This document shows positions 1-64,000 of a stretch of 64,000 nt of DNA, piece by piece. The stretch covers positions 378,095 through 442,094 of the forward strand of contig CBDBLV010000002.1 in assembly GCA_965207225.1 (NCBI GenBank). The letters run 5' to 3'. The translations under genes and the position numbers were made by a program. Origin of the DNA: Dehalococcoidia bacterium (lineage in GTDB: Bacteria > Chloroflexota > Dehalococcoidia > Plut-88900). Within the stretch, counting starts at the first letter, position 1. Each line of letters starts with the position of its first letter. The notes below the pieces were generated by a model. It ran no database searches. It saw nothing but the letters and a program-made list of their open reading frames with translations, and was not told the DNA's origin.

Positions 1-85
1 CGAGGTGGCGTCGGTGCTGCTGTTGTCCGCCATGATCGGGGCCATAGTCATTGCTCGGCAGAGGGGGCCTGGCGGAAGTGATTAA
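1..85 (+). CDS. nuoJ: NADH-quinone oxidoreductase subunit J, 3' end (partial)
   Basis: Frame 2 reads EVASVLLLSAMIGAIVIAR...*, the typical NuoJ C-terminal helix; overlaps the nuoK start. Confidence 0.85.
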   Translation, partial: EVASVLLLSAMIGAIVIARQRGPGGSD

Positions 86-386
86 CCTCGAACATTTCCT
101 GGTCCTGGCGGCCATCATGTTCTGCATAGGCCTATGGGGCGCGCTGTCCAAGCGGAACATCGTCGCCATCCTGATGTGCATTGAGATCATGTTCAACGGG
201 GTGAACGTGGCATTCATCGCTTTCACGAGGTACAACTCCCCGACGCTTTTGACGGGCCACGTTTTCGCAATCTTCGTCATAGCGGTAGCAGCAGCGGAGG
301 TGGCGTTGGGGCTGGCCATAGTCGTCGCCGTATTCCGCAGCCGCCAGACCGTAGAGGTCGGTGACGTTAGCACCATGAAGGGCTGA
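78..386 (+). CDS. nuoK: NADH-quinone oxidoreductase subunit K
   Basis: GLWGALSKRN, LMCIEIMFN and AVAAAEVALGLA motifs; GTG at 78 preferred over the ORF-track start at 51. Confidence 0.95.
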   Translation: MINLEHFLVLAAIMFCIGLWGALSKRNIVAILMCIEIMFNGVNVAFIAFTRYNSPTLLTGHVFAIFVIAVAAAEVALGLAIVVAVFRSRQTVEVGDVSTMKG

Positions 387-399
387 CCGGAAGAGACAC

Positions 400-597
400 A
401 TGAGTTGGATTGAATTCAAACGCGTACCCACCCTCATGGTCGCCGAGATGTGGAAAGATCTGTTCGAGGGTGAAGGGCTCCCGACCCGCATCCTGCCGGA
501 GGGCGACATCCTCTCCTGGTCGGAGGGGGTGCCGTTCATAGTCTACGTTCCCAAGGGCCGAGAGCACGTTGCCGACGAGATACTCAGGAAGATATAG
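400..597 (+). CDS. Small soluble protein, DUF2007-like (putative signal-transducing)
   Basis: 65 aa, AEMWKDLFEGEGLP...VYVP...A pattern; tightly packed between nuoK and nuoL. Confidence 0.65.
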   Translation: MSWIEFKRVPTLMVAEMWKDLFEGEGLPTRILPEGDILSWSEGVPFIVYVPKGREHVADEILRKI

Positions 598-2517
598 ATG
601 ATCCCTGAAGCGGCAAGCTGGCTAATCCTCTTCCTGCCCCTTATCTCGTTCCTCCTGATCGTGTTCGTAGTGAGGCAGGTCTTCGGGTCCGCCACGATGC
701 TCGCGGGCTACACGGCCGTTCTTGCCATTGGCGCATCCTTCGTACTGTCCATCTGGGCGCTGGCGTCGGTGATAGATGCGCCGGGGCACCTGCAGGACTA
801 CCCGAGCCACACCTGGCTGGACATCGGGCCGCTGGAGATCAGGGTCGGGATCCTGATGGACTCCCTGACGGCGATCATGCTGATCGTGGTGTCGGGGGTG
901 AGCCTGATGGTGCAGCTGTACTCGCTGGGGTACATGAAGCACGACGCCTCTGTGGCGCGGTTCTTCGCGTATATGTCGCTGTTCACCTTCTCGATGCTCG
1001 GGCTGGTGATGGCTGACAACCTGATACTGCTCTACGTCTTCTGGGAACTGGTCGGGTTGTCGTCCTACCTGCTCATCGGCTTCTGGCACGACAGGCCGAC
1101 TGCCGCCGCCGCGGCAAAGAAGGCCTTTATCGTCACCCGCTTCGGAGACCTGGGATTCCTGATTGCGATCCTGGGGGTGTACTTCACGGTCGGGTCCCAG
1201 GGGTTCGATATCCAGTACCTGAACGAAGTGGCGGGTGTGGACGTTACGGGTATAGCTCTCACCCTGATTGCGCTGGGGATATTTGCAGGTGCGGTGGGGA
1301 AGTCGGGGCAGTTCCCACTACACACATGGCTCCCCGACGCCATGGAAGGCCCGACGCCCGTCAGCGCTCTCATACACGCCGCCACGATGGTAGCTGCAGG
1401 GGTGTTCCTGGTTGCCCGTATGTTCCCCGTATTCGAGGCTTCAACGGCAGCAATGAACACGGTGGCCTATGTCGGGGCAGGGACTGCTTTGTTTGCGGCT
1501 ACGATGGGCCTGGTGATGACGGACATCAAACGGGTCCTGGCCTATTCCACGGTGAGCCAGCTGGGGTTCATGATGTTTGCATTGGGAGTCGGGGCTCCGG
1601 CGGCGGCGATGTTCCACCTGTTCACCCATGCCTTTTTCAAGGCTCTGCTGTTCCTGGGGGCGGGCAGCGTGAACCACGCCACGGGCACCTACGACATCCG
1701 GCGCATGGGCGGGCTGGCGAAGTCGATGCCCTGGACCTTCGCCACTTTCACCATAGGAGGGCTGGCGATTGCGGGGATACCTCCGTTCTCGGGGTTCTGG
1801 AGCAAGGACGAGATCCTGGCAGCAGCATGGCACTACGAAAAAGGGGTGTACGTCCTCGGAATAATCGCGGCGTTCCTGACCTCCGTGTACATATTCCGGC
1901 TTATTTTCATCACGTTCCTGGGCAGTTACCGCGGTGGTGAAAAACCGCAGTACGGCGAACACGTACCGGACCATCCCCACGAGTCCCCTGCAATCATGGT
2001 GCTTCCGATGGTTATCCTGGCAGCCGGGGCCTTTGCCTCCGGGCTGGCTAACCTGCCGGAGTTCTCTTTCGTAGGGGTGCCGAAGAGCTGGATGTCGGAC
2101 CTGCTCACGGGCCACGGGGAGCCGTTCCCCACAGGGATTGCGGCTTCGTCCTCAATCATCGCTGCAGTGGGAATAGTAATAGCCTACGCCGTGTACGTGC
2201 GGGGCATCGTGAAGCCCGAGGCGATAGCCAACGCCTTCAAACCCGTGCATCAACTGCTAGTGCGCAGGTACTACATGGACGACATCTACGAGACCGGCGT
2301 AGTTAAGAAGCTGGGAATGGGTATCGTGGCCCGTGGCGGGGACATTTTCGACCGGAACGTAGTCGACCGGATAGTGAACTGGGTCGGTGAAATCGGGAGG
2401 CAATTCGGGGGAGGAATCGCCAAGCTACAAACAGGGCAGGTGCAGGTCTACGGGGTCGGCATCTTCATAGGCCTGATCGTAATCATGGCCGTATTCTGGT
2501 TCGCCACCGGGTTATAG
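598..2517 (+). CDS. nuoL: NADH-quinone oxidoreductase subunit L
   Basis: GKSGQFPLHTWLPDAMEGPTPVSALIHAATMV and HAFFKALLFL motifs. Confidence 0.97.
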   Translation: MIPEAASWLILFLPLISFLLIVFVVRQVFGSATMLAGYTAVLAIGASFVLSIWALASVIDAPGHLQDYPSHTWLDIGPLEIRVGILMDSLTAIMLIVVSGVSLMVQLYSLGYMKHDASVARFFAYMSLFTFSMLGLVMADNLILLYVFWELVGLSSYLLIGFWHDRPTAAAAAKKAFIVTRFGDLGFLIAILGVYFTVGSQGFDIQYLNEVAGVDVTGIALTLIALGIFAGAVGKSGQFPLHTWLPDAMEGPTPVSALIHAATMVAAGVFLVARMFPVFEASTAAMNTVAYVGAGTALFAATMGLVMTDIKRVLAYSTVSQLGFMMFALGVGAPAAAMFHLFTHAFFKALLFLGAGSVNHATGTYDIRRMGGLAKSMPWTFATFTIGGLAIAGIPPFSGFWSKDEILAAAWHYEKGVYVLGIIAAFLTSVYIFRLIFITFLGSYRGGEKPQYGEHVPDHPHESPAIMVLPMVILAAGAFASGLANLPEFSFVGVPKSWMSDLLTGHGEPFPTGIAASSSIIAAVGIVIAYAVYVRGIVKPEAIANAFKPVHQLLVRRYYMDDIYETGVVKKLGMGIVARGGDIFDRNVVDRIVNWVGEIGRQFGGGIAKLQTGQVQVYGVGIFIGLIVIMAVFWFATGL

Positions 2518-2521
2518 GAAT

Positions 2522-3994
2522 TTGTTCACGGGCATACTCAGCTTAATCGTCTTCCTTCCCCTGGCCGGGGTGCTGCTGATTTTACTGTTGCCTCGGGAGC
2601 AGGGGGGACGGAGCAGGCACATAGCGCTGGTCGTAACCCTGGCCACCCTCGCGCTGACCATTGCCACGGCCGTCCGCTTCGACACATCTATCAGCGAGCC
2701 GCAGTTCGTCGAGCAGTACCAATGGATCCCGTTCATCAACGTGGAATACTTCTTTGGCGTGGACGGGCTGTCCATGCCGATGGTCGTGCTCACGGCCCTG
2801 CTGACCGTAGCGGCCATATTCGCATCCTGGCGCATAACGCATCGGGTGAAGGAGTACTTCATCTGGATGCTGGTGCTGGAAACGGGAGTGATGGGGGTAT
2901 TCACGTCGCTGGACCTGGTGCAGTTCTTCCTGTTCTGGGAAGTGGAACTGGTGCCGATGTATCTGCTCATCTCCATCTGGGGAAGCGGCAGGCGCGAGTA
3001 CTCGGCGATGAAGTTCCTGATCTACACGGTGGGGGCGAGCGCCCTGATGCTGGTCGGGATCCTGGCGGTCGGGTTTGCGGCGGGTTCGTTCAACATGATA
3101 GAGCTGGCGGAGTCGGGGGCCGACTGGATACCGAACCTGTTTATCTCGGCGGAGCTGGTCTTCCTCCTGATTATGGCCGCGTTCGCCGTGAAGCTGCCCA
3201 TCTGGCCCTTCCACACGTGGCTACCCGATGCCCACACGGACGCCCCGACCGCGGTATCCGTGATGCTGGCGGGCGTGCTGCTGAAGATGGGCGGCTACGG
3301 AATCCTGCGCATCTCCATAAGCCTATTCCCCGAAGTCACCGACAAGCTGGCGATATGGCTCGCGGCCCTGGGGGTGGTCAACATCCTCTACGGGGCCTTC
3401 GTAACGTTCCAGCAAAGCGACCTGAAACGGCTGGTCGCGTTCAGCAGCGTGAGCCACATGGGATTCGTGCTGCTGGGCATAGCCTCGCTGGGAGAAGTCG
3501 GGTTAACGGGCGCGGCGTTGCAGATGTTCACCCACGGGACGATCACGGGCTTGCTCTTCTTCACGGTTGGCCTCGTCTACGACCGCGTGCACACCCGACA
3601 CATCCCGGACCTCGGGGGGCTGGCGAACCGGATGCCGTTCATTGCTGCGGCGTTCCTCATTGGCGGGCTGGCATCCCTCGGGCTGCCGGCGACCTCGGGC
3701 TTCGTGGCGGAACTGACTATATTCCTGGGAGCCTTCGAAGAGTGGAGGGTGGCGACGGTGCTGGGGGTCATCGGGATCTTCCTGTCGGCGGGGTACATCC
3801 TGTGGACCCTGCAACGCACCATGTACGGGACCCCGACGACCCGATTCCAGCACGTGGGAGATGCCGGGGTTGCAGACGTGGCCGGGGCGTCGCTGCTGAT
3901 TGCCCCAATATTGATAGTCGGGGTCTACCCGTCTTTCATAACCGACATGCTAAGGGAAGGAGTAGCGCCGATCAGCGCCCTTTACGGCGGTTAG
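2522..3994 (+). CDS. nuoM: NADH-quinone oxidoreductase subunit M
   Basis: KLPIWPFHTWLPDAH and LLKMGGYG motifs; operon order. Confidence 0.97.
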   Translation: MFTGILSLIVFLPLAGVLLILLLPREQGGRSRHIALVVTLATLALTIATAVRFDTSISEPQFVEQYQWIPFINVEYFFGVDGLSMPMVVLTALLTVAAIFASWRITHRVKEYFIWMLVLETGVMGVFTSLDLVQFFLFWEVELVPMYLLISIWGSGRREYSAMKFLIYTVGASALMLVGILAVGFAAGSFNMIELAESGADWIPNLFISAELVFLLIMAAFAVKLPIWPFHTWLPDAHTDAPTAVSVMLAGVLLKMGGYGILRISISLFPEVTDKLAIWLAALGVVNILYGAFVTFQQSDLKRLVAFSSVSHMGFVLLGIASLGEVGLTGAALQMFTHGTITGLLFFTVGLVYDRVHTRHIPDLGGLANRMPFIAAAFLIGGLASLGLPATSGFVAELTIFLGAFEEWRVATVLGVIGIFLSAGYILWTLQRTMYGTPTTRFQHVGDAGVADVAGASLLIAPILIVGVYPSFITDMLREGVAPISALYGG

Positions 3995-4009
3995 TCTGAG
4001 CAAAGGCTG

Positions 4010-5479
4010 ATGTATCCCGACGACCTATATTTGCTAATGCCCGAGCTGGTCCTGGGCGGTTCCGCGGGCATCATCATTCTCCTGGACCTTGTTCTGAGGA
4101 AGAAGGATGTACTGGCGCCCTTAAGCCTGTTGGGGATAGGAGCGTCGGCGGCGTTAACGCTGGTGCTGTGGCTGAAGGTAGACGGGGTCGAGAACAATGC
4201 GCTGACGGGATTCAACGGGTACCTGATAGTCGATCACTTCGCACTGTTCTTCAAGTTCCTGATTCTTGGCGCCACGGGGCTGGTTATAGTTGCCTCTCAC
4301 AACGTGTCTGCAGCCATACGAGCTTTCCGCGCCGAGTATTTTGCCCTGTTGATGATGGCCTCGGGCGGGCTGATGCTGCTGGCTGCATCAACCGAACTGG
4401 TCTCAATCTACGTGTCTCTGGAGCTCAGCGCACTGGCCACCGTGGCCCTGATAGCCCTCGCCAAGGACAACCGCTCCACCGAAGCATCGCTGAAGTTCCT
4501 GGTGCTGAGCGCCATAAGCTCGGGGATCATGCTGTTCGGGTTTGCACTGATACTCGGGCTCACGGGCAGCACCAAGCTGCTGGACATAGCGGCCCGGATC
4601 ACCACCTTCAGCGAGCTCATAGAGCAACCTGCATTGCTCCTAGGCGTGATATTCATCGTAGCAGGATTCGGGTTCAAGATATCCTCAGTGCCGTTCCAGA
4701 TGTGGGTGCCCGACGTCTACGAAGGGTCCCCGACACCGGTGGCGGCCTATCTGTCGGTGGCCAGCAAGGCGGCTGGGTTTGCCGTGCTTGTCCGGATATT
4801 CTTCCTGGCCTTCGGGTCGGTGACCGATGAGTGGGCCTTCCTTTTCGCAATCCTGGCTGCGGTCTCGATGTTCATCGGCAACCTCGTGGCGATTGCCCAG
4901 AACAACATAAAGAGGATGCTGGGATACAGCACCATCGCGCACGCGGGGTTCATCATGGTCGGGCTGGCAGCCGTGGGAAGGGAGGGCGAAGCTCTGGGGC
5001 CGGGGGTCGAGAGCCTGATTTTCTACCTGGTCGCATACGCCGCGACGAACCTCGCAGCGTTCTTTGGTGTGATTGCGATATCCGGGGCGATAAAGAGCGA
5101 GCTTATCCGGGACTATGCGGGGCTGGGGCGTCGGAATCCGGTGCTGGCCCTCGGGATGGCCATATCCATGGTCTCGCTCATGGGGATCCCTCCCACTGCA
5201 GGATTCTGGGCCAAGCTGAACGTCTTCAGGGCCGCCATGGAGACCGACCTGGTCTGGCTGGCGATAGTCGGGATGATCAACAGCGTGATATCCGCCTACT
5301 TCTACCTGCGGGTGATAAAGGCGATGTACCTGTCACCCTACCCGAGGGAAGAGGCCGTGCAGACTAGCCTGCCAGTGAACGGAGCCATGGCCCTCTCGGT
5401 GCTGGGGGTGCTGTTCATGGGCGTCGTGCCCAACTACGTGATGGACCTGGTCGGGACGGCGGTTACCACGCTGGCTTGA
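4010..5479 (+). CDS. nuoN: NADH-quinone oxidoreductase subunit N
   Basis: FKISSVPFQMWVPDVYEGSPTP motif; operon order. Confidence 0.97.
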   Translation: MYPDDLYLLMPELVLGGSAGIIILLDLVLRKKDVLAPLSLLGIGASAALTLVLWLKVDGVENNALTGFNGYLIVDHFALFFKFLILGATGLVIVASHNVSAAIRAFRAEYFALLMMASGGLMLLAASTELVSIYVSLELSALATVALIALAKDNRSTEASLKFLVLSAISSGIMLFGFALILGLTGSTKLLDIAARITTFSELIEQPALLLGVIFIVAGFGFKISSVPFQMWVPDVYEGSPTPVAAYLSVASKAAGFAVLVRIFFLAFGSVTDEWAFLFAILAAVSMFIGNLVAIAQNNIKRMLGYSTIAHAGFIMVGLAAVGREGEALGPGVESLIFYLVAYAATNLAAFFGVIAISGAIKSELIRDYAGLGRRNPVLALGMAISMVSLMGIPPTAGFWAKLNVFRAAMETDLVWLAIVGMINSVISAYFYLRVIKAMYLSPYPREEAVQTSLPVNGAMALSVLGVLFMGVVPNYVMDLVGTAVTTLA

Positions 5480-5480
5480 T

Positions 5481-5500
5481 GGCCCCGCTCTAATGGGGCC
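5481..5500. terminator. Possible hairpin between convergent nuoN and vapC
   Basis: GGCCCC-8 nt-GGGGCC right after the nuoN stop; no U-tract. Confidence 0.3.
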
Positions 5501-5515
5501 CAACGCCCCTGAACG

Positions 5516-5923
5516 CTATCGCTGGTATGTTATCCCGGCCCTGTAGGTCCGTAGACCTGTATGACGCGCCATGACATCAAAGTCGATGTCTCTATGAAGT
5601 ATCGGGATGTCCTCGCTAATAGCCACGGAGGCGATGAGGCAGTCGATTAGCTTTCGCACGGTTTCGCCCTGGCGGCGGCAGTGACGGTAGAGGGAAGCGG
5701 CTTCTTCATAGTGGGTCGGGCGGGTGGGAAGCAGGACGGCTCGAGCGAGGAGTCGACGCAGGTCGCGCAAGTGGAATTCGTTACGAGCCCCGGCCAGGAC
5801 CTCCATGCGGACAGCGTCGCAAGTAGCGATTTCGCCTGTCAGCAATTCGTCAACGAGGAGGCAGACCGGAGAGCCCGTATCCCGGAGAAACTCGACCCAG
5901 GCCGAGGTGTCTATCAGGATCAC
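5516..5923 (-). CDS. vapC: PIN-domain toxin (VapC)
   Basis: MILIDTSAWV...MEVL...IDCLIA...HRDIDF acidic PIN residues. Confidence 0.92.
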   Translation of the reverse strand: MILIDTSAWVEFLRDTGSPVCLLVDELLTGEIATCDAVRMEVLAGARNEFHLRDLRRLLARAVLLPTRPTHYEEAASLYRHCRRQGETVRKLIDCLIASVAISEDIPILHRDIDFDVMARHTGLRTYRAGITYQR

Positions 5924-6123
5924 AAGGAGCGGCCGGAGCGCATCTCTTCGAGGTCCCCGTCCCAGCCCGAGCCGCGGAGGGCACGGGCCTCGTCCAAGGA
6001 CATAGACTCCCCGGCCACGATCCGGAGGGCGAAGTTCACGGCCTCCCGCTTGGTGTCTATGCTGTAACGGGCCATAACCTCGGCGATAGCGCCGTCATCA
6101 ATGTCAATGTTTGTGCGTCCCAT
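5920..6123 (-). CDS. vapB: VapB antitoxin (RHH type)
   Basis: RTNIDIDD...TKREAVNFALR...GWDGDL; 4-bp overlap with vapC; ACACC-N5-GGTGT inverted repeat upstream. Confidence 0.9.
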   Translation of the reverse strand: MGRTNIDIDDGAIAEVMARYSIDTKREAVNFALRIVAGESMSLDEARALRGSGWDGDLEEMRSGRSL

Positions 6124-6229
6124 ACACCAAAGATACACCATTCAGGTGTTGTGTGTCAAGGGTAGAGTGGAATGTCTGCAAAAGCAGGGTATGCCAGGTG
6201 CGCTTGAATACCGACCCTCTCGCCTGCGG

Positions 6230-7144
6230 TTAAGCCCCGAACCTGTCACCGACCTGCAAGCCTGAAGCCTCGATGTATTCGGGGGCGGGGATTTTGCGGG
6301 AGTCGGGAGGCTGGACCCGTTTGATCTTCACCGACCCGCTGCCCGCCCCCACCACAAAGCCGTCGTCCTCGATCGCCAGCACTTCACCCGCTGCACCTGA
6401 AGCAGTGCCAAGGGCTGAATCGAACACCTTGATTTTCTGGCCCTTTAGAGTGCCCCAGGCGCCAGGTTGGGGGTTGGTCCCGCGGATCAGGTTGTAGACG
6501 GTCTGGGCGTCCTTGGACCAGTCCAGCTCGGCGTTTTCGGGCCGGCAGATGCCTTCGTAGGTAGCCTGGGACTCGTCCTGGATGATTCGTGGCGCATTGC
6601 CCGCCTTGACCAGGTCCACGGACTCTATCATGGCTGCCACGCCGTCCGGGAAGAGGTGGTTGAAGTAGACGGAACCCACGGTGTCATCGGGGCCGATGAC
6701 GGCTTCCTTCTGCATCAGGATGGGGCCCGTGTCGAGGCCCTTATCGGGCCAGAAGATGGTCAGACCTGTCTTGTCTTCCCCGTTGATGATGGCCCAGTTG
6801 ATGGCGCTGGCGCCACGGTGTCTGGGGAGAAGAGAGGGGTGGTACTGGATAGTGCCCAGCGTAGGAGTATCGAGGACCCGCTCGGGGACCAGGAGGGTAA
6901 CGAAGGCCATGACGCCGATGTCGGGCTTCATGCCTTTGATTGTTTCGTAGATTTCGTCGGTCTTCATGGAAGTAACGGTAACGAGTGGGACACCCAGTTC
7001 CTCGGCCTTGGCAGACAAGGGGTCGGGTCTGCCCTTTCTCTCGGGAGGGGCGAACACACCTACCACCTCATCGTCCTCCCTCTCCACCAACTTTTCCAAC
7101 ACTGCGGCCCCGAAGGGAGCCTGGCCTATAACGATTATCCTCAC
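6230..7144 (-). CDS. Formyltransferase family protein (Fmt / 10-formyl-THF hydrolase-like)
   Basis: HPSLLPRHRGASAINW and GLDTGPIL motifs plus Fmt C-terminal domain (IRGTNPQPGAW). Confidence 0.85.
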   Translation of the reverse strand: MRIIVIGQAPFGAAVLEKLVEREDDEVVGVFAPPERKGRPDPLSAKAEELGVPLVTVTSMKTDEIYETIKGMKPDIGVMAFVTLLVPERVLDTPTLGTIQYHPSLLPRHRGASAINWAIINGEDKTGLTIFWPDKGLDTGPILMQKEAVIGPDDTVGSVYFNHLFPDGVAAMIESVDLVKAGNAPRIIQDESQATYEGICRPENAELDWSKDAQTVYNLIRGTNPQPGAWGTLKGQKIKVFDSALGTASGAAGEVLAIEDDGFVVGAGSGSVKIKRVQPPDSRKIPAPEYIEASGLQVGDRFGA

Positions 7145-7264
7145 GTGGATACCTCCATCAAATCCGAGGCGTCGGTCATTTTCCCGCTTTCCGTCTGCGG
7201 TCTCGACTTGGATTCCGGCAGACGCTTATACTTGCCCCTCAACAAAGGGCCTTTCTGCAAGCCA

Positions 7265-8155
7265 ATGACACGGCAAAGGGAACCATTGTCTAAGGAGCAA
7301 AACATAAATCGGGTAGCAGTATTCTACCATCCGCGTCTTCCCGAGGCCCGTACGCTTGCCGAAGACCTTTTGGGCATACTGTCAAAGGCCGGAATCAAGG
7401 GTTGGCACCGTTCAGCCTGGGACGAAGATGCAACCTCCGACGACGTGGGAGACCGGGACCTCCTTATAAGCGTGGGGGGGGACGGAACAATGCTTCGGGT
7501 GTCTCACCTGGCACTGCCATGCGGGATTCCCGTCCTGGGGGTGAACATGGGTCGGGTGGGGTTTATGAACGAGCTCAACCCCGAGGAGGCCAGAAAAGAC
7601 CTACCGACGCTGCTGGGGGACGGGGGCAGGATTGAACACAGGGCAACGCTGCAGGCAGAGATCATTCCCCCATGTACACCCTCCGAAGGGACGGGAGATG
7701 GGCGAAGGACGTATTTTGCACTGAACGACGTGGTGGTGGCGCGGGGTCGGGTGGCCAGGGTGATACGAATCGAGGCGCGGATTGACGGGGACCTGTTCAC
7801 GACTTACAAGGGAGACGGGGTGATCATAGCCACGGCAACGGGAAGCACCAGCTACTCCATGGCTGCAGGCGGGCCCATCCTCAACCCCCTAACCGACGAG
7901 TTTGTATTGAATCCTATCGACTCTCACCTCACCATATCCAACGCCCTGGTCTTACCACCCGCTTCGAAAGTCGAATTGACTGTAAGCACGGACCATGAGG
8001 TGATCATGAGCGTTGACGGGCAGATCGAAGCCGACCTACAGGACGGATACACGGTTTCCGCTACTATAGGCTCAAACATGGCCAAGTTCCTCAGGTTCCA
8101 GCCTCCCGGGCGCTTCTACTCGACAGTTACGGAGAGGCTGACTCGAATGGAGTGA
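7265..8155 (+). CDS. nadK: NAD(+) kinase
   Basis: GGDGTML, ALND, ATATGSTSYSMAAGGP and VDGQ motifs; start reassigned from 6467. Confidence 0.93.
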   Translation: MTRQREPLSKEQNINRVAVFYHPRLPEARTLAEDLLGILSKAGIKGWHRSAWDEDATSDDVGDRDLLISVGGDGTMLRVSHLALPCGIPVLGVNMGRVGFMNELNPEEARKDLPTLLGDGGRIEHRATLQAEIIPPCTPSEGTGDGRRTYFALNDVVVARGRVARVIRIEARIDGDLFTTYKGDGVIIATATGSTSYSMAAGGPILNPLTDEFVLNPIDSHLTISNALVLPPASKVELTVSTDHEVIMSVDGQIEADLQDGYTVSATIGSNMAKFLRFQPPGRFYSTVTERLTRME

Positions 8156-8169
8156 GCGGGTGGTCGGGA

Positions 8170-8703
8170 ATGGGCATTAACCCGGATACGAAGACCAAGC
8201 GCATTTACGATGGCAAGGTTGTCAGCCTGCGCGTCGACACCCTGCAGCTTTCTGGCGGCCGTGAAGCCAGGATGGAGATCGTCGAGCATGCCGAGGTAGT
8301 GCATATACTGCCGGTGGACGAGGATGGGAATCTCCTGTTGGTACGCCAGTACAGGGCGGCGGTTGGCAAGGAACTGTTGGAGACCCCGGCCGGCGGGATA
8401 GAGTCGGGTGAGGACGTGGAAGCGGCAGCGCAGCGGGAGCTAAGGGAGGAGACCGGGTATAGAGCGGATAACTTCCGGCTCATGGCCTCGGTGTACAGTT
8501 CGCCGGGGTTCTGCACGGAACTGAACCATCTTTTCGTGGCCACGGGGCTGTCCTACGATCCCCTGGAGCCGGATGTCGACGAGGATATAACCCTGGCGCC
8601 CGTGACGCTTGCCGAGGCCGAGGAGTTAGTAGCGTCCGGGAAAATAGGGGATGCGAAATCGGCAACGTGCATCCTGCTTTACAAATTTCTCGGCGTGGCA
8701 TAG
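8170..8703 (+). CDS. NUDIX hydrolase (ADP-ribose pyrophosphatase-like)
   Basis: PAGGIESGEDVEAAAQRELREETG Nudix box; SSPGFCTE. Confidence 0.9.
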   Translation: MGINPDTKTKRIYDGKVVSLRVDTLQLSGGREARMEIVEHAEVVHILPVDEDGNLLLVRQYRAAVGKELLETPAGGIESGEDVEAAAQRELREETGYRADNFRLMASVYSSPGFCTELNHLFVATGLSYDPLEPDVDEDITLAPVTLAEAEELVASGKIGDAKSATCILLYKFLGVA

Positions 8704-8765
8704 AATTAGCCTGATCCCATTGATTTTTCCGAGGGGTCTTTTTCTTTTCCCTGAGGCGCAATGCC

Positions 8766-9236
8766 ATGACGCTCAAGAAGACTTATCTTACCCATAGGCG
8801 TTTTGAGGAACTCAAAGAGGAGCTCCACCACCTCCGCACGGAAAAGCGACACGAAATAGCCGACCGTATCCTTCACGCCAAGGACTTCGGGGGGACAGAG
8901 GACAACGCCGAGTTCGACGACGCAAAGAACGAGCAGGCGTTCATCGAGGGTCGGATAATGACACTGGACAACATGCTCCACAATGCGACGGTCATACCCG
9001 ATGAACATCTGAGTTCAGAGGTTGTGGACGTCGGGGCCCGGGTCACCGTCCTGAACGAGTCAGGCCGGACCATGGAGTACCTCATAGTAGGCAGCGACGA
9101 GGCCGACCCGAGGGCCGGGAAAATCTCCAACGAAAGCCCAGTCGGGCAAGCGCTCCTCGGGAGCAGGGTCGGGGACATAGTGCAGGTAAAGGCCCCGGCC
9201 CGGGTCCTGGAACTGACCATTAAGAGCATTGCCTAG
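8766..9236 (+). CDS. greA: Transcription elongation factor GreA
   Basis: NAEFDDAKNEQAFIEGRI and ISNESPVGQALLG motifs. Confidence 0.95.
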   Translation: MTLKKTYLTHRRFEELKEELHHLRTEKRHEIADRILHAKDFGGTEDNAEFDDAKNEQAFIEGRIMTLDNMLHNATVIPDEHLSSEVVDVGARVTVLNESGRTMEYLIVGSDEADPRAGKISNESPVGQALLGSRVGDIVQVKAPARVLELTIKSIA

Positions 9237-9274
9237 CATCACGGACCCGCTGCCCGATCCCCGATAACCCTCCC

Positions 9275-10765
9275 ATGGCCGATAGAGGCGAAGACCTTTT
9301 CCAGCAGAGACTCTCCAAGGTAGAACGCCTTCGCGCCCAGGGCATAGACCCCTATCCGGCCCGTTTAAAGCGCACACACACGGTGGCGGAGGCGCTTGCA
9401 TACTTCCAAGGAATTGAGGATTCGGGGCGCATGCCGAGGAAGGTGGTTGCGGTGGCAGGTAGAGTGATGGCTCTGCGGGGGATGGGACGGGTGACATTTG
9501 CCGACGTGCGAGACGGCACGGGCTCCGTGCAGCTGTTCATCAGGCCCGCCGACCTGCCGGAGGAGCAGCGAACTGTCCTGGCAGAGTTGGACACCGGTGA
9601 CTCTCTGGCCGCGGAGGGTCCGATGTTCCGCACCCGAACCGGCGAGATAACCGTCCGAGTCCAGTCCTTCACCCTTCTCACCAAGGCTCTCAGGCCCTTG
9701 CCGGAGAAGTGGCACGGACTCACCGACGTGGAGAAGCGCCACCGTCATCGATACCTGGACCTGATTTCCAATGACGAGGCCCGGCGGATATTCGACATCC
9801 GGGCACGGTTCATCTCCGCCATGCGAAAGTTCATGGACGACAGGGGATTCGCAGAGGTGGAGACTCCCATACTCCTGCCGGTGGCCGCGGGCGCCATGGC
9901 CCGGCCTTTCGCCACTGAGCACAACGCCCTTGACCGGACTCTCTACCTTCGGATCGCCACGGAGCTTTACCTTAAGCGGTTGATAGTCGGTGGGATCGAC
10001 AAGGTCTATGAAATAGGTCGGATATTCAGGAACGAGGGGATAGACACCAGGCACAACCCCGAGTTCACCACCATGGAGAGCTACGAGGCCTATGCTGACT
10101 ACAATGACGTGATGCGCATGGTCGAAGATATGATGGCGTATATCACTCAGGAGGTGCTGGGGACCAGTACCATCACTTACAGGGAACACACTTTGGACTT
10201 CACGCCGCCCTGGCCCCGGGTGTCGGTGCGGGATGCGATAAAGGAACGGAGCGGGCTGGACATAGCCGATCCGAAATATGCCGACGCGGAGGTGCTAAGG
10301 ACGGATGCCGAGGGTGTGGGACAGCGGGTGGAAGGTCTCAGCCCTGCGCAGCTTTACGACAAGCTTCTGTCGACTTTCGTGGAGCCGTACATCATCCAGC
10401 CGACCTTCGTCATCGACCACCCGGTAGAGATGTCTCCCCTTTCCAAGCGCAAACCTGACGATCCCAGGTTCGTGGAGAGGTTTGAGGGGTTCGCTGCCGG
10501 CATGGAGATTGCCAACGCCTTCACCGAACTGAACGACCCCGTAGACCAGAGGCAGCGGTTCGCCGAGCAGGAGAAGTTCAGGCTGGAGTTCGGGGATGAG
10601 GAGGTCGACCGGCTGGACGAGGACTTCCTGCTGGCGATGGAGCACGGCATGCCGCCCACAGGGGGGTTGGGAATGGGGATAGACCGGCTGGTGATGTTGC
10701 TGACAAACCAGCAGTCGATAAGGGATGTGATCTTGTTTCCTCAGCTGAGGTCGGTGGAAAGATAG
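9275..10765 (+). CDS. lysS: Lysine--tRNA ligase (class II)
   Basis: PLPEKWHGL, FRNEGID..HNPEFT and GMPPTGGLGMGIDRL motifs. Confidence 0.98.
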   Translation: MADRGEDLFQQRLSKVERLRAQGIDPYPARLKRTHTVAEALAYFQGIEDSGRMPRKVVAVAGRVMALRGMGRVTFADVRDGTGSVQLFIRPADLPEEQRTVLAELDTGDSLAAEGPMFRTRTGEITVRVQSFTLLTKALRPLPEKWHGLTDVEKRHRHRYLDLISNDEARRIFDIRARFISAMRKFMDDRGFAEVETPILLPVAAGAMARPFATEHNALDRTLYLRIATELYLKRLIVGGIDKVYEIGRIFRNEGIDTRHNPEFTTMESYEAYADYNDVMRMVEDMMAYITQEVLGTSTITYREHTLDFTPPWPRVSVRDAIKERSGLDIADPKYADAEVLRTDAEGVGQRVEGLSPAQLYDKLLSTFVEPYIIQPTFVIDHPVEMSPLSKRKPDDPRFVERFEGFAAGMEIANAFTELNDPVDQRQRFAEQEKFRLEFGDEEVDRLDEDFLLAMEHGMPPTGGLGMGIDRLVMLLTNQQSIRDVILFPQLRSVER

Positions 10766-10856
10766 GGCTCCTGGCAGCAGTGCCCAAAGCCAGCGTAATA
10801 TCTCGACCCCCACTGTCTTATACTTTCCCATATCATCGCAGCTAAGGGCGCTATCC

Positions 10857-12125
10857 ATGCTGGCTATCAACTTGATTCGAGAAAAACCGGAGGTTGTGCG
10901 GGAGGGGCTGGTGCGTCGAGGAGAGGACCAGGCGCCTCTTGACCGAATCCTTGAACTCGATGAAAGACGTCGCACCATCCTCACGTCCTCCGAGACCCTT
11001 CGGGCGCGTCGGAACCAGGTCAGCAAAGAGCTTTCCAAAATGAAGGAGAAGCCGCCCGAGGTGATTGAGGAAATGCGTAAGGTTGGGGCAGACATCAAAG
11101 AGCTGGAGGGCGAAATCAAGACGCTGGACGAAGAGTTGGACTTGTTGCTACTCCAACTTCCGAACACTCCACTCCATGATGTACCTCCGGGTGAAGACGA
11201 GACGGGCAACGTCGTGGTTAAGACCATCGGTGAGCTCCCAACATTCGATTTTGATGCCAAACCGCATTGGGAGATCGGGGAGAGCCTCGGCATCCTGGAC
11301 TTCGAACGGGGTGTGAAGATATCGGGGTCCCGTTTTTATGTTCTGAAGGGGCGCGGGGCCCGGCTGCAGAGGGCCCTCATATCATGGATGGTGGACTTTC
11401 ACCAGGACCGGAACGGGTATACCGAGGTCTACCCACCTTTCGTAGTGAAACGGGAGGCGCTGGTCGGGAGTGCGCAGCTACCCAAGTTCGCAGACAACGT
11501 GTACCACGATGAGCAGGACGACCTTTGGCTCGTCCCAACCGCAGAGGTCCCTCTGACCAACCTGCACAGGGAGGAGATCCTGGACGCATCCGACCTCCCG
11601 TTGAACTATGTGGCTTACACGCCCTGCTTCCGTCGGGAGAAGATGTCGGCGGGAAAGGACACAAGAGGCATCAAGCGGGGGCACCAGTTCGACAAGGTGG
11701 AGATGTACAAATTCGTTGCGCCGGAGGACTCGGCAGAAGCGTTGGAGTCGATGCTGTCCGACGCGGAAAGCGTGGCCGAGGCACTGGGGCTTCCCTACCG
11801 CGTACTCCAGCTCTGCACGGGCGACCTGGGATTTCACTCCGCCAAGTCGTATGACCTGGAGGTCTGGGCCCCGGGATGCGGGGAGTGGCTGGAAGTGAGC
11901 TCCTGCAGCAACTGTCTGGACTTCCAGGCGCGTCGGGCGAACATCCGGTACAGACCCAGCGAGGGAGCGAGGCTCCGGTATGTTCACACTCTAAATGGGT
12001 CCGGGTTAGGGTTGCCGAGGGTGCTGATCTCGGTGCTGGAAACATACCAGCAAGCGGATGGCTCGGTGCGGATACCGGAGGTGCTGCAGACGTACACGGG
12101 ATTCGACGTAATCGAGGCCCCTTAG
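10857..12125 (+). CDS. serS: Serine--tRNA ligase
   Basis: LVPTAEVPL, HQFDKVE, EVSSCSNC and HTLNGSGL motifs. Confidence 0.98.
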   Translation: MLAINLIREKPEVVREGLVRRGEDQAPLDRILELDERRRTILTSSETLRARRNQVSKELSKMKEKPPEVIEEMRKVGADIKELEGEIKTLDEELDLLLLQLPNTPLHDVPPGEDETGNVVVKTIGELPTFDFDAKPHWEIGESLGILDFERGVKISGSRFYVLKGRGARLQRALISWMVDFHQDRNGYTEVYPPFVVKREALVGSAQLPKFADNVYHDEQDDLWLVPTAEVPLTNLHREEILDASDLPLNYVAYTPCFRREKMSAGKDTRGIKRGHQFDKVEMYKFVAPEDSAEALESMLSDAESVAEALGLPYRVLQLCTGDLGFHSAKSYDLEVWAPGCGEWLEVSSCSNCLDFQARRANIRYRPSEGARLRYVHTLNGSGLGLPRVLISVLETYQQADGSVRIPEVLQTYTGFDVIEAP

Positions 12126-12157
12126 CTCCCCTTCCCCCGCCTGGAAGCAAAGGCGCG

Positions 12158-12163
12158 TATAAT
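12158..12163 (+). promoter_or_regulatory. Putative -10 box of the tRNA-Ser promoter
   Basis: Perfect TATAAT 13 bp upstream of the tRNA. Confidence 0.55.
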
Positions 12164-12176
12164 CCTATCCGTGCCC

Positions 12177-12266
12177 GGAGGGATGGCCGAGCGGTTTAAG
12201 GCACCGGTCTTGAAAACCGGCGTGCGCGTCAGTGTACCGTGGGTTCGAATCCCACTCCCTCCGCCA
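12177..12266 (+). tRNA. tRNA-Ser (TGA)
   Basis: GGAGGGA acceptor pairs with TCCCTCC; CCGGT-CTTGAAA-ACCGG anticodon arm; long variable arm; GTTCGAATC T-loop; encoded CCA. Confidence 0.97.
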
Positions 12267-12366
12267 CTACACCTCTTTTGGTCATCCTCTTTTTTCTCAA
12301 GTTACGCTTGCTCCAAAGCTAATATCATCCTTTGTGGTGCTTTGTCCCGCCCTCCTAATCTTTTGA

Positions 12367-12401
12367 GTTCCCACAACAACTGTGGTAACATTCGTGGGAA
12401 C
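12367..12401. repeat. Inverted repeat upstream of the integrase (candidate arm-type sites)
   Basis: GTTCCCAC at 12367 and GTGGGAAC at 12394. Confidence 0.5.
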
Positions 12402-12425
12402 AATTTAGGATTGATGGAGGTATCT

Positions 12426-13622
12426 GTGGCATTATCCGCAACTCGGGTTAAGGCCCTGAAAGAACGCGGACGCTACTCGGACGGTGGCGGTCTACATCTC
12501 TTCATCAGCAAAGCCGGACGAAAATCTTGGGTCCTGCGCATCACCGTCGATGGACGTAGACGGGATATAGGTTTAGGCGGATATCCTTCAGTCAGCCTGG
12601 CTCAGGCTCGCGAGAAGGCAGCAGAATATAGGGCAGCCGTTGCGGAGGGTCGGGATCCCTTGGCCGAAAAGCGGGCCCCTGCCATGCCAACGTTCAAGAA
12701 AGCCGCCTACGCTGTCCATGAGGCCAATAAGCCTCGGTGGCGCAACCCCAGGCACGCTTCAGGCTGGATTCAGACCCTGGAGCGTCACGCTATGCCAAAG
12801 TTGGGCAACACATCCCTAGACAAGATAGACCGAGGAGATGTGCTGAGCGTTCTCACCCCCATTTGGTCATCCCGTCCTGAGACGGCCCGTCGTGTGCGTC
12901 AGCGCATGAGGGCCGTTTTCCGGTGGGCCTTGGCCTACGGCTTCGTCGAGTCTAACCCGGCGGGAGAAGCCATCGACGGTGCCTTGCCCCCCATGCCGAA
13001 AGTAAAGGCTCACTTCAGGGCACTTCCCTATCAGGAGGTTGCCTCAGCACTTGAAACGATCGAGTCCTCTCAGGCCTCGATACCTGCCAAGCTGTGCTTC
13101 CGGTTCCTGGTGCTGACCGCGGCTCGCTCCGGCGAAGCCAGGGGTGCAACCTGGGACGAGTTCGACATGCATGGCCGGGAATGGCATATCCCGTCGGGGC
13201 GGATGAAGGCGGGTGTTGAACATCGGGTGCCCCTCAGTAACCAGGCCCTCGACCTGCTAAGGGAGACGTCCGTACTGCGTGACGATTCTGGCCTAGTATT
13301 TCCGTCGGTGCTGAAGGCAGGGTCCCCGATGTCCGACATGACACTGACGAAGGTTCTGCGCTCTGTCGGCCTGGCAGATCGTGCCACCGTCCACGGATTT
13401 CGCAGTAGCTTCAAAAACTGGACCCTGGAGCAGACGGATACCCCTTGGGTCGTCTCCGAGGCCGCCCTAGCCCACAGTCTGGGCAACGCGACTGAACAGG
13501 CCTACGCGAGGTCAGACCTGTTCGAGCGTCGCCGGGAGCTGATGCAGCTGTGGGCGGACTACGTCATGGGGGATCTTCAAGACGCAGAGGAAAGTGCCAG
13601 AGATAATGGCAGCGGTCCTTAG
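12426..13622 (+). CDS. P4-like tyrosine integrase with arm-binding domain
   Basis: YSDGGGLHL and LGGYPSVSLAQAR; TAARSGE, HGFR, ALAH and AY catalytic motifs; GGAGG RBS before GTG. Confidence 0.95.
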   Translation: MALSATRVKALKERGRYSDGGGLHLFISKAGRKSWVLRITVDGRRRDIGLGGYPSVSLAQAREKAAEYRAAVAEGRDPLAEKRAPAMPTFKKAAYAVHEANKPRWRNPRHASGWIQTLERHAMPKLGNTSLDKIDRGDVLSVLTPIWSSRPETARRVRQRMRAVFRWALAYGFVESNPAGEAIDGALPPMPKVKAHFRALPYQEVASALETIESSQASIPAKLCFRFLVLTAARSGEARGATWDEFDMHGREWHIPSGRMKAGVEHRVPLSNQALDLLRETSVLRDDSGLVFPSVLKAGSPMSDMTLTKVLRSVGLADRATVHGFRSSFKNWTLEQTDTPWVVSEAALAHSLGNATEQAYARSDLFERRRELMQLWADYVMGDLQDAEESARDNGSGP

Positions 13623-13662
13623 GACGTAGTCCGTCTGGTGGGATAGGACCGGGTCGTCGTTA

Positions 13663-14000
13663 TTACCCCTGGTGCATGAGCATAGTGCTCGAAATCAATG
13701 TATTACCGTCAGGTCCGGACATTTCCTGATAGATGGTTCTGATCCTCGGTGGCTTGGGCATATGCTCGAGGATATCGCCGGAGTTTTCGTATCGGCCGTG
13801 GACGCCCTCGATATTGAGCACACCTAGGCCCCCGAGCTCGGACATTTTGACAGCCATCGTGGACTCGACAACACGGTCCATGGCGGGGGCGATGATAGGG
13901 GAAAGGGTGGTGTTGTCGAGTTTAGAGTTTATCGTTACCCACCGGGACGATTGCTACTTCTATAGACCCTAGGGCCTTCGCAATTCCTTGACCTTGGGAA
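13663..14000 (-). pseudogene. Decayed 5' part of a GuaB3-type IMP dehydrogenase-related gene
   Basis: Broken frames read KELRRP*G..EVAIVP / VTIN...PIIAPAMDRVV...ELGGLGVLNIEGVHGRYE. Confidence 0.75.
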
Positions 14001-14448
14001 GGTACCTTCAGCCTCCAATCTTGATTAGCCTACACCATAGCCTGTGAAGAGATTGTGAGGAATCTGGTAACCGAGGGGAGGCAGGCCAAACCCGGTGTAG
14101 CTACTTTCTCAGTGCGGAACTTTGGCAAGACTTCAGGGGAGAGGTGGGGACTACCTATTGTGATAGCATTATCCTGGTGCAGACTTCTGATAACCGATAG
14201 AGATAGCAGAGATGCCACTACAGGTTAGCTACGGTTTGATTTAGGTCGGAAGGCTCCAAAACAGTAGTTAATCCTGGTTAGTACCAGGAAAGTACAGCGG
14301 TCGAAGGCTACATGTGTAAATGAGCTCCCGAATGGGAAGAGGTTACCAAAGGCGTGAGGCAGTGTGCGCCACAGTAGACTGAATCATAAGATTCTAGTCG
14401 TCCATCAGCTACCTATGATCCAGAAAAACGACACCCTGGGATCGACGA

Positions 14449-17400
14449 TTGAAAATCGGTGGAGTTGACTTCCCTGAACCTCTTCTGAACGCCCTTAGAG
14501 ACGGGCGTGTGGTGGTGTTCGCAGGTGCCGGCGTGTCCATGGGACAACCGGCATGTTTGCCCGACTTTCGCCGATTGGCCGAGCAAATAGCGGAAGGAAC
14601 CGGTCAATCCAAAAGCGACGCAGAAACTGAGGACCGCTTCTTGGGAAGATTGAAAGACGCCGGTACTGATGTCCACCAGCGGGCGGCTGAAATTCTGCAA
14701 CGAAACAATCCCGAACCTACCACCCTCCATCTGAACTTATTACGACTCTTCAGAGAACCGGAAGCCGCGCGAGCGGTTACCACTAACTTCGATGACCTGT
14801 TCGAGCGCGCAGCTTGCGGCGAGTTCGACTCTAAGATCAGAGTATTTCAGGCACCGGCATTACCATTGGGCAACCGTTTTCACGGCATTGTTCATCTGCA
14901 CGGTTCAGTGGATGAACCTCATGATATGGTCCTCACGCACCGGGATTTTGGACGCGCCTATCTGACAGAATCGGACGGTTGGGCGCGCCGCTATTTGATT
15001 GATCTCTTTGCCAACTACACCGTGATGTTCGTGGGCTATAACCACAGTGACACGATAATGACCTACCTGACGCCGTCGCTGCCTCCGGATGGCGGCCTGC
15101 AACGTTTCGCGCTGATAGGCGACCAAATTGATGATCCCACTCGGTGGCAGAGGATGGGCATAGAACCTGTTACCTTCCAGCAAGCTCACGCCAACGACTT
15201 CGACGGCTTGGATGTGGCTGTGGCTGGGTTGGCCAATTTCCTACAACGCGGGGTCCTTGACTGGCAGCGCGAAATTTCCGCCATTGCCGACAAGAGCCCA
15301 CCCATTGATGACGAAAGCGTCGGAAAGATTAAACACGCCCTAGGCGACCCAATAACGACGAGGTTTTTCATCGAGTCCGCCAATGCACCGGAGTGGGTCG
15401 AGTGGCTTGACCGCGCTGGTCATTTGGCGAAGCTATTCACCGATGGAGAACTTAACGAACGAGATCATACCCTTGTTCGGTGGTTAGTCTCCCGTTTCGC
15501 CATAAACCACGACAGTACGCTTTTCACACTCTTCGAACGCTACAATAACCGCCTAAACCCATCACTGTGGCGGCAACTGTGTTGGCAGATGCAAGACAGC
15601 ATCCCCCAGTCACCGGATGCTGCGGTAATGACGCGATGGGTCCTTTTCCTGGCCTACGTCATCCCAACGGATGCCGACGATATCACTTTGTCTTGGCTAG
15701 CTGAAGCCTGCGCCAGTATCCGCGCAACCGATAGCCTACTGCGAGTATACGAAGCATTGATGAAGGGGCTCACTCCAGTGCCGCCGCGTCCCGAGCGGCG
15801 TAACCCCAATATGTCTCGCTATTTTGCCCAAAAGATTTTGTCAGACTGTATCAAGCCTAACCTATCCGAGATGTCCGAATCGCTGCTGGCGCTGGTCACC
15901 ATGCGGTTGAAAGAGCGCCATTCGATTTTGGTTGCCTGGGAGCGCGGTGATGCGACTTCGGATTGGGACAGCTTCAGCAGGTCGGCCATCGAACCACACC
16001 TGCAGGATGATCTGGACCGGGATATAGACCCACTGATCGACGCCGCGCGGGAATGCTTGGAGTGGTTGGCAACCAATGCTCCGGTGGTTGCGGGAGCTTG
16101 GTGCGACCGCTTTGCCAGTTCCAACGCGCCATTGTTGAGACGTCTGGCTATCCATGCGTTGGCCGCCCGGAACGACCTGACTGCGGACGACAAAATTGCA
16201 TGGCTGCTGGAACGATGCGATGTGAACGAAATAGCCACTCACCACGAGATTTTCCACGCTTCTGCCCTTCAGTACCCAAAAGCCAGCCCAGAGCAAAGGT
16301 CGGAGCTTATCCAAGCAATCTCTAGGTACCGAGTGCCGAAAAGCAAGCGCTACGATAGCGAAATGTTATCAGCGCACCACATTTTCACTTGGTTCTACTG
16401 GCTACATCGTTCTGATCCGGGTTGCAACACAATCAAAGAGGCACTGGACACAGTCTGGGCCGAGAATCCGCAGTTCGTGGCACCGGAGAATCCCGATCTC
16501 ACTCACTATCACTGGTCCGGAGCCCGGTCGCCCACTCAAAACACTTGGGAAGTCGGAGCGCTCCTCGTACGGCAGGCAGCGGAACTATTGCCGGAATTGT
16601 TGACATACGAACCGACCGATCAGCAATTGTTCGACGGAAATGACCGCTGGGCGATGCTGAACTCGGTCAGGCAAGCCGCCGAGGTCAACCCGTTTTGGGG
16701 ACTTGATCTAGCAGACGCCATGGTCGAATTCGGGGCATGGGACTCAGATCTGTGGCAATACGTACTGACTGCTTGGACGACAAAGGAGTTCGACCAAGAG
16801 GGCGTGAAACGTGTGCTCACCCACCTATCAGCTAGCGAGTTGCACCGGCAACATCCGGGTGAAATCGCCGACATCCTCAGTAAACTGGTCAAAAGGACTG
16901 CATCAGCAGCGACTGGATTACCCGGCGCGGCTAATGCGATAGCCGCAGCCTTACGTCCATACGCCTCTTTGGACAAGCTCCCCGAAATTACCGCGTACGT
17001 AGGCGGAGATCCACTGTACGTTAGCTGGCTAGACAGGGCTATCAATCATGCATCCGGCCAATTGGCCCTGTTTTGGATACACAGCATTGTACTGTGGCGT
17101 AAGCTGCAAGACCCCGCGCCGCAGTCGCTAAGCACTGATTACCGCGAGGCATTGGATGCCATCGTCGAAGAAGACGGCGTACTTGGAAAATTTGGCCGCA
17201 CCGTGCTCGCCAGCAACTTTCATTTCTTTCTTGCCGTTGATGAGGATTGGGCAATCAAGAACCTGCTTCCGCTTTTTGACATCCAACACGAAGATTTTCG
17301 GTGTGCGTGGGATGGTTTTCTTTCTTGGGGACGTTTGTCCCCGCAGATTACGGATCTCTTACGCGACAATTTCATAAACGCTATTCCACGGGTTATCCGA

Positions 17401-17973
17401 GAATTCCAAGGAAATACTCTGACCCGCTTCGTAGAATTCTACGTTGCTGCAATGAGTTGGCTTATCGTCGGAGCCAACGATAATTGGATTACGGAGTATT
17501 TCAAATACGCAGACATAGAGGCAAAGACCCAGATTGCAATTGCAATTGGCCATGTTCTGAGCGACCTTGACGAGAGCAAGCAAAAGGAATGGTGGAGCGT
17601 GTGGCTCAAGGATTACTGGCAGAATCGCCTACAGGGGGTACCCAGCCGTCTGGATGATGCGGAGATTGCACGGATGCTCGAGTGGATTGTCCATTTGCCG
17701 GGAGTATTCTCTGAGGCTGTGGGAATGGCAATACAGATGCGTCCGGTTACCCTAACTGATTCATACATTTTGCACGACCTCCAAGAGAGCGACCTGATAG
17801 AACGGTTTCCTAATGATCTAGCCAAGTTCCTCGTCCATCTGGGGCGACAAAACACTGACCCGTGGTTTTGGGCTGGCGCCCGAGAAGTCATTGACAAGTT
17901 GCTGGCAAAGGATCTGCAACCAGACTTGAACCAAGGGTTACTTGAGCTCATCGCCAAACACAACCTGAGTTAA
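14449..17973 (+). CDS. Long SIR2-domain protein (DUF4020/Dsr-like), putative anti-phage NADase
   Basis: FAGAGVS, TTNFD, HLHGS and FVGY SIR2_2 motifs followed by about 900 aa of helical, Trp-rich region. Confidence 0.85.
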   Translation: MKIGGVDFPEPLLNALRDGRVVVFAGAGVSMGQPACLPDFRRLAEQIAEGTGQSKSDAETEDRFLGRLKDAGTDVHQRAAEILQRNNPEPTTLHLNLLRLFREPEAARAVTTNFDDLFERAACGEFDSKIRVFQAPALPLGNRFHGIVHLHGSVDEPHDMVLTHRDFGRAYLTESDGWARRYLIDLFANYTVMFVGYNHSDTIMTYLTPSLPPDGGLQRFALIGDQIDDPTRWQRMGIEPVTFQQAHANDFDGLDVAVAGLANFLQRGVLDWQREISAIADKSPPIDDESVGKIKHALGDPITTRFFIESANAPEWVEWLDRAGHLAKLFTDGELNERDHTLVRWLVSRFAINHDSTLFTLFERYNNRLNPSLWRQLCWQMQDSIPQSPDAAVMTRWVLFLAYVIPTDADDITLSWLAEACASIRATDSLLRVYEALMKGLTPVPPRPERRNPNMSRYFAQKILSDCIKPNLSEMSESLLALVTMRLKERHSILVAWERGDATSDWDSFSRSAIEPHLQDDLDRDIDPLIDAARECLEWLATNAPVVAGAWCDRFASSNAPLLRRLAIHALAARNDLTADDKIAWLLERCDVNEIATHHEIFHASALQYPKASPEQRSELIQAISRYRVPKSKRYDSEMLSAHHIFTWFYWLHRSDPGCNTIKEALDTVWAENPQFVAPENPDLTHYHWSGARSPTQNTWEVGALLVRQAAELLPELLTYEPTDQQLFDGNDRWAMLNSVRQAAEVNPFWGLDLADAMVEFGAWDSDLWQYVLTAWTTKEFDQEGVKRVLTHLSASELHRQHPGEIADILSKLVKRTASAATGLPGAANAIAAALRPYASLDKLPEITAYVGGDPLYVSWLDRAINHASGQLALFWIHSIVLWRKLQDPAPQSLSTDYREALDAIVEEDGVLGKFGRTVLASNFHFFLAVDEDWAIKNLLPLFDIQHEDFRCAWDGFLSWGRLSPQITDLLRDNFINAIPRVIREFQGNTLTRFVEFYVAAMSWLIVGANDNWITEYFKYADIEAKTQIAIAIGHVLSDLDESKQKEWWSVWLKDYWQNRLQGVPSRLDDAEIARMLEWIVHLPGVFSEAVGMAIQMRPVTLTDSYILHDLQESDLIERFPNDLAKFLVHLGRQNTDPWFWAGAREVIDKLLAKDLQPDLNQGLLELIAKHNLS

Positions 17974-18344
17974 GAATCTGCGGAAAGTTGCGGTAAGGTG
18001 TTGTGGGAAGTTTCGGGAAGCGGTAACGCCTCCACTGGCTGATCTTCAATTTGAATCCCGGAATGGCTGCACAGGCAAACCCAAGCGGATCAAATCCACG
18101 AAGCCGTCTGTAACATTCCGAAATCCAGGAAGTGGTAAGACATACTGTGTATGGATTCAAACTCAGAACCAAAGCGGTAAGGAATTCTGTATCCCGCCGC
18201 CCTTCCACCCTCTCCATATCGCATCCCGCTAAGCCTCAGTAAGGAGACCACGCCTGAGCCGACGGGAAGTGCTTCACAACACCAGTGTTCTAATCGGCCC
18301 CTGTGATATCCTTGCGATACCCTCGCACCTGGAGGCGTCGTTTG

Positions 18345-18794
18345 GTGCACATCAAAGTTCCGCCGCACGGCAAAGTAATCGGACACATCGATCCCCATAA
18401 TCTCACCCCAAAGCAGAAAGAGATTTACAACCGCCAGATAGTGGCCGGACACTTGGCCCGGTTCGGGTTCAACTGCATAAAGCTGGATGACGACTGGCAG
18501 GGAGCTGATTTTTTGGCTTACCATTTCGACGGGGAAACTACCCTGAGGGTCCAGCTTAAGGCTCGAGTCACAATTGACCAGAAATACCGAGGAAAAGACG
18601 TCTGGATGTGCTTCCCGATCTACAAGCGCACACGAGGCGGCTGGTTTTTGGTCCCGCACGATGAGCTGCTAGCGATTGTTGGGGAGTGTACGGGTTGGCT
18701 GAATACACAGGCTTGGACTTCCGGGAACTATAGTAGTGGGAATCCGCCGGTGAAGCTGATGGACCAGCTTCTGGACTACAGGATAGCACTCTAG
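18345..18794 (+). CDS. Hypothetical protein, PD-(D/E)XK nuclease-like
   Basis: GADFLA...VQLKAR motif; GGAGG upstream of the TTG/GTG start. Confidence 0.6.
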   Translation: MHIKVPPHGKVIGHIDPHNLTPKQKEIYNRQIVAGHLARFGFNCIKLDDDWQGADFLAYHFDGETTLRVQLKARVTIDQKYRGKDVWMCFPIYKRTRGGWFLVPHDELLAIVGECTGWLNTQAWTSGNYSSGNPPVKLMDQLLDYRIAL

Positions 18795-19079
18795 GGGAGA
18801 CCTGACACGGAGTTCTCAGTTCGTCAAGCGCGCAACGGAATCTCCGATATAATGCCCCTTACGACAGGGCGGTGCCTGAGGCTAAAGGAGTGCTGACATT
18901 ACTCTCACGATTTAGAGAAGAGAATATAGAGATGGAAGCGTGGTTTCCCACGAAACTCTTAGGTGAGCCTGACCATGCCTTCATCTTTCCCCATCCCTTT
19001 GATGTAGCGTAGTTAGGGACTTACTTCGAACATCCCACAGTCCTATTCTCAGATTCTCAGATGGGGTGAAGTAGCGACA

Positions 19080-22000
19080 ATGACTCTTGCAACCGACGGC
19101 AATATAGTCGACATCCTTCGGGACTTTGGTGGCGACCCACAAAGGGCCGACAGCTTGGCCGCGTTCCTGGGTTTCGAACCGGTCTCAAGCCCGGAGGACC
19201 GCCTCGCTGGCGCGCTCTCCGGAGGGTTGAAACAATTCCTTCGGGGAAGTGGCGACAGAGGGTTTGACGTAAGTGAACTCTACCGCGTCGGAGGCCGGAA
19301 GGCAGACCCGGCGGAGGCAGGTCTATGGGTCGGGGTGCTTTCTGACTGGGGTCATCGGTCGTCAGATAGAGACCGCTCACGGCGGCGCATCACCCGCGCC
19401 CTCGTGGAACACGTACCTGATAGACGTGCTCTTGCACTGCTGGTCCCTCCCTCCACCAACCCGCGCCGCGAGGCCGAACTCGTTTTTCCCCGGACCCAGG
19501 TCGGCGCATCCAACGGCGCCGTGACGAGCGTCCGCGCTCACCTAGACCTCGACAACCCCACCCGGTTCCACCGGGACCTGCTAAGGGGGTTACGCATCAC
19601 TCCCGGCGCGAATCTTCTGGAAGTATCCAGGCTGTGGCAGCAGCAATTCAGTGTTGAGCGCGTCACCACCAGGTTCTACCATGAGTATGCCGCCGTCCGG
19701 GACCGTATAGCCAAGGCACTCTTAGCTGACAACCCGGACCATCCCGTAATCACTTCTCTCGGGGAGGAGGAGGCCCGCGCTTGGGCCACCCGACAGATGG
19801 GCCGGGTGCTCTTTCTTTGGTTCCTTCAGGCCAAGCGCTGGCTAGGAGCGCCCGGAGGGATGGGTTCGCCTACTTACTTGCTGAACCTTTGGTACAAGCG
19901 GGCAGAGACGCAAGAGGGCGAATATTATCGCGGCATCCTAGCCCCGATGTTCTTCGATGCGATGGCGACGGGAAGCAGCAGCCGGGGAGAGCATCCGGTC
20001 TTAGGCTTTGTACCTTATCTGAACGGCGGCCTGTTCCGCCGAAACGTTCTAGAGGACCGCATCGACGACGCGGGAGAGGTCTCCCTGCCGGACGAGGTGT
20101 TCGACCCCGATGCGGACAATGAAGAAGGCCAGCAGCAAACTCTCCTCGGCCTGCTTTCCCGCTATCGATTCACTACTAGGGAGTCAACGCCGGACGACCA
20201 GTCCGTTGACCCCGATCCGGAGCTTCTAGGCAGGGTATTCGAGAACCTATACCAAGGCGACGAGCGTCACGACACCGGCACCTACTACACACCCAGAGAG
20301 ATCGTCCACTTCATGTGCCGCGAGGTCTTGGACGGCTACCTGCGAGACGAAACAGGCGTCGACCAAGGTACCCTGGACAGCCTTCGCCAGGAAGCTGTCG
20401 GCTCTAGGGACGAGCATCAGCCCCTCTCAGGTATCCCCGCTGACGCCCTAATAGATGCGTTGGAAACCATCCGGGTGTGTGACCCGGCCGTCGGCTCCGG
20501 GGCATTTCTCTTAGGGGCCATCCAGGAGATGGTGGCCCTGCGTCGAGGAATTCTATTCTCTCAGCGAAGCTACGTCGAACCCCATGAGCTCTACCAGATG
20601 GTGAGTGAATGGAAGCGTCGCATCATCGAGAACAGCCTGTACGGAGTGGACATCAATCCGGAGGCTGTAGAGATATGCCGTCTGCGTCTCTGGCTCTCTA
20701 TGGTGCTGGACATGGACGAACCGCCTAATCCCAACTCAGATTGGGCGCTCCCCAATCTGGATTTCCAAATCCTTGCTGGCGACACCCTAGTGGACGGGAT
20801 AGCAGGTGTGGCCTTCAAGGAGTCCTGGCCCACACCCAGGGGCCTGCAGTTGGACATGGAACTCCAAGACAGCCTACAGAGACTGGAGCGAAACATCGAC
20901 CATCGGAGGCGAGAGTTCGAGAGGACACACAGAAACCCGAGACGCCTCCGGGAGTTGAGGGACCTCATTGCCAGGGACCAACGTGAAATCATCCTCTTGC
21001 ACCTAGCCGACGGGCTGAAGAGGGCCGAGGAGAAGTTGGAAACCCTGAGAAAGAGCGAGAAGCCTTCCAAAGCCGCGCTGAGCAGGGCTCAGCGCTTTAT
21101 AGAACGCATTCGTTCCCTGCTGGATGGTGTGCTGTCGACTGACTTCACAATGGTGCAAAAACCCTTTCTATGGCCCGTCGCCTTCCCCGAAGTCTTGCGT
21201 CAAGGCGACCCAGACGCAGGTTTCCACGTCGTGTTGGCCAACCCGCCTTACGTGAGGATGGAGAGAATTGACAACGAGGACGAACTCTTCTATGGAGAGG
21301 CCTTCCCGGAGGTGGTCGCGTCTCGGGCGGACATCCTCGTCTACTTCTACGCACGCGCCTTGCAGATACTCCGACCAGGCGGCTGGTTGTCTTTCATTAC
21401 CAGCAACAAATTCATGCGGGCGGGGTATGGAGCCGGAACACGTGAGCACCTCCCCGCTTCACTCCGTATCCAGCGGGTCGTCGACTTCGGTGACTTACCC
21501 CTCTTCGAGGCCAATGGCAGGGCCATAGCCGCATATCCGGCCGTGCTGGTGGGCAGCCGACATAAAGACACATCGGAACATGCCCTGAGAGTCGCAAACT
21601 TGGCCGGTCCCGTCCACAGGGAACTTTCCGACGCTGGCCTGAAGGTCAACACCGAGAACGTGCGTGGCGTACTGGAAGACTTAGACGGCCTACTAGCGAG
21701 AGCTGAAATACGGGACTTCCCTCAAGTGATGCTGAATAAAGACAGTTGGGTTCTGGAAGACCCTGCCCTGGTACGCCTCTTTGAGCGGTTAATGGCATCA
21801 GGCACGTCGTTGAGCAAGTTCGTTAGGGGGCGAATTTACAGAGGAGTAACTACGGGACTCAACGAGGCGTTCGTCATAGACCAGGCCAAGCGTGATGAGT
21901 TGGTAGAAGAGGACCCGCACAGCACGGATCTCATCAAGCCGTGGCTACGGGGTCGAGACATCAAGCGTTGGAAAGCGGATTCGCCTGGCCTCTACATCAT

Positions 22001-22706
22001 CTTTACCAATCGAGGGGTGGACATTAGCAAATATCCAGCAATTGAAGGTCACTTACGGTGGTTCCGAAATGATCTTGAGAATCGGGCTACGGCACACTTA
22101 CACCCGTGGTATGAACTTCAACAGCCACAAGAGGGCCTATATCACGAATTCGCCCACCCAAAGATTATCTTTAACCGGTTCGTGATTTCGCCCACTTTCG
22201 CATATGACAAGTCAGGGTCTTATCACAACGATGCCTGCTACTTTGTTATCCCGCCAAGTCCCTCAATAGCAGCAATCGTGAACTCGACTGTTGGTTGGTG
22301 GCTGCTATTGCATCTCTGCACAGCACTCCAGAATGGCTACATCCAAGTCTTTGTGCAATTCTTGCAGCAACTTCCGATTCCGGCACTCTCAGAAGACGTC
22401 GACAACCTTCTTGCTCAGCATGTCGAGACCTTGGCGAAGGGCATTGATGCTCCTGATATTGAGAGAGAAATCGATACCATCATTTTTGAAGCCTACGGCC
22501 TATCAGTTAACGAACGTAAGCTGATCCTAGACTGGCTGGGAGACCGGCGGGAGGCTCTTGGCGTGGAGATGTCCCCGGACTGGAGGAAACTCAACGCGCT
22601 GAGAGCAACGGCGGGTGCTTGGAAGGGCAGCATCGACGGGAATAAGCTGATTGAAGACATCTACGCTAGCCGGCTTATAGACACACGGCCCGAGCCGAGG
22701 CTTTGA
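19080..22706 (+). CDS. Eco57I/TaqI-like N6-adenine DNA methyltransferase with TaqI_C-type specificity domain and antitoxin-like C-terminal tail
   Basis: YLNGGLF, GTYYTP, CDPAVGSGAF, NPPY and LRGRDIKRW motifs; about 58 extra residues after the usual EID..YGL end. Confidence 0.9.
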   Translation: MTLATDGNIVDILRDFGGDPQRADSLAAFLGFEPVSSPEDRLAGALSGGLKQFLRGSGDRGFDVSELYRVGGRKADPAEAGLWVGVLSDWGHRSSDRDRSRRRITRALVEHVPDRRALALLVPPSTNPRREAELVFPRTQVGASNGAVTSVRAHLDLDNPTRFHRDLLRGLRITPGANLLEVSRLWQQQFSVERVTTRFYHEYAAVRDRIAKALLADNPDHPVITSLGEEEARAWATRQMGRVLFLWFLQAKRWLGAPGGMGSPTYLLNLWYKRAETQEGEYYRGILAPMFFDAMATGSSSRGEHPVLGFVPYLNGGLFRRNVLEDRIDDAGEVSLPDEVFDPDADNEEGQQQTLLGLLSRYRFTTRESTPDDQSVDPDPELLGRVFENLYQGDERHDTGTYYTPREIVHFMCREVLDGYLRDETGVDQGTLDSLRQEAVGSRDEHQPLSGIPADALIDALETIRVCDPAVGSGAFLLGAIQEMVALRRGILFSQRSYVEPHELYQMVSEWKRRIIENSLYGVDINPEAVEICRLRLWLSMVLDMDEPPNPNSDWALPNLDFQILAGDTLVDGIAGVAFKESWPTPRGLQLDMELQDSLQRLERNIDHRRREFERTHRNPRRLRELRDLIARDQREIILLHLADGLKRAEEKLETLRKSEKPSKAALSRAQRFIERIRSLLDGVLSTDFTMVQKPFLWPVAFPEVLRQGDPDAGFHVVLANPPYVRMERIDNEDELFYGEAFPEVVASRADILVYFYARALQILRPGGWLSFITSNKFMRAGYGAGTREHLPASLRIQRVVDFGDLPLFEANGRAIAAYPAVLVGSRHKDTSEHALRVANLAGPVHRELSDAGLKVNTENVRGVLEDLDGLLARAEIRDFPQVMLNKDSWVLEDPALVRLFERLMASGTSLSKFVRGRIYRGVTTGLNEAFVIDQAKRDELVEEDPHSTDLIKPWLRGRDIKRWKADSPGLYIIFTNRGVDISKYPAIEGHLRWFRNDLENRATAHLHPWYELQQPQEGLYHEFAHPKIIFNRFVISPTFAYDKSGSYHNDACYFVIPPSPSIAAIVNSTVGWWLLLHLCTALQNGYIQVFVQFLQQLPIPALSEDVDNLLAQHVETLAKGIDAPDIEREIDTIIFEAYGLSVNERKLILDWLGDRREALGVEMSPDWRKLNALRATAGAWKGSIDGNKLIEDIYASRLIDTRPEPRL

Positions 22707-22710
22707 AGAA

Positions 22711-23103
22711 GTGAAATATCTGGTGGATACGGACTGGATAATCCTTCACTTCCGTGGCAATAGAGAAGTGGCTCGGCGCCTGGAAGAGTTGACGCCCGAT
22801 GGGATTGGCCTGAGCATAGTATCGATGGGCGAACTCTATGAGGGGGTGTATAAGGCCTCGGACCCTACGGGGAATGAGAGAGCGTTGCGATTGATACTCT
22901 CTGAGATCGACGTGGTTCACATAGACGATGAAGTGTCCAGGATATACGGGCAGCAAAGCGGCAGGTTAAGAACTGCCAATGCTCTCCCTGGCAATAACGA
23001 CATTTGGATAGGGGCTACGGCTTTGCGTCACGACCTCACGTTACTCACGAACAATAGACGCCACTTTGAACGGATGCAGGGGCTGAGCATCGTTTCGGTG
23101 TAG
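22711..23103 (+). CDS. vapC: PIN-domain toxin (VapC), no separate antitoxin gene
   Basis: YLVDTDW, GELYEG, NDIWIGATAL and LTNNRRHF motifs. Confidence 0.92.
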   Translation: MKYLVDTDWIILHFRGNREVARRLEELTPDGIGLSIVSMGELYEGVYKASDPTGNERALRLILSEIDVVHIDDEVSRIYGQQSGRLRTANALPGNNDIWIGATALRHDLTLLTNNRRHFERMQGLSIVSV

Positions 23104-23148
23104 AGTAATTACGAGTTTGGCCCAAGCAACATTGGATGCAGAAAGCCA

Positions 23149-24420
23149 ATGCGAAGTGACCCGTCTGTAAAGCAACTCTATGTGGCGGAGGTGAAAGCGC
23201 CCTCTTATTTCCATGTGGAGAGTGAAGTCAGGGATCCGTTGCCTAACCCCGGTGGATTTGAAGTCAGTAAGGGATATTGGATAGTACGCCCACCTGACGA
23301 ACAATCTGCAGTTGAAGGATATGCTAACCTGGCCCTCACCATCCTTTTCTCCAGTAAGACACTCAAAGATGCTGAAGATCATGCCTTGAAAGTAGGCAGG
23401 TTGTTTAGTGATCTAACGTCTGCCTTCGGTGGATACCCCCTCGGTCCGCCACGCCTCAGTAGAATTGCCTCGGTTGATTTATCCGAGAAGCTGCTAACAC
23501 AGCACAACTACAGCTACGACGACCGACTGCATGAATCTCTAGGTGGGACGTTTGCCCCAATTGTCCAGCACCGATATCTGAGATACCTCGAGGCCTTCTC
23601 TTCCACCGATGGAGACACTAGATATCGGCTACAGTTGGCGCTGCATTGGTACGGAATTGCGGTTAGCGCCGATGATCCGATAGTCAGTTATGTGGCGGCA
23701 TGGACAGGTCTTGAGTGTATAGGCCTCGTGATGGACTTGAGGTTCCATACCCAAGGATCCAAAGCGCCCTGCCGAACCTGTGGAAATGAGGCGGGTAAGG
23801 ATAGAGACCGGACAATGGCAGGGATAGAGCACGGTTTCAATTCCGAGACAATTGAACCGATAGAGGGTTTCTCACACGAGAAGGCTCATCAGCTACGCAA
23901 CGATGTTGTGCATGGCTTGAGGCCGAGGGAATTACTTGTGCAAGACTGTTCAACATTTAGGCAATTCCTGATTGATTTACTAAATGCAACTATTTTGACG
24001 GCGCTCTCTCCCCCGGAGTACAGCCAAGAGCAATCTATAAGATCGATTATGGCGGGAGACTATGAGAATCGACCTTGCTCTCGGGCGTCAATCAAATTCA
24101 GAATTGGACAAGTGTCGCCTTATCTGGGGGAGTGGATTCAAGGCAATGTGCGTAGACAATCCAGAAGAGGCACTTATGGCGACGGGAAACCTGATTTGGA
24201 GATAAGCATCAATTCGGCTTGGGGCATGAATGAGGAGCAATGCGCCTTTGTAGAAGCTCGCAGCTACGAGGAGTTCAGAAGATCAGGATTTGGGGAATAT
24301 CCCTTGCCAGACGGTAATAGCATGCCAGCGTTCATTCCATGGCAGGACAGACCATCGTGGCCCGCTTGGAAAAGCGTCTCCGGCAGATGGTGGGAGTCCG
24401 GGCAAGCACTACAAGTGTGA
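23149..24420 (+). CDS. HEPN-like (ApeA/MauJ-like) protein
   Basis: ALHWY...AWTGLE helix pair, CRTC insertion, RNDVVH (R-x4-H) motif. Confidence 0.6.
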   Translation: MRSDPSVKQLYVAEVKAPSYFHVESEVRDPLPNPGGFEVSKGYWIVRPPDEQSAVEGYANLALTILFSSKTLKDAEDHALKVGRLFSDLTSAFGGYPLGPPRLSRIASVDLSEKLLTQHNYSYDDRLHESLGGTFAPIVQHRYLRYLEAFSSTDGDTRYRLQLALHWYGIAVSADDPIVSYVAAWTGLECIGLVMDLRFHTQGSKAPCRTCGNEAGKDRDRTMAGIEHGFNSETIEPIEGFSHEKAHQLRNDVVHGLRPRELLVQDCSTFRQFLIDLLNATILTALSPPEYSQEQSIRSIMAGDYENRPCSRASIKFRIGQVSPYLGEWIQGNVRRQSRRGTYGDGKPDLEISINSAWGMNEEQCAFVEARSYEEFRRSGFGEYPLPDGNSMPAFIPWQDRPSWPAWKSVSGRWWESGQALQV

Positions 24421-24434
24421 CAGATAAGAGCGGC

Positions 24435-27400
24435 ATGACCTCTGAAAGCACTGACATCCATCCCATAGCTAATGAGTCGACCACCGGCTCGATGCGAGAG
24501 CATCTTGTGGGGGCGCTGTCCCGTGTAATCGCCCAGGACATCCGTATAGCAACAGCCTACCTCACTCCCGATGGCTTCCTGGACCTGAGGCACGGTATGG
24601 AAGGCGCCGCCAGCGTTCGGCTGTTGCTGGGGGAGCGGCCCTTCATGAATCGGCGTGGCCCGGGCGATGTTCTTTCCCAACCCGGCGACCATGACGAGCT
24701 TCAAGGCCCAGCCGAGTCAATCGACTGGTACACATTTCTTGACGGCGGGTACCCCTGGTTGCTGCTCACCCACGAAGAACGTCGGGAGCTTCTATCCCGT
24801 GGCCTGACTCCCGAAGCGGCAGCCTTCGACCTTTCCGCGTGGGAGCGGGTCACTAAGCTGGCCGAGTTTCTGAGAAGGGACAGCGTCGAGGTTAGGCGGT
24901 TCCTGGGGTCCGATAAGGGCAAGGTACTGCCCGAAGAGGTGCTGGATCATCGCTCGCCCAGAAACCGGCTTCACGCAAAGGCGTATCTCTTCTCCGGCGA
25001 GATGGGGCAATATGCCACCGTCGGCTCCAGCAACCTCACCAAGAGCGGCCTATCCGAAAACTCCGAGCTGAATCTCGCCTCCTACGACCACGATCTGACG
25101 GTGCAACTGGAAGGCTGGTTCGACGAGAAATGGGAGCTTGGGCAGGACTGCAAAGCGCAGTTCATCCAGCGCCTAGAAGAATGTGTCCTGTTCGGGAGGC
25201 GCTACACCCCGTGGCAGGTCATGCTCAAGTCTCTGCACGCTGCCTACGGCCGGTTCCTGGAGATGGGGCTGTCTGAAGAGGTCATGGGGAGGCTGGCCGG
25301 GTTCCAGCAGCAGGCCGTCCAACGTTGCGTGGCACTGCTGAGGCGCCACTGGGGAGCCATGCTGTGCGACTCAGTGGGCCTCGGCAAGACCTACGAAGGC
25401 TTGGGCATCCTTCGGGAGTTCGCCAACCAGCGGAATGATGACCCGCAACGAGTGAGCACCTCGACGCGGGCGTTGATAGTCTGCCCCGCCCAGCTTCAGG
25501 ATAATTGGAGCGCCGACAGGTTCGCCGAGTGGGGAATCATCGCCACCACAGTCACTATGGAGTCTCTGCCCAGCCTCGCAGACATCGAGGATGAACCATC
25601 ACCCGTTCAACGGCAACGGCTCAGGTTCGAGTTGAAGCGTTACCAGGACCAGTACGATGTCATACTGGTAGACGAGTCTCACAACTTCCGCAACCCTAGG
25701 ACGAAGCGCTATCGCGCCCTCATGGAGATCATCCGAGGAGGCAAGCCGGACACCAGGGTGGTGTTGATGACAGCCACGCCCATCAACAACTCCGTCTGGG
25801 ACCTGTACCACCAGCTCATGCTCATCACGAGGGGAGATGACACTTGGTATGCGGGGCGAGGGCCGATACCCAACCTGAAAGCGGCGTTTCAAGCCATTGA
25901 GAAAGGGGAGTCCGACTCCGGCCTACTTGACGCCATGATGCTGTCTCTAGTTCGCCGGACCCGACATGACATACGGTCCATGCAGGAGGCGGGAGAGACG
26001 ATGGAGGTAAATGGGCAACCACTCCGGTTTCCGGAGCACGAGATACCGAAGGCGGTGGACTACAGCCTGCAAGGCCTGTACGGAAATATCTACCACGACA
26101 TCATCGACGCCATTGAGCACCTCAACTTCGCCGTCTACCGCCTGGATGAGTACGGTGTAGAGACAGGGGAGAAGGAGACCAGTGCACAACTGAGGCAACG
26201 CAATGCCAACTTCGTCGGCATCATGCGCACCATCCTCCTAAAGCGAATGGAGAGTTCTCTGGCTGCGCTCACATCCACGGTGAGAAGTCTTGTGGACTAT
26301 CTCAACCTCTTCCTGGGGAGGTTGGGACAAGATCGTGTCCTGACGCCCAAGCAAGCCTACAAGCTGAGGGGAGTGTTGGGAGGATCGTTGCCAGACCACG
26401 ATCAGGACATAGAGGACATGGACCCCAAGGCAGTGGCGGCATTGCAACAGGAGTTGGCCGCACCGGAGGACCTAGACCTTCGCGGGCGGTTGCAGGCCGA
26501 CGTGGAGTTCGACAGGGAGAGGCTTCAGACGTTGCTCACTCGACTTCAGTGGCTGGAGGAGATGCTAGCAGAACAGGGGGACCCCAAGGCCCAGGCCGTC
26601 CGCAAGCTGCTCGAAGGGCTTCCGAAAGAGGACAACCACGGGCAACCCACCAAGGTGGCCTTGTTTACGACGTACAAGGACACCGCTCAACACCTCTTCA
26701 AGCAGTTTGGCGGAGAAGTGGATGCTTTGAAAAGCGCCGTACGCGTTAAGAGCAATCTGGAGGACGCACGGTGGATGTCGCTGCTCACTGGAGGAGACGA
26801 CCAGAATCGGCGGCGCTTGGTGCTTGAGCGCTTCGCACCACTGGCAGCCCATCGAGAGACCGAACCTCTGGACAACACAGCCTTGCTGAAGAAGATAGGA
26901 CCTTTGAGAGCTCAGGGCATCGAACTGTTGATAGCTACGGATGTGCTTTCGGAGGGTCAGAACCTCCAAGATGCCCAGTTTCTGATCAACTACGACCTGC
27001 CTTGGAATCCGGTAAGAATGATTCAGCGGGCCGGTCGCATCGATCGTCTGTTCTCCCCCCATGACAAGGTGTACATCTACAACCTGATGCCCGAGGATGG
27101 CTTGGAGGACCTGCTGAATCTGGTTCAGAATCTAACCAGGAAGATTGAGGCCATTGAGGACGCGGTTGCTCTAGACGCCTCGGTGCTCGGAGAGCAGATC
27201 GAGGCTAAGGAACTAGACAAGGTGATGAAGCTGCGCGCCGGCGGCGTCCAGGCAGATCAGGTATACCGCGAGGGAGAGCGCAGCCAGGGGCTGGACGAGG
27301 GAGCGGAACTGCTGAATAGGTACCTGGACATGATGAAAGAGTTCGCCACAGAGGATGTGAAGGATATTCCAAACGGGGTATACAGTGTGAAGAAGGGCAT

Positions 27401-28016
27401 GGTCAACGGAGTCTACATCATGCTGAAAATGCCCGAAGAAGCATCGGGCGAAGTGTTCTGGCGATTTTACCCCGTGGGCAATGTGGCGCAGCCGATGACG
27501 TCGCCAAACGATGTCCTATCGATTGTGGAGGCCAGCAGAGACGAACACCGCTTCGAGATCCCGTCTGATGATAACCCATTCAAGAACTTGACCGAACCCC
27601 TGAAAGCCGCCGTCGACCAGATCGGCAGAGCATACTTGGACGCCATATCCGCAGTAACTTCTGACAGCTTCACGAAGCGCATCAGGCAGTTCCTCAATCG
27701 TGATGATCTACTGCAATCTCAACCTGATTTGTTCAAATTCTTCAACGACTGGGTTGAGATGCCATTGCCTTCTGACGCAACCAGGCGGGTAGGAATGAGA
27801 GATCCTGTTCGAGTCATGAACCAGCTTACGCCAACTCGCGCAGAGTTGGGCCAAGTGGTTCAAGCACTGATTCCCCTTCGAGAAGCTATCAGGGCTGAGG
27901 GTCTTGACCGCCCTATCGCACGACCCGAGACCAAGAAGCCATCGGTAGAGGACTTGGAGCTAGTGGCGTGGGAGCTTGTAGTCGGGCCGGACGGCTTGTC
28001 GGCGGAGCCTAGATGA
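24435..28016 (+). CDS. PLD-nuclease domain-SNF2-like helicase
   Basis: LHAKAY...GSSNLT PLD motif; DSVGLGKT, DESH, TATP, LSEGQNLQ and QRAGRIDR helicase motifs. Confidence 0.92.
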   Translation: MTSESTDIHPIANESTTGSMREHLVGALSRVIAQDIRIATAYLTPDGFLDLRHGMEGAASVRLLLGERPFMNRRGPGDVLSQPGDHDELQGPAESIDWYTFLDGGYPWLLLTHEERRELLSRGLTPEAAAFDLSAWERVTKLAEFLRRDSVEVRRFLGSDKGKVLPEEVLDHRSPRNRLHAKAYLFSGEMGQYATVGSSNLTKSGLSENSELNLASYDHDLTVQLEGWFDEKWELGQDCKAQFIQRLEECVLFGRRYTPWQVMLKSLHAAYGRFLEMGLSEEVMGRLAGFQQQAVQRCVALLRRHWGAMLCDSVGLGKTYEGLGILREFANQRNDDPQRVSTSTRALIVCPAQLQDNWSADRFAEWGIIATTVTMESLPSLADIEDEPSPVQRQRLRFELKRYQDQYDVILVDESHNFRNPRTKRYRALMEIIRGGKPDTRVVLMTATPINNSVWDLYHQLMLITRGDDTWYAGRGPIPNLKAAFQAIEKGESDSGLLDAMMLSLVRRTRHDIRSMQEAGETMEVNGQPLRFPEHEIPKAVDYSLQGLYGNIYHDIIDAIEHLNFAVYRLDEYGVETGEKETSAQLRQRNANFVGIMRTILLKRMESSLAALTSTVRSLVDYLNLFLGRLGQDRVLTPKQAYKLRGVLGGSLPDHDQDIEDMDPKAVAALQQELAAPEDLDLRGRLQADVEFDRERLQTLLTRLQWLEEMLAEQGDPKAQAVRKLLEGLPKEDNHGQPTKVALFTTYKDTAQHLFKQFGGEVDALKSAVRVKSNLEDARWMSLLTGGDDQNRRRLVLERFAPLAAHRETEPLDNTALLKKIGPLRAQGIELLIATDVLSEGQNLQDAQFLINYDLPWNPVRMIQRAGRIDRLFSPHDKVYIYNLMPEDGLEDLLNLVQNLTRKIEAIEDAVALDASVLGEQIEAKELDKVMKLRAGGVQADQVYREGERSQGLDEGAELLNRYLDMMKEFATEDVKDIPNGVYSVKKGMVNGVYIMLKMPEEASGEVFWRFYPVGNVAQPMTSPNDVLSIVEASRDEHRFEIPSDDNPFKNLTEPLKAAVDQIGRAYLDAISAVTSDSFTKRIRQFLNRDDLLQSQPDLFKFFNDWVEMPLPSDATRRVGMRDPVRVMNQLTPTRAELGQVVQALIPLREAIRAEGLDRPIARPETKKPSVEDLELVAWELVVGPDGLSAEPR

Positions 28017-29035
28017 GGCAATGGAGTCCCGGACGCCGAACGGAGGCTATTCCCGAAAAGGCCTGGGACCCTGTGCAGTGGGAGAATGACCTTCCCTTTA
28101 GAATCCTGTCGATTGATGGTGGTGGCATAAGGGGAATCTTTCCGGCGGCAGTCCTTACCTACCTGGAGCAGGAGCGCCTCCAGGGTAAGAGCATTGGAGA
28201 CTACTTCGACCTGATTGCCGGCACGTCGACGGGCGGCATTCTCGCCTTGGGATTGGGCGCGGGGTTAACCGCTGGCGAGATTCTTCAAATGTACCTTGAG
28301 GAGGGACATCGAGTGTTCCCCTCGGGAGGTAGAGGGCCAATAGGCAGGGCCAGGAGGTTGGTCTCGGCCCAGTACGACCGTAGGCACCTCGATGAACTGC
28401 TATCTCAGAGGCTTGGCAACAAGACGCTGAGAGGGTCAAAGTACCGCCTTCTGATTCCTTCGACGGAGGGGCGTAACGGAGGGGTCTATGTCTTCAAGAC
28501 CCCGCATCACCCGGGCTATATCCTTGACGGCGATGAGCGGATGAGTGCGGTGGCAGCTGCGACGTCCGCGGCGCCAACCTACTTTACCTCCTTCGAGCAA
28601 GGCGGATACACGTTTCTCGACGGTGGCATCTGGGCCAACAATCCCACGATGATCGCACTGGTGGAGGCCCTCTCCCGCTTCACTACGCTGCGTGAAGACA
28701 TCAGGGTATTCAGCATCGGCTGCGGCCAGAAGCCGTTTCAGGTCACCGAAGGACAGGCCAGGAACTCAGGCATGGTGCATTGGCGGAGCATCATAGACGT
28801 GGCTATGCACCTTCAATCGGTCACAGCGTTGAACCAAGCTGGCCTGCTGATTGGGAGGGAGCATGTAACCAGGCTGGATCGACCTGACGGAAGCAGGCCC
28901 ATCGATCTGGACGATTGGAAGAAAGCAAAGGATTTTCTGCCCGTTGAAGCCCAGGAGGTCGTTCGCGATAGTGCAAGCCATTTGGCGCAGACCTTCCTAA
29001 CCCACCCTGCCCTGCCGTTCACTCCGCTGGCCTAA
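28013..29035 (+). CDS. CBASS patatin-like phospholipase effector (CapV-like)
   Basis: DGGGIRG, GTSTG and DGG motifs; adjacent to a CD-NTase. Confidence 0.9.
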   Translation: MRQWSPGRRTEAIPEKAWDPVQWENDLPFRILSIDGGGIRGIFPAAVLTYLEQERLQGKSIGDYFDLIAGTSTGGILALGLGAGLTAGEILQMYLEEGHRVFPSGGRGPIGRARRLVSAQYDRRHLDELLSQRLGNKTLRGSKYRLLIPSTEGRNGGVYVFKTPHHPGYILDGDERMSAVAAATSAAPTYFTSFEQGGYTFLDGGIWANNPTMIALVEALSRFTTLREDIRVFSIGCGQKPFQVTEGQARNSGMVHWRSIIDVAMHLQSVTALNQAGLLIGREHVTRLDRPDGSRPIDLDDWKKAKDFLPVEAQEVVRDSASHLAQTFLTHPALPFTPLA

Positions 29036-29052
29036 TCTCCATAGGGCGCTTG

Positions 29053-29934
29053 ATGAAGCTAAATCGTCTGTTCAGAGAGTTCCTTCGGGATGAAGTCAAC
29101 CCCAACAGGGATAGGCTTGGCAGGCTATATGTTGGTATAAGAGGTGTGAAGCGCCACCTTGAGACGAATTTGAAGGGATACCAGAGAATCGACCGGCAGG
29201 GGTCGCTTGGCTTAGACACACTCATCAAGCCCGTCCGAGACGATGATGAATATGACGCCGATATCCAAGTCGTAATAGACCCTACGCCCGACTGGGAGCC
29301 CAGAGATTACTTCCAAGCACTTAGCGAAACACTGGCCCAGAACGGTAACTACACAGACAAGATTCGCCTAGGGACCCGCTGCGTCACCCTGGAATTCGCT
29401 AGTAACTTTCACCTCGACATGGTCCCCAGGATCACCAAAGATGGTACCCACCTCATCTGCAATCGGGCGACGAACTGCTTTGAACCGACTGATGGAACGG
29501 GATTCCGAGACTGGTTCAGCGATAAAAGCCGTATTACCAAGGTTAATTTGAAGCGGGTCGTGAGATTGCTAAAGTACCTCAGGGACCGCCAGGACAACTA
29601 CGTTGCAAAGTCCATCCTACTCACCACACTGGCCGGGAACACCATACGATCTTCTGACCGGGGAAAAGAGTCTGTGAGGACTGTGGCGAATACTCTGACT
29701 ACGGTCCTGACTAGGATGGATCGCTATTTGCAAAAGAACCCGACAATGCCGCGAATTGAGAACCCTGCCTTATCATCGGAAGACTTCAACAGGCACTGGG
29801 ACCAAGACAGATATAGCTACTTCAGAAATCGTGTTCACTCCCACACTGCGATAGCTCAGAAAGCCCTGGCTTCGCCGACAATCGAGGACTCGATAAGGCT
29901 CTGGAGAAGGCTGTTCGGCGAGGTCTTCGGCTAG
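29053..29934 (+). CDS. cGAS/DncV-like nucleotidyltransferase (CD-NTase, SMODS)
   Basis: QGS...T.IKP, YDADI, HLDMVP, VRLLKYLRD and terminal WRRLFGE motifs. Confidence 0.88.
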   Translation: MKLNRLFREFLRDEVNPNRDRLGRLYVGIRGVKRHLETNLKGYQRIDRQGSLGLDTLIKPVRDDDEYDADIQVVIDPTPDWEPRDYFQALSETLAQNGNYTDKIRLGTRCVTLEFASNFHLDMVPRITKDGTHLICNRATNCFEPTDGTGFRDWFSDKSRITKVNLKRVVRLLKYLRDRQDNYVAKSILLTTLAGNTIRSSDRGKESVRTVANTLTTVLTRMDRYLQKNPTMPRIENPALSSEDFNRHWDQDRYSYFRNRVHSHTAIAQKALASPTIEDSIRLWRRLFGEVFG

Positions 29935-30016
29935 AGGTGGATTAGCTGAGGTTCAAAGCCACCCTAGAGCTGACTTTGGACGACCCCTAAGACAGAAACT
30001 CAATGGGGCAGGGGAA

Positions 30017-30347
30017 ACACTTACTACCGTCTAACCAGAGATGCCACCTAACGTCCCAAGCTGTCGGAGAAGTCGCGTGGGTGCTCAGATGCGATACTCC
30101 CCCACACTTCGGTCGGGCCTATCCAATGTTCAAAAAGTAACTTGTCCTGCCCATCCCTACGTAGGACGCAGCGGTCAGCTTCTAACGACTAGCAGCCTCA
30201 ATATTCCGCACCGCCGACGGCCTCCCCTACCGTGTGGTGTTTCAGCACAGGAGGGGCTTCAAGGCTACAGTCACCATTCAAGACAGCCTCAGCTTGGGCA
30301 TCGTGCGACAGGGACCAGTCTTACAGAACCAGTCTCTTCGCAACTAA
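30017..30347 (+). pseudogene. Decayed paralog fragment of the downstream Replication-relaxation gene
   Basis: 30165-30347 reads DAAVSF*RLAASI...LGIVRQGPVLQNQSLRN*, matching DSIAVLYQVAAMI...VGVMRQGPTLPSSNLRF of 30614..32665. Confidence 0.6.
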
Positions 30348-30613
30348 CAAAGGGGCAGCCGCAGTATTACCGCAGACACCTAATCTAACGACGCTTCCTG
30401 GCAATGGATGGTTTGATGCATCCACCTTAGGTCTCGGAACACCATGATCTTAGACCACATTCCAACCTCAGTGGTCACACTATGAAGAGCACTTTTAGCT
30501 AATTGTGCTGTCTTGCCTCAAGAATCACTTGCCGCGTTGCATAGAAAACCCTTCCTTGCACCCAACTGCTCAATCACAATGAAATGGAGAGCCACTGTGA
30601 TCAAGGATAGTGA

Positions 30614-32665
30614 ATGACAGCCACGACAAAGGCGAAGCCAAAACAGAGAGCAGGGTCAACAAGCGACCCTGCGTTACCCCTTGCCATTCAATCCTACGTC
30701 CGAACCTACGCCAGGTGCTACGGACTCAAGCAAACCGCCCACGACCTTGGAGTATCCCGCCATACTCTCTGGCGTTTCTTGAACCAGAATCACATGGGCC
30801 GGTCCATACCCCGTGCTGTCCTACGATCTGTGGGACACACAGCAGAAACCCTGAGAATCGCCAGCTTGATTCTGACTTACAAAGCCAAGCAAAGAGGACC
30901 AGACAGCGTAGAACGTTCCCTCCCCGAGACCCTCGAAAACACGCTTATAGACCTTTGTGCTGCTCCCCTAACCACTGTCCAAGAACTCTCGTCTCTGGTT
31001 CGGATACCCATCACCACCCTGAAAGACCAACTCCGCAATCTTGCCAACCAGGGTCTCGTGGATTCTGTGCCCCATCGACTGAGTTTGCTTGGAACCAGGC
31101 CTCGGCACCGTTACTTCCCTACGGAGAATGGCATCATCGCCGGCGCCGTCACCCAAGGACTAGATCACTTTCTGGGGCTCTATCCCGTCTCCCGCCAGTG
31201 GTTCCGGCTTCTTTCCGAGCGGCTGGACTCCATTGCCGTTCTCTACCAAGTTGCCGCCATGATCGCCGACATCGACAATCACAACAAGCCTGTTCGAGTC
31301 GATCTATATCGCCAGGGCCCCTACGACATGCTCATCACCCTCTACGGCGGGCGGTCCGTGGGCGTTATGCGCCAAGGCCCGACTCTCCCTTCTTCCAACC
31401 TCCGTTTTCGCGTCAGGAGTATGGAACAACTGCATTACAGCAGGAAACCCACCGTAACTCTCATACTCACCTTCTCCGGCCCGGCAACCCGCCGAGCCAT
31501 CCGTACCCTTGGGGACCCCTGGGAGCACCGCACCACCTTCGTAGCAACTGAGGGAGAACTACTAGCCGGAGACTCTTGGTCCCTTGTCTGGCAGCAGTGT
31601 GGAGACGGTAGGGACCTAAATCCCCCGACGAAGATAGAACCCGAGGTGAGCCTCCGGACCATACTCGCCTGGACCGAACGGCTTGTCGGCGCCTCCCGCA
31701 CCGACCAAACCGAGGAACGTATGCCCGATCCCGATGCCCTCTATTCCTCCGACGTCCGTATTGACATGCCCGAACCGACGGGCCAGTTGAAAGAGTCTCT
31801 TTCAATCCAGCTGACCGGCGCCGAGAAAGAAATGCTCGACCTGCTTGCAGCCTCGCCCCTGTCCACCCGGAAGCAGCTCGCCGGGCTGATGGGAGGAGTC
31901 ACCACTCATCGATCAGGACAGATAGTTCGCTCTCTTACGAAACGTTACCTGGTATCGACCCACGGCGCCCACCACTTTCTCACCGACGAGGGCATCACCT
32001 GCCTTGCACGTAGGGATCGTGCCGCGGTGGGGCCCCTTCTCGACCACTGGACCGCAGAGACTGGATACCATCCCGTGAGTCTCGACGCCCACCCGGAGCC
32101 CATCTACCCCGGGAGCACCTTGCGCACCATCATCTCCCAGTTGGAACACCACAACGGCATCACTGACTTTGCCGCCGCCTTGATGGCCGAGGCAGCCCTT
32201 TCCCCGGACTACGAGGTGTTGGATCTGCTGCCGACATCCCGCTCGACCATCGGGTACTGGTACTCGTGGACAAACTACGTGCTACACCCGGATGCCTCTT
32301 TCACCCTAGCTTACAAAGGCAGATGGGTTCCATGTTTGCTGGAGTTCGAGAGGAGGGCCACGACACCAAAGCGTATCCCGGCCCGCTTGGAGTCCTACCG
32401 ACGGTATTTCCAGAGCGGCTGGGCAGAAAGGGACCACGGGGGCCAACCGCCCCTGGTCCTGTTCGTCTTCGAGACCCGGCATGACGAAAACACCTTCCTG
32501 AGAGTTGTTTCCAAACTGGAGTCGGCGCCCATCTTCACCACCAATGTCCAGACTCTAGATGAAAGAGGAGTGTTAGGTCAGTCATGGAGGACGCCCCTGT
32601 CCCATCTCTCGACCCGATTGACACTGAAATCGCTTACCGCCACAGATGTCCCATTGTCCCACTAA
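30614..32665 (+). CDS. Replication-relaxation (Replic_Relax) family protein with N-terminal HTH/wHTH
   Basis: C-terminal EHHNGI...HPDA...LLEFER...RLESY pattern; TAHDLGVSRHTLWR HTH. Confidence 0.75.
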   Translation: MTATTKAKPKQRAGSTSDPALPLAIQSYVRTYARCYGLKQTAHDLGVSRHTLWRFLNQNHMGRSIPRAVLRSVGHTAETLRIASLILTYKAKQRGPDSVERSLPETLENTLIDLCAAPLTTVQELSSLVRIPITTLKDQLRNLANQGLVDSVPHRLSLLGTRPRHRYFPTENGIIAGAVTQGLDHFLGLYPVSRQWFRLLSERLDSIAVLYQVAAMIADIDNHNKPVRVDLYRQGPYDMLITLYGGRSVGVMRQGPTLPSSNLRFRVRSMEQLHYSRKPTVTLILTFSGPATRRAIRTLGDPWEHRTTFVATEGELLAGDSWSLVWQQCGDGRDLNPPTKIEPEVSLRTILAWTERLVGASRTDQTEERMPDPDALYSSDVRIDMPEPTGQLKESLSIQLTGAEKEMLDLLAASPLSTRKQLAGLMGGVTTHRSGQIVRSLTKRYLVSTHGAHHFLTDEGITCLARRDRAAVGPLLDHWTAETGYHPVSLDAHPEPIYPGSTLRTIISQLEHHNGITDFAAALMAEAALSPDYEVLDLLPTSRSTIGYWYSWTNYVLHPDASFTLAYKGRWVPCLLEFERRATTPKRIPARLESYRRYFQSGWAERDHGGQPPLVLFVFETRHDENTFLRVVSKLESAPIFTTNVQTLDERGVLGQSWRTPLSHLSTRLTLKSLTATDVPLSH

Positions 32666-32836
32666 CACCGTCCCAGGGACTTCCTGTAGGGGGGACACCA
32701 GCATAGCTGGACAGGACATCGATTCCTTGTCTGACCCCACCACGGGGAATTGGGGGCATTTGTTGCAGAACTAACTAGCTAGGAAGCCATCAGACGAGGA
32801 TCAAGACCAAGTCCCGCAGGGCTTGCATAAGACGAA

Positions 32837-32857
32837 TTGACGTGTCTAACACGTCAA
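32837..32857. promoter_or_regulatory. Perfect palindromic operator candidate
   Basis: TTGACGTGT-CTA-ACACGTCAA 50 bp upstream of an HTH gene. Confidence 0.6.
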
Positions 32858-32907
32858 ACGTGACGTGAGTGAGACAGCTTAGCGGCACATCCGGTAGGGA
32901 ACCACAG

Positions 32908-33096
32908 ATGAGATTGCTGACTAAAGGCGAGGCATGCAGGGAGCTGGGGATGTCTCTGTCCACCCTTGACAGGCGGATCTCCACGGGTGACCTCATGGTC
33001 CGGCGAGAACCGCGTGGCCGGCGACACAAGGTCTTCGTTGTGAATGATGACGGCCCTCACGACACAGACATCGCCACTATGTTTAATCATCTATAA
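32908..33096 (+). CDS. Excisionase/AlpA-like HTH protein (possibly truncated)
   Basis: LLTKGEACRELGMSLSTLDRRISTGDL. Confidence 0.7.
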   Translation: MRLLTKGEACRELGMSLSTLDRRISTGDLMVRREPRGRRHKVFVVNDDGPHDTDIATMFNHL

Positions 33097-33382
33097 TCGG
33101 TTACGTGAAGCTCTTCTCCGCAGGACTCCAAATCTGTCCACAGGGACAAGTTATACGTGTCTCCTTCATTGCGACTACCAGGGGAGACATTTAGCACACG
33201 GTACGAGTAGGCCCACCACCGCTTACGGTAGATACCGCCATCTTCGAGATGCGGCTCGGTAGCCTGTCGGCGCACCGAGGGCTTGCGATTCCTGTAGTTT
33301 GATGCATCGGACAGAGGGACGGCAGGAGTGTCACACCGGGGCCTGAGTGGACGGTAGAACCCTCCGGGTTCATCGCTACCTC

Positions 33383-36300
33383 CGGTTCATCCCCCACGTG
33401 CGTGGGGACGGCTGCGCGATGTGCTGTATGTGTTTAGCGACCCGCGGTTCACCCCCACGTGCGTGGGGACGGCCACTGCTCGATACGCTGTCGAGCTAGT
33501 TCTGCCGGTTCACCCCCACGTGCGTGGGGACGGCTTTTCACGGCGGCTCCTTTGTTAGTACAGTCCCGGTTCACCCCCACGTGCGTGGGGACGGCGGCTC
33601 TTGGGCACGGCCGTTGGCGGGGTTTTCGGTTCACCCCCACGTGCGTGGGGACGGCTTTTCACGGCGGCTCCTTTGTTAGTACAGTCCCGGTTCACCCCCA
33701 CGTGCGTGGGGACGGCGGCTCTTGGGCACGGCCGTTGGCGGGGTTTTCGGTTCACCCCCACGTGCGTGGGGACGGCGTGATGATCGCGACGATAGCCGTT
33801 GACTCAATCGGTTCACCCCCACGTGCGTGGGGACGGCTGGCCAAACTGGTCCCAGATCGTCATGTAGTCCGGTTCACCCCCACGTGCGTGGGGACGGCTA
33901 CAGCAACGGGACCGCAGTCGGCCGCCACAGCGGTTCACCCCCGCGTGCGTGGGGACGGCGGCCGCGGAACAGGCGATCAGGGTCGGCGCGTGGGTTCACC
34001 CCCGCGTGCGTGGGGACGGCGGACCAACATCGGCATCGGCCCCATCTGGAAGCGGTTCACCCCCACGTGCGTGGGGACGGCGGCGGAAGAGACCTGCCCC
34101 CCGCGCCATTCCTCGGTTCACCCCCACGTGCGTGGGGACGGCATTCGCTGCTGCGTTGTTACTGGGTATGTTTACGGTTCACCCCCACGTGCGTGGGGAC
34201 GGCGACTGACTATGGGCGGTTGCGTCGGATGGACGGGGTTCACCCCCACGTGCGTGGGGACGGCGGCTGGCAGCGAGAACATGGCCTGTGCGATCTCGGT
34301 TCACCCCCACGTGCGTGGGGACGGCCCGCGCCCTTATGCGCGGAGCGCGACGGCCCCGGTTCACCCCCACGTGCGTGGGGACGGCGGCTGGCAGCGAGAA
34401 CATGGCCTGTGCGATCTCGGTTCACCCCCACGTGCGTGGGGACGGCCTCTTCGTCGGCCCTGGCCTGTGCTGCGGCCTCGGTTCACCCCCACGTGCGTGG
34501 GGACGGCCAGGCGTCGTCGTCACACGCGTCGTTGCACGCCGGTTCACCCCCACGTGCGTGGGGACGGCTGCTCTGTCTGGAGCACTCCCGCCGGGCATTA
34601 CGGTTCACCCCCACGTGCGTGGGGACGGCCCCGTGCGGACGGTGAACTTGCGACGACAGTCCGGTTCACCCCCACGTGCGTGGGGACGGCCGCAAGCCGT
34701 CCCTCAACCCATTTATGACTTGCGGTTCACCCCCACGTGCGTGGGGACGGCACGGTCGATGGCCAGGAGGTTCCCGACAAGGACGGTTCACCCCCACGTG
34801 CGTGGGGACGGCTGTTTGCGATGTGTGTCTTTAATGCTGCCTTGCGGTTCACCCCCACGTGCGTGGGGACGGCGTGTCGTAGAGTGCTCCTGACACGTTC
34901 CCTTTCGGTTCACCCCCACGTGCGTGGGGACGGCTACTTGCAGGCGTTGCAGTGGTAGAGAGGAGTCGGTTCACCCCCACGTGCGTGGGGACGGCTACTT
35001 GCAGGCGTTGCAGTGGTAGAGAGGAGTCGGTTCACCCCCACGTGCGTGGGGACGGCTGCAGGTCGTAGCTGCACTCCGCGACAATGGTCGGTTCACCCCC
35101 ACGTGCGTGGGGACGGCCATCACGTCCTCCTTACCACAACTCTACCTTACGGTTCACCCCCACGTGCGTGGGGACGGCTTTGTCTGCTCTCTGGTCGCCC
35201 TGGCCGACCACGGTTCACCCCCACGTGCGTGGGGACGGCCACCCTCCTGAAGGCCAAAGCGGGCGCGGTATCGGTTCACCCCCACGTGCGTGGGGACGGC
35301 GTCGCTAAGAGCCAGCGCAATAAGTCTATTGACGGTTCACCCCCACGTGCGTGGGGACGGCTTCTCAAGCGCGGAGTCGGCGTCCTGCAGGGCCGGTTCA
35401 CCCCCACGTGCGTGGGGACGGCTCCTTGACGCCGAACCGGTCGAGCACGATGTCCGGTTCACCCCCACGTGCGTGGGGACGGCGGAATGTTTCGAGAGAA
35501 GATCAACGCGGGCGCCGGTTCACCCCCACGTGCGTGGGGACGGCCGCGAGAAGCCGCAGGAGAGCCGTAGGACGCACGGTTCACCCCCACGTGCGTGGGG
35601 ACGGCTACAAGCCCTGGGGACGTGGCCGGCTGATGGTCGGTTCACCCCCACGTGCGTGGGGACGGCGCCGCGGGGCTGGTTCTGGTGGCAACTCTGTACG
35701 GTTCACCCCCACGTGCGTGGGGACGGCGGTCAATGTGGGCCCCGATGGCCGGATAGCCTCGGTTCACCCCCACGTGCGTGGGGACGGCGCTTACCCGCCG
35801 AAACCCGTATCAGCGATCCGCGGTTCACCCCCACGTGCGTGGGGACGGCTTTTGGGCAGTGCCCTTTCTTGATGCTCTAATCGGTTCACCCCCACGTGCG
35901 TGGGGACGGCGGGGAATGTACTGGTCGCTCGATTACAGCTTACGGTTCACCCCCACGTGCGTGGGGACGGCTGTGTCAGCCACCCATCCTCCGCCGAAGT
36001 CGTGCGGTTCACCCCCACGTGCGTGGGGACGGCGCTCTGGCGCGACCGTTGCGGCGGCCACAGCACGGTTCACCCCCACGTGCGTGGGGACGGCTCTCCA
36101 ACGCCTCCTGTCTGTTCGGGTGGCACCGGTTCACCCCCACGTGCGTGGGGACGGCGCCTGTGGGCGTGCTGTCGTCCACGACCTCCTCGGTTCACCCCCA
36201 CGTGCGTGGGGACGGCGGCTGGAGACTCCACCATCGGGGTCGGAGAGACGGTTCACCCCCACGTGCGTGGGGACGGCGCACTCAGAGTTCAGACGGTGGG

Positions 36301-39300
36301 CCGCCCTTACGGTTCACCCCCACGTGCGTGGGGACGGCTCCCATTTGCCAGCGAAGCTGGATCGACGGGACGGTTCACCCCCACGTGCGTGGGGACGGCG
36401 CTCTGGTGGGCACGGGGGCGGCGCGGTTCCACGGTTCACCCCCATGTGCGTGGGGACGGCTAGGGAGTAACCCATCCATCATTGTTCCCTCACGGTTCAC
36501 CCCCACGTGCGTGGGGACGGCGGCGCCACCAGGAGCCCCGCCAGGGCGATGCCCGGTTCACCCCCACGTGCGTGGGGACGGCTCGAAAAGTACGATCGGA
36601 CCGGAGTCGTCACGCGGTTCACCCCCACGTGCGTGGGGACGGCGTGGTGAACAGGCGTAAGACGACGCAGGGCGTCGGTTCACCCCCACGTGCGTGGGGA
36701 CGGCGCCCAAAACATGGTCTTGCGCCTCCGCTATAACGGTTCACCCCCACGTGCGTGGGGACGGCCGCCGCCAGTACCCGGCTGTTTCCCAGCTTCGCGG
36801 TTCACCCCCACGTGCGTGGGGACGGCTACGTCGCTGACGTTGCGCCAAGCGAGTTTGACGGTTCACCCCCACGTGCGTGGGGACGGCGCGCCTCAGCCTG
36901 GCGTCCTGACCCTTGTTCACGGTTCACCCCCACGTGCGTGGGGACGGCCAACCATCAACCCCTGTGGATGCCGCATACTTCGGTTCACCCCCACGTGCGT
37001 GGGGACGGCGGACGACGACGACGACGGTCCCGTGCCGGTTCCGGTTCACCCCCACGTGCGTGGGGACGGCAGGGTCCCGCGCCTCCACGCCTCGAACAGG
37101 CCGCCTTCACCCCCACGTGCGTGGGGACGGCAGCTTAGCCAGCCGTTTACGGGCTAGCTCTGCCGGTTCACCCCCACGTGCGTGGGGACGGCCAGCTCGA
37201 GGGCGTGTTGGGCGGCGTCGAGGACGGTTCACCCCCACGTGCGTGGGGACGGCTTCAGCGTCCGTAAGCGCCGCTCCTAGCGTAGCGGTTCACCCCCACG
37301 TGCGTGGGGACGGCCCTGGGACTACTACTCTACCCAATTGGTTCCCCGGTTCACCCCCACGTGCGTGGGGACGGCTCTGATAATGTAGTTATCAGGTCTA
37401 CGGCATCCGGTTCACCCCCACGTGCGTGGGGACGGCGACTACTTCAGATCCCGACACCACCTAGGAGACGGTTCACCCCCACGTGCGTGGGGACGGCATC
37501 TACTCCGGTTTAGGCGATGTTGTAGCTAACGGTTCACCCCCACGTGCGTGGGGACGGCTCATAGCGGAGGCGCAGGACCATGTTTTGGGCCGGTTCACCC
37601 CCACGTGCGTGGGGACGGCGCTGTCCAGCGGTTTCCGGCGGGGGACGTGATCGGTTCACCCCCACGTGCGTGGGGACGGCAACACCCCCGAATGTACCGT
37701 CAAACGCTATTTCGGTTCACCCCCACGTGCGTGGGGACGGCGTTGTGGTGTCATAACCCAATTCCCGTAAGTTCGGTTCACCCCCACGTGCGTGGGGACG
37801 GCCAACTTGGCCAACCGCTTACGGGCTAGCTCGGCGGTTCACCCCCACGTGCGTGGGGACGGCTCGTGGAAACGGCGGGTTGTTCGTCTTCGTGCCGGTT
37901 CACCCCCACGTGCGTGGGGACGGCGGAGGGCTACTCATACTCCTCCTGGGCCTCAACGGTTCACCCCCACGTGCGTGGGGACGGCGCCGGTGTTCCGCGG
38001 CTACAGGGGCTGACCCCCGGTTCACCCCCACGTGCGTGGGGACGGCCCGGCCCACCTTTTACATACGTAAGCGCCGGCCGGTTCACCCCCACGTGCGTGG
38101 GGACGGCGCCTTCCATCGGCCCGGGTGGTACCTAGACACCGGTTCACCCCCACGTGCGTGGGGACGGCTGCCGTTAAGTCATTGGCGGTCATATCTACCT
38201 CGGTTCACCCCCACGTGCGTGGGGACGGCTGCCGACCAGTCCAGCAGACCGGCCATGCGACCGGTTCACCCCCACGTGCGTGGGGACGGCGACGTACACC
38301 TCCAGACGGCTGTCGCAGGGCTCGGTTCACCCCCACGTGCGTGGGGACGGCTTATAGCTAGTTTTCAGGTTCATTGGCAAGGACGGTTCACCCCCACGTG
38401 CGTGGGGACGGCGACACCCTTTCCTGTGCGTCCGTAACCGCGCCCGGTTCACCCCCACGTGCGTGGGGACGGCGTCGCCAGGGCTGTCTCAGCGCTCTGT
38501 AGAGCCGGTTCACCCCCACGTGCGTGGGGACGGCTCAGGTAGAAGACACTGATAGGGCGCAACTTGCGGTTCACCCCCACGTGCGTGGGGACGGCTTCCG
38601 GTACCCTTCCGGGCGGTCGGCGGCCCGCGGTTCACCCCCACGTGCGTGGGGACGGCGTGACTTCCACGGGCGCGATCCCGACGGCCGCCGGTTCACCCCC
38701 ACGTGCGTGGGGACGGCGGAAACGCCGCCCTACGGCGTCCCTGGGTGCGCGGTTCACCCCCACGTGCGTGGGGACGGCGCCGCCGCCGCCATCATTCCAG
38801 ACATAGACGCCGGTTCACCCCCACGTGCGTGGGGACGGCGAGCTTGCGCCCCATCGCTATGAACCTCACCGCGGTTCACCCCCACGTGCGTGGGGACGGC
38901 GGCAACGAGAATGACCGCGCCCTTGTCCGCCACGGTTCACCCCCACGTGCGTGGGGACGGCGAAGACGTAACCATTTGCCAGAGCGCGACCAGCGGTTCA
39001 CCCCCACGTGCGTGGGGACGGCGCCGCGGTGACGACCTCGCCGCCTTGCCAGCGCGGTTCACCCCCACGTGCGTGGGGACGGCTCGGCGGCGTCGCCTTC
39101 CGCAAGCCGATCCAACGGTTCACCCCCACGTGCGTGGGGACGGCCACATCCGGTGTAGGACGGCGGGTAATCGTTTCGGTTCACCCCCACGTGCGTGGGG
39201 ACGGCGTGCAAGTGCGGTCCCGTAGAAGACCCCAATGCGGTTCACCCCCACGTGCGTGGGGACGGCCGGTCCGTCGCCGCCTGGACACACTGCCGCCGCG

Positions 39301-40242
39301 GTTCACCCCCACGTGCGTGGGGACGGCGCGGGAGACCTTGACGGATACGAACAGCACCACGGTTCACCCCCACGTGCGTGGGGACGGCGGCCGGCGGGGT
39401 GCCAGCGTCCGGAATTGTGACGGTTCACCCCCACGTGCGTGGGGACGGCGAGATTAGATTCTTCAACCACTGAATGCAGAACGGTTCACCCCCACGTGCG
39501 TGGGGACGGCGGCTACGTCTCCGACCCAGGTGAAGCATCGTAGGTTCACCCCCACGTGCGTGGGGACGGCTCGTCGGGGTGTCCAGTTTGGACAGGGGCC
39601 TTCGGTTCACCCCCACGTGCGTGGGGACGGCGAAATCGAACAGATCCCGCCGGGGCTTGACTTTGGTTCACCCCCACGTGCGTGGGGACGGCAGTGTCGG
39701 CACTACGGGCGTACCCGCATATGGCGGTTCACCCCCACGTGCGTGGGGACGGCCTGGCCGAGTGGTTGGAGTGGGCCGGTTTCGACGGTTCACCCCCACG
39801 TGCGTGGGGACGGCAGTGAGTGGGTTGAACCAGAGGCGTGGTTGGACGGTTCACCCCCACGTGCGTGGGGACGGCGCAGGGCTATGCCTACGTGCAGCTG
39901 TGGGCGTACGGTTCACCCCCACGTGCGTGGGGACGGCGCAACGCCGGCGCTAGCAGCCCCCGACGTAACCGGTTCACCCCCACGTGCGTGGGGACGGCGA
40001 ATATGGTCATCACGCCTATTCCTACCATTCCGGTTCACCCCCACGTGCGTGGGGACGGCGGCTTGACATAAGCCTCGTGGTCGGGCCTGGTCGGTTCACC
40101 CCCACGTGCGTGGGGACGGCCAGGGCTGAGGACCCGCAATAGCCGTGCCCGCCGGTTCACCCCCACGTGCGTGGGGACGGCTCTTTCGCCCGCCGTGAGT
40201 GGGAGGAGCCCGGCGGTTCACCCCCACGTGCGTGGGGACGGC
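33383..40242 (-). CRISPR. Type I-E CRISPR array, about 113 repeats / 112 spacers (manual count)
   Basis: 29-bp repeat GCCGTCCCCACGCACGTGGGGGTGAACCG (minus strand) with 31-33-bp spacers, 61-bp period; degenerate repeat at the 33383 end, cas2 at the 40242 end. Confidence 0.99.
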
Positions 40243-40272
40243 ACTGGAAATTGGCCGACCTTTCAGTAGGAT

Positions 40273-40557
40273 TTATACTTGTCCCTGGGGCTGCTGCACG
40301 AGTTGAAGGCCCTCGAAGTCTCTTACCGATCTCCCAGGCGTGCCCCAGAATCTCAACTCGAACCCCTGCTCGTTGTCAGCGCTATGTACCATGATCCCAC
40401 CACCCTTCCCCATCGCCTTGCAAGCTCTCGCCCACAGACGCTCCCTCACCATCGCCGAGACTCGACCTACGAAGACTCCCGCCTTCAATTCCAGGAGCCA
40501 CTTGGTCAGTTCACCGCGAAGGCTCTGGGATACTCTTTCCAGCATTATGACTACCAA
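40273..40557 (-). CDS. cas2: Type I-E Cas2
   Basis: LRGELTKWLLELKAGVFVG, NEQGF and DFEGL motifs; TTG start after GGAGG. Confidence 0.93.
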   Translation of the reverse strand: MVVIMLERVSQSLRGELTKWLLELKAGVFVGRVSAMVRERLWARACKAMGKGGGIMVHSADNEQGFELRFWGTPGRSVRDFEGLQLVQQPQGQV

Positions 40558-41506
40558 TGGTTTCCTCCAACAGATCTGAGTAGTTGATGCCACCTTCGAC
40601 CAGTCCATACTCGGGGTCCCATATGCCTCCGGGCAGCGAAAGGTCGGAGTCGAGCGGAGATTCGGATTCCTCTCCGGTCTCCACGGTGAGCACATTCTCA
40701 ATGTCTGACACGATGCGAGCCAAGAGCTTGCACTTGTGAAAGTAGTCCCGGCACGTCCGGCGAACTGTGCTTTCGAGGTCGCCGGTATCGCCCTCACTGA
40801 CCGCATGGAATGCGGCTGGCATGGATGTCTCCGTCTTGTACAGGTCAGCTATGTCATACACAAAGGAAAGCATCTTCCCTGTGTGGATGAATCCGAGGGC
40901 CGGGGAATATCCTGCGGATACGATTGCAGCGTGGCAGACTCCGTAAAGGCAACTATTCGCTGCCGAGAGGGCTCGATTGATGGGGTCAGCCGCACTCCAG
41001 CGGTCCCGCTTGTATGAGCGACCTTTCCATTCGACCCCAGTCTCCCTGCTGAGTCTGGCGTAGGTTTCACGGACTCTAATGCCCTCCTTCCCCCTCACCT
41101 GCCTCAGAGTGGTGGACGGGTCCAACGACTCCTCAAAGCGCATCTGGTACATCCGAAAGACCACGCGCAACCGGCTTTGTGGATTCGACCAGAGTCTCGC
41201 CTGCACCAGCAACCGACGTGCGGAGCGCGTCTCACCCATTCCCTGGGCGTAGAAGCGAACTCCCTCCTCCCCGGTCCACACAACGAGGCAACCTGAATCA
41301 GAGAGCGTCTTGATGGCAGCATGGGTGATGGATGTCCCCGGGCCAAGCATCAACGTCGTCAGAGAAGCACATGGAATTGACGTTTTGCCATTGGCGTCGT
41401 GGAGGGCGATTGCCTTGGCGTCCTGGTCTATCCGGCAATGCTCGACGTATAGGTAGCTCCAGCTGTCTCTGACCTTGGGGAGATCGTGTAAGTCCTTTAG
41501 TCTCAT
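40511..41506 (-). CDS. cas1: Type I-E Cas1
   Basis: LMLGPGTSITHAA, RGKEG and ALGFIHTG...FVYDIADLYK motifs. Confidence 0.98.
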   Translation of the reverse strand: MRLKDLHDLPKVRDSWSYLYVEHCRIDQDAKAIALHDANGKTSIPCASLTTLMLGPGTSITHAAIKTLSDSGCLVVWTGEEGVRFYAQGMGETRSARRLLVQARLWSNPQSRLRVVFRMYQMRFEESLDPSTTLRQVRGKEGIRVRETYARLSRETGVEWKGRSYKRDRWSAADPINRALSAANSCLYGVCHAAIVSAGYSPALGFIHTGKMLSFVYDIADLYKTETSMPAAFHAVSEGDTGDLESTVRRTCRDYFHKCKLLARIVSDIENVLTVETGEESESPLDSDLSLPGGIWDPEYGLVEGGINYSDLLEETIGSHNAGKSIPEPSR

Positions 41507-42213
41507 ATCAACCTCTCACGTGGGGCTAAGGACAAGAGCCCACAGCCGAATGCCTTGCCGGGGCCGATACCCTCTCTGATGGCGAGGCGAAGCCTGTCCG
41601 GATCAGTGACTTCCAGTAACCCGTCGAAAAGGACTCCGGCGAGCGTTACCAGCCTATTCGTTGTCCTGCCCCGCAACTTCTCACTGGAACCTACCCGGAC
41701 CGCTGGTGTGTTACTGCCGGAATGGACGGGAACCAAGCAAAACCCTGCGCGATCTGCCCTACGTGACAACCACGCTATCTGCTGAGAATCGGTACGAAGG
41801 TCCACGCGTCTGCCGTTGCGGCGCCGTCCGTCGGGGCCGGACTTGGTGTCGATTTTCTTTGTAGGATTGGCCCGAAGGCGAAACCGCAGCACCTGTCCCC
41901 TGTGGAGGGACACCAAGACATCCGAGATGGACTTGGTGGCAGGGTTTCGCCCCTCAGGATCCAGAGTGAACAGATAGCCCTCAGGCAGGCAACTCCAGTC
42001 CGGTTCTTCCCCGGACTGAACGAGCAGCGCTATGTTTGACCCTCGCTGGTCAATGTCCAGACGATGCAGGACGGCCAGACCGGATCGCGCTCCTCCCTGC
42101 TCCTTCAACTGCGGGAAGGCAGACATCACGGTCCGGTGCATCTGATGTACATCTCCCAAGTCGCGGCCAGCCTCGCGACTCCTCGGATCAAGTACAAGTC
42201 GTGACAAGTACAT
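41503..42213 (-). CDS. cas6e: Cas6e (CasE/Cse3)
   Basis: MYLSRL, FRLRANPT and GIGPGKAFGCGLLSL motifs. Confidence 0.97.
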   Translation of the reverse strand: MYLSRLVLDPRSREAGRDLGDVHQMHRTVMSAFPQLKEQGGARSGLAVLHRLDIDQRGSNIALLVQSGEEPDWSCLPEGYLFTLDPEGRNPATKSISDVLVSLHRGQVLRFRLRANPTKKIDTKSGPDGRRRNGRRVDLRTDSQQIAWLSRRADRAGFCLVPVHSGSNTPAVRVGSSEKLRGRTTNRLVTLAGVLFDGLLEVTDPDRLRLAIREGIGPGKAFGCGLLSLAPRERLI

Positions 42214-42949
42214 TTGCATCCTCCTCAGTGTCTAATCGCACAGGGACCTCGTGGTCGCCTGTGCCAAGCCTGCGAAAGTGGTTCTTGACTCGGCGAGGAA
42301 GGAAGCGGCGCGTCTGGAACGAATCTCCAGTCGGTTGATCCATACGTACCTCCTCACCGTTGATGTCATCGATTGCCAAGCGGAGTCTGTCTGGTCGGTC
42401 TCTCACTACCGGCACATCGACGTCCCACCGCGGCCAGGGGTGCTTTGTCAGGGCGTCCTCTAGGCGCTCTCCCTCGCAGAGTCCATCGGGGACGTAAACC
42501 GGCACTCCAGGGATGAAAGCCTTCCGGCCCAAGCAGAGCTGCCAGACGGGATTTCGAAGCGCGTCATCGAGAAGGCGCAGCTGGTTGATGTCCTCGCTCT
42601 CTATGCCCACGAGGAAGTCGGCGTCTGCCAGGTAGTAGCGGTTGGACAACACCGTGTCACCAGACCCACCCGATGCACGGCGCACCCCGTAAGGGTGTCC
42701 ACTGGGGAGTCTGCCGCCGCCTGCTGTCTGGTAGTCCAAACTCATTTCACCGGGGAAGTCAACTCGGACGCCCATGCGCAAGGCGGCGAGGTCGTCCAGC
42801 GACTCGGCCCTACTTCTGCCCAATGCAGCGCAAAGAAGGCCGATCACGCCGCTCTTGGACGGCTCCAACCCCGTGTCCCTCACGGTGAACCGGCTCTGGG
42901 TCCCCCAAGATTGCATCGGCCCTGCTAGGCGCAACAGCAGCGTGTTCAT
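42188..42949 (-). CDS. cas5e: Cas5e (CasD)
   Basis: LRLAGPMQSWG, PSKSGVIGL, RYYLADA and LGRK motifs. Confidence 0.97.
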   Translation of the reverse strand: MNTLLLRLAGPMQSWGTQSRFTVRDTGLEPSKSGVIGLLCAALGRSRAESLDDLAALRMGVRVDFPGEMSLDYQTAGGGRLPSGHPYGVRRASGGSGDTVLSNRYYLADADFLVGIESEDINQLRLLDDALRNPVWQLCLGRKAFIPGVPVYVPDGLCEGERLEDALTKHPWPRWDVDVPVVRDRPDRLRLAIDDINGEEVRMDQPTGDSFQTRRFLPRRVKNHFRRLGTGDHEVPVRLDTEEDANVLVTTCT

Positions 42950-42951
42950 CG

Positions 42952-44115
42952 TTAACCCCGGGTCCCCGTCAGCACGTTCTCGACGAGCGCATCAACGGAG
43001 GGAACGCTGCTATCTTTGAGATTGCTGATGCCATCCTCTTCCAGCGAGACGACCCACTTCCCGACGACGGTGTCGTCTCCGTACATTCTTGCCAACTTGC
43101 CCCAGTACGAGTCCAAGGCCCTGATGGAGCGTAGAGCCAGGTCTTCGCCTCTCTCTGGCACTACCGGTTTGAGGAAGGCGTTAGCCAAGTTCCAGAGGGA
43201 CGACCTCCGAACGACGGTCAGGATGAAAGAGGGCGGGTTATGGGCGGCCATGCTGTTCTGCTTGCCGGTGGGAACTGCGTCTACCGATGCCCGGATGAAT
43301 GCTTCGAGGGTCTGTCTGGCCAATTCCTCGTCGTCTTGAAGATTGCGTGTGAGTTGCCCCATGTCCACGTTGGCGTATCGATAAAAGCAGGCGGAGTTGA
43401 AACCGACGGTTCCGATCATATCGGCGCCTGCGGTGTCGTCCGGCTTCAGGTCGTCCACAGCGGTGTAGTAGTCCAACTCCATGCTTATGCGGTTCGTGGA
43501 GATCGCGTGGGCCACTTGGGACGCGGCGTCTATGTTCTTGTCAGGTAAGTCAGCCAACATCCGGCCAAACAGGGCAAGATCGGCTGCCTTTCCGCCGTCG
43601 AGGATTTGGAGCGTGGCATCTCGTACCTCTCTAGGAATCGCCTGCTTGCCCGCACTCTTCCTCCGTCTGGGTGTGTTATCGCCCTGAGTCGGCGCGGCGT
43701 TGGCAACAGCCACGGGGGCAAGTTCGTCCCAGTGCTTTGCACATACGTCGGCTAACTTGTCGATTTCCCTGTTGCCGAGGAATAGGAGATACTGTGTCTT
43801 GTCGTCGCTCCCTACCTCAAGCTCAACGCCACCGAGGACGAGCTTGATCACCGACGTCGCCTCTTCAATATCCCTGCCTGCATCCTTGAGGCGATCAGCA
43901 AGCTCGGCCACCAGTCGTTTGGTGCGCCTGGCGAGAGAATCCTTCTCTATCAGACCTACCGCGTCGAACTCGTTCCGCACTGCGCGCTTGAAGCACTGAC
44001 TGGAGATGCGGGCACGGCGGTACCCGCCGAACTCGCAGTCCTTGGGCATTCCCGTGTCGTCCCGATTCAGATTGGACGGCGCAAAGTTCTGAAGTATGTG
44101 AATTTCTACAAACAT
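42952..44115 (-). CDS. cas7e: Cas7e (CasC/Cse4)
   Basis: SNLNRDDTGMPK, ARISSQ, LALFGRM and PTGKQNS motifs; start reassigned to 44115. Confidence 0.97.
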   Translation of the reverse strand: MFVEIHILQNFAPSNLNRDDTGMPKDCEFGGYRRARISSQCFKRAVRNEFDAVGLIEKDSLARRTKRLVAELADRLKDAGRDIEEATSVIKLVLGGVELEVGSDDKTQYLLFLGNREIDKLADVCAKHWDELAPVAVANAAPTQGDNTPRRRKSAGKQAIPREVRDATLQILDGGKAADLALFGRMLADLPDKNIDAASQVAHAISTNRISMELDYYTAVDDLKPDDTAGADMIGTVGFNSACFYRYANVDMGQLTRNLQDDEELARQTLEAFIRASVDAVPTGKQNSMAAHNPPSFILTVVRRSSLWNLANAFLKPVVPERGEDLALRSIRALDSYWGKLARMYGDDTVVGKWVVSLEEDGISNLKDSSVPSVDALVENVLTGTRG

Positions 44116-44129
44116 GATTCCTCCTCGTC

Positions 44130-44675
44130 CTATATGCTGTCTTGGCCGTCGACGTCGAGGGATTCCACCCTCCAGAACGCCCTGGCCCAATTGCGTTGGA
44201 TCAATCGATCTTCGTTCCCCCAGCGTTTGAGATCGTCGAGGAGACGGACCCAATCTATGGGGATCGCCTTCGACTTCAGCAGGCTCACAGCGTGGCGTAG
44301 GTGAACATGCAAGTCTTCCCTGTGGACGCTGAGCAACGCGGTGAAGCGGCGCTCGACCCCCTCTTCGGACACGCCCTCCGCATGTCTCAGCCGGGCAAAT
44401 GAATCGCCCAGGTTGGACCGTGCTTCCTTCTCTCTGTTCAAGTGGACCGGATGGAAAGCGAAGAGAGCGGCGACTACGTAGAACACGTCCTCCCGCCAGC
44501 GGGACGATTCACCGTTTGACCAAGGGGCTACGTACTTGTGCATCTCCGGCGCAGTGCCGGGCGTCCTTCCAAGCCCACGACGGAGGGCGGCGAGCGCCCC
44601 GTTGTCTTTCCGCTCTTCCAACCCTAGGAGATAGTCTACGAAGCTCTCGGTCTTAGTCATTCTTAGCTGCGTCAT
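44130..44675 (-). CDS. cse2: Cas11/Cse2 (CasB)
   Basis: LAALRRGLG, ERRFTALL, IDWVRLLDDL and WARAFW motifs. Confidence 0.95.
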   Translation of the reverse strand: MTQLRMTKTESFVDYLLGLEERKDNGALAALRRGLGRTPGTAPEMHKYVAPWSNGESSRWREDVFYVVAALFAFHPVHLNREKEARSNLGDSFARLRHAEGVSEEGVERRFTALLSVHREDLHVHLRHAVSLLKSKAIPIDWVRLLDDLKRWGNEDRLIQRNWARAFWRVESLDVDGQDSI

Positions 44676-46260
44676 TTAGGTCTCCAGCCTCCTGCGCTGC
44701 CAAATATCTGCGCGTGATTGCCGTTAGGCTACGCTCCGCGAGGGCCACGGCCTTGAGATTCCGGGTGGAGCGTTCCATGCCCCGGGTGGACTCGCGGAAA
44801 GCCTCCCATAGGGCATCGCGCAGCGTAGACTTCCATTTACCGAACTGCACGCCTCCGTACTCGCCCTCGTCGTCTTTGTCGTCTGGCAACTCCACCAAGA
44901 GTTGCTTGAACGGCGCCTCCAGACGAGACCAGTAGGCACGAGCCGCGCCAAGGTGGTCTGAGAGGCTTCGGATATCTTCCGCCTTCAGCTTGCGGTCCGG
45001 GTCTGCTGCAAGCATTCTCCTTGCCATGGTCCACATGGCCCGGTCCAGTCCCTGAGCCGTCGTTTCGGTCAGTTCCAGCACTTCCCTGAGAGTGTCGGCC
45101 AGTTGTTTGTCTTTCAGGTATGCCAGCGGCAATGGCAACCGCTCGTGTCGCCAGAAGTGGACTTTCGCCTGGGTGTTTCGTAGGCCAATAGCATCCACCG
45201 GGATAACCTGCGAATAGGGAATGATGCCTCCGTTCGCTAGATCTGCCAGCCACTTAAGGGTCTTGGGTTGTGTGGATTCCGCTTGGACCGAAGACATCAG
45301 GGCGTGACTGTCCCGCCACAAAGCTCTGTCTTCAGTGAGTCTCACGACGGGCCAGGGGTCCTGGGTTCCCCTTGCCCGAGGGTTGCTGCTGAATGCCAGC
45401 ATCGTCTCCGTATGTCGGAGCTCAAAGCTATTGGGAAACTGCGAACCCTTCATGATGACCACGTTCTTAACGACGGTGCCTCCGTCTTGCCCAGTTTCGG
45501 GCTGGAGTCGAATGCGACGGCTCTGCCAGGTGAGCAGGTCGATGTAGCCGGCGGGGCGCCTATCTTCAGGGCGAGTCTCTTCGTCACGTTCCCACGCCGG
45601 TACGTCTTCGTCACGATTGAAGGGCCAGGGCTCCTCATCTTCAGGGGCGTACCGGCATAGGTTGAGCATGAGAGTTCGGAACAGAGTCTCACCTTTCGCG
45701 AGAATGACCGCACTGTTATTCAACGGAGCAGCATTGGCCGACACACCCGGAGGGTCGGATTTTCGGCCGCCAAAGTCAAATGCCATGTACCCCACCAATT
45801 GCCGAGCGGATACATCGGGGGTGAGCGAGGGAGGATCAGATGTGGATACGTGTGTGAACAGCGTGGCACCGTTGTCTGGTTCGAAGAATAGCCTGGCGGA
45901 CGAAACACCTTTCGTCGGATCAAGGCTGGCTACCTGATAGAACGGGCGGTCCTCATCGAACAGGTTGAATCGGTGGCGCCACCGTTCGAAATAGCAGTCG
46001 ATTACGCCTGAGTCGAAGGCCCCATTCTCCCAGAGAGCACCCCATTGCTGCTCGTTTCCAATGTCAAAGTTCCGGTGGAGCACCGCGAGCAGAAGGCGGT
46101 GAAGTGCAGCGACTTCCAGCGGAGAGTCTCCGCCCAATTCGCGGATGTCTTGCGCCTGAGCCAATACCTCACGCAGGCCCAGCGGCCTCCGGCTCCGGCT
46201 TCTATCCAGCATGGTGCAGGGAATCCAGGGTTCATCTATCAGGTCAAATGTCGCCAACAC
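44653..46260 (-). CDS. cse1: Cas8e/Cse1 (CasA)
   Basis: FDLIDEPWIP, RFNLF...PFYQ and LLTWQSRRIRL motifs. Confidence 0.95.
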   Translation of the reverse strand: MLATFDLIDEPWIPCTMLDRSRSRRPLGLREVLAQAQDIRELGGDSPLEVAALHRLLLAVLHRNFDIGNEQQWGALWENGAFDSGVIDCYFERWRHRFNLFDEDRPFYQVASLDPTKGVSSARLFFEPDNGATLFTHVSTSDPPSLTPDVSARQLVGYMAFDFGGRKSDPPGVSANAAPLNNSAVILAKGETLFRTLMLNLCRYAPEDEEPWPFNRDEDVPAWERDEETRPEDRRPAGYIDLLTWQSRRIRLQPETGQDGGTVVKNVVIMKGSQFPNSFELRHTETMLAFSSNPRARGTQDPWPVVRLTEDRALWRDSHALMSSVQAESTQPKTLKWLADLANGGIIPYSQVIPVDAIGLRNTQAKVHFWRHERLPLPLAYLKDKQLADTLREVLELTETTAQGLDRAMWTMARRMLAADPDRKLKAEDIRSLSDHLGAARAYWSRLEAPFKQLLVELPDDKDDEGEYGGVQFGKWKSTLRDALWEAFRESTRGMERSTRNLKAVALAERSLTAITRRYLAAQEAGDLNDAAKND

Positions 46261-46266
46261 ACTTCC

Positions 46267-49068
46267 TCATTCAAATCTGAATACCGTCAGGCCGGTTTCG
46301 GGGTCTAGTCTAATGCGGTATCCGTCCATGCTCTCCGAACACTCATCTTCATCCAGGAATATCGCTCTGTGGCTTCTCAACAAAGCCGTCCGCCGCCAAC
46401 CCTTTGGCGGCAGTTGCTCAAGGAGTCGAAAAACCACACGCCTATCGGAGATATTGGCTGAACGCCTCAACAGCTTTTTCATGGCGTCCATCGACGGTAT
46501 GTTGTCTATGTCTACGGATTTACCATGTGCAACATCCACCCAAGCACTCTCGTAAGTTCCGAAGAGAAGGACAACTGACACGCTGGGAGGCGAGAGTCGC
46601 GTTAGCGCCCGGTGCGCCTGGTGAAAATCAGGGGCGTCTTCCTCTCTTGGGTCTTCTGTCAGCCGCCAGAGTTGTCCGCCATATGATGGAGGTTTGATCC
46701 AGCGAACTCTCGCCTCTTCGCTGTCTCCTTCTATCGTCTTTTCTAACTCGTTCTGAGTTTCAGACCACACCTCGCGCAGCTGCTCGGATAGGCCATGAGG
46801 TTGGCGGTCGTCGTCGTATACGTCCGCAATGATGGATTCCACATCGCTAGGCACGCGGACGGTAGCACGGTCCCTCAGCGTCAGCCAGCTACGAAGCAAG
46901 ACGTGCGAGTCGTATACCGCGGTCGTGCCTGGATCGAATCGTGGTATGCCGTTTGCCATCTCTGGTTGACATACCAACAGCTGAGGCCGCTCCAAAGCAT
47001 GAGGCCGCGGCCGCTCGTGGCGATGAAGTCTACCGACCCGCTGGAGCAACAGATCAGCGGGAGCCATGTCCGACACCATCAGGTCAAAATCAAGGTCCAA
47101 GCTCTGTTCGATGACCTGGGTAGCAATCAACACGGCTTTGCGGGGCCGGGACGTGCTCGCGCCCGGCTTCCCGAATCGAGCAAGTGATCTCTTCTCCCGC
47201 TCATCTCGGTCCTGAAACACGTACTGAGCGTGAAGGAGGTCCAACGTGGGATTGCCATTCTCGTCTGTTCCTGGGAAAAAGGGCTTGAGCGCCCGATACA
47301 CATGCTGGGCGCGGCGCACCGTGTTGCAGATGACGGCAGCGCAGCCTCCTTGCGCCAAGGCGTCCCTTAGGCGCTCGCCTAATGGGAACGACGACCCGTC
47401 CTGGGTAGGCAGAGAACCGTCAGTCCATTGCAGCGAGACCTCTTTGGTGCCCCTCGGAGAAACTTGCACGCTGCGAGAACCTGGCTCGGACTTACCGGAA
47501 ACCCACGAAATGCGAGGGTATGCAGCATCGGACCTCATCTCCTTTGGCTGGTCGCCGAGGCCCCGCAGATAGGCGTCGAGGAGCGCATTTCTTCGGGCCC
47601 TGGGCAGCGTGGCCGACAGCAAGACGATTGATGACCCAAGTGCGGCTAACCACTCCAGAAGTCGCTCCAGGAGCGCTGTCATGTACGCGTCATAGGCGTG
47701 TACCTCGTCTATGATGACGGTCCTATGCGAGAGGCCGAACAACCTGACGAACATGTGCTTGGCCTGAAGTATCGCCAGCAACGCTTGGTCTATGGTGCCC
47801 ACTCCAAAGGGTGAGAGCAGCCCCCGTTTGCGGTACGTGAACCACTCTGAGGCCACTACTTCCAGACGGTCGCTGTCGCTTTCGACTCCTGAGTACCGAG
47901 GCGCGAAGATGCGGTCATGATTCTCACGTAACGCCTCGAATTCCGAGGACAACGAGGCGTGGCCATGGAGAAGCTGTAGCTGCACCAGGTTGTCTGCATA
48001 CCGGTCATTCAGGAAGTCTCGGACTCTGCCGAACATCTGGTTGCTGGTGGCCTGGGTCGGCAGGGCGAAGTAATGGCCCTCCTGCCCTGCGGACGCTGCC
48101 CAGTTGTCGGCAAGATAGATGGCTGCCTCGGTCTTACCCTCCCCCATGGGCGCCTCAATGATGACAAGTCCTGGCTCGGTCAGGTCTCCTGTGAGGGACT
48201 CTATGGAGTGTTGCAGGTCGTTGGGTTTGGGGATGCCCGGGAACAGTTCGGTGAACCCTCTGACTTCTCGCGGCCCTGGCCTCATGAGAAATCCCAGGGC
48301 GTCGAGCGCTTTGCTGGCCCCCTTCCCGGCACAACAGGCATACGCCTCAGTGCTCGTAGGAGCGGTGTATGGAAAGAAATCAGTGTTGGAGCCGACCCAA
48401 TCCGAAACGCTGACAAACCCGGCCAGAGTCATGGCCGTAGCGTTATCGATTCTGTCGGGCAGTCGGTCGCGGGGCACATCGAGCAAGGCGGCTAGCTGAT
48501 CAACCATTGTGCGTCGGTGGCGGTCCCAGCCTTGATTGCCTCTGGCGGTGGAGCTAACGCCCTGAGTCTCGCTGCTGGTGGGGAAGACGCCGTGATGCCC
48601 GCCGATGACCGTTCCGATGCGGTTGGCAATTCGGCTACCCATCCCGAACGCGGCGGTAAGTATCGAGGGGAGGGTAGCGGCAGTAATCACACCGTGAGGC
48701 GTGTACTTGGAAGTTCGGAGGGACGAGACAGTCAATCCGTTATCAAGAAGTCGTTGTTTGACCTTCGCACGTGTCTTCTCAACCTGCAACTGAAAGGCCG
48801 GAGATGCCTTACCCAAGTCGTGGAGTCCAGAGAGAAAGGCGCACCAGCGGCCAGCCGCGTCCTGGTCATGTCCCAAACCCAAGCCGAATGACAATCCGTT
48901 CCGCTGACTGGGTGAGAGGGAACTCTCCCACATCTGCCGGGCGACCATCGCCACGTCTATCATATGGCAAAGCAACGGGTGGTAGCTGGGCGACTCGTCG
49001 GGTGAGGCCAGCTTACCCCAGCAGACAAACATCGCTTCCGATTCTAGGCTGTCAGTCTTTGATTCCAA
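46267..49068 (-). CDS. cas3: Cas3 HD nuclease-helicase
   Basis: LLCHMID, LHDLGKASPAFQ, APMGEGKT, DEVH and QRVGRLHRH motifs. Confidence 0.98.
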   Translation of the reverse strand: MESKTDSLESEAMFVCWGKLASPDESPSYHPLLCHMIDVAMVARQMWESSLSPSQRNGLSFGLGLGHDQDAAGRWCAFLSGLHDLGKASPAFQLQVEKTRAKVKQRLLDNGLTVSSLRTSKYTPHGVITAATLPSILTAAFGMGSRIANRIGTVIGGHHGVFPTSSETQGVSSTARGNQGWDRHRRTMVDQLAALLDVPRDRLPDRIDNATAMTLAGFVSVSDWVGSNTDFFPYTAPTSTEAYACCAGKGASKALDALGFLMRPGPREVRGFTELFPGIPKPNDLQHSIESLTGDLTEPGLVIIEAPMGEGKTEAAIYLADNWAASAGQEGHYFALPTQATSNQMFGRVRDFLNDRYADNLVQLQLLHGHASLSSEFEALRENHDRIFAPRYSGVESDSDRLEVVASEWFTYRKRGLLSPFGVGTIDQALLAILQAKHMFVRLFGLSHRTVIIDEVHAYDAYMTALLERLLEWLAALGSSIVLLSATLPRARRNALLDAYLRGLGDQPKEMRSDAAYPRISWVSGKSEPGSRSVQVSPRGTKEVSLQWTDGSLPTQDGSSFPLGERLRDALAQGGCAAVICNTVRRAQHVYRALKPFFPGTDENGNPTLDLLHAQYVFQDRDEREKRSLARFGKPGASTSRPRKAVLIATQVIEQSLDLDFDLMVSDMAPADLLLQRVGRLHRHERPRPHALERPQLLVCQPEMANGIPRFDPGTTAVYDSHVLLRSWLTLRDRATVRVPSDVESIIADVYDDDRQPHGLSEQLREVWSETQNELEKTIEGDSEEARVRWIKPPSYGGQLWRLTEDPREEDAPDFHQAHRALTRLSPPSVSVVLLFGTYESAWVDVAHGKSVDIDNIPSMDAMKKLLRRSANISDRRVVFRLLEQLPPKGWRRTALLRSHRAIFLDEDECSESMDGYRIRLDPETGLTVFRFE

Positions 49069-49104
49069 TTCCAGACCGCCTTGAGTAGGATTCCCTGTGG
49101 ATTA

Positions 49105-49740
49105 TCAGCAACTGTTTGATTTCACCCTGCTCGGTTGTAACGGTTTGAACGGTTTAAGCGGCAGAAGGACACTCTTCCCATCCAACTGGAGTGGTTGGCC
49201 TTGCAGGACTACCTCGATTAGTCTGGCAGTAAGGTCCAAGTCCTCCTGATTGTGGGCAATGAGCTGCTCCGGGCTCGATTGCCAGATTTCTTTGTTGCGC
49301 CGGTGATCCCACTTCGATTTCCCAATGCGTAGATTCTCGCGGGCCAATGCGTCTAACGATACTCGTCTACCAAACCGACACACGATAACTGACAGAAGGT
49401 CGTAGTGGTTCGATATCTGTATAGTCCTTCCTGTCGCTCTTTGAATAGCATGTCTGAGGATTGGCAGATCGAAACCGCTCCCGTTGAAGGTGACCACTAT
49501 GCCAGCAAAGCCATTGATGAAGTTAGCGAGAAGATCCAGCTCACGACGGCTTGAACGGAAGACAGCCCGGCGTTGTTCGAACTTGACCCCTGTGAAGAGC
49601 AATTCATATGTGTCAGGTGGTTGCGTAATGGCCCCCGCCGTCTCAATGTCGAGTACGCAGTAAGGAGTGTGATGGTGTGCCGCCCTTCGCGGGTGACGTG
49701 GCAAACCACCTGATGAGGGAGCAGCCTGGTATGGCCTCAT
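49105..49740 (-). CDS. RNase H-like / DEDD exonuclease domain protein (start uncertain, possibly 49884)
   Basis: LDIET, TFNGSGFDLPIL, HYDLL, SLDALA and HNQEDL motifs. Confidence 0.75.
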   Translation of the reverse strand: MRPYQAAPSSGGLPRHPRRAAHHHTPYCVLDIETAGAITQPPDTYELLFTGVKFEQRRAVFRSSRRELDLLANFINGFAGIVVTFNGSGFDLPILRHAIQRATGRTIQISNHYDLLSVIVCRFGRRVSLDALARENLRIGKSKWDHRRNKEIWQSSPEQLIAHNQEDLDLTARLIEVVLQGQPLQLDGKSVLLPLKPFKPLQPSRVKSNSC

Positions 49741-49986
49741 GGGTCTATTGGTCGAGATGGATAAGTTCGCAGAACCGGGATTCGGGTACAGCGAAGGCCC
49801 CATCTGTCCAGCCAGAATCATGTGATCCAAGAGCGGTTCTGCTAAGCCAGCATCCATTTCCATTTCCGACTTGATTCCCATCACGCCTATTGTAAAACCA
49901 TTATACAGTTGCGATAATCAAATGAGCAATGCACACCAGCCTCAGGTGACAGCCATCTGTGGCGTGTACCCGCCGAGGAGAGAAAC

Positions 49987-50340
49987 ATGGCTAGGACAGC
50001 TAGGTTCGACGGCGACGCCTTCTTCGCCGCGTTGGACACGGAGAGGCAGGCCCGTCGATGCACCTGGAAGCAGGTGGCGGAGGAGTGCGGCATAAGCGCC
50101 TCCACCTTGACTCGTATGGCTCAAGGCAGACACCCCGACGTGAACGGCCTGGCGGCGCTGGCGACCTGGTCGGGGCTGGACGTGAACCGATTTCTCAGGA
50201 ACCCGTCTGCCGGGGAGGAGCCGGAGCCGCTGGCGGTGATATCTTCCTGCCTACACTCCGACCCTCGTCTCAACGAACAAGCCGCCGTCGCCCTCGACCA
50301 GATGGTCAAGGCAGCCTATAGGAGCATGACGAGCCAGTGA
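49987..50340 (+). CDS. XRE-family HTH regulator
   Basis: TWKQVAEECGISASTLTRMAQG; overlaps the hsdM start. Confidence 0.88.
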   Translation: MARTARFDGDAFFAALDTERQARRCTWKQVAEECGISASTLTRMAQGRHPDVNGLAALATWSGLDVNRFLRNPSAGEEPEPLAVISSCLHSDPRLNEQAAVALDQMVKAAYRSMTSQ

Positions 50341-52313
50341 GCGCACTCAACATCAGCGGCTTCATATGGGGCATCGCCGACGACGTGCTGCGGGACGTCT
50401 ACGTTCGCGGCAAGTACCGCGACGTCATCCTGCCCATGACGGTGATACGGCGGCTCGACGCCGTGCTGGAGCCGACCAAGGATGCGGTGCTTCGCATGAA
50501 AGAGCAGTTGGACGGCGCGGGCATCACCAACCAGGACGCCGCCCTTCGCCAGGCCTCCGGCCAAGCCTTCTACAACACCTCGCCCTTCCGCCTCCGGGAC
50601 CTTGCATCACGCGGTCGGCAACAGCAACTGCGAACCGACTTCGAGGCGTACCTCGACGGCTTCTCTCCCAACATCCAGGAAGTGCTGGACAAGTTCAAAT
50701 TCCGCAACCAGATTCCGACGCTGGTGGACGCCGACGCCCTCGGCTTCCTGTTGGAGAAGTTCCTGGACAGCTCCATCAACCTTAGCCCGCAGCCGGTCCT
50801 CAACGGCGACGGGTCGGTGCGGCTGGACGGCTTGGACAACCACGGAATGGGCACGGTCTTCGAGGAGCTGATCCGGCGATTCAACGAGGAGAACAACGAG
50901 GAGGCGGGAGAGCACTTCACGCCGCGTGACGTGGTGCAGCTTATGGCCCGCCTCATCTTCCTGCCCGTGGCCGAGCAGGTCCAGTCCGGCACCTACCTGG
51001 TATACGACGGCGCGTGCGGCACCGGCGGGATGCTGACGGTTGCCGAAGAGACGCTGACGGAACTGGCTGGTGAGAAGGGCAAGGAGGTTTCCGTTCACCT
51101 CTACGGACAGGAAGTTAACCCGGAAACCTATGCCATCAGTAAGGCCGATCTGATCCTGAAGGGAGAGGGTGTCGAGGCCGACAACATAGGGTTCGGCTCC
51201 ACTCTGGCCGCCGATACCTTCCCTGCCGAAGAGTTCGACTTCATGCTCTCCAATCCGCCCTACGGCAAGAGTTGGAAGACCGACCTGGAGCGCATGGGCG
51301 GCCGGTCCGGCATCATGGACCGCCGCTTCCTCGTCGAGCATGGCGGCGATCCTGACTACTCCCTCATCACCCGTTCCAGCGACGGCCAGATGATGTTCCT
51401 GGCCAACATGCTCAGCAAGATGAAGCGGAACACGGACATAGGCAGCCGCATCGCCGAGGTGCACAACGGTAGTTCCCTCTTCACCGGTGACGCCGGGCAG
51501 GGCGAGAGCAACATCCGACGTTGGATCATCGAGAACGACTGGCTGGAGGCCATCGTCGCCCTGCCCCTAAACATGTTCTACAACACCGGCATCGCCACTT
51601 ACATTTGGGTGCTGAGCAACCGCAAGGCGGCCCACCGCCGGGGCAAGATGCAGCTCATCGACGCGACCCAATGGTTCCGTCCTCTTCGCAAGAACCTTGG
51701 CAACAAGAACTGTGAGCTTTCCGACGAGGACATTCGCCGAATTTGCGATGCCTTCCTTGCCTTTGAGGAGACTGAGCAGTCGAAGATATTCCCCAACGAG
51801 GCTTTCGGCTACTGGAAGGTCACAGTAGAGCGGCCCCTGAGAATAGAGGGTATCGACCCGGAACAGGTCTACTCGGCGAAAGAGATCAGGGCGCTCAAAG
51901 AAGACGGCAAGCAGTCTGAGACCGCGCCGCCGGTAATAAAGAGGGTCCACAAGAGTGACGTGGAGGCAGACCCGCTGTGCGGGCTGTTTGCGGCAACCAT
52001 CAAAGGTAAGCCCGCCGTGGTGGAGTACGAGCCGGACACCGATCTGCGCGACACAGAGCAGGTGTCTCTGTTGGAAGAGGGCAGCATCGAGGCGTTCCTA
52101 CGCCGCGAGGTGCTGCCCTACGCTCCCGACGCCTGGTACGTGCCCGGCAGCGTGAAGGTCGGCTACGAAATCAGCTTCACCCGTCACTTCTACAAGCCCC
52201 AGCCGCTCCGACCCCTGGAGGAGATACGAGCCGACATCCTGGCCCTGGAGCACGAGACGGACGGGCTGTTGGCGGAGATACTGGTCGCAGGTGGGTCGTC
52301 GGATGGCAGGTAG
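50337..52313 (+). CDS. hsdM: Type I R-M methyltransferase subunit M
   Basis: GEHFTPRDV, YDGACGTGGM and NPPY motifs. Confidence 0.97.
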   Translation: MSALNISGFIWGIADDVLRDVYVRGKYRDVILPMTVIRRLDAVLEPTKDAVLRMKEQLDGAGITNQDAALRQASGQAFYNTSPFRLRDLASRGRQQQLRTDFEAYLDGFSPNIQEVLDKFKFRNQIPTLVDADALGFLLEKFLDSSINLSPQPVLNGDGSVRLDGLDNHGMGTVFEELIRRFNEENNEEAGEHFTPRDVVQLMARLIFLPVAEQVQSGTYLVYDGACGTGGMLTVAEETLTELAGEKGKEVSVHLYGQEVNPETYAISKADLILKGEGVEADNIGFGSTLAADTFPAEEFDFMLSNPPYGKSWKTDLERMGGRSGIMDRRFLVEHGGDPDYSLITRSSDGQMMFLANMLSKMKRNTDIGSRIAEVHNGSSLFTGDAGQGESNIRRWIIENDWLEAIVALPLNMFYNTGIATYIWVLSNRKAAHRRGKMQLIDATQWFRPLRKNLGNKNCELSDEDIRRICDAFLAFEETEQSKIFPNEAFGYWKVTVERPLRIEGIDPEQVYSAKEIRALKEDGKQSETAPPVIKRVHKSDVEADPLCGLFAATIKGKPAVVEYEPDTDLRDTEQVSLLEEGSIEAFLRREVLPYAPDAWYVPGSVKVGYEISFTRHFYKPQPLRPLEEIRADILALEHETDGLLAEILVAGGSSDGR

Positions 52314-52353
52314 GGTTCCACCCCTAGAGCAAGCCATCTTGATAGGAGGAAAC

Positions 52354-52572
52354 ATGTCTGAGACGGAGATCATCTTTGAGGTCAGCGAGGACGAGGTGGA
52401 CGGTGGATACACCGCCAGCGCCCTAGGGTACGGCATCCACACGGAGGGCGATTCTCTGGAAGAGTTGCGCGGCAACGTCAAGGAGGCCGTCGATTGTTAC
52501 TTCGACGAGACCATGCGACGGCCCAAGCTGATTCGGCTGCACTTCGTACGCGAGGAGGTATTGGTCGCGTGA
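52354..52572 (+). CDS. hicB: HicB-like antitoxin
   Basis: DGGYTASA...TEGDSLEELRGNVKEAV; AGGAGG RBS. Confidence 0.8.
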   Translation: MSETEIIFEVSEDEVDGGYTASALGYGIHTEGDSLEELRGNVKEAVDCYFDETMRRPKLIRLHFVREEVLVA

Positions 52573-52811
52573 GTTTGCCCCGCGATGTGAGCGGCGCTTC
52601 CCTACAGTCGTCGCTTCGACGGCTGGGTTACGAAGCCGTACGGCAGCGCGGTTCTCACGTGCGCGTAACGACGCAGGTCAACGGTGAACACCACGAGGTG
52701 ATCCCACAACACAACCCGATCAAGGCGAAGACGCTGTTGAGTATCTTGAAGAGTGTGGCGCGGCATCACGGAGTGAGTGTGGACGAACTCCTCAGCGAGT
52801 TGAAGCTATGA
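52569..52811 (+). CDS. hicA: HicA-like toxin
   Basis: LGYEAVRQRGSHV...IPQH motif; GTGA overlap with hicB. Confidence 0.85.
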   Translation: MSLPRDVSGASLQSSLRRLGYEAVRQRGSHVRVTTQVNGEHHEVIPQHNPIKAKTLLSILKSVARHHGVSVDELLSELKL

Positions 52812-54193
52812 GCGCGAGCCTCTCCATAGGACTACTCAAGAGCTACCCCGACTACAAACCCTCTGGCGTCGAGTGGCTGGAAGAGGTGCCGACACATTGG
52901 GAATCGGTCCGACTAAAGGGCCATGCGTCAAATGTCGTTGACCTAACCAGAGAGTCAAGCGCCGACGACATCTATCTTGCCTTGGAGCACGTTGAGAGTT
53001 GGACAGGCAGGTTCGCCCCTGCCGGCAATGGTGTCGGGTTTGACAGCCAAGTAAAGCGCTTCAGGTCTGGGGATGTGCTTTTTGGCAAGTTGCGACCATA
53101 CTTGGCGAAGGTGACATGCCCGAACAATAGCGGGGTTTGCGTTGGCGAATTCTTAGTGCTGCGACCGAGCGCTGCAACTTTGTCAGCGAGGTACCTTGAG
53201 AAGTTGCTACGCTCGCAGCCAGCCATCGATGCGATAGACGCATCCACCTTTGGAGCGAAGATGCCCCGAGCTGATTGGCAATTCATCGGTGACATGCGTG
53301 TCCCCCTCCCACCCCTGCCAGAGCAGCAAGCCATCGTCCGTTACCTGGACTACGTGGACCGGCGCATCCGGCGATACGTAGACGCCAAGCGAAAGCTGAT
53401 CTCCCTCCTGGAGGAGGAGCGGCAGGCCGTCGTCAATCGGGCCGTCACACGCGGCCTCGACCCCAACGTCCGCCTCAAGCCCTCCGGCGCCGAGTGGCTT
53501 GGGGACGTGCCTGAGCATTGGGAGGTACGGCGGCTGAAGACAATATGCAGTATGAAGAGTGGTGAAGGCATAACTGCCGAGTCCATAGAAGCGGTTGGCG
53601 ACTACCCCGTCTATGGTGGCAACGGACTGCGCGGGTATGCTTCAAGCTATACACACGACGGCGCATTCGTCCTGATTGGCAGGCAAGGTGCTCTATGCGG
53701 GAACGTGCATATAGCACGCGGCCGGTTCTGGGCTTCGGAACATGCTGTGGTCGCAGCCCAAATTGGTGGTCAAGAGATTGGCTGGTTCGGCGCGATTCTC
53801 ACAGCCATGAACCTGAACCAATACTCAATCGCCGCCGCACAACCGGGGCTGGCAGTCGAACGGATACTGAATCTCTATCTGCCTGTCCCTTCCACCATTG
53901 AACAACGGACCATAGCCGAACATCTCGACAGGGCCACCACCAACATCGAAGCCGCCATCGCCCGCGCCCGGCGGCAGGTCGAGTTGGTGGAGGAGTACCG
54001 CACCCGGCTCATCGCCGACGTGGTGACTGGCAAACTGGACGTGCGTGAAGCGTCGGCGCAACTGCCCGACGAGGCCGAGGACGACGAACCGATAGGAGAA
54101 GGCGGCCCACGGCAGAACGGCTTAGCTGAAGACATCTACGATATCGAGCAATCGACGCAAGAGCTTGGAGTCGAAAGCGAGGTGACAAGATGA
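52808..54193 (+). CDS. hsdS: Type I R-M specificity subunit S
   Basis: Two K-PSG-(V/A)EWL..VP.HWE conserved regions flanking two TRDs; VVTGKLDV; acidic tail. Confidence 0.95.
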   Translation: MSASLSIGLLKSYPDYKPSGVEWLEEVPTHWESVRLKGHASNVVDLTRESSADDIYLALEHVESWTGRFAPAGNGVGFDSQVKRFRSGDVLFGKLRPYLAKVTCPNNSGVCVGEFLVLRPSAATLSARYLEKLLRSQPAIDAIDASTFGAKMPRADWQFIGDMRVPLPPLPEQQAIVRYLDYVDRRIRRYVDAKRKLISLLEEERQAVVNRAVTRGLDPNVRLKPSGAEWLGDVPEHWEVRRLKTICSMKSGEGITAESIEAVGDYPVYGGNGLRGYASSYTHDGAFVLIGRQGALCGNVHIARGRFWASEHAVVAAQIGGQEIGWFGAILTAMNLNQYSIAAAQPGLAVERILNLYLPVPSTIEQRTIAEHLDRATTNIEAAIARARRQVELVEEYRTRLIADVVTGKLDVREASAQLPDEAEDDEPIGEGGPRQNGLAEDIYDIEQSTQELGVESEVTR

Positions 54194-54429
54194 CGGACTG
54201 GAGCAAATGCCCGGCGGTGGAGAGCGTACCTGGCAGGCTGAGTGGAGCCTGGGTGTTCACCGGCACCAGGATTCCGGTATCCGCCCTGTTCGGGAATCTC
54301 GCGGAGGGGGCCACCGTCAAGGACTTCCTCGACTGGTTTCCCGGCGTGAAGGAGTGGCAAGTGAGGGCTGCGCTGGAACACGAGGTGCAGAGCCTCGACG
54401 CCAAGGTGAAGCTTGAGAATCCTGTTTGA
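54190..54429 (+). CDS. DUF433 antitoxin, copy 1
   Basis: PGRLSGAWVFTGTRIPV...GATVKDFLDWFPGV. Confidence 0.88.
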   Translation: MTDWSKCPAVESVPGRLSGAWVFTGTRIPVSALFGNLAEGATVKDFLDWFPGVKEWQVRAALEHEVQSLDAKVKLENPV

Positions 54430-54730
54430 CCACAACGTACCCGAGCCGCTCCGCGACCACCTTGCCGAACACGACGTACATACAGCGGATGAACGGGGAT
54501 GGGCGGAGGTATCGAACGGCGAGCTTCTGGACCAGGCGGAGACGGCAGGCTATGAATTGCTGATAACGGCAGACCAGAATATGCGGCATCAGCAGGTCCT
54601 CAGCCGCAGGCAGATAGCCTTCGTCCTCCTGCGCTCCAACAGATGGCCGATAGTTCAGCCGTGGGTGGAGGACATTCGCGCCGCCATTGAGGGGCTACAG
54701 CCTGGTGAACTTAGGGAAGTCCCCAACTGA
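54413..54730 (+). CDS. DUF5615 PIN-like toxin, copy 1
   Basis: RILFDHNVP, GW...NGELL and LITADQN motifs. Confidence 0.85.
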   Translation: MRILFDHNVPEPLRDHLAEHDVHTADERGWAEVSNGELLDQAETAGYELLITADQNMRHQQVLSRRQIAFVLLRSNRWPIVQPWVEDIRAAIEGLQPGELREVPN

Positions 54731-54734
54731 GTCA

Positions 54735-54818
54735 GGCTTGCCAATAGAGGAAGGCGGACGAATGGCAGAAGGTATGTAGTCGGCGAAGGATCAGGGAAAT
54801 CGAAAGCGAGGTGACAGC
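54735..54818 (+). repeat. Diverged second copy of the hsdS 3' tail
   Basis: TCGAAAGCGAGGTGACA identical at 54171-54187 and 54800-54816; upstream CC.ATAG..GAAGGCGG..GGCAGAA similarity. Confidence 0.75.
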
Positions 54819-55067
54819 ATGATTGACTGGTCGAAGTGCCCTGGTGTGGAGCAAATCCCCGGCAAGGTGAGCGGGGCTTGGGTATTCAAGAACACCCGTC
54901 TTCCCCTATACGTCCTCTTCGATAATCTGGCTGGAGGAGCGACCGTCTACGACTTCATCGACTGGTTTGGGGGAGTAACAGAGTCAGAAGTCAGAGAGGT
55001 CCTGGAGTTCGCGGCACAGGAACTCCGCGCCGATCTTGTGGTTGCCGATGCGCATCCTGTTCGATAA
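54819..55067 (+). CDS. DUF433 antitoxin, copy 2
   Basis: MIDWSKCPGVEQIPGKVSGAWVF; paralog of 54190..54429. Confidence 0.88.
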   Translation: MIDWSKCPGVEQIPGKVSGAWVFKNTRLPLYVLFDNLAGGATVYDFIDWFGGVTESEVREVLEFAAQELRADLVVADAHPVR

Positions 55068-55383
55068 CGGCACGCCCAGACAGCTGCGCTCTCGTCTCTT
55101 CAACCATGAAGTCGAAGAGGCCAGGGAGCGCGGTTGGGACGTCCTGTCGAACGGCGACTTGCTGGACAAGGCCGAAGAAGCCGGTTTCGAGGTGTTGGTC
55201 ACCACCGACCAGAACCTCCGATACCAGCAGAACTTGTCGAACAGACGAATTGCCGTAGTGGTGCTGATGAACGCCGATTGGAATCGCATATCGCGGCAAA
55301 CGGAGCGCATCCGCGCAGCCCTGGACGGCATAGATCCAGGGGAAGTGCGGGAAGTCCCCATTCCGATGCGAGACGAGGGATAG
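55048..55383 (+). CDS. DUF5615 PIN-like toxin, copy 2
   Basis: MRILFDNGTP, NGDLL and VTTDQNL motifs. Confidence 0.85.
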   Translation: MRILFDNGTPRQLRSRLFNHEVEEARERGWDVLSNGDLLDKAEEAGFEVLVTTDQNLRYQQNLSNRRIAVVVLMNADWNRISRQTERIRAALDGIDPGEVREVPIPMRDEG

Positions 55384-55384
55384 C

Positions 55385-58300
55385 GTGACCACCGACACAA
55401 GCGAGAAGGGCCTTGAACGCCTCATCTGCGAGGCGATGACAGGCGCTGCCTGCGACCCGTCACAGGGATGCGTGGAAGCCGAACGGCCTTCCGGCTACGG
55501 CACGGGCTGGATATGCGGTGACCCTCAGGACTACAACCGCGAGTACTGCGTAGACCTAGCCCAACTCTCCGCTTTTCTACGAGACACCCAGCCGGTCGTT
55601 GCCGAATCGCTCGGCTTGGATGATGAGAACCCCACACGGCGCAGGTTCCTGGCCAGATTGCAAGGAGAGGTCACGAAGCGAGGCACCGTCGATGTGCTGC
55701 GCAAGGGAATCAAGCACGGTCCGTATCTGATCGACCTGATGTACGGCACGCCGTCGCCGGGGAACGACAGAGCCGCTATCCTGTACGAGCAGAACCGCTT
55801 CAGCGTGACCCGGCAACTGCGCTACAGCAACGACAACACGCAGTTGGCCCTTGACCTGTGCTTGTTCGTCAACGGTCTGCCCGTCGCCACGTTCGAGCTG
55901 AAGAACAGCTTGACCAAGCAGACCGTGGACGACGCCGTGGAGCAGTACAAGCGGGACCGCAACCCCAGGGAGCGGCTCTTCGAGCTTGGCCGCTGCCTGG
56001 CCCACTTCGCCGTAGACGACCACGAGGTGCAGTTCTGTACCAAGGTTGAAGGGAAAGCGTCCTGGTTCCTGCCCTTCAACAAGGGGTGGAACGACGGCAA
56101 GGGCAATCCGCCCAATCCCAACGGACTCAAGACCGACTACCTCTGGAAGCAGGTGCTCACCCGGGACAGCCTCGTCAACATCATCGAAAACTACGCCCAG
56201 ATAGTGGAGAGCAAGGACGACAGGACGAGCAAGAAGAAGCGTGAGCAGATATGGCCCCGCTACCATCAGTTGGAGGTGGTGCGGAGTCTGCTTTCGGATG
56301 CATCCGCCACGGGAGTCGGAGCCAAGTACCTGATTCAGCACTCGGCGGGCAGCGGCAAGTCAAACTCCATCGCATGGCTGGCCCATCAGCTGATAGGACT
56401 GGAGCGGGACGACGCACACATCTTCGACACCGTGGTGGTCGTCACCGACCGCAGGGTGCTGGACAGGCAGATACGGGACACCATCAAGCAGTTCGCCCAG
56501 GTCGGCTCCGTCGTCGGTCATGCCGAAACCTCAGCCCAGCTTAGCGCCTTCTTGCAGCAAGGCAAACGCATCGCCATTACCACCGTGCAGAAGTTCCCCT
56601 TCATCCTGGACGCCATCGGCAACGAGCACCGGGGACGCAGCTTCGCCATTATCATCGACGAAGCGCATTCCAGCCAGGGCGGCCGCACGTCGGCGGCGAT
56701 GTCCACGGCGCTTGGGGAGTCCGGTAGCGAGAAGAAGGACGAGACCACCGAGGACAAGGTCAACCGCATCATGGAGAGCAAGAAGATGCTGGCCAACGCC
56801 AGCTACTTCGCCTTCACCGCGACGCCCAAGAACAAGACGCTGGAGATATTCGGCGCGCCCGTCCCGGAAGGAGGAGCTACGAAGCACGTTCCCTTCCACT
56901 CCTACACCATGAAGCAGGCCATCGAGGAGCGGTTCATCATCGACGTGCTGGCGAACTATACGCCGGTGAACAGCTACTACCGGCTGGTGAAGGCTGTGGA
57001 GGGCGACCCGGAATTCGATACCAAGAGAGCGGGGAAGAAGCTGCGCCGCTACGTGGAAGACCACGACCACGCCATCCGATTGAAGGCGGAGATCATGGTG
57101 GACCATTTCCACGAGCAGGTTGCGGGATTGCAAAAGATTGGCGGGCAGGCGCGGGCGATGGTGGTCACCAGCAGCATCCAGCGGGCCATCACCTACTTTC
57201 TCGCCATCCGTGACTACCTTGCGAAGCGCAAGAGTCCCTACAAGGCCATTGCCGCCTTCTCCGGCGAGCCAGAGTACAACGGCGGGAAGGTCACCGAGAC
57301 GTCCCTCAACGGCTTCTCGTCGAACCTCATCGCCGAGAAAATTCAGGAGGAGCCGTACCGCTTCCTGGTGTGCGCCGACAAGTTCCAGACCGGCTACGAC
57401 GAGCCGCTGTTGCACACCATGTACGTGGACAAGCCCTTATCGGGTGTGAGAGCCGTGCAGACCCTCTCGCGACTCAACCGGGCGCATCCGAAGAAGGACA
57501 ACGCCTTCGTGCTGGACTTCGCCAACGACGCGGACACCATCCAGCACGCCTTCGCCGACTACTATCGCACCACCATCCTCTCGGAGGAGACCGACCCCGA
57601 CCGGCTCCACGACCTGAAGGCGTCCCTAGACGGCTATCAGGTCTACGACCCGGCTCAGGTGGACGAATTGGTGAAGCGCTTCTTGGCGAAGGAAAGCCGA
57701 GACCGCCTCGACCCCATCCTGGACGCCTGCGTCGCGGTCTACCTGGAGTTGGACGAAGACGGGCAGGTGGACTTCAAGGGCAAGGCCAAGGCGTTCCTGC
57801 GGGCGTACGGGTTCCTGGCCGCCATCCTGCCGTACACCGACGCCGAGTGGGAGAAGCTCTCTATCTTCCTCACCTTCCTCATTCCCAAGCTGCCCGCTCC
57901 GGTAGAGGACGACCTGTCGAAGGGGATTCTGGAAGCCATCGACATGGACAGCTACCGGGTGGAGAAGCAGGCGGTGCAGGCCATCCAGTTGGCCGACGAG
58001 GATGCGGAGATCGGGCCGGTCCCAACCGAGGGCGGCGGACAGAAGCCTGAGCTGGAGATGGACCGGCTGTCCAACATCATCAGGCAGTTCAACGATCGGT
58101 TTGGCAACATCGAATGGAAGGACAAGGATAAGATCGACAAGGTGCTGGCCGAGGAGCTTCCCACCAAAGTTTCAGAGGACAGGGCCTACCGGAACGCCAT
58201 GGCCAACTCCGACCACCAAAACGCCCGAATTGAACACGACAGGGCCTTGGAACGAGCCATCACCGACTATCTCGCAGACCACGCGGAACTGTACAAGCAA

Positions 58301-58390
58301 TTCAGCGACAACGACTCGTTCCGCCGTGAACTTTCCGACATGATCTTCGCATTGACTTACGCCGAAGGGAACACGACCGTCGGCGCATAG
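55385..58390 (+). CDS. hsdR: Type I R-M restriction subunit R
   Basis: D-LCLFVNGLPVATFELKN, QHSAGSGKS, DEAH, FTATP and QTLSRLNR motifs. Confidence 0.97.
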   Translation: MTTDTSEKGLERLICEAMTGAACDPSQGCVEAERPSGYGTGWICGDPQDYNREYCVDLAQLSAFLRDTQPVVAESLGLDDENPTRRRFLARLQGEVTKRGTVDVLRKGIKHGPYLIDLMYGTPSPGNDRAAILYEQNRFSVTRQLRYSNDNTQLALDLCLFVNGLPVATFELKNSLTKQTVDDAVEQYKRDRNPRERLFELGRCLAHFAVDDHEVQFCTKVEGKASWFLPFNKGWNDGKGNPPNPNGLKTDYLWKQVLTRDSLVNIIENYAQIVESKDDRTSKKKREQIWPRYHQLEVVRSLLSDASATGVGAKYLIQHSAGSGKSNSIAWLAHQLIGLERDDAHIFDTVVVVTDRRVLDRQIRDTIKQFAQVGSVVGHAETSAQLSAFLQQGKRIAITTVQKFPFILDAIGNEHRGRSFAIIIDEAHSSQGGRTSAAMSTALGESGSEKKDETTEDKVNRIMESKKMLANASYFAFTATPKNKTLEIFGAPVPEGGATKHVPFHSYTMKQAIEERFIIDVLANYTPVNSYYRLVKAVEGDPEFDTKRAGKKLRRYVEDHDHAIRLKAEIMVDHFHEQVAGLQKIGGQARAMVVTSSIQRAITYFLAIRDYLAKRKSPYKAIAAFSGEPEYNGGKVTETSLNGFSSNLIAEKIQEEPYRFLVCADKFQTGYDEPLLHTMYVDKPLSGVRAVQTLSRLNRAHPKKDNAFVLDFANDADTIQHAFADYYRTTILSEETDPDRLHDLKASLDGYQVYDPAQVDELVKRFLAKESRDRLDPILDACVAVYLELDEDGQVDFKGKAKAFLRAYGFLAAILPYTDAEWEKLSIFLTFLIPKLPAPVEDDLSKGILEAIDMDSYRVEKQAVQAIQLADEDAEIGPVPTEGGGQKPELEMDRLSNIIRQFNDRFGNIEWKDKDKIDKVLAEELPTKVSEDRAYRNAMANSDHQNARIEHDRALERAITDYLADHAELYKQFSDNDSFRRELSDMIFALTYAEGNTTVGA

Positions 58391-58504
58391 GTGCGGTATT
58401 GGGCGGACTGATGAGGTTCCGACCAGTCTGCCGATGCCTCATGAATTTGAAGGTTTCCCGTCGGAGGAGAAACGCGGGACGTAGATCTCTGAAGGACAGG
58501 CTCG

Positions 58505-58750
58505 ATGCCGAGACAGCGCACCGACTATTACAGAAGAACCTATGGCTTCCCTGACGACTTCACGGAACGCCTCAAGCGATTTCAGAGGGAGTCCGGCCTG
58601 TCTTGGTCCGAGATTGCAAGGCGCATCGGCGCCTACCGCCATACGGTCTTTCGTTGGGTGAATGTCAGCAGCCGCCCCAACACCGAGCACATGATGGCCC
58701 TGCTCGAACTGGCCGAGGGCTTGAGATTAGCCCACATATTCACCGAGTAG
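58505..58750 (+). CDS. XRE-family HTH protein
   Basis: SGLSWSEIARRIGAYRHTVFRW. Confidence 0.8.
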   Translation: MPRQRTDYYRRTYGFPDDFTERLKRFQRESGLSWSEIARRIGAYRHTVFRWVNVSSRPNTEHMMALLELAEGLRLAHIFTE

Positions 58751-58815
58751 GGATGCTGCTCTACCACCGGTAGTGAGGAAGGCCACCGGAAGTTGATGGC
58801 CTCCCTCACATACAC

Positions 58816-59964
58816 CTATGCGGTCGCCGCCCCCGGCTGCCTGAGCAGGGTGGAGTAGCTCGGGGCCACCACGTGGTCCACCGACACCTTCCCGGCGCCG
58901 TCGTACCCGGTGCGGAAGGCGTACTCCACCTCCGCGCCCCAGGGCACGCGGCCGCCGACACGCACCGCGCCGCCCCTGGCAGTGCCGTCGCGTCCGCGAG
59001 CGCCGTGCACCACCATCCCGCTGCGCTCACCCTTCTTCCAGCCGAGTACCTTCAAGGCCACGGGCATCACCCGCTCCTCTCCCTGGGTCCGCTTGAACAG
59101 CGCCCCGTGCAGCTTTCTCAGCACCACGGCTGACGGGGTGCTTCTGCCGTTCATGATCTGGGAGAGGTGGCCGGAGCTGATGCCCGCCCTACGCGCCACC
59201 TCGTTCTGGCTGACGCCCAGTTCGTCCATCTGCTGCCAGACGAACTGCCGGTCGATGTCGGGACACTGGGCGGAGGCCACCTTCGCCTGCCCCCCAAGCA
59301 CAGCCTCGACCCGCGCCTGGAGCTTGACTCCCATATGCCTGTGACCTCTGGCCACCATGGACAGGTAGCTCGCGGACACCCCGACCTTCTCGGCCAGCTC
59401 TCTCATGGTCATTCCGAGGGCTCGGGCGCGCTCCCGGATAAAGCTGCTGCCCGTCCCATCGACCACCTCTCCCTGTCGGTTGGCGAGCCTGGCGGAGGCG
59501 ACCCTGGCCGCCACCCCAAGTGCCGACTCTATCTGGGCCTGCACCTTGGGTCCCATCTGCCTGCGACCCCTGGCCACCTGGGTCAGGTAGCCGTAGCTCA
59601 CTCCCGACCGGTCGGAGAGTTCCAGCATGGTCATTCCGAGGGTCCGCGCGGTCTCCCGGATGTAGGAACTCTCGGAGGTGACCTCGCCGCCCTGTCGGTA
59701 GACGAAGCCCTGTCCGGGCACCTCGCCGAGGACCGCCATCGCCTTCTCCCGCAGGTTGGGGGTCCAGGGCTTCTTGCCCGTGCCGACCTGGGAGAGGTGG
59801 CTGGCGCTGACTCCCATCAGGGCCGCCAACTCCTTCACTGTCAGCCCTTTTTTCCTGGCCACAGCCCTGAGCTCGCTCTCCGGCCTGCCCCTGCGCTCTT
59901 CGGACGCTGCCGCATTCGTCGTTGTCTTCGTCGAGTTGATCGTCGTGGTGGTTGCCGTCGTCAT
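58816..59964 (-). CDS. Protein with four tandem XRE-type HTH domains and a Gly-rich C-terminal domain
   Basis: Four G(L/M/V)(T/S)..E(L/V)(A/S)...G(V/I)S..(H/Y)L(S/T) units; AAAGGAG RBS before ATG at 59964. Confidence 0.85.
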   Translation of the reverse strand: MTTATTTTINSTKTTTNAAASEERRGRPESELRAVARKKGLTVKELAALMGVSASHLSQVGTGKKPWTPNLREKAMAVLGEVPGQGFVYRQGGEVTSESSYIRETARTLGMTMLELSDRSGVSYGYLTQVARGRRQMGPKVQAQIESALGVAARVASARLANRQGEVVDGTGSSFIRERARALGMTMRELAEKVGVSASYLSMVARGHRHMGVKLQARVEAVLGGQAKVASAQCPDIDRQFVWQQMDELGVSQNEVARRAGISSGHLSQIMNGRSTPSAVVLRKLHGALFKRTQGEERVMPVALKVLGWKKGERSGMVVHGARGRDGTARGGAVRVGGRVPWGAEVEYAFRTGYDGAGKVSVDHVVAPSYSTLLRQPGAATA

Positions 59965-60632
59965 GGCGCTTCTCCTTTGAATGAAGAAGCGGGACGGCCG
60001 CCACCCCCGTGGGGTGGAGACAGTCCCGCTCTGAATTGGCGTCCCGAATGGCCGGGACTGTCTCCGTGGGTTTTGTGTTGTCGTTTGGATTCGCCTGTTG
60101 CCGGCAAAGAGAAGGGCCGCCCCCTCCTTAGTGGAGAGAGCGGCCCTCTGGTCACCGGCTGCTGTGAGCCTTGGACGCGGTGGCCTCCAGGCCAGGACTC
60201 GGGGCGTCAAAGCTGCCGGAGCTGGCTGCGACGCCCTTGCCTACGAATTTACTCAACGTGCATGTGCACCTCCTTTCCGTACCGTTGTTGTCCCGCGCGG
60301 CATCCGGGGCGCGGGTCGTGCGTGACGGGTTCGGTTGACGCAAGACGCACCTCGCCCACGGTCGGATGCCGGACGCGGGGACGAAGTGGATGAGATGGAC
60401 GCAGTTCGCCTAGGGTCACGTCACCGGAGGAGCGACCGAGGGGAGAGAGCTGCGAGACGAGAACCGGCCAGCCCGCTTGCATTGGTAGACCGGCGCGTGT
60501 CGAGGCTGCGTGTCAGCCTAACCGCAGACATGTTGAATCAGTCGAAGTGACAGACCAGTCTGCAACAGGCAGCACGTACTTCGACCGACCGGGTGGGGAC
60601 GAGGGCATAGAAGGCGCACCTATCCCCTGCAT

Positions 60633-60800
60633 CCGACGGACGAGGCGATCAACCCCAGCCGCCAGACCTGTGCCCGACGGATGAGGCGATCAACCCCAGC
60701 CGTCAGACTGGTGCCCGGTGTGTGAAGCGATCAACTCCACTCGCCGGACGGGTGCCCAGCGGGTGAAGGACCAACGTCAAACTTCCACCGCCGGACTGAG
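60633..60800. repeat. 41-bp tandem repeat, three copies plus one degenerate
   Basis: Units start at 60633, 60674, 60715 and 60756; core GA(G/A)GCGATCAAC(C/T)CCA...GAC...GTGC. Confidence 0.85.
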
Positions 60801-61299
60801 CCGAGGACGGAGGGCTTTTTCACTCCGTCGAATCGGCCCGCGCTGGTTACGAAGGACCAACGTCAAACTCCGCATTGCCAGCATTCCCTCTTGGGCAAAG
60901 CCCGTGCAACAGGGATCACGCACCCAGGTTTCTGTGGTCGGAAACCTTGGAGAAAGCCAAACAGTGCAACCATTATTAGCAGACCGTCGCGGCGTTGAGA
61001 AGGCTTTGACGACGCTATGGCCCAAATCGGTTGATTCAGTTCATATCCACTTCAACTAAAGTTCACATTAATCGGTGAGCCGGCCCTGTTCATGGTCGAG
61101 CACGTCACTTCGACCATAGTCGCAGGGTCAGCAAGCGCCGCAACGTGCCCGTAAGCTGCGCCCTCTTCCGCGCCCTCCGCGTGCCGGAGAGCGCGGCGTA
61201 AGCGCCGGGTGGTGTCCCTCCGGCCCCGACCAGGAGATTTTGACCCGGCCCGATCACGACCTACGCCCCAATCTCGTCGTCGCGCTGACTCATCCACCG

Positions 61300-63055
61300 A
61301 CCGGCGTAATGCACCCCCACATCCCCTGCCTTCTTCGCCCCGTTTTCCGCTCCGCCAGCCGATTCCCGGCGACGCGTGCCCCCCACCGTCGAACGGAGTT
61401 TGAGGCAAATGACCTGAACGCACTCTTTCAACAAGCCGTTCGCTGATCACGTCCAGTAGGGGGCCTTTTCCGCCCATTTCAGCTTGCCCACGACCGGTTG
61501 ACGCGCCACCTACAAAACTCCATCTGCTGTACAGCCCCATTGCTTCCAAAGGCAGTCCGTTTTCCGACGACCTCGGAGGGTGCATCACGAGCGATGCACG
61601 CTATGGGTAGTATCCAGCCGTTTTCCGTTGCTCACGCTCTCCTGCGCGTCTAAGCCTCATCACTTGGAAAATCCAAGTTTCACTGGGGGCTCTTCCAAGT
61701 CCGGCCCGTCTCCTTTCAGTTGGAATATCCAAGCCTGGCACCGTGACTTTCCAAGTCACCGCCGGAATGAGCCCTTCCCCCAAAGTGCTTCCCGTTTACG
61801 TCCGGTAGGGGGCTCTTATCCCTGTTCCAGCTACGAAATCACCCCACTTGGATTTTCCAACCCAATGCCATTTCTCTGTACACCCCAGCTACAGCGCGGC
61901 AGGGTTCGGTTCCGTAAGCCCACGCGTGCAGGTGCATCTCCGCACCTGCGAGTGGGAGGTTCCGAATCGCATATCCGTTGTTCACACTCTCTTGCGAGGG
62001 CTTCGGTCCGGCGAACCGTGCCCCGGCGCTGCCGTTGCCCAGCTTCTACACCAGATCGTTCAGGAGGGCCATGAGTCTCATGCGGTACATGTTCTGCCCG
62101 TCCCAGCTCTCCTCAATGTCGCATTCGGTCGTGCTCATCTACTTTTGCCCCTCGCGGGAAATTCGTTACAGATTCGGAGTCCAGCAAGTCCGTGTTTCTA
62201 GTGTTGTCTCGGCTGGCGTAACGCACCCCCGCCTCAAGCCGACTTTTGGGCCGCTTTTGTCATCGGACCGCCGATTTGGGCCGCGTCATGCACCCCCACC
62301 TCAAGCCCCCTCTTGTCATTGCCGACCGGAATCCGCCCTTTCACCAAAGTGTTCACAGTTCACCTCCTGTAGGGGGCGTTTTGCCCCTGATTCAGCTACG
62401 AAATCACAGCTTCGACCACTTCGTCACCAAACTCCATTTCCTGTACACCCCTGCCACTGCAAGAAACCGGCCTCCGATTGGAGACCTTCCGTGGTGCCAC
62501 CATGCGTGAGGTCTTTTTCGGCGTCTCGGTCGTTCACACTCTTTTGCGAACGCTGCGATCAAGCACGTCGGAGCAAACGGGAGAGAGGTGAATGAGTTGG
62601 CGCTGAAAGCAAAGCTCCGGTCGGCAGGACGGCTCATGTCGTTGGGTATTGCGCCCGGTCCTGTCCTGCTTTTAGCCGGACGTCACGCACCCCCACGTCA
62701 AACGGCTTTTTCGGCCCGTTTTCCGATCGGCCGCCGATTGTGGGCCGCGTCCTGCACCCCCACGTCAATCGCGTTTTCTCGATTTCGACCGGACTGCGGC
62801 CTTTCAACGAAGTGTTCACAACTTACGTCCAATAGAGGGGCGATCTACCCCTGTTTCAGCTTTGCCGCGGACTGTTTGACGTGTCACCGGCAAAACTCGA
62901 TCTCCTGTACAGCCCCGATACATCAGGTCGGAGACCGATTTCCAAGATTCCCGCAGGGTGGGAGCCGGAGGCAGGGGCGTCCGGCTCCCACCTCCGTCTC
63001 CCGTCGCCGTAGCTAGTATTCAACCCCTTTTCGGTTGTTCACACTCTTTAGCAAC
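61300..63055. repeat. Four diverged non-coding modules with a conserved motif order
   Basis: GCACCCCC pair, TAG(A)GGGG, CTGTACA(C/G)CCC, hairpin and GT(T/C)G(T/C)TCAC(A/G)CTCT boxes recur in the same order. Confidence 0.8.
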
Positions 63056-63090
63056 TCCCTTGAAGCGCTGAACCGATAGGAGCCGGAACG

Positions 63091-63357
63091 ATGTACTCAC
63101 GGAAGGCCAACGAACGGAAGGATCACCGAAAGCGCCCGGTGCGGGCGGTCGTCCGGCTCGACACGGCGGCGCTCTGGAGGCGGTTGGCCCTGCTGAATCG
63201 CTCCCAGTCCTGGCTCGCCCGAGAGATCGGGATAAGCCCCGGCTACCTCTCCATGCTGATCAACGCGGGGCGAGCCCCCTCCGGCCGCATCCGGGAGCGG
63301 ATGCAGAAGGCCCTTGGAGTGGACGACTTCAGCGACCTTTTCGGGCTGGAGGAATAG
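63091..63357 (+). CDS. XRE-family HTH protein
   Basis: SQSWLAREIGISPGYLSMLINAGRAPS; AGGAG RBS; resembles the fourth HTH of 58816..59964. Confidence 0.88.
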   Translation: MYSRKANERKDHRKRPVRAVVRLDTAALWRRLALLNRSQSWLAREIGISPGYLSMLINAGRAPSGRIRERMQKALGVDDFSDLFGLEE

Positions 63358-63468
63358 CCATGAAGCAACCTGACGTTACGCCCGCTCGTCCCGTGCCGAA
63401 GACGGCCCACTGCCAAACATGACAACGAGAGGCCAGCGGCGCCACACAGGCCGCTGCGACTGTGACCC

Positions 63469-63693
63469 ATGAGAGACAGCATCGAGAAGGGAATACGAAA
63501 GAGACCCGCAGGCCGGAAGCTTGAACGCGCCCTGGAGAGCTCCATGCCGTCCTACACCCCGGAATATCGCAGGGCCGTCCTCAAGGGGTTGCGTATCCTG
63601 GCGAGAGTCGCCATCCGCTCCTACATGGAGGAGAAGGCGGAGGCATCGCTACCGACCGAGGCTGTGGAGGACAACGGCGAGGAGGCGGGCTAG
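63469..63693 (+). CDS. Small hypothetical protein
   Basis: Codirectional with the HTH gene; helical GLRILARVAIRSY segment. Confidence 0.55.
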   Translation: MRDSIEKGIRKRPAGRKLERALESSMPSYTPEYRRAVLKGLRILARVAIRSYMEEKAEASLPTEAVEDNGEEAG

Positions 63694-63762
63694 TTGGACG
63701 AGAGGGTGTGCGGCGAGTGCCGGACGTCCCGATGGGACCAGGAAGACTTGCAGGATTCTAGT

Positions 63763-64000
63763 CTAAGTGCCTTCAACAACGAGGCTCAAATCGACAATGC
63801 TCTTTGTCGTGACCTCAACTATTCCCCAGCCGCTACCCTTCAAGTCGCCCTGAATGGACCGGGCTATCCCCTTAGGACCATCAAACTCGTCGAAGAGGAC
63901 CAACTTGAACTCCATGTCATCCGTAAGATCATGTCCCTTGTTTTTCAAGACAGACCTGATGTCGGAAGGCTGAGTTTCACAATGTCGTTGCAAATTCTCG
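63763..64000 (-). CDS. 3' end of an unidentified gene (partial)
   Basis: Open frame runs to the window edge with protein-like composition. Confidence 0.5.
   Translation of the reverse strand, partial: ENLQRHCETQPSDIRSVLKNKGHDLTDDMEFKLVLFDEFDGPKGIARSIQGDLKGSGWGIVEVTTKSIVDLSLVVEGT

Follow-up and report, generated by a model that had tools for sequence, protein, structure and literature searches.

Several described systems tie an RNase toxin to a small protein or to a defence complex. In canonical VapBC type II toxin-antitoxin pairs, a small VapB antitoxin with an N-terminal DNA-binding (AbrB, RHH, Phd or HTH) domain binds and neutralises, through its C-terminal region, a PIN-domain RNase called VapC that is encoded immediately downstream. 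[quoted passage not shown] In CreTA, the CRISPR-repressed toxin-antitoxin, neutralisation of the toxin depends on a defence-system component, so that the cell is addicted to that component (PMC9458426). PIN RNases have also been proposed as "backup suicidal effectors" inside BREX and BREX-related (BR) operons (PMC12839542). A locus in a Dehalococcoidia bacterium (assembly GCA_965207225.1) appears to combine elements of these designs. A large DNA methyltransferase of a restriction-like system ends in the short module normally found at the C-terminus of small VapB antitoxins and is followed directly by a vapC gene. The locus lies in a 64,000-nt stretch of contig CBDBLV010000002.1 (positions 378,095 to 442,094, forward strand), referred to here as the window. 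Its features are as follows.

19080-22706 (+): 1208-aa N6-adenine DNA methyltransferase with specificity domain (Eco57I + TaqI_C; type IIG-like / DrmMI-like), carrying the antitoxin-type tail at its C-terminus
22530-22586 (+): linker (residues 1151-1169), whose first part is still native methylase C-terminus; the fusion junction lies at about residues 1163-1169
22587-22703 (+): VapB-type module, toxin-binding by homology (residues 1170-1208; invariant G1179, W1181 and R1198; near-invariant A1178, D1186 and R1203)
22704-22710 (+): stop codon TGA (22704-22706) plus a 4-nt spacer (22707-22710), a canonical toxin-antitoxin operon junction
22711-23103 (+): 130-aa VapC (PIN-domain RNase toxin by homology), GTG start, conserved acidic residues present
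23149-24420 (+): 423-aa protein of no known family, in a variable cargo slot between VapC and the helicase
24339-28016 (+): HKD (PLD) nuclease + SNF2 helicase, the presumed restriction partner of the methylase; the true start is probably the ATG at 24435

An earlier note, made from the sequence alone, had described a methyltransferase with an antitoxin-like tail of about 58 aa directly upstream of an orphan VapC, and this observation is confirmed. The methylase is a single ORF, and no other ORF of 40 aa or more on the + strand lies between it and vapC, so "orphan" is correct in that no separate antitoxin gene is present at the locus. The methylase matches Pfam Eco57I (2.3e-33), N6_Mtase, MmeI_Mtase and TaqI_C (4.4e-8), and the PADLOC profiles REase_MTase_IIG (5.7e-91) and DrmMI (2.5e-43). 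Its recognised domains end before the tail: TaqI_C matches residues 954-1100, PADLOC type IIG profiles end at residues 1146-1149, and TIGR02987 ends at residue 1150. However, the closest tail-less relatives still align up to query residue 1156-1167. The antitoxin-derived piece is thus the last ~40 residues (1170-1208) and not all 58, which corrects the note. Methyltransferase and target-recognition domains lie in one chain, as in type IIG enzymes. Solved relatives exist only for residues 715-1141 (CamA 7lni, BseCI 7qw5), and residues 1-380, where an endonuclease domain was sought, match no Pfam family and no solved chain. An AF2 model of the full-length protein (32-row alignment) reached only pLDDT 49.9 and pTM 0.29, too poor to be searched or to bear on the N-terminal domain or the accessibility of the tail.

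The resemblance of the tail to antitoxin tails is far beyond chance. An HMM built from 24 small-antitoxin tails, with no methylase rows, scored the methylase frame at E=9.7e-16 among 1282 six-frame segments of the window, where the next best segment scored E=0.88, and at E=5.7e-14 among 75159 segments of the whole genome. Other searches returned little. Pfam and NCBIfam assigned no family to the 58-aa tail alone, a word-indexed search with the tail alone found only three fragments of related methylases, a single-sequence search of the same genome found only the tail itself, and the tail profile had no significant relative among solved structures (best E=1.4). Further evidence comes from the neighbours of related vapC genes. 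Of 49 VapC loci in the genome contigs searched, 44 have a tail-module ORF abutting vapC, of which 39 are small and 5 are methylases of >1000 aa. The profile behind this count contains many of the rows it counts, and the independent figures are those of the small-tail HMM and of a metagenome scan. In that scan, VapC found 39 loci, none above 55% identity and none with a methylase fusion, and 37 of the 39 have a small tail-module ORF. Small-antitoxin loci have the same junction with vapC, either a 4-nt overlap or a gap of 2-8 nt. The residue conservation given above is from an alignment (A1) of 28 of the 44 tail-bearing loci; a second alignment, A2, used 26 loci.

The module is an antitoxin module. 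An exhaustive profile search found 1026 representatives at E<=1e-3, almost all of them small proteins with the module at their extreme C-terminus. Among the top 150, the N-domains are AF2212-like in 32, Phd/YefM in 9, UPF0175 in 2, and MazE, RelB-like, DUF2281, VAPB_antitox, RHH_7 and PrlF in 1 each. AF2212/COG2880 is a predicted PIN antitoxin (PMC2701414). Of 67 longer proteins bearing the module, 47 (counted as protein clusters) are Eco57I/TaqI_C methylases. Fifteen methylase-tail proteins are short and may be contig-end cuts or decayed methylases that keep the tail, as an addiction role would predict. Two long candidates were rejected: a 938-aa hit (P0212) is a false positive from a Bsp-like repeat, and a 307-aa frame at locus G208 is a long stop-to-stop frame around an ordinary small antitoxin.

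The downstream gene is a PIN domain (PF01850, E=2.9e-13) that matches solved VapC structures (6nkl 1e-13, 3zvk 3e-10, 3tnd 4e-7). In 27 orthologues D6 and D97 are invariant and D8 and E41 nearly invariant; these acidic residues are the catalytic residues of VapC. The closest curated families are the tRNA(fMet)-specific endonucleases VapC (NCBIfam NF047863 / NF010285; the closest match is the Leptospira VapC, tRNA-fMet type), but the scores of 77.8 bits against a cut-off of 140 and 36.9 bits against 143 fall short of membership, so that both the toxicity and the RNA target of this VapC are inferred.

The fusion is conserved. Eight loci with DNA context, from different genomes and all from Dehalococcoidia (the window and the loci designated L002-L005, L019, G331 and G383), share the order methylase-tail, VapC, 0-4 cargo genes, HKD-SNF2, and the seven other methylases with the same tail are 69-83% identical to that of the window. 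The HKD-SNF2 protein (Pfam PLDc_2, SNF2-rel_dom and Helicase_C; PADLOC HKD+Snf2 4.2e-52 and DrmD 3.8e-34) is 83-92% identical in all fused loci; its relatives align from residue ~30-42, hence the inferred later start. The cargo slot, by contrast, turns over. The 423-aa protein has no Pfam, NCBIfam or PADLOC hit and a homologue (52% identity) only in L019, while other loci carry different genes, including PDC-M24A/B in L004, or nothing (G331, G383). These findings argue against an assembly or read-through artefact, such as a lost stop codon or an indel in one assembly. The six aligned junctions have no indels in the tail-coding part, and contigs from runs of two studies match the junction with 0-1 differences and no indels. 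No evidence in favour of an artefact was found, and as far as sequence data can show it is refuted.

The fusion is also derived. The two closest tail-less methylases (52-58% identity) end without the module and are followed directly by the HKD-SNF2 gene (68-71% identical), with no VapC. The methylase-linked VapCs are nested among VapCs that have small antitoxins. This tree used 39 of the 49 loci plus the window; L037, L039, L040, L042, L044, L045, L047, L049 and L050 were not entered because they are partial or redundant, and L046 was dropped for an in-frame stop.

Could the tail be a neutral remnant of a decayed toxin-antitoxin operon, beside a VapC that is inactive, harmless or held by another antitoxin in trans? 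VapC does score below the NCBIfam cut-offs, one other weak tail-like ORF exists in the genome, and many chromosomal VapBC pairs have no known role. However, dN/dS is 0.02-0.19 for the tail, 0.10-0.21 for the methylase body and 0.11-0.21 for VapC, across pairs whose synonymous sites are near saturation, which indicates purifying selection. The PIN acidic residues are kept, and tail and VapC stay together in 8 of 8 loci. The other tail-like ORF, the only other module hit in the 4.03-Mb genome (E=0.0045), sits upstream of its own distant VapC paralogue. An uncoupled passenger therefore appears improbable.

Another possibility is internal initiation, in which the tail is made mainly as a free ~45-aa peptide from an in-frame ATG at residue 1164 (nt 22569). 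That peptide would be an ordinary, domain-less antitoxin whose gene merely overlaps the 3' end of the methylase gene, and the methylase would be irrelevant to VapC. Met is present at this position in 41 of 44 fused proteins (a count from a regular expression on proteins P0003-P0072, which missed the methylases P0009, P0031 and P0054), a GGGAGG stretch lies upstream of it, and gene callers produced 74-97-aa products from related contigs (P0003-P0005). A separately translated tail peptide is hence not excluded. However, the position is Leu in the other 3 of the 44 proteins, Ile in G331 and Leu in G383, and the motif is absent from fragment P0128. The purine-rich stretch ends 14 nt before the ATG, and its bases are fixed by conserved Arg-Glu-Ala codons. 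All six aligned junctions keep the frame with the methylase, a constraint that would not be needed for a separate overlapping gene in a different arrangement. A promoter and terminator scan of 18700-24500 gave counts at shuffled expectation (3 against 3.4 and 4 against 4.1). The short products start at different places upstream of this Met and look like fragments of methylase genes. These results make internal initiation unlikely.

Does the tail bind VapC? The evidence is a structure prediction. The predicted tail-VapC complex had an ipSAE of 0.76 (median of 3 runs) against 0.01 for the best control, a mark reached by 58 of 80 solved complexes and 2 of 110 mismatched pairs. The runs agreed in >=88% of contacts, and the partner pLDDT was >=67. 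The predicted interface uses tail residues 15-50 of the 58-aa piece and VapC residues 7-8, 41, 93-97, 115 and 118, around the conserved acidic residues of the PIN active-site region. This single prediction supports binding but does not show it. It was made with alignments built for this analysis, and VapBC complexes in general are in the training data, so part of the score may reflect family likeness.

The best explanation is a model, to which a probability of roughly 75% is assigned, that a two-gene restriction-like system of a specificity-bearing N6-adenine methyltransferase and an HKD-nuclease/SNF2 helicase captured a VapBC operon between its two genes. In this model, an in-frame deletion removed the antitoxin's N-terminal DNA-binding domain and welded its ~40-residue toxin-binding module onto the methyltransferase C-terminus, while vapC kept its usual position 4 nt after the stop codon. 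The tail would wrap over the active-site face of VapC and keep the RNase silent; in other words, the methyltransferase itself would be the antitoxin. Because the tail is the last thing translated, only complete methyltransferase would neutralise VapC, and its deletion, truncation, degradation or sequestration would free an RNase, probably tRNA-directed judging by likeness to the initiator-tRNA VapC group. Homology of the tail, conservation of the fusion and of the gene order, purifying selection, the derived state of the fusion and a predicted interface are established by the analysis, whereas binding, neutralisation, toxicity, RNA target and any trigger are inferences from them. The usual antitoxin features of a DNA-binding domain and autoregulation are absent, and proteolytic lability would be unusual for a 135-kDa enzyme.

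What the coupling may be for is less certain, and the present evidence does not discriminate among the possible roles. An addiction or safeguard module that protects the defence system, or its mobile island, against loss is slightly preferred, though at less than even odds; a guard that fires on phage attack on the methyltransferase comes next, and a selfish passenger without benefit to the host is the least favoured. The earlier note had proposed that the methylase is the antitoxin and that its loss, cleavage or inhibition, for example by a phage anti-restriction protein, frees the toxin. That interpretation is partly supported: homology to small antitoxins of this VapC subfamily, independent methylase-tail + vapC loci and a predicted tail-VapC complex, all named beforehand as tests, were found, but nothing in these results bears on a trigger. 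In the guard view, a phage factor that binds, unfolds or degrades the methylase exposes or removes the tail, VapC is freed and translation stops, as an abortive-infection back-up. In its favour, the toxin gene lies between the modification/specificity gene and the restriction gene, as prrC does in the EcoprrI locus. The locus also sits in a defence island with Dsr1, CBASS and CRISPR; no second copy of the tRNA-Ser end was found as an island boundary within 12150-45000. The slot next to VapC holds other defence candidates (PDC-M24 in L004). However, a covalently attached tail gives no obvious way for inhibitor binding at the DNA-binding cleft to release VapC, short of proteolysis. Canonical small-antitoxin pairs of the same subfamily occur widely outside RM contexts, and the module itself therefore carries no defence signature. 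The guard reading remains doubtful, and an addiction role explains the same anatomy equally well or better.

A more speculative and rather unlikely view is that the tail is a portable "dead-man's-switch tag" that evolution grafts onto defence enzymes, so that destruction, truncation or hijacking of the enzyme releases a VapC RNase, and that in phage infection the design would sense anti-restriction attack. The methyltransferase clade and a separate PD-(D/E)xK nuclease family, in which 5 of 33 members carry the same tail, would be two independent instances of a covalent guard-guardee design. A search of 401 genomes of the phylum for the P0207 nuclease family found one tail-less member only, in 1 of 401 genomes.

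If the methylase really is the antitoxin, this is a natural case of a type II toxin leashed by covalent fusion to a component of an immune system. It would give a simple genetic answer to how costly defence systems resist loss, because any frameshift, nonsense mutation or deletion in the 3.6-kb methylase gene would remove the antitoxin. It would also give a clean, three-construct test of the guard idea for restriction systems, which has so far rested mainly on PrrC. The tail is short, modular and found on at least ten different carrier domains, and may be useful as a transferable addiction tag for containment or for plasmid and enzyme stabilisation. The host system, with its cargo slot between an Eco57I-type methylase gene and an HKD-SNF2 helicase-nuclease gene, is itself an uncharacterised restriction-like system. 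Searches for a methylase carrying an antitoxin tail, or for a VapB fusion, found no such description in the literature covered, which excluded most subscription journals and supplements.

How does this locus compare with the described systems? Class 1 DISARM has DrmA helicase and DrmB (DUF1998) beside DrmMI, DrmD and DrmC. The present locus shares a DrmMI-like methylase and a DrmD-like SNF2 protein with a PLD domain, but none of the ORFs scanned from 14449 to 29934 matches DUF1998 or has DrmA as its best family, and the core is a two-gene methylase + HKD-SNF2 module. Like BREX and BR loci, it embeds a PIN RNase in a methylase-based defence operon, and like type-2 BR systems it pairs an N6-methylase with an HKD+SNF2 helicase-nuclease. 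However, BR systems are built around DUF499 and DUF3780 (PMC12839542), and no DUF499, DUF3780 or DUF1156 hit was found in the scanned ORFs of the window or of the related loci; the main text of that paper mentions neither VapC nor Eco57I and has no passage on an antitoxin tail on the methylase. As with PrrC, an RNase toxin gene is embedded in an RM-like locus and would be kept latent by the methylase. The locus resembles PrrC in logic but is not a member, because the toxin is a 130-aa PIN domain only, and the masking element would be a covalently fused antitoxin tail, whereas PrrC is masked non-covalently and activated by a phage peptide. CreTA works through RNA and transcriptional repression by Cascade, while the coupling inferred here is a protein fusion with direct toxin binding. 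Canonical VapBC pairs of this subfamily have the same kind of VapC (35-57% identity), the same ~39-residue C-terminal module with invariant G, W and R and the same operon junction, but here the antitoxin's DNA-binding N-domain is replaced by an ~1170-residue DNA methyltransferase, and the pair has no operon of its own and lies inside an RM-like operon. Finally, in single-chain fused toxin-antitoxins such as CapRel an antitoxin element is likewise covalently attached to a larger protein, but there toxin and antitoxin are one polypeptide, whereas here the antitoxin module sits on an unrelated enzyme and the toxin stays separate.

Two adjacent open reading frames (ORFs) on the + strand define the locus, and the second begins four bases after the stop codon of the first. 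The long ORF terminates with TGA at 22704-22706, and the short ORF that follows it starts with GTG.

19080-22706, + strand: 1208-aa N6-adenine DNA methyltransferase with a specificity domain
22587-22703, + strand: residues ~1170-1208 of the same protein, the VapB-type C-terminal tail module
22711-23103, + strand: 130-aa PIN/VapC protein

The long protein was identified as an N6-adenine DNA methyltransferase because it matched the Pfam families Eco57I (2.3e-33), N6_Mtase, and MmeI_Mtase, as well as TaqI_C at residues 954-1100. PADLOC type IIG profiles matched at up to 5.7e-91 and ended at residues 1146-1149, and the DrmMI profile matched at 2.5e-43. Solved relatives exist only for residues 715-1141 (CamA and BseCI). 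The short protein matched the PIN family PF01850 at 2.9e-13 and solved VapC structures at up to 1e-13. Its closest NCBIfam families are the initiator-tRNA VapCs, although it scored below their cut-offs (77.8 bits against 140). The earlier note, which described a TaqI_C-type methyltransferase with an extra tail of about 58 aa followed 4 bp later by an intact-looking VapC, is therefore accurate in its observation. The 58-aa tail alone matched no Pfam or NCBIfam family.

The nature of the tail was determined starting from the toxin. A relative of this VapC is encoded at 49 loci in contigs representing one genome per species, and in 44 of these an ORF carrying the same C-terminal module ends right at the vapC start. 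Of these 44 ORFs, 39 are small (48-224-aa frames) and 5 are methylases of >1000 aa. In an independent metagenome set, 37 of 39 VapC loci have a small upstream ORF with the module, and none has a large one. An alignment of 29 tails displayed invariant G, W, and R residues and near-invariant A, D, and R residues, and the methylase tails keep all of them. Furthermore, an HMM built from the 24 small-antitoxin rows alone found the methylase frame at E=9.7e-16 in the window, where the next best hit was 0.88, and at E=5.7e-14 in the whole 4.03-Mb genome. The only other tail-like ORF in this genome (contig C5, 349774-350510, - strand; E=0.0045) sits upstream of a distant VapC paralogue (68 bits), and seven further places match the VapC profile more weakly.

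An exhaustive profile search of 1.84 billion representative proteins returned 1026 proteins at E<=1e-3 and 134 at E<=1e-10. Among the best 150, nearly all are 42-175 aa in length with the module at the extreme C-terminus. Their N-terminal domains are AF2212-like in 32, Phd/YefM in 9, UPF0175 in 2, and MazE, RelB-like, DUF2281, VAPB_antitox, RHH_7, and PrlF in 1 each. AF2212/COG2880 was predicted long ago to be a PIN-associated antitoxin (PMC2701414). Some small antitoxins, such as the one at locus L036 of the VapC set, protein P0073, and other hits of the profile search with two matching stretches, carry two tandem copies of the module. The module is thus a shuffled, carrier-independent tail of the toxin-binding type, binding by the methylase tail itself being inferred.

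Not all of the 58-aa extension is foreign to the methylase. The closest tail-less methylases still align to query residue 1156-1167, and their C-termini resemble the first part of the linker that precedes the module. The acquired piece is therefore residues ~1170-1208 (nt 22587-22703), exactly the 39 positions of the profile.

The fusion is real, conserved, and derived. Eight loci with DNA context carry it: the window, five loci of the VapC set (L002-L005 and L019), and two genomes from a sample of the class (G331 and G383). Those with a named record are Dehalococcoidia, and G331 and G383 come from the same class. Across these loci, identity is 69-83% for the methylase, 51-87% for VapC, and 83-92% for a downstream HKD-SNF2 protein. 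Among longer proteins that bear the module, 47 of 67 are Eco57I/TaqI_C methylases, 32 of them of at least 1100 aa and 15 shorter, whereas the other 20 are proteins of 103-172 aa. In the sample of 401 genomes of the class, 61 have the module somewhere but only 3 have it in a frame of >1000 aa. Likewise, 46 have a methylase relative at E<=1e-30, and only the same 3 align through residue 1208. Within the window's own genus, 2 of 8 other genomes have the module, both on small ORFs. The cassette is therefore patchy, as expected for island cargo.

Further evidence for the fusion comes from the sequence of the junction. The six aligned junctions have no indels in the tail-coding part, and contigs from sequencing runs of two studies, one of which may be the source sample, reproduce the junction with 0-1 differences. 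The same sample also holds, in one run, a second, diverged methylase-tail/vapC junction of the same length at higher depth (aligned to window positions 22533-22760), suggesting that related strains carry the cassette. Pairwise dN/dS is 0.02-0.19 for the tail, 0.10-0.21 for the methylase body, and 0.11-0.21 for VapC, although these ratios are rough because many pairs have dS above 1. One possibility is that the tail is made as a free peptide from an in-frame Met at residue 1164. This reading is weakened, though not excluded, by the presence of Leu or Ile at that position in several members and by a poor ribosome-site geometry.

The two nearest tail-less methylases, from genomes G185 (locus L084; 58% identity) and G009 (locus L085; 52% identity), are each followed directly by the HKD-SNF2 gene (71% and 68% identity, respectively), with no VapC. 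This two-gene form, an Eco57I-type methylase directly followed by the HKD-SNF2 helicase-nuclease, appears to be an uncharacterised restriction-like system in its own right. In the VapC tree, five of the six methylase-linked VapCs form one clade (100/99). The sixth, from L019, groups with VapCs whose antitoxins carry another unknown N-domain (95/90). These antitoxins (L012, L013, L018, L040, and L045) are Dehalococcoidia proteins of 131-214 aa that carry the same tail on a ~100-aa N-domain with no Pfam match. All six methylase-linked VapCs are nested among VapCs with small antitoxins. It is concluded that a VapBC operon was inserted between the M and R genes of a two-gene system, and that the tail of the antitoxin was fused in frame to M.

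Does the tail bind VapC? The VapC alignment (27 rows) was folded together with the tail alignment (29 rows). The three runs scored 0.66, 0.79, and 0.76 (median 0.76), against 0.01 for the best of three controls. This mark was reached by 58 of 80 solved complexes and by 2 of 110 mismatched pairs. The runs agree in at least 88% of contacts, and the partner pLDDT is at least 67. The confident predicted interface uses tail residues 15-50 of the 58-aa piece and, among others, VapC residues 7-8, 11-16, 41, 93-97, 115, and 118, in other words the face bearing D6/D8, E41, and D97. The tail profile has no relative among solved chains by sequence. However, VapBC complexes as a class are known, and part of the score may reflect family likeness. 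The prediction supports binding but does not show it.

The methylase lies in an island whose features, in order, are as follows.

12177-13622: tRNA-Ser (anticodon TGA) at 12177-12266, directly followed by a tyrosine integrase with an arm-binding domain
14449-17973, + strand: 1174-aa SIR2-domain protein matching Dsr1 (PADLOC 2.5e-59; Pfam SIR2_2 and DUF4020)
19080-23103, + strand: the methylase with its tail, and vapC
23149-24420: 423-aa protein of unknown family, in a variable slot
24339-28016, + strand: 1225-aa HKD(PLD)+SNF2 protein as read from the first possible start
28013-29934, + strand: CBASS pair of a patatin-like phospholipase effector (5.1e-106) and a SMODS oligonucleotide cyclase (1.6e-94), starting 4 nt before the helicase stop codon
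downstream of the CBASS pair: a relaxase-like gene
about 33384-40200: large CRISPR array of about 111 copies of a 29-nt repeat with a 61-nt period, the ORFs listed inside it being spurious
40273-49884, - strand: long ORFs that may be cas genes

The island probably belongs to an integrative element, although no second att-like repeat was found up to position 45000. The HKD-SNF2 protein is the conserved partner of the methylase, and its start is probably the ATG at 24435 because relatives align from residue ~30-42. The gap between vapC and this gene is a variable cargo slot (at about 4900-7300 in L002-L005 and L019). It holds the 423-aa unknown in the window and L019, 311- and 164-aa proteins in L002 and L003 together with a DUF5678/aspartyl-protease pair in L002, PDC-M24A and PDC-M24B in L004, and a 573-aa unknown in L005, and it is empty in G331 and G383. 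The system is not class 1 DISARM, because no DrmA or DrmB lies in the locus (scanned ORFs from 14449 to 29934). Nor is it a type-2 BREX-related system, because there is no DUF499 or DUF3780 in the scanned ORFs of the window or of the related loci, although it shares the HKD-SNF2 effector type with those systems (PMC12839542).

The best-supported reading is that the methylase is the antitoxin. Because the tail is C-terminal, only completed methylase would neutralise VapC in this model. The homology of the tail and the conservation and derived state of the fusion are shown by the sequence comparisons, whereas binding, neutralisation of VapC, and any biological role are inferred. Two roles fit the anatomy, and sequence data do not separate them. 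In the first, an addiction or safeguard role, restriction probably needs the methylase for target recognition. This is inferred because the specificity domain lies in the methylase and Pfam finds only PLD and helicase domains in the HKD-SNF2 protein. Methylase-null mutants would then be viable but defenceless, and a fused antitoxin would penalise them, as CreTA does for Cascade (PMC9458426). In the second, the guard role put forward in the earlier note, phage attack on the methylase would free VapC, as with PrrC and EcoprrI (PMC1484252, PMC2610378). PIN RNases have also been proposed as back-up effectors in BREX-type operons (PMC12839542). The interpretation in the earlier note is thus partly supported, in that the evidence favors the methylase as the antitoxin but not the guard role over the safeguard role.

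The same tail has a second carrier. One top hit of the profile search, protein P0207 (375 aa), belongs to a family of 33 aligned proteins with invariant E-D...P-D...E-x-K residues. Five members (P0207 and P0223-P0226) end in the tail, and 28 end without it. The model of P0207 (pLDDT 88.3, pTM 0.85) matches archaeal Hjc resolvases (E 4e-6, TM to target 0.69-0.82), SPARDA nucleases, and, weakly (E about 0.02), EcoRV, indicating a predicted PD-(D/E)xK nuclease fold. If vapC follows there too, grafting of this tail onto nucleic-acid enzymes has happened at least twice.

A search of the literature, which did not extend to supplements or subscription journals, found no description of a VapB tail fused to a defence methyltransferase, and the text of the BREX survey (PMC12839542) has no occurrence of 'VapC' or 'Eco57I'. 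Modular antitoxins, toxins silenced by restriction-modification enzymes, and addiction to defence components are all already known. What differs here is that the VapB-type tail is carried by the methyltransferase of a restriction-like system, an arrangement that is of good interest because it is immediately testable.

Follow-up and report, generated by a model that had tools for sequence, protein, structure and literature searches.

Probable control cassettes of transfer genes, stacked four deep in a Dehalococcoidia genome

We analysed a window of 64,000 nucleotides from a Dehalococcoidia bacterium, near the end of which four units of 350-460 bp follow one another in the same direction. The units are probably pLS20-like control regions for the transfer genes of Dehalococcoidia integrative conjugative elements (ICEs) and of the smaller mobilisable elements (IMEs) found beside them, each composed of an operator, a promoter and a long leader, and the best reading of the array is that four heterologous copies of such a region were piled head to tail by recombination between elements. 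The type of switch is ordinary; the family and its stacking have not been described previously.

Four units with boxes at fixed spacing

A preliminary description of the window had reported four modules with conserved boxes at fixed spacing, a hairpin of different sequence in each and no convincing protein. Every box was confirmed where it had been placed, as were the pairs 67 bp apart, and the hairpins are real and differ between units. Two 5' boxes, GCACCCCC or, at 61378, the variant GCCCCCCA, stand on the 5' side of U1, U3 and U4, and all four units carry TAG(A)GGGG, CTGTACA(C/G)CCC and a terminal GTTGTTCACACTCT-like box. The units and the genes or gene remnants among them are as follows:

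61300..61650, plus strand: U1, with 5' boxes at 61311 and 61378, core from about 61411, TAGGGGG at 61457 and CTGTACAGCCC at 61527
61580-61599 and 61627-61640, plus strand: 3' part of U1, a hairpin (arms GTGCATC/GATGCAC) and the terminal box; it ends about 10 nt past the box, without a ribosome-binding site or gene
61650..62010, plus strand: U2, a separate lineage, with TAGGGGG at 61806, CTGTACACCCC at 61876, hairpin 61928-61949 (arms GCAGGTGC/GCACCTGC) and terminal box 61977-61990, the leader being cut about 35 nt on
61661-61678, 61717-61732 and 61845-61860: U2 palindromes CTTGGA-N3/4-TCCAAG, two upstream and the third inside the core
62145..62041, minus strand: DivR stump of 34 codons, homologous to residues 1-30 of the intact 270-285-aa protein
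62210..62587, plus strand: U3, with 5' boxes at 62223 and 62290, TAGGGGG at 62370, CTGTACACCCC at 62441 and terminal box 62529-62542
About 62478-62512 and 62581-62588, plus strand: U3 leader, an imperfect hairpin and the Shine-Dalgarno sequence, with a small inner hairpin
62588..62675, plus strand: stump of the first T4SS gene, reading VNELALKAKLRSAGRL... against VNVLAQKSKLRSARRL... of the intact 205-aa gene
62675..63055, plus strand: U4, with 5' boxes at 62687 and 62754, TAGAGGGG at 62833, the TGACGTGTCA palindrome at about 62877-62886 and CTGTACAGCCC at 62905
62957-62992 and 63034-63047, plus strand: 3' part of U4, a hairpin that is an inverted repeat with 16-nt arms, and the terminal box; the unit covers profile positions 2-381
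63091..63357, plus strand: HTH88, an 88-aa HTH_3 gene (Pfam), preceded by U4

These boxes and spacings are far above chance. The pattern GTAGRGGG-N58-76-CTGTACASCCC matched three times against 0.00 expected, U4 being missed because it has ATAGAGGGG, and the GTTGTTCACACTCT-like box matched four times in the window against 0.17 expected (100 shuffles, of which 0 reached four). A repeat search returned four-copy families, 61 nt and 40 nt long, that keep register across the units, and the mean column identity of the four is 66% (MAFFT). The earlier account of U2 as 5'-truncated needs amending, as its 5' half is another module, with the three palindromes listed above, and not a simple truncation. 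The DivR stump was recognised by comparing its translation with DivR N-termini, and tblastn gave a match there (C2:440232-440053).

No protein is encoded by the units, whose open reading frames differ in frame and start between copies; a small minus-strand frame beginning at GTGAAC was rejected on the same grounds, its start codon and frame both being unconserved. A decayed protein-coding repeat and a MITE, either of which the preliminary description had named as telling against it, were likewise rejected: the copies have no common reading frame, and none of 14 inverted-repeat pairs sits at the unit ends, as a MITE or IS remnant would have it. Box spacing is kept in homologous loci. Rfam returned no matches at E up to 1 (window positions 58000-64000, both strands) and ARAGORN no genes in the region. 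An assembly artefact can be dismissed as the source of the array: in independent public data (four runs, two studies), contigs cross the U3/U4 junction without difference, and a single 742-nt contig bridges U1/U2 with 21 differences.

Spread of the cassette and its gene context

The unit is a dispersed cassette, with 35 profile matches in this genome. Of 84 loci fetched by pattern from other genomes, almost all of them Dehalococcoidia MAGs, nhmmer found units in 78; the invariance of two boxes in these loci is by construction, because the loci were fished with those boxes. An ICE T4SS operon follows the unit immediately, and on the same strand, in 42 of these 78 loci; the operon runs T4first205, VirB6-like, pilin, p565, pilin, p434, VirB4-like, T4CP and MOBC relaxase. 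Smaller elements without a T4SS carry the unit before a relaxase, T4CP-relaxase, HTH88 or recombinase operon, always co-oriented with it, and some IMEs have two or three units, one before each operon. Across all contexts examined, the next gene is co-oriented with the unit at a near-constant distance and, outside stacks, every complete unit examined leads into a ribosome-binding site and a gene. Within intact ICEs, the units lie mid-element and not at the ends.

The four units of the window have separate affinities within this family. U1 (profile positions 4-364) is closest to units that precede T4SS operons in other genomes (L033, L086, L089), the U2 type also precedes such operons (L039, L041, L067), and U3 is of the type of this genome's intact ICE copies, at 81-85% identity. 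The HTH88 start codon lies 44 nt past the U4 box; the order unit, HTH88, p74, serine recombinase recurs at locus L105, and a unit followed by HTH88 is also found at L047 and C5:159713.

A putative structured leader RNA

Judged by base pairing across the aligned units, the 3' third of each unit behaves like a structured leader RNA. Of the 13 pairs of the variable hairpin, 12 have changed on both sides, and 88.2% of the hairpin's cells are paired; together with an invariant 8-pair helix, it gave a covariation score of 0.43 against 0.20 when shuffled, with 0 of 500 shuffles scoring as high. The comparison shows compensatory substitutions that preserve the predicted hairpin. The GTTGTTCACACTCT box shows complementarity to the region of the Shine-Dalgarno sequence and start of the first secretion gene. 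Of the 264 cells of this helix, 95.5% are paired, a figure that is only 44-66% once the partner is slid; 42 of the cells are G-U, a pairing that works only in the plus-strand RNA. The helix has no two-sided changes, and its covariation score is not above that of shuffles. The fold of U3 at 62524-62603, which joins the box to the Shine-Dalgarno and start region, reaches -32.5 kcal/mol (z -3.18), which none of 200 shuffles equalled; the U4 box before HTH88 has no good partner (fold z +0.96). On this pairing, the leader appears to hide the ribosome-binding site.

The core of about 140 nt yielded no consensus RNA structure on either strand (RNAalifold, 27 and 99 sequences). The hairpin was also considered as an intrinsic terminator and rejected, a T-run following it only in some lineages, and a terminator scan returned one terminator-like site, on the minus strand.

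The divergent regulator and the 5' repeats

A divergent open reading frame, DivR, is present in 35 of 40 ICE loci and starts 115-232 nt (median 174) upstream of the core. The protein, of about 280 aa, has an N-terminal helix-turn-helix-like domain, a coiled coil and a conserved C-terminal domain, and in its AlphaFold model (mean pLDDT 81.8) the N-terminal domain has three helices and the coiled coil is long. DivR had no Pfam or NCBIfam match, and a fold search against the PDB gave nothing at E up to 0.001, with Cro/Xre-type HTH proteins at the top of the weak rows.

The 5' boxes are lineage-specific repeats or palindromes. While U1, U3 and U4 have the GCACCCCC-type boxes, 67 bp apart, many lineages have two perfect N6-AAAA-N6 palindromes and a third inside the core. 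One palindrome is repeated two or three times per unit, for example TTCCGAAAACGGAA / TTCCGTTTTCGGAA, TTGCAAAAATGCAA or, in U2, CTTGGAAAATCCAAG, and in the TTCCG, TGCAA and CCAAG lineages (U2 included) identical palindromes occur twice upstream and once inside the core. The palindrome sequence varies between DivR HTH clusters, and two lineages that have a common core and leader and relaxase N-termini 92-96% identical nevertheless differ in both DivR and 5' repeats. At the level of sequence, these comparisons show that the 5' repeats change with DivR and not with the relaxase; since DivR adjoins the repeats, this co-variation could be mere linkage. The repeats were rejected as relaxase binding sites, near-identical relaxase N-termini being paired with two repeat types. 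A cognate DivR for U2 was not found in this genome.

Promoter candidates

The plus strand of the units carries no canonical sigma-70 promoter, such as the tRNA genes of this genome do have. The core begins with CCGGAAC-N18-GTTC in most units, the RNA-level features starting about 10-15 nt downstream, and promoters of ECF sigma factors of the SigH/SigE/SigR type have the form GGAA(T/C)-N17-19-GTT (PMC10012870). The ECF-like GGAAC-N18-GTT resembles this form and is a weak candidate for the promoter: it is found in just 64 of 100 units (22 of 40 in ICE context), being present in U1 and U3 and absent from U2, U4 and this genome's multicopy ICE, and the element encodes no sigma factor, all four sigma-70-family genes of the genome lying outside the ICE copies. 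CACACT of the terminal box was dropped as a -10 element, since a box that pairs with the ribosome-binding site is probably transcribed.

Proposed mode of action and origin of the stack

In an intact ICE, the unit fills the gap between the divergent DivR gene and the T4SS operon. DivR would bind the repeats on either side of a putative promoter where the core begins, and may loop the DNA; the promoter, being non-canonical, would require an alternative sigma factor or an activator. Transcription would yield some 270-330 nt of leader, in which the hairpin and the anti-Shine-Dalgarno helix may add control at the RNA level. Within the window, U1 and U2 have lost their 3' ends, U3 keeps its leader before a gene reduced to a stump, and U4 would drive an HTH gene belonging to an IME-like module. 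Among the three possibilities put forward in the preliminary description (structured ncRNAs, stacked origins or recombination sites, and operator-promoter modules), the last is the one that fits the evidence.

Stacks of two to four units occur in at least nine distinct loci of other genomes. Whether they do anything as stacks is a separate matter, and that they are working devices, with several heterologous operator-promoter-leader cassettes in series before one operon, we consider doubtful. Were it so, an element without a regulator of its own could read the activation state of several resident ICE lineages, a regulatory OR gate for hitchhiking in which the cassettes might double as transfer recognition sites, and the stacks would show how hitchhikers listen in on several helpers. 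The opposite view, that the stack is a mere scar of site-specific or homologous recombination between elements with U1-U3 inactive, has in its favour that U1 and U2 have neither ribosome-binding site nor gene, that DivR and the first T4SS gene are stumps, that core identity between units of a stack is just 66-78%, and that the junction of about 25 codons of T4SS gene 1 with a next unit recurs at four further places in this genome. We nonetheless hold it to be improbable, given the stacks in other genomes and a paralogous array, 80% identical (C5:2070411-2071666), in which the order U1-U2-stump-U3 is kept and substitutions are fewer at family-conserved columns (79 of 514) than at variable ones (178 of 775; Fisher p 8e-4; U1-U2-U3). 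The same low probability covers the related proposal that the units are attachment sites of a serine recombinase, against which stands their mid-element position in intact ICEs.

An origin of transfer and free-standing RNAs as alternatives

The units could also be the oriT of this ICE/IME family, with the relaxase or accessory proteins binding the 5' repeats and nicking near the hairpin, in which case a four-unit stack would allow one element to be mobilised by several helper lineages. The relaxase is a Replic_Relax (PF13814 = MOBC) protein, with an N-terminal winged-helix region (PMC5357655), and the MOBC prototype, TraX of pAD1, binds five direct repeats 70-120 bp from nic according to a review (PMC12857230). 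Likeness to this pAD1 oriT2/TraX system extends to the shared relaxase superfamily with its N-terminal winged helix and to repeats distant from an inverted repeat; the units indeed combine repeats with a structurally conserved hairpin, and they are present in elements without a T4SS. We still judge an oriT unlikely, for here the repeats do not follow the relaxase, IMEs whose relaxase is only 29-32% identical have the same core boxes, and some 9 kb separate unit and relaxase gene in ICEs. Also against an oriT are the two or three units of some IMEs, each before an operon, the co-orientation of the unit with the next gene in all contexts examined, its abutting the start codon at a near-constant distance, and G-U-rich helices that take in the ribosome-binding site. 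The repeat-rich stretch at 60.4-61.0 kb would be a competing oriT candidate. Gene context and relaxase comparison together thus disfavour the stacked origins or recombination sites of the preliminary description, and oriT and control-region roles can coexist.

Very unlikely, in our estimate, is that the units are genes for free-standing structured ncRNAs, an array of sRNAs or ribozyme-like elements. A covarying hairpin and some 140 nt strongly conserved in primary sequence, with fixed spacing and no ORF, would suit such genes; the core without consensus structure on either strand, the lack of an Rfam match and of a consistent terminator (a T-run in some lineages only), and the continuation of complete units outside stacks into a ribosome-binding site and gene do not. 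The earlier suggestion of structured ncRNAs has no support for the core; the 3' third does resemble a structured leader.

Comparison with known control systems

The closest parallel to the proposed control region is conjugative plasmid control in pLS20 of Bacillus subtilis, in which the repressor Rco acts at operators OI and OII on the overlapping divergent promoters Pr and Pc with DNA looping, and a 456-nt leader holds a cATT zipper-type attenuator (PMC4207663, PMC13401043). Both systems have a divergent regulator gene adjoining the conjugation operon and a control region unusually far from the first gene. The repeats here would correspond to regulator sites on both sides of a presumed promoter, and the putative leader would likewise be mostly a long imperfect stem-loop. 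DivR falls in no Pfam family, and a relation to Rco in sequence or family is not apparent. The present cassettes differ in being from another phylum and from ICEs with a MOBC relaxase and serine recombinases, in a last leader helix predicted to cover the ribosome-binding site rather than to form a terminator, and in being portable (also to elements without a T4SS) and stacked.

SetCD and AcaCD boxes on MGIs and SGI1 are helper-controlled promoters on mobilisable islands. As there, one cis element precedes both the transfer operons of a conjugative element and the genes of its hitchhikers, but here entire 350-bp cassettes are common and stacked, in place of a short activator box.

Most Dehalococcoidia, sponge-associated and SAR202-type lineages among them, are uncultured, and little is known of how they exchange genes; among the matches listed for literature naming both Dehalococcoidia and 'conjugative', none concerned such elements. 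What emerges here is a large multicopy family of ICEs and the elements that depend on them, whose recognisable control cassette is a handy marker for such elements in metagenomes. DivR would constitute a new family of regulators whose operator specificities can be read from the sequence, with about one type of palindrome for each type of regulator, and the operator-regulator pairs a natural set of orthogonal switches.

Genes flanking the array

Three further genes lie beside the array:

58505..58750, plus strand: HTH81, an 81-aa HTH gene (Pfam HTH_23, HTH_31)
58816..60210, minus strand: four-HTH regulator gene in the ICE left arm (Pfam HTH_3, four stretches)
63469..63693, plus strand: p74, a 74-aa gene that comes after HTH88 in homologous elements

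Homologues of the four-HTH protein have 385 aa, so its true start is probably downstream of the listed TTG. The preliminary description had paired the array with the flanking four-HTH and single-HTH genes, a pairing we do not retain: the boxes track DivR, only some of the homologous loci have a four-HTH gene in the 10 kb upstream of the unit, and the single-HTH gene is simply the one that U4 precedes. The CRISPR spacers of the window gave just two partial matches to the genome, of 17-19 nt, none within an ICE. Copies of the four-HTH gene, 83-92% identical, adjoin other ICE copies in this genome, and where homologous ICEs of other genomes have the four-HTH gene upstream of a unit, HTH81 often goes with it. 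The stretch at 60.4-61.0 kb of the window is repeat-rich.

Units upstream of conjugative secretion operons

The four non-coding units found near the end of the window are a real, probably cis-regulatory feature and read as a new version of a known kind of switch. Of the mechanism, the genomic context, the association of candidate operators with a regulator, the covarying hairpin and the anti-SD complementarity are shown; binding by the regulator (DivR), the promoter and transcription are inferred. Every box that the preliminary description had placed in them was recovered at its coordinate, and a repeat search found a 61-nt and a 40-nt segment in register in all four units, whose MAFFT alignment has a mean column identity of 66%.

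Co-directional units of the window
61300-61650, U1, co-directional with U2-U4; stops ~10 nt past its box, at the start of the first palindrome of U2
61650-62010, U2, co-directional with U1, U3 and U4; keeps ~35 nt of leader, then is fused to a stump of DivR, a divergently transcribed regulator gene
62210-62587, U3, co-directional with U1, U2 and U4; leader complete, with 25-30 codons of the first secretion gene
62675-63055, U4, co-directional with U1-U3; upstream of HTH88 (88-aa HTH_3 gene) and p74 (74-aa gene)

The terminal box has four matches in the window, where chance would give 0.17, and the pair of TAG and CTGTACA boxes has three (0.00 expected). No Rfam match at E up to 1 was found over 58000-64000, and tRNA and tmRNA genes are absent. 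The U3/U4 junction is spanned without difference by contigs of independent public runs (four runs, two studies), and the U1/U2 junction, with 21 differences, by one 742-nt contig, so the stack exists as DNA.

Blast with U3 found 34 places in the window's own genome, 13 of them at 81-85% identity over at least 326 nt, and a four-unit profile search found 35, of which 21 were near full length. Flank comparison showed the unit to be part of a ~30-kb element with several copies in this genome, those at C5:2003423-2033924 and C4:709009-737271 being 95% identical. In the former copy, Pfam searches gave, in order, a four-HTH gene (minus strand), ~2.3 kb without a gene, a 285-aa familyless ORF (minus strand) and the unit, followed by a 205-aa gene, TrbL/VirB6, two type IV secretion (T4SS) pilins, a VirB4-like ATPase interrupted in this copy by an insertion sequence (IS), a coupling protein (T4CP), a Replic_Relax relaxase and two large serine recombinases. 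Replic_Relax (PF13814) is assigned to the MOBC relaxase class (PMC5357655), and from this order of secretion genes with a MOBC relaxase the element is an integrative conjugative element (ICE), with the unit just upstream of its secretion operon. Since the window ends at the contig end, what it shows of such an ICE is the left arm only. An IS of 2.25 kb (C5:2021475-2023720), which encodes a Mu-type rve transposase and, on that strand too, a second ORF, splits the VirB4-like gene in one of the ICE copies and also adjoins several unit arrays; the genome holds five further copies, two at 100% and three at 99.7% identity.

Blast matches were present in 7 of 61 related genomes, all within the window's own family, where 7 of 12 genomes had one. 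Scanning a species-representative genome collection for TGTAGRGGG-N58-76-CTGTACASCCC returned at least 84 stretches; among the matches listed, nearly all were from Dehalococcoidia MAGs, and a profile confirmed the unit in 78 of 84. In these loci the invariance of the two boxes used for fishing is by construction; both are also conserved in the blast-derived set, where it is not. A full secretion operon follows the unit on the same strand at 42 of the 78 loci among the matches listed. In secretion-less elements (L043, L073, L083, L085, L092, L093, L112, L115, L120 and L055), the cassette has a distant MOBC gene (29-32% identical) ahead of it and a serine-recombinase module behind it; in L102 it precedes a T4CP-MOBC-recombinase operon, and in L047, L057, L068 and L105 an HTH88 gene, with a serine recombinase downstream of HTH88 and p74 in L105. 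Some secretion-less elements of the window's genome carry two or three units, all of which precede an operon. In every context examined in this genome, the terminal box lies a few tens of nt from the next start codon, that of HTH88 in the window coming 44 nt after the box of U4.

A putative leader RNA in the 3' third

Patterns of substitution and complementarity suggest that the unit's 3' third behaves as RNA. In the variable hairpin, both sides have changed in 12 of 13 pairs and 88.2% of cells are paired. The structure scored, this hairpin plus an invariant 8-pair helix, reached a covariation score of 0.43, compared with 0.20 for shuffles, and none of 500 shuffles scored as high, a figure that is not a probability because the sequences are related; 92.8% of its cells are paired, against 34-60% with the 3' partners slid.

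The GTTGTTCACACTCT box and the CTTGCG following it are complementary to CGCAGAGAGGTGAACA, the Shine-Dalgarno (SD) and start region of the first secretion gene, and their pairing encloses a small second hairpin. Of 18 leaders folded, 15 had a box that could be located, and in 14 of these the minimum-free-energy fold contains this box-to-SD helix, which is also the RNAalifold consensus of 24 leaders. Of its 264 cells 95.5% are paired, against 44-66% when slid, with 42 cells G-U; no pair has changes on both sides and shuffles score as well, so the helix is conserved complementarity, not proven covariation. U3 forms it (-32.5 kcal/mol, z -3.18, equalled by none of 200 shuffles), U4 before HTH88 does not (z +0.96), and U1 and U2 have lost the pairing partner of the box.

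DivR and its candidate operators

In 35 of 40 loci in ICE context, the DivR ORF (270-285 aa) points away from the conserved core, with its start 115-232 nt upstream of the core; the 34-codon ORF at 62145..62041 in the window is the N-terminal stump of such a gene. DivR matched no Pfam or NCBIfam family. Its AlphaFold model (25 homologues, mean pLDDT 81.8) predicts a three-helix N-terminal domain, a coiled coil of ~45 residues, a disordered linker and a helical C-terminal domain. Foldseek gave no match to the model at E up to 0.001, and the leading hits, all weak, are for the most part HTH domains of the Cro/Xre/C-protein kind, making an HTH reading of the N-terminal domain plausible.

The 5' half of the unit varies with lineage. 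In many lineages a perfect palindrome (for example TTCCGAAAACGGAA, TTGCAAAAATGCAA or GATTGCACTTCTGCAATC) occurs twice at a spacing of 56-68 bp, with a third copy in the core, ~35 nt before CTGTACA. U2 has the palindrome CTTGGAAAATCCAAG, at 61661, 61717 and 61845; U1, U3 and U4 have GCACCCCCAC-type boxes spaced 67 bp. Each palindrome type has its own DivR HTH segment, an association that linkage alone could give since DivR and the repeats are adjacent; DivR would bind these repeats.

A less likely role of the unit is that of an origin of transfer (oriT). The MOBC protein TraX is described as binding repeats at a distance from nic (PMC12857230). In two lineages whose relaxase N-termini are 92-96% identical and whose core and leader are near-identical, the DivR genes and repeats differ, with the exchange point at the start of the core. 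The repeats thus do not follow the relaxase, which argues against relaxase sites and for DivR and the repeats as a swappable regulator-plus-operator module. The contexts of the unit and the RNA-like behaviour of its 3' third likewise weigh against oriT as its main role.

A competing oriT candidate of the element is window 60440-61080, a conserved non-coding part of the ICE left arm, of which 60679-60966 is 87-92% identical in other copies. It contains three tandem 41-bp repeats (60626-60748), two GAAGGACCAACGTCAAACT copies 86 bp apart and, at 61020-61080, an AT-rich spot with GTTCACA-like motifs.

The core and a possible promoter

The core of ~140 nt is almost indel-free across lineages and comprises CCGGAA.., CAAAGTGTTCAC, TCCTGTAGGGGG-loop-CCCC, TTTCAGCT and TTTCCTGTACACCCC. 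RNAalifold found no consensus RNA structure in it on either strand, yielding only a short GGGG/CCCC hairpin and a possible UGUAGGGG/UUCCUGUACA pairing that never varies. No canonical sigma-70 promoter was seen on the plus strand of the units; tRNA genes of the window's genome have textbook ones. The core start, CCGGAAC-N18-GTTC, fits the ECF SigH/SigE consensus GGAA(T/C)-N17-19-GTT as given in PMC10012870, and RNA-level features set in ~10-15 nt after it. This motif is kept in 64 of 100 units (22 of 40 in ICE context), and is absent from U2, U4 and the multicopy ICE of the window's genome, whose four sigma-70-family genes all lie outside ICE copies. On the sequence evidence, we consider it tentative, and rather doubtful, that this is an ECF-type promoter from which the unit would be transcribed.

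Make-up and possible maintenance of the stack

U1-U4 represent different lineages, and core identity within the stack is only 0.66-0.78, so the stack did not arise by duplication in place. At C5:2070411-2071666 there is a paralogous stack of the order U1-U2-stump-U3, with ~80% identity; between the two, substitutions are present in 15.4% of the columns that the family conserves and in 23.0% of the variable columns (p 8e-4), suggesting some continuing constraint. Two-unit stacks also occur in L043/L112, L045, L092, L093, L104 and L120; by profile hits, L042 has four units and L056 three. The window's genome yielded no intact DivR of the U2 type, and the U2 palindrome is confined there to the two stacks and one further unit.

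One kind of junction, in which the end of a unit is followed by ~25 codons from the first T4SS gene, CCGGTCCYGTCC.., and then by another unit, recurs at window 62588-62690 and at C3:94172, C4:693509, C5:1933536 and C5:137432 of the same genome, and may be the footprint of an element inserting into the first T4SS gene. U3 has a 23-nt box, CGCGTCATGCACCCCCACCTCAA, of which isolated copies with 100% identity are present at six more places (C5:2036884, C5:1983624, C5:1955293, C5:1064579, C3:80129 and C3:63853). The copy at C5:2036884, the one inspected for its surroundings, adjoins a MOBC gene of the smaller mobilisable-element type.

Comparison with known systems

The closest system in the accounts cited here is the pLS20 conjugation switch, in which rco is described as transcribed divergently, the promoters as overlapping, and the operators as lying on either side, with looping. 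Its promoter is unusually distant from the first gene, and the 456-nt leader carries an attenuator with a long stem-loop, reported as common among conjugative plasmids of Gram-positive bacteria (PMC4207663, PMC13401043). The unit reads as working alike, but shares with the switch so described no common sequence or protein family. Among the matches listed, literature pairing Dehalococcoidia with 'conjugative' contained nothing on such elements, and that on related terms made no mention of Dehalococcoidia.

Other features of the window

Defence-related features of the window
24339-32665 and 50337-58390, defence island: SNF2/PLD helicase-nuclease gene; patatin and SMODS (CBASS-like); type I restriction-modification system (HsdM, HsdS, HsdR)
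30614-32662, second Replic_Relax (MOBC) protein, 683 aa, in the defence island
33446-40242, very large CRISPR array: 108 copies of a 29-nt GGTTCACCCCCACGTGCGTGGGGACGGC-like repeat, 104 spacers
40.5-49.1 kb, minus strand, complete type I-E cas operon adjoining the array: Cas1, Cas6e/CRISPR_assoc, Cas5, Cas7, Cse1, Cas3

None of the array's spacers matches the genome's ICE copies. The CRISPR repeat and the unit's 5' box both contain CACCCCCACGT, a likeness that is probably due to chance.
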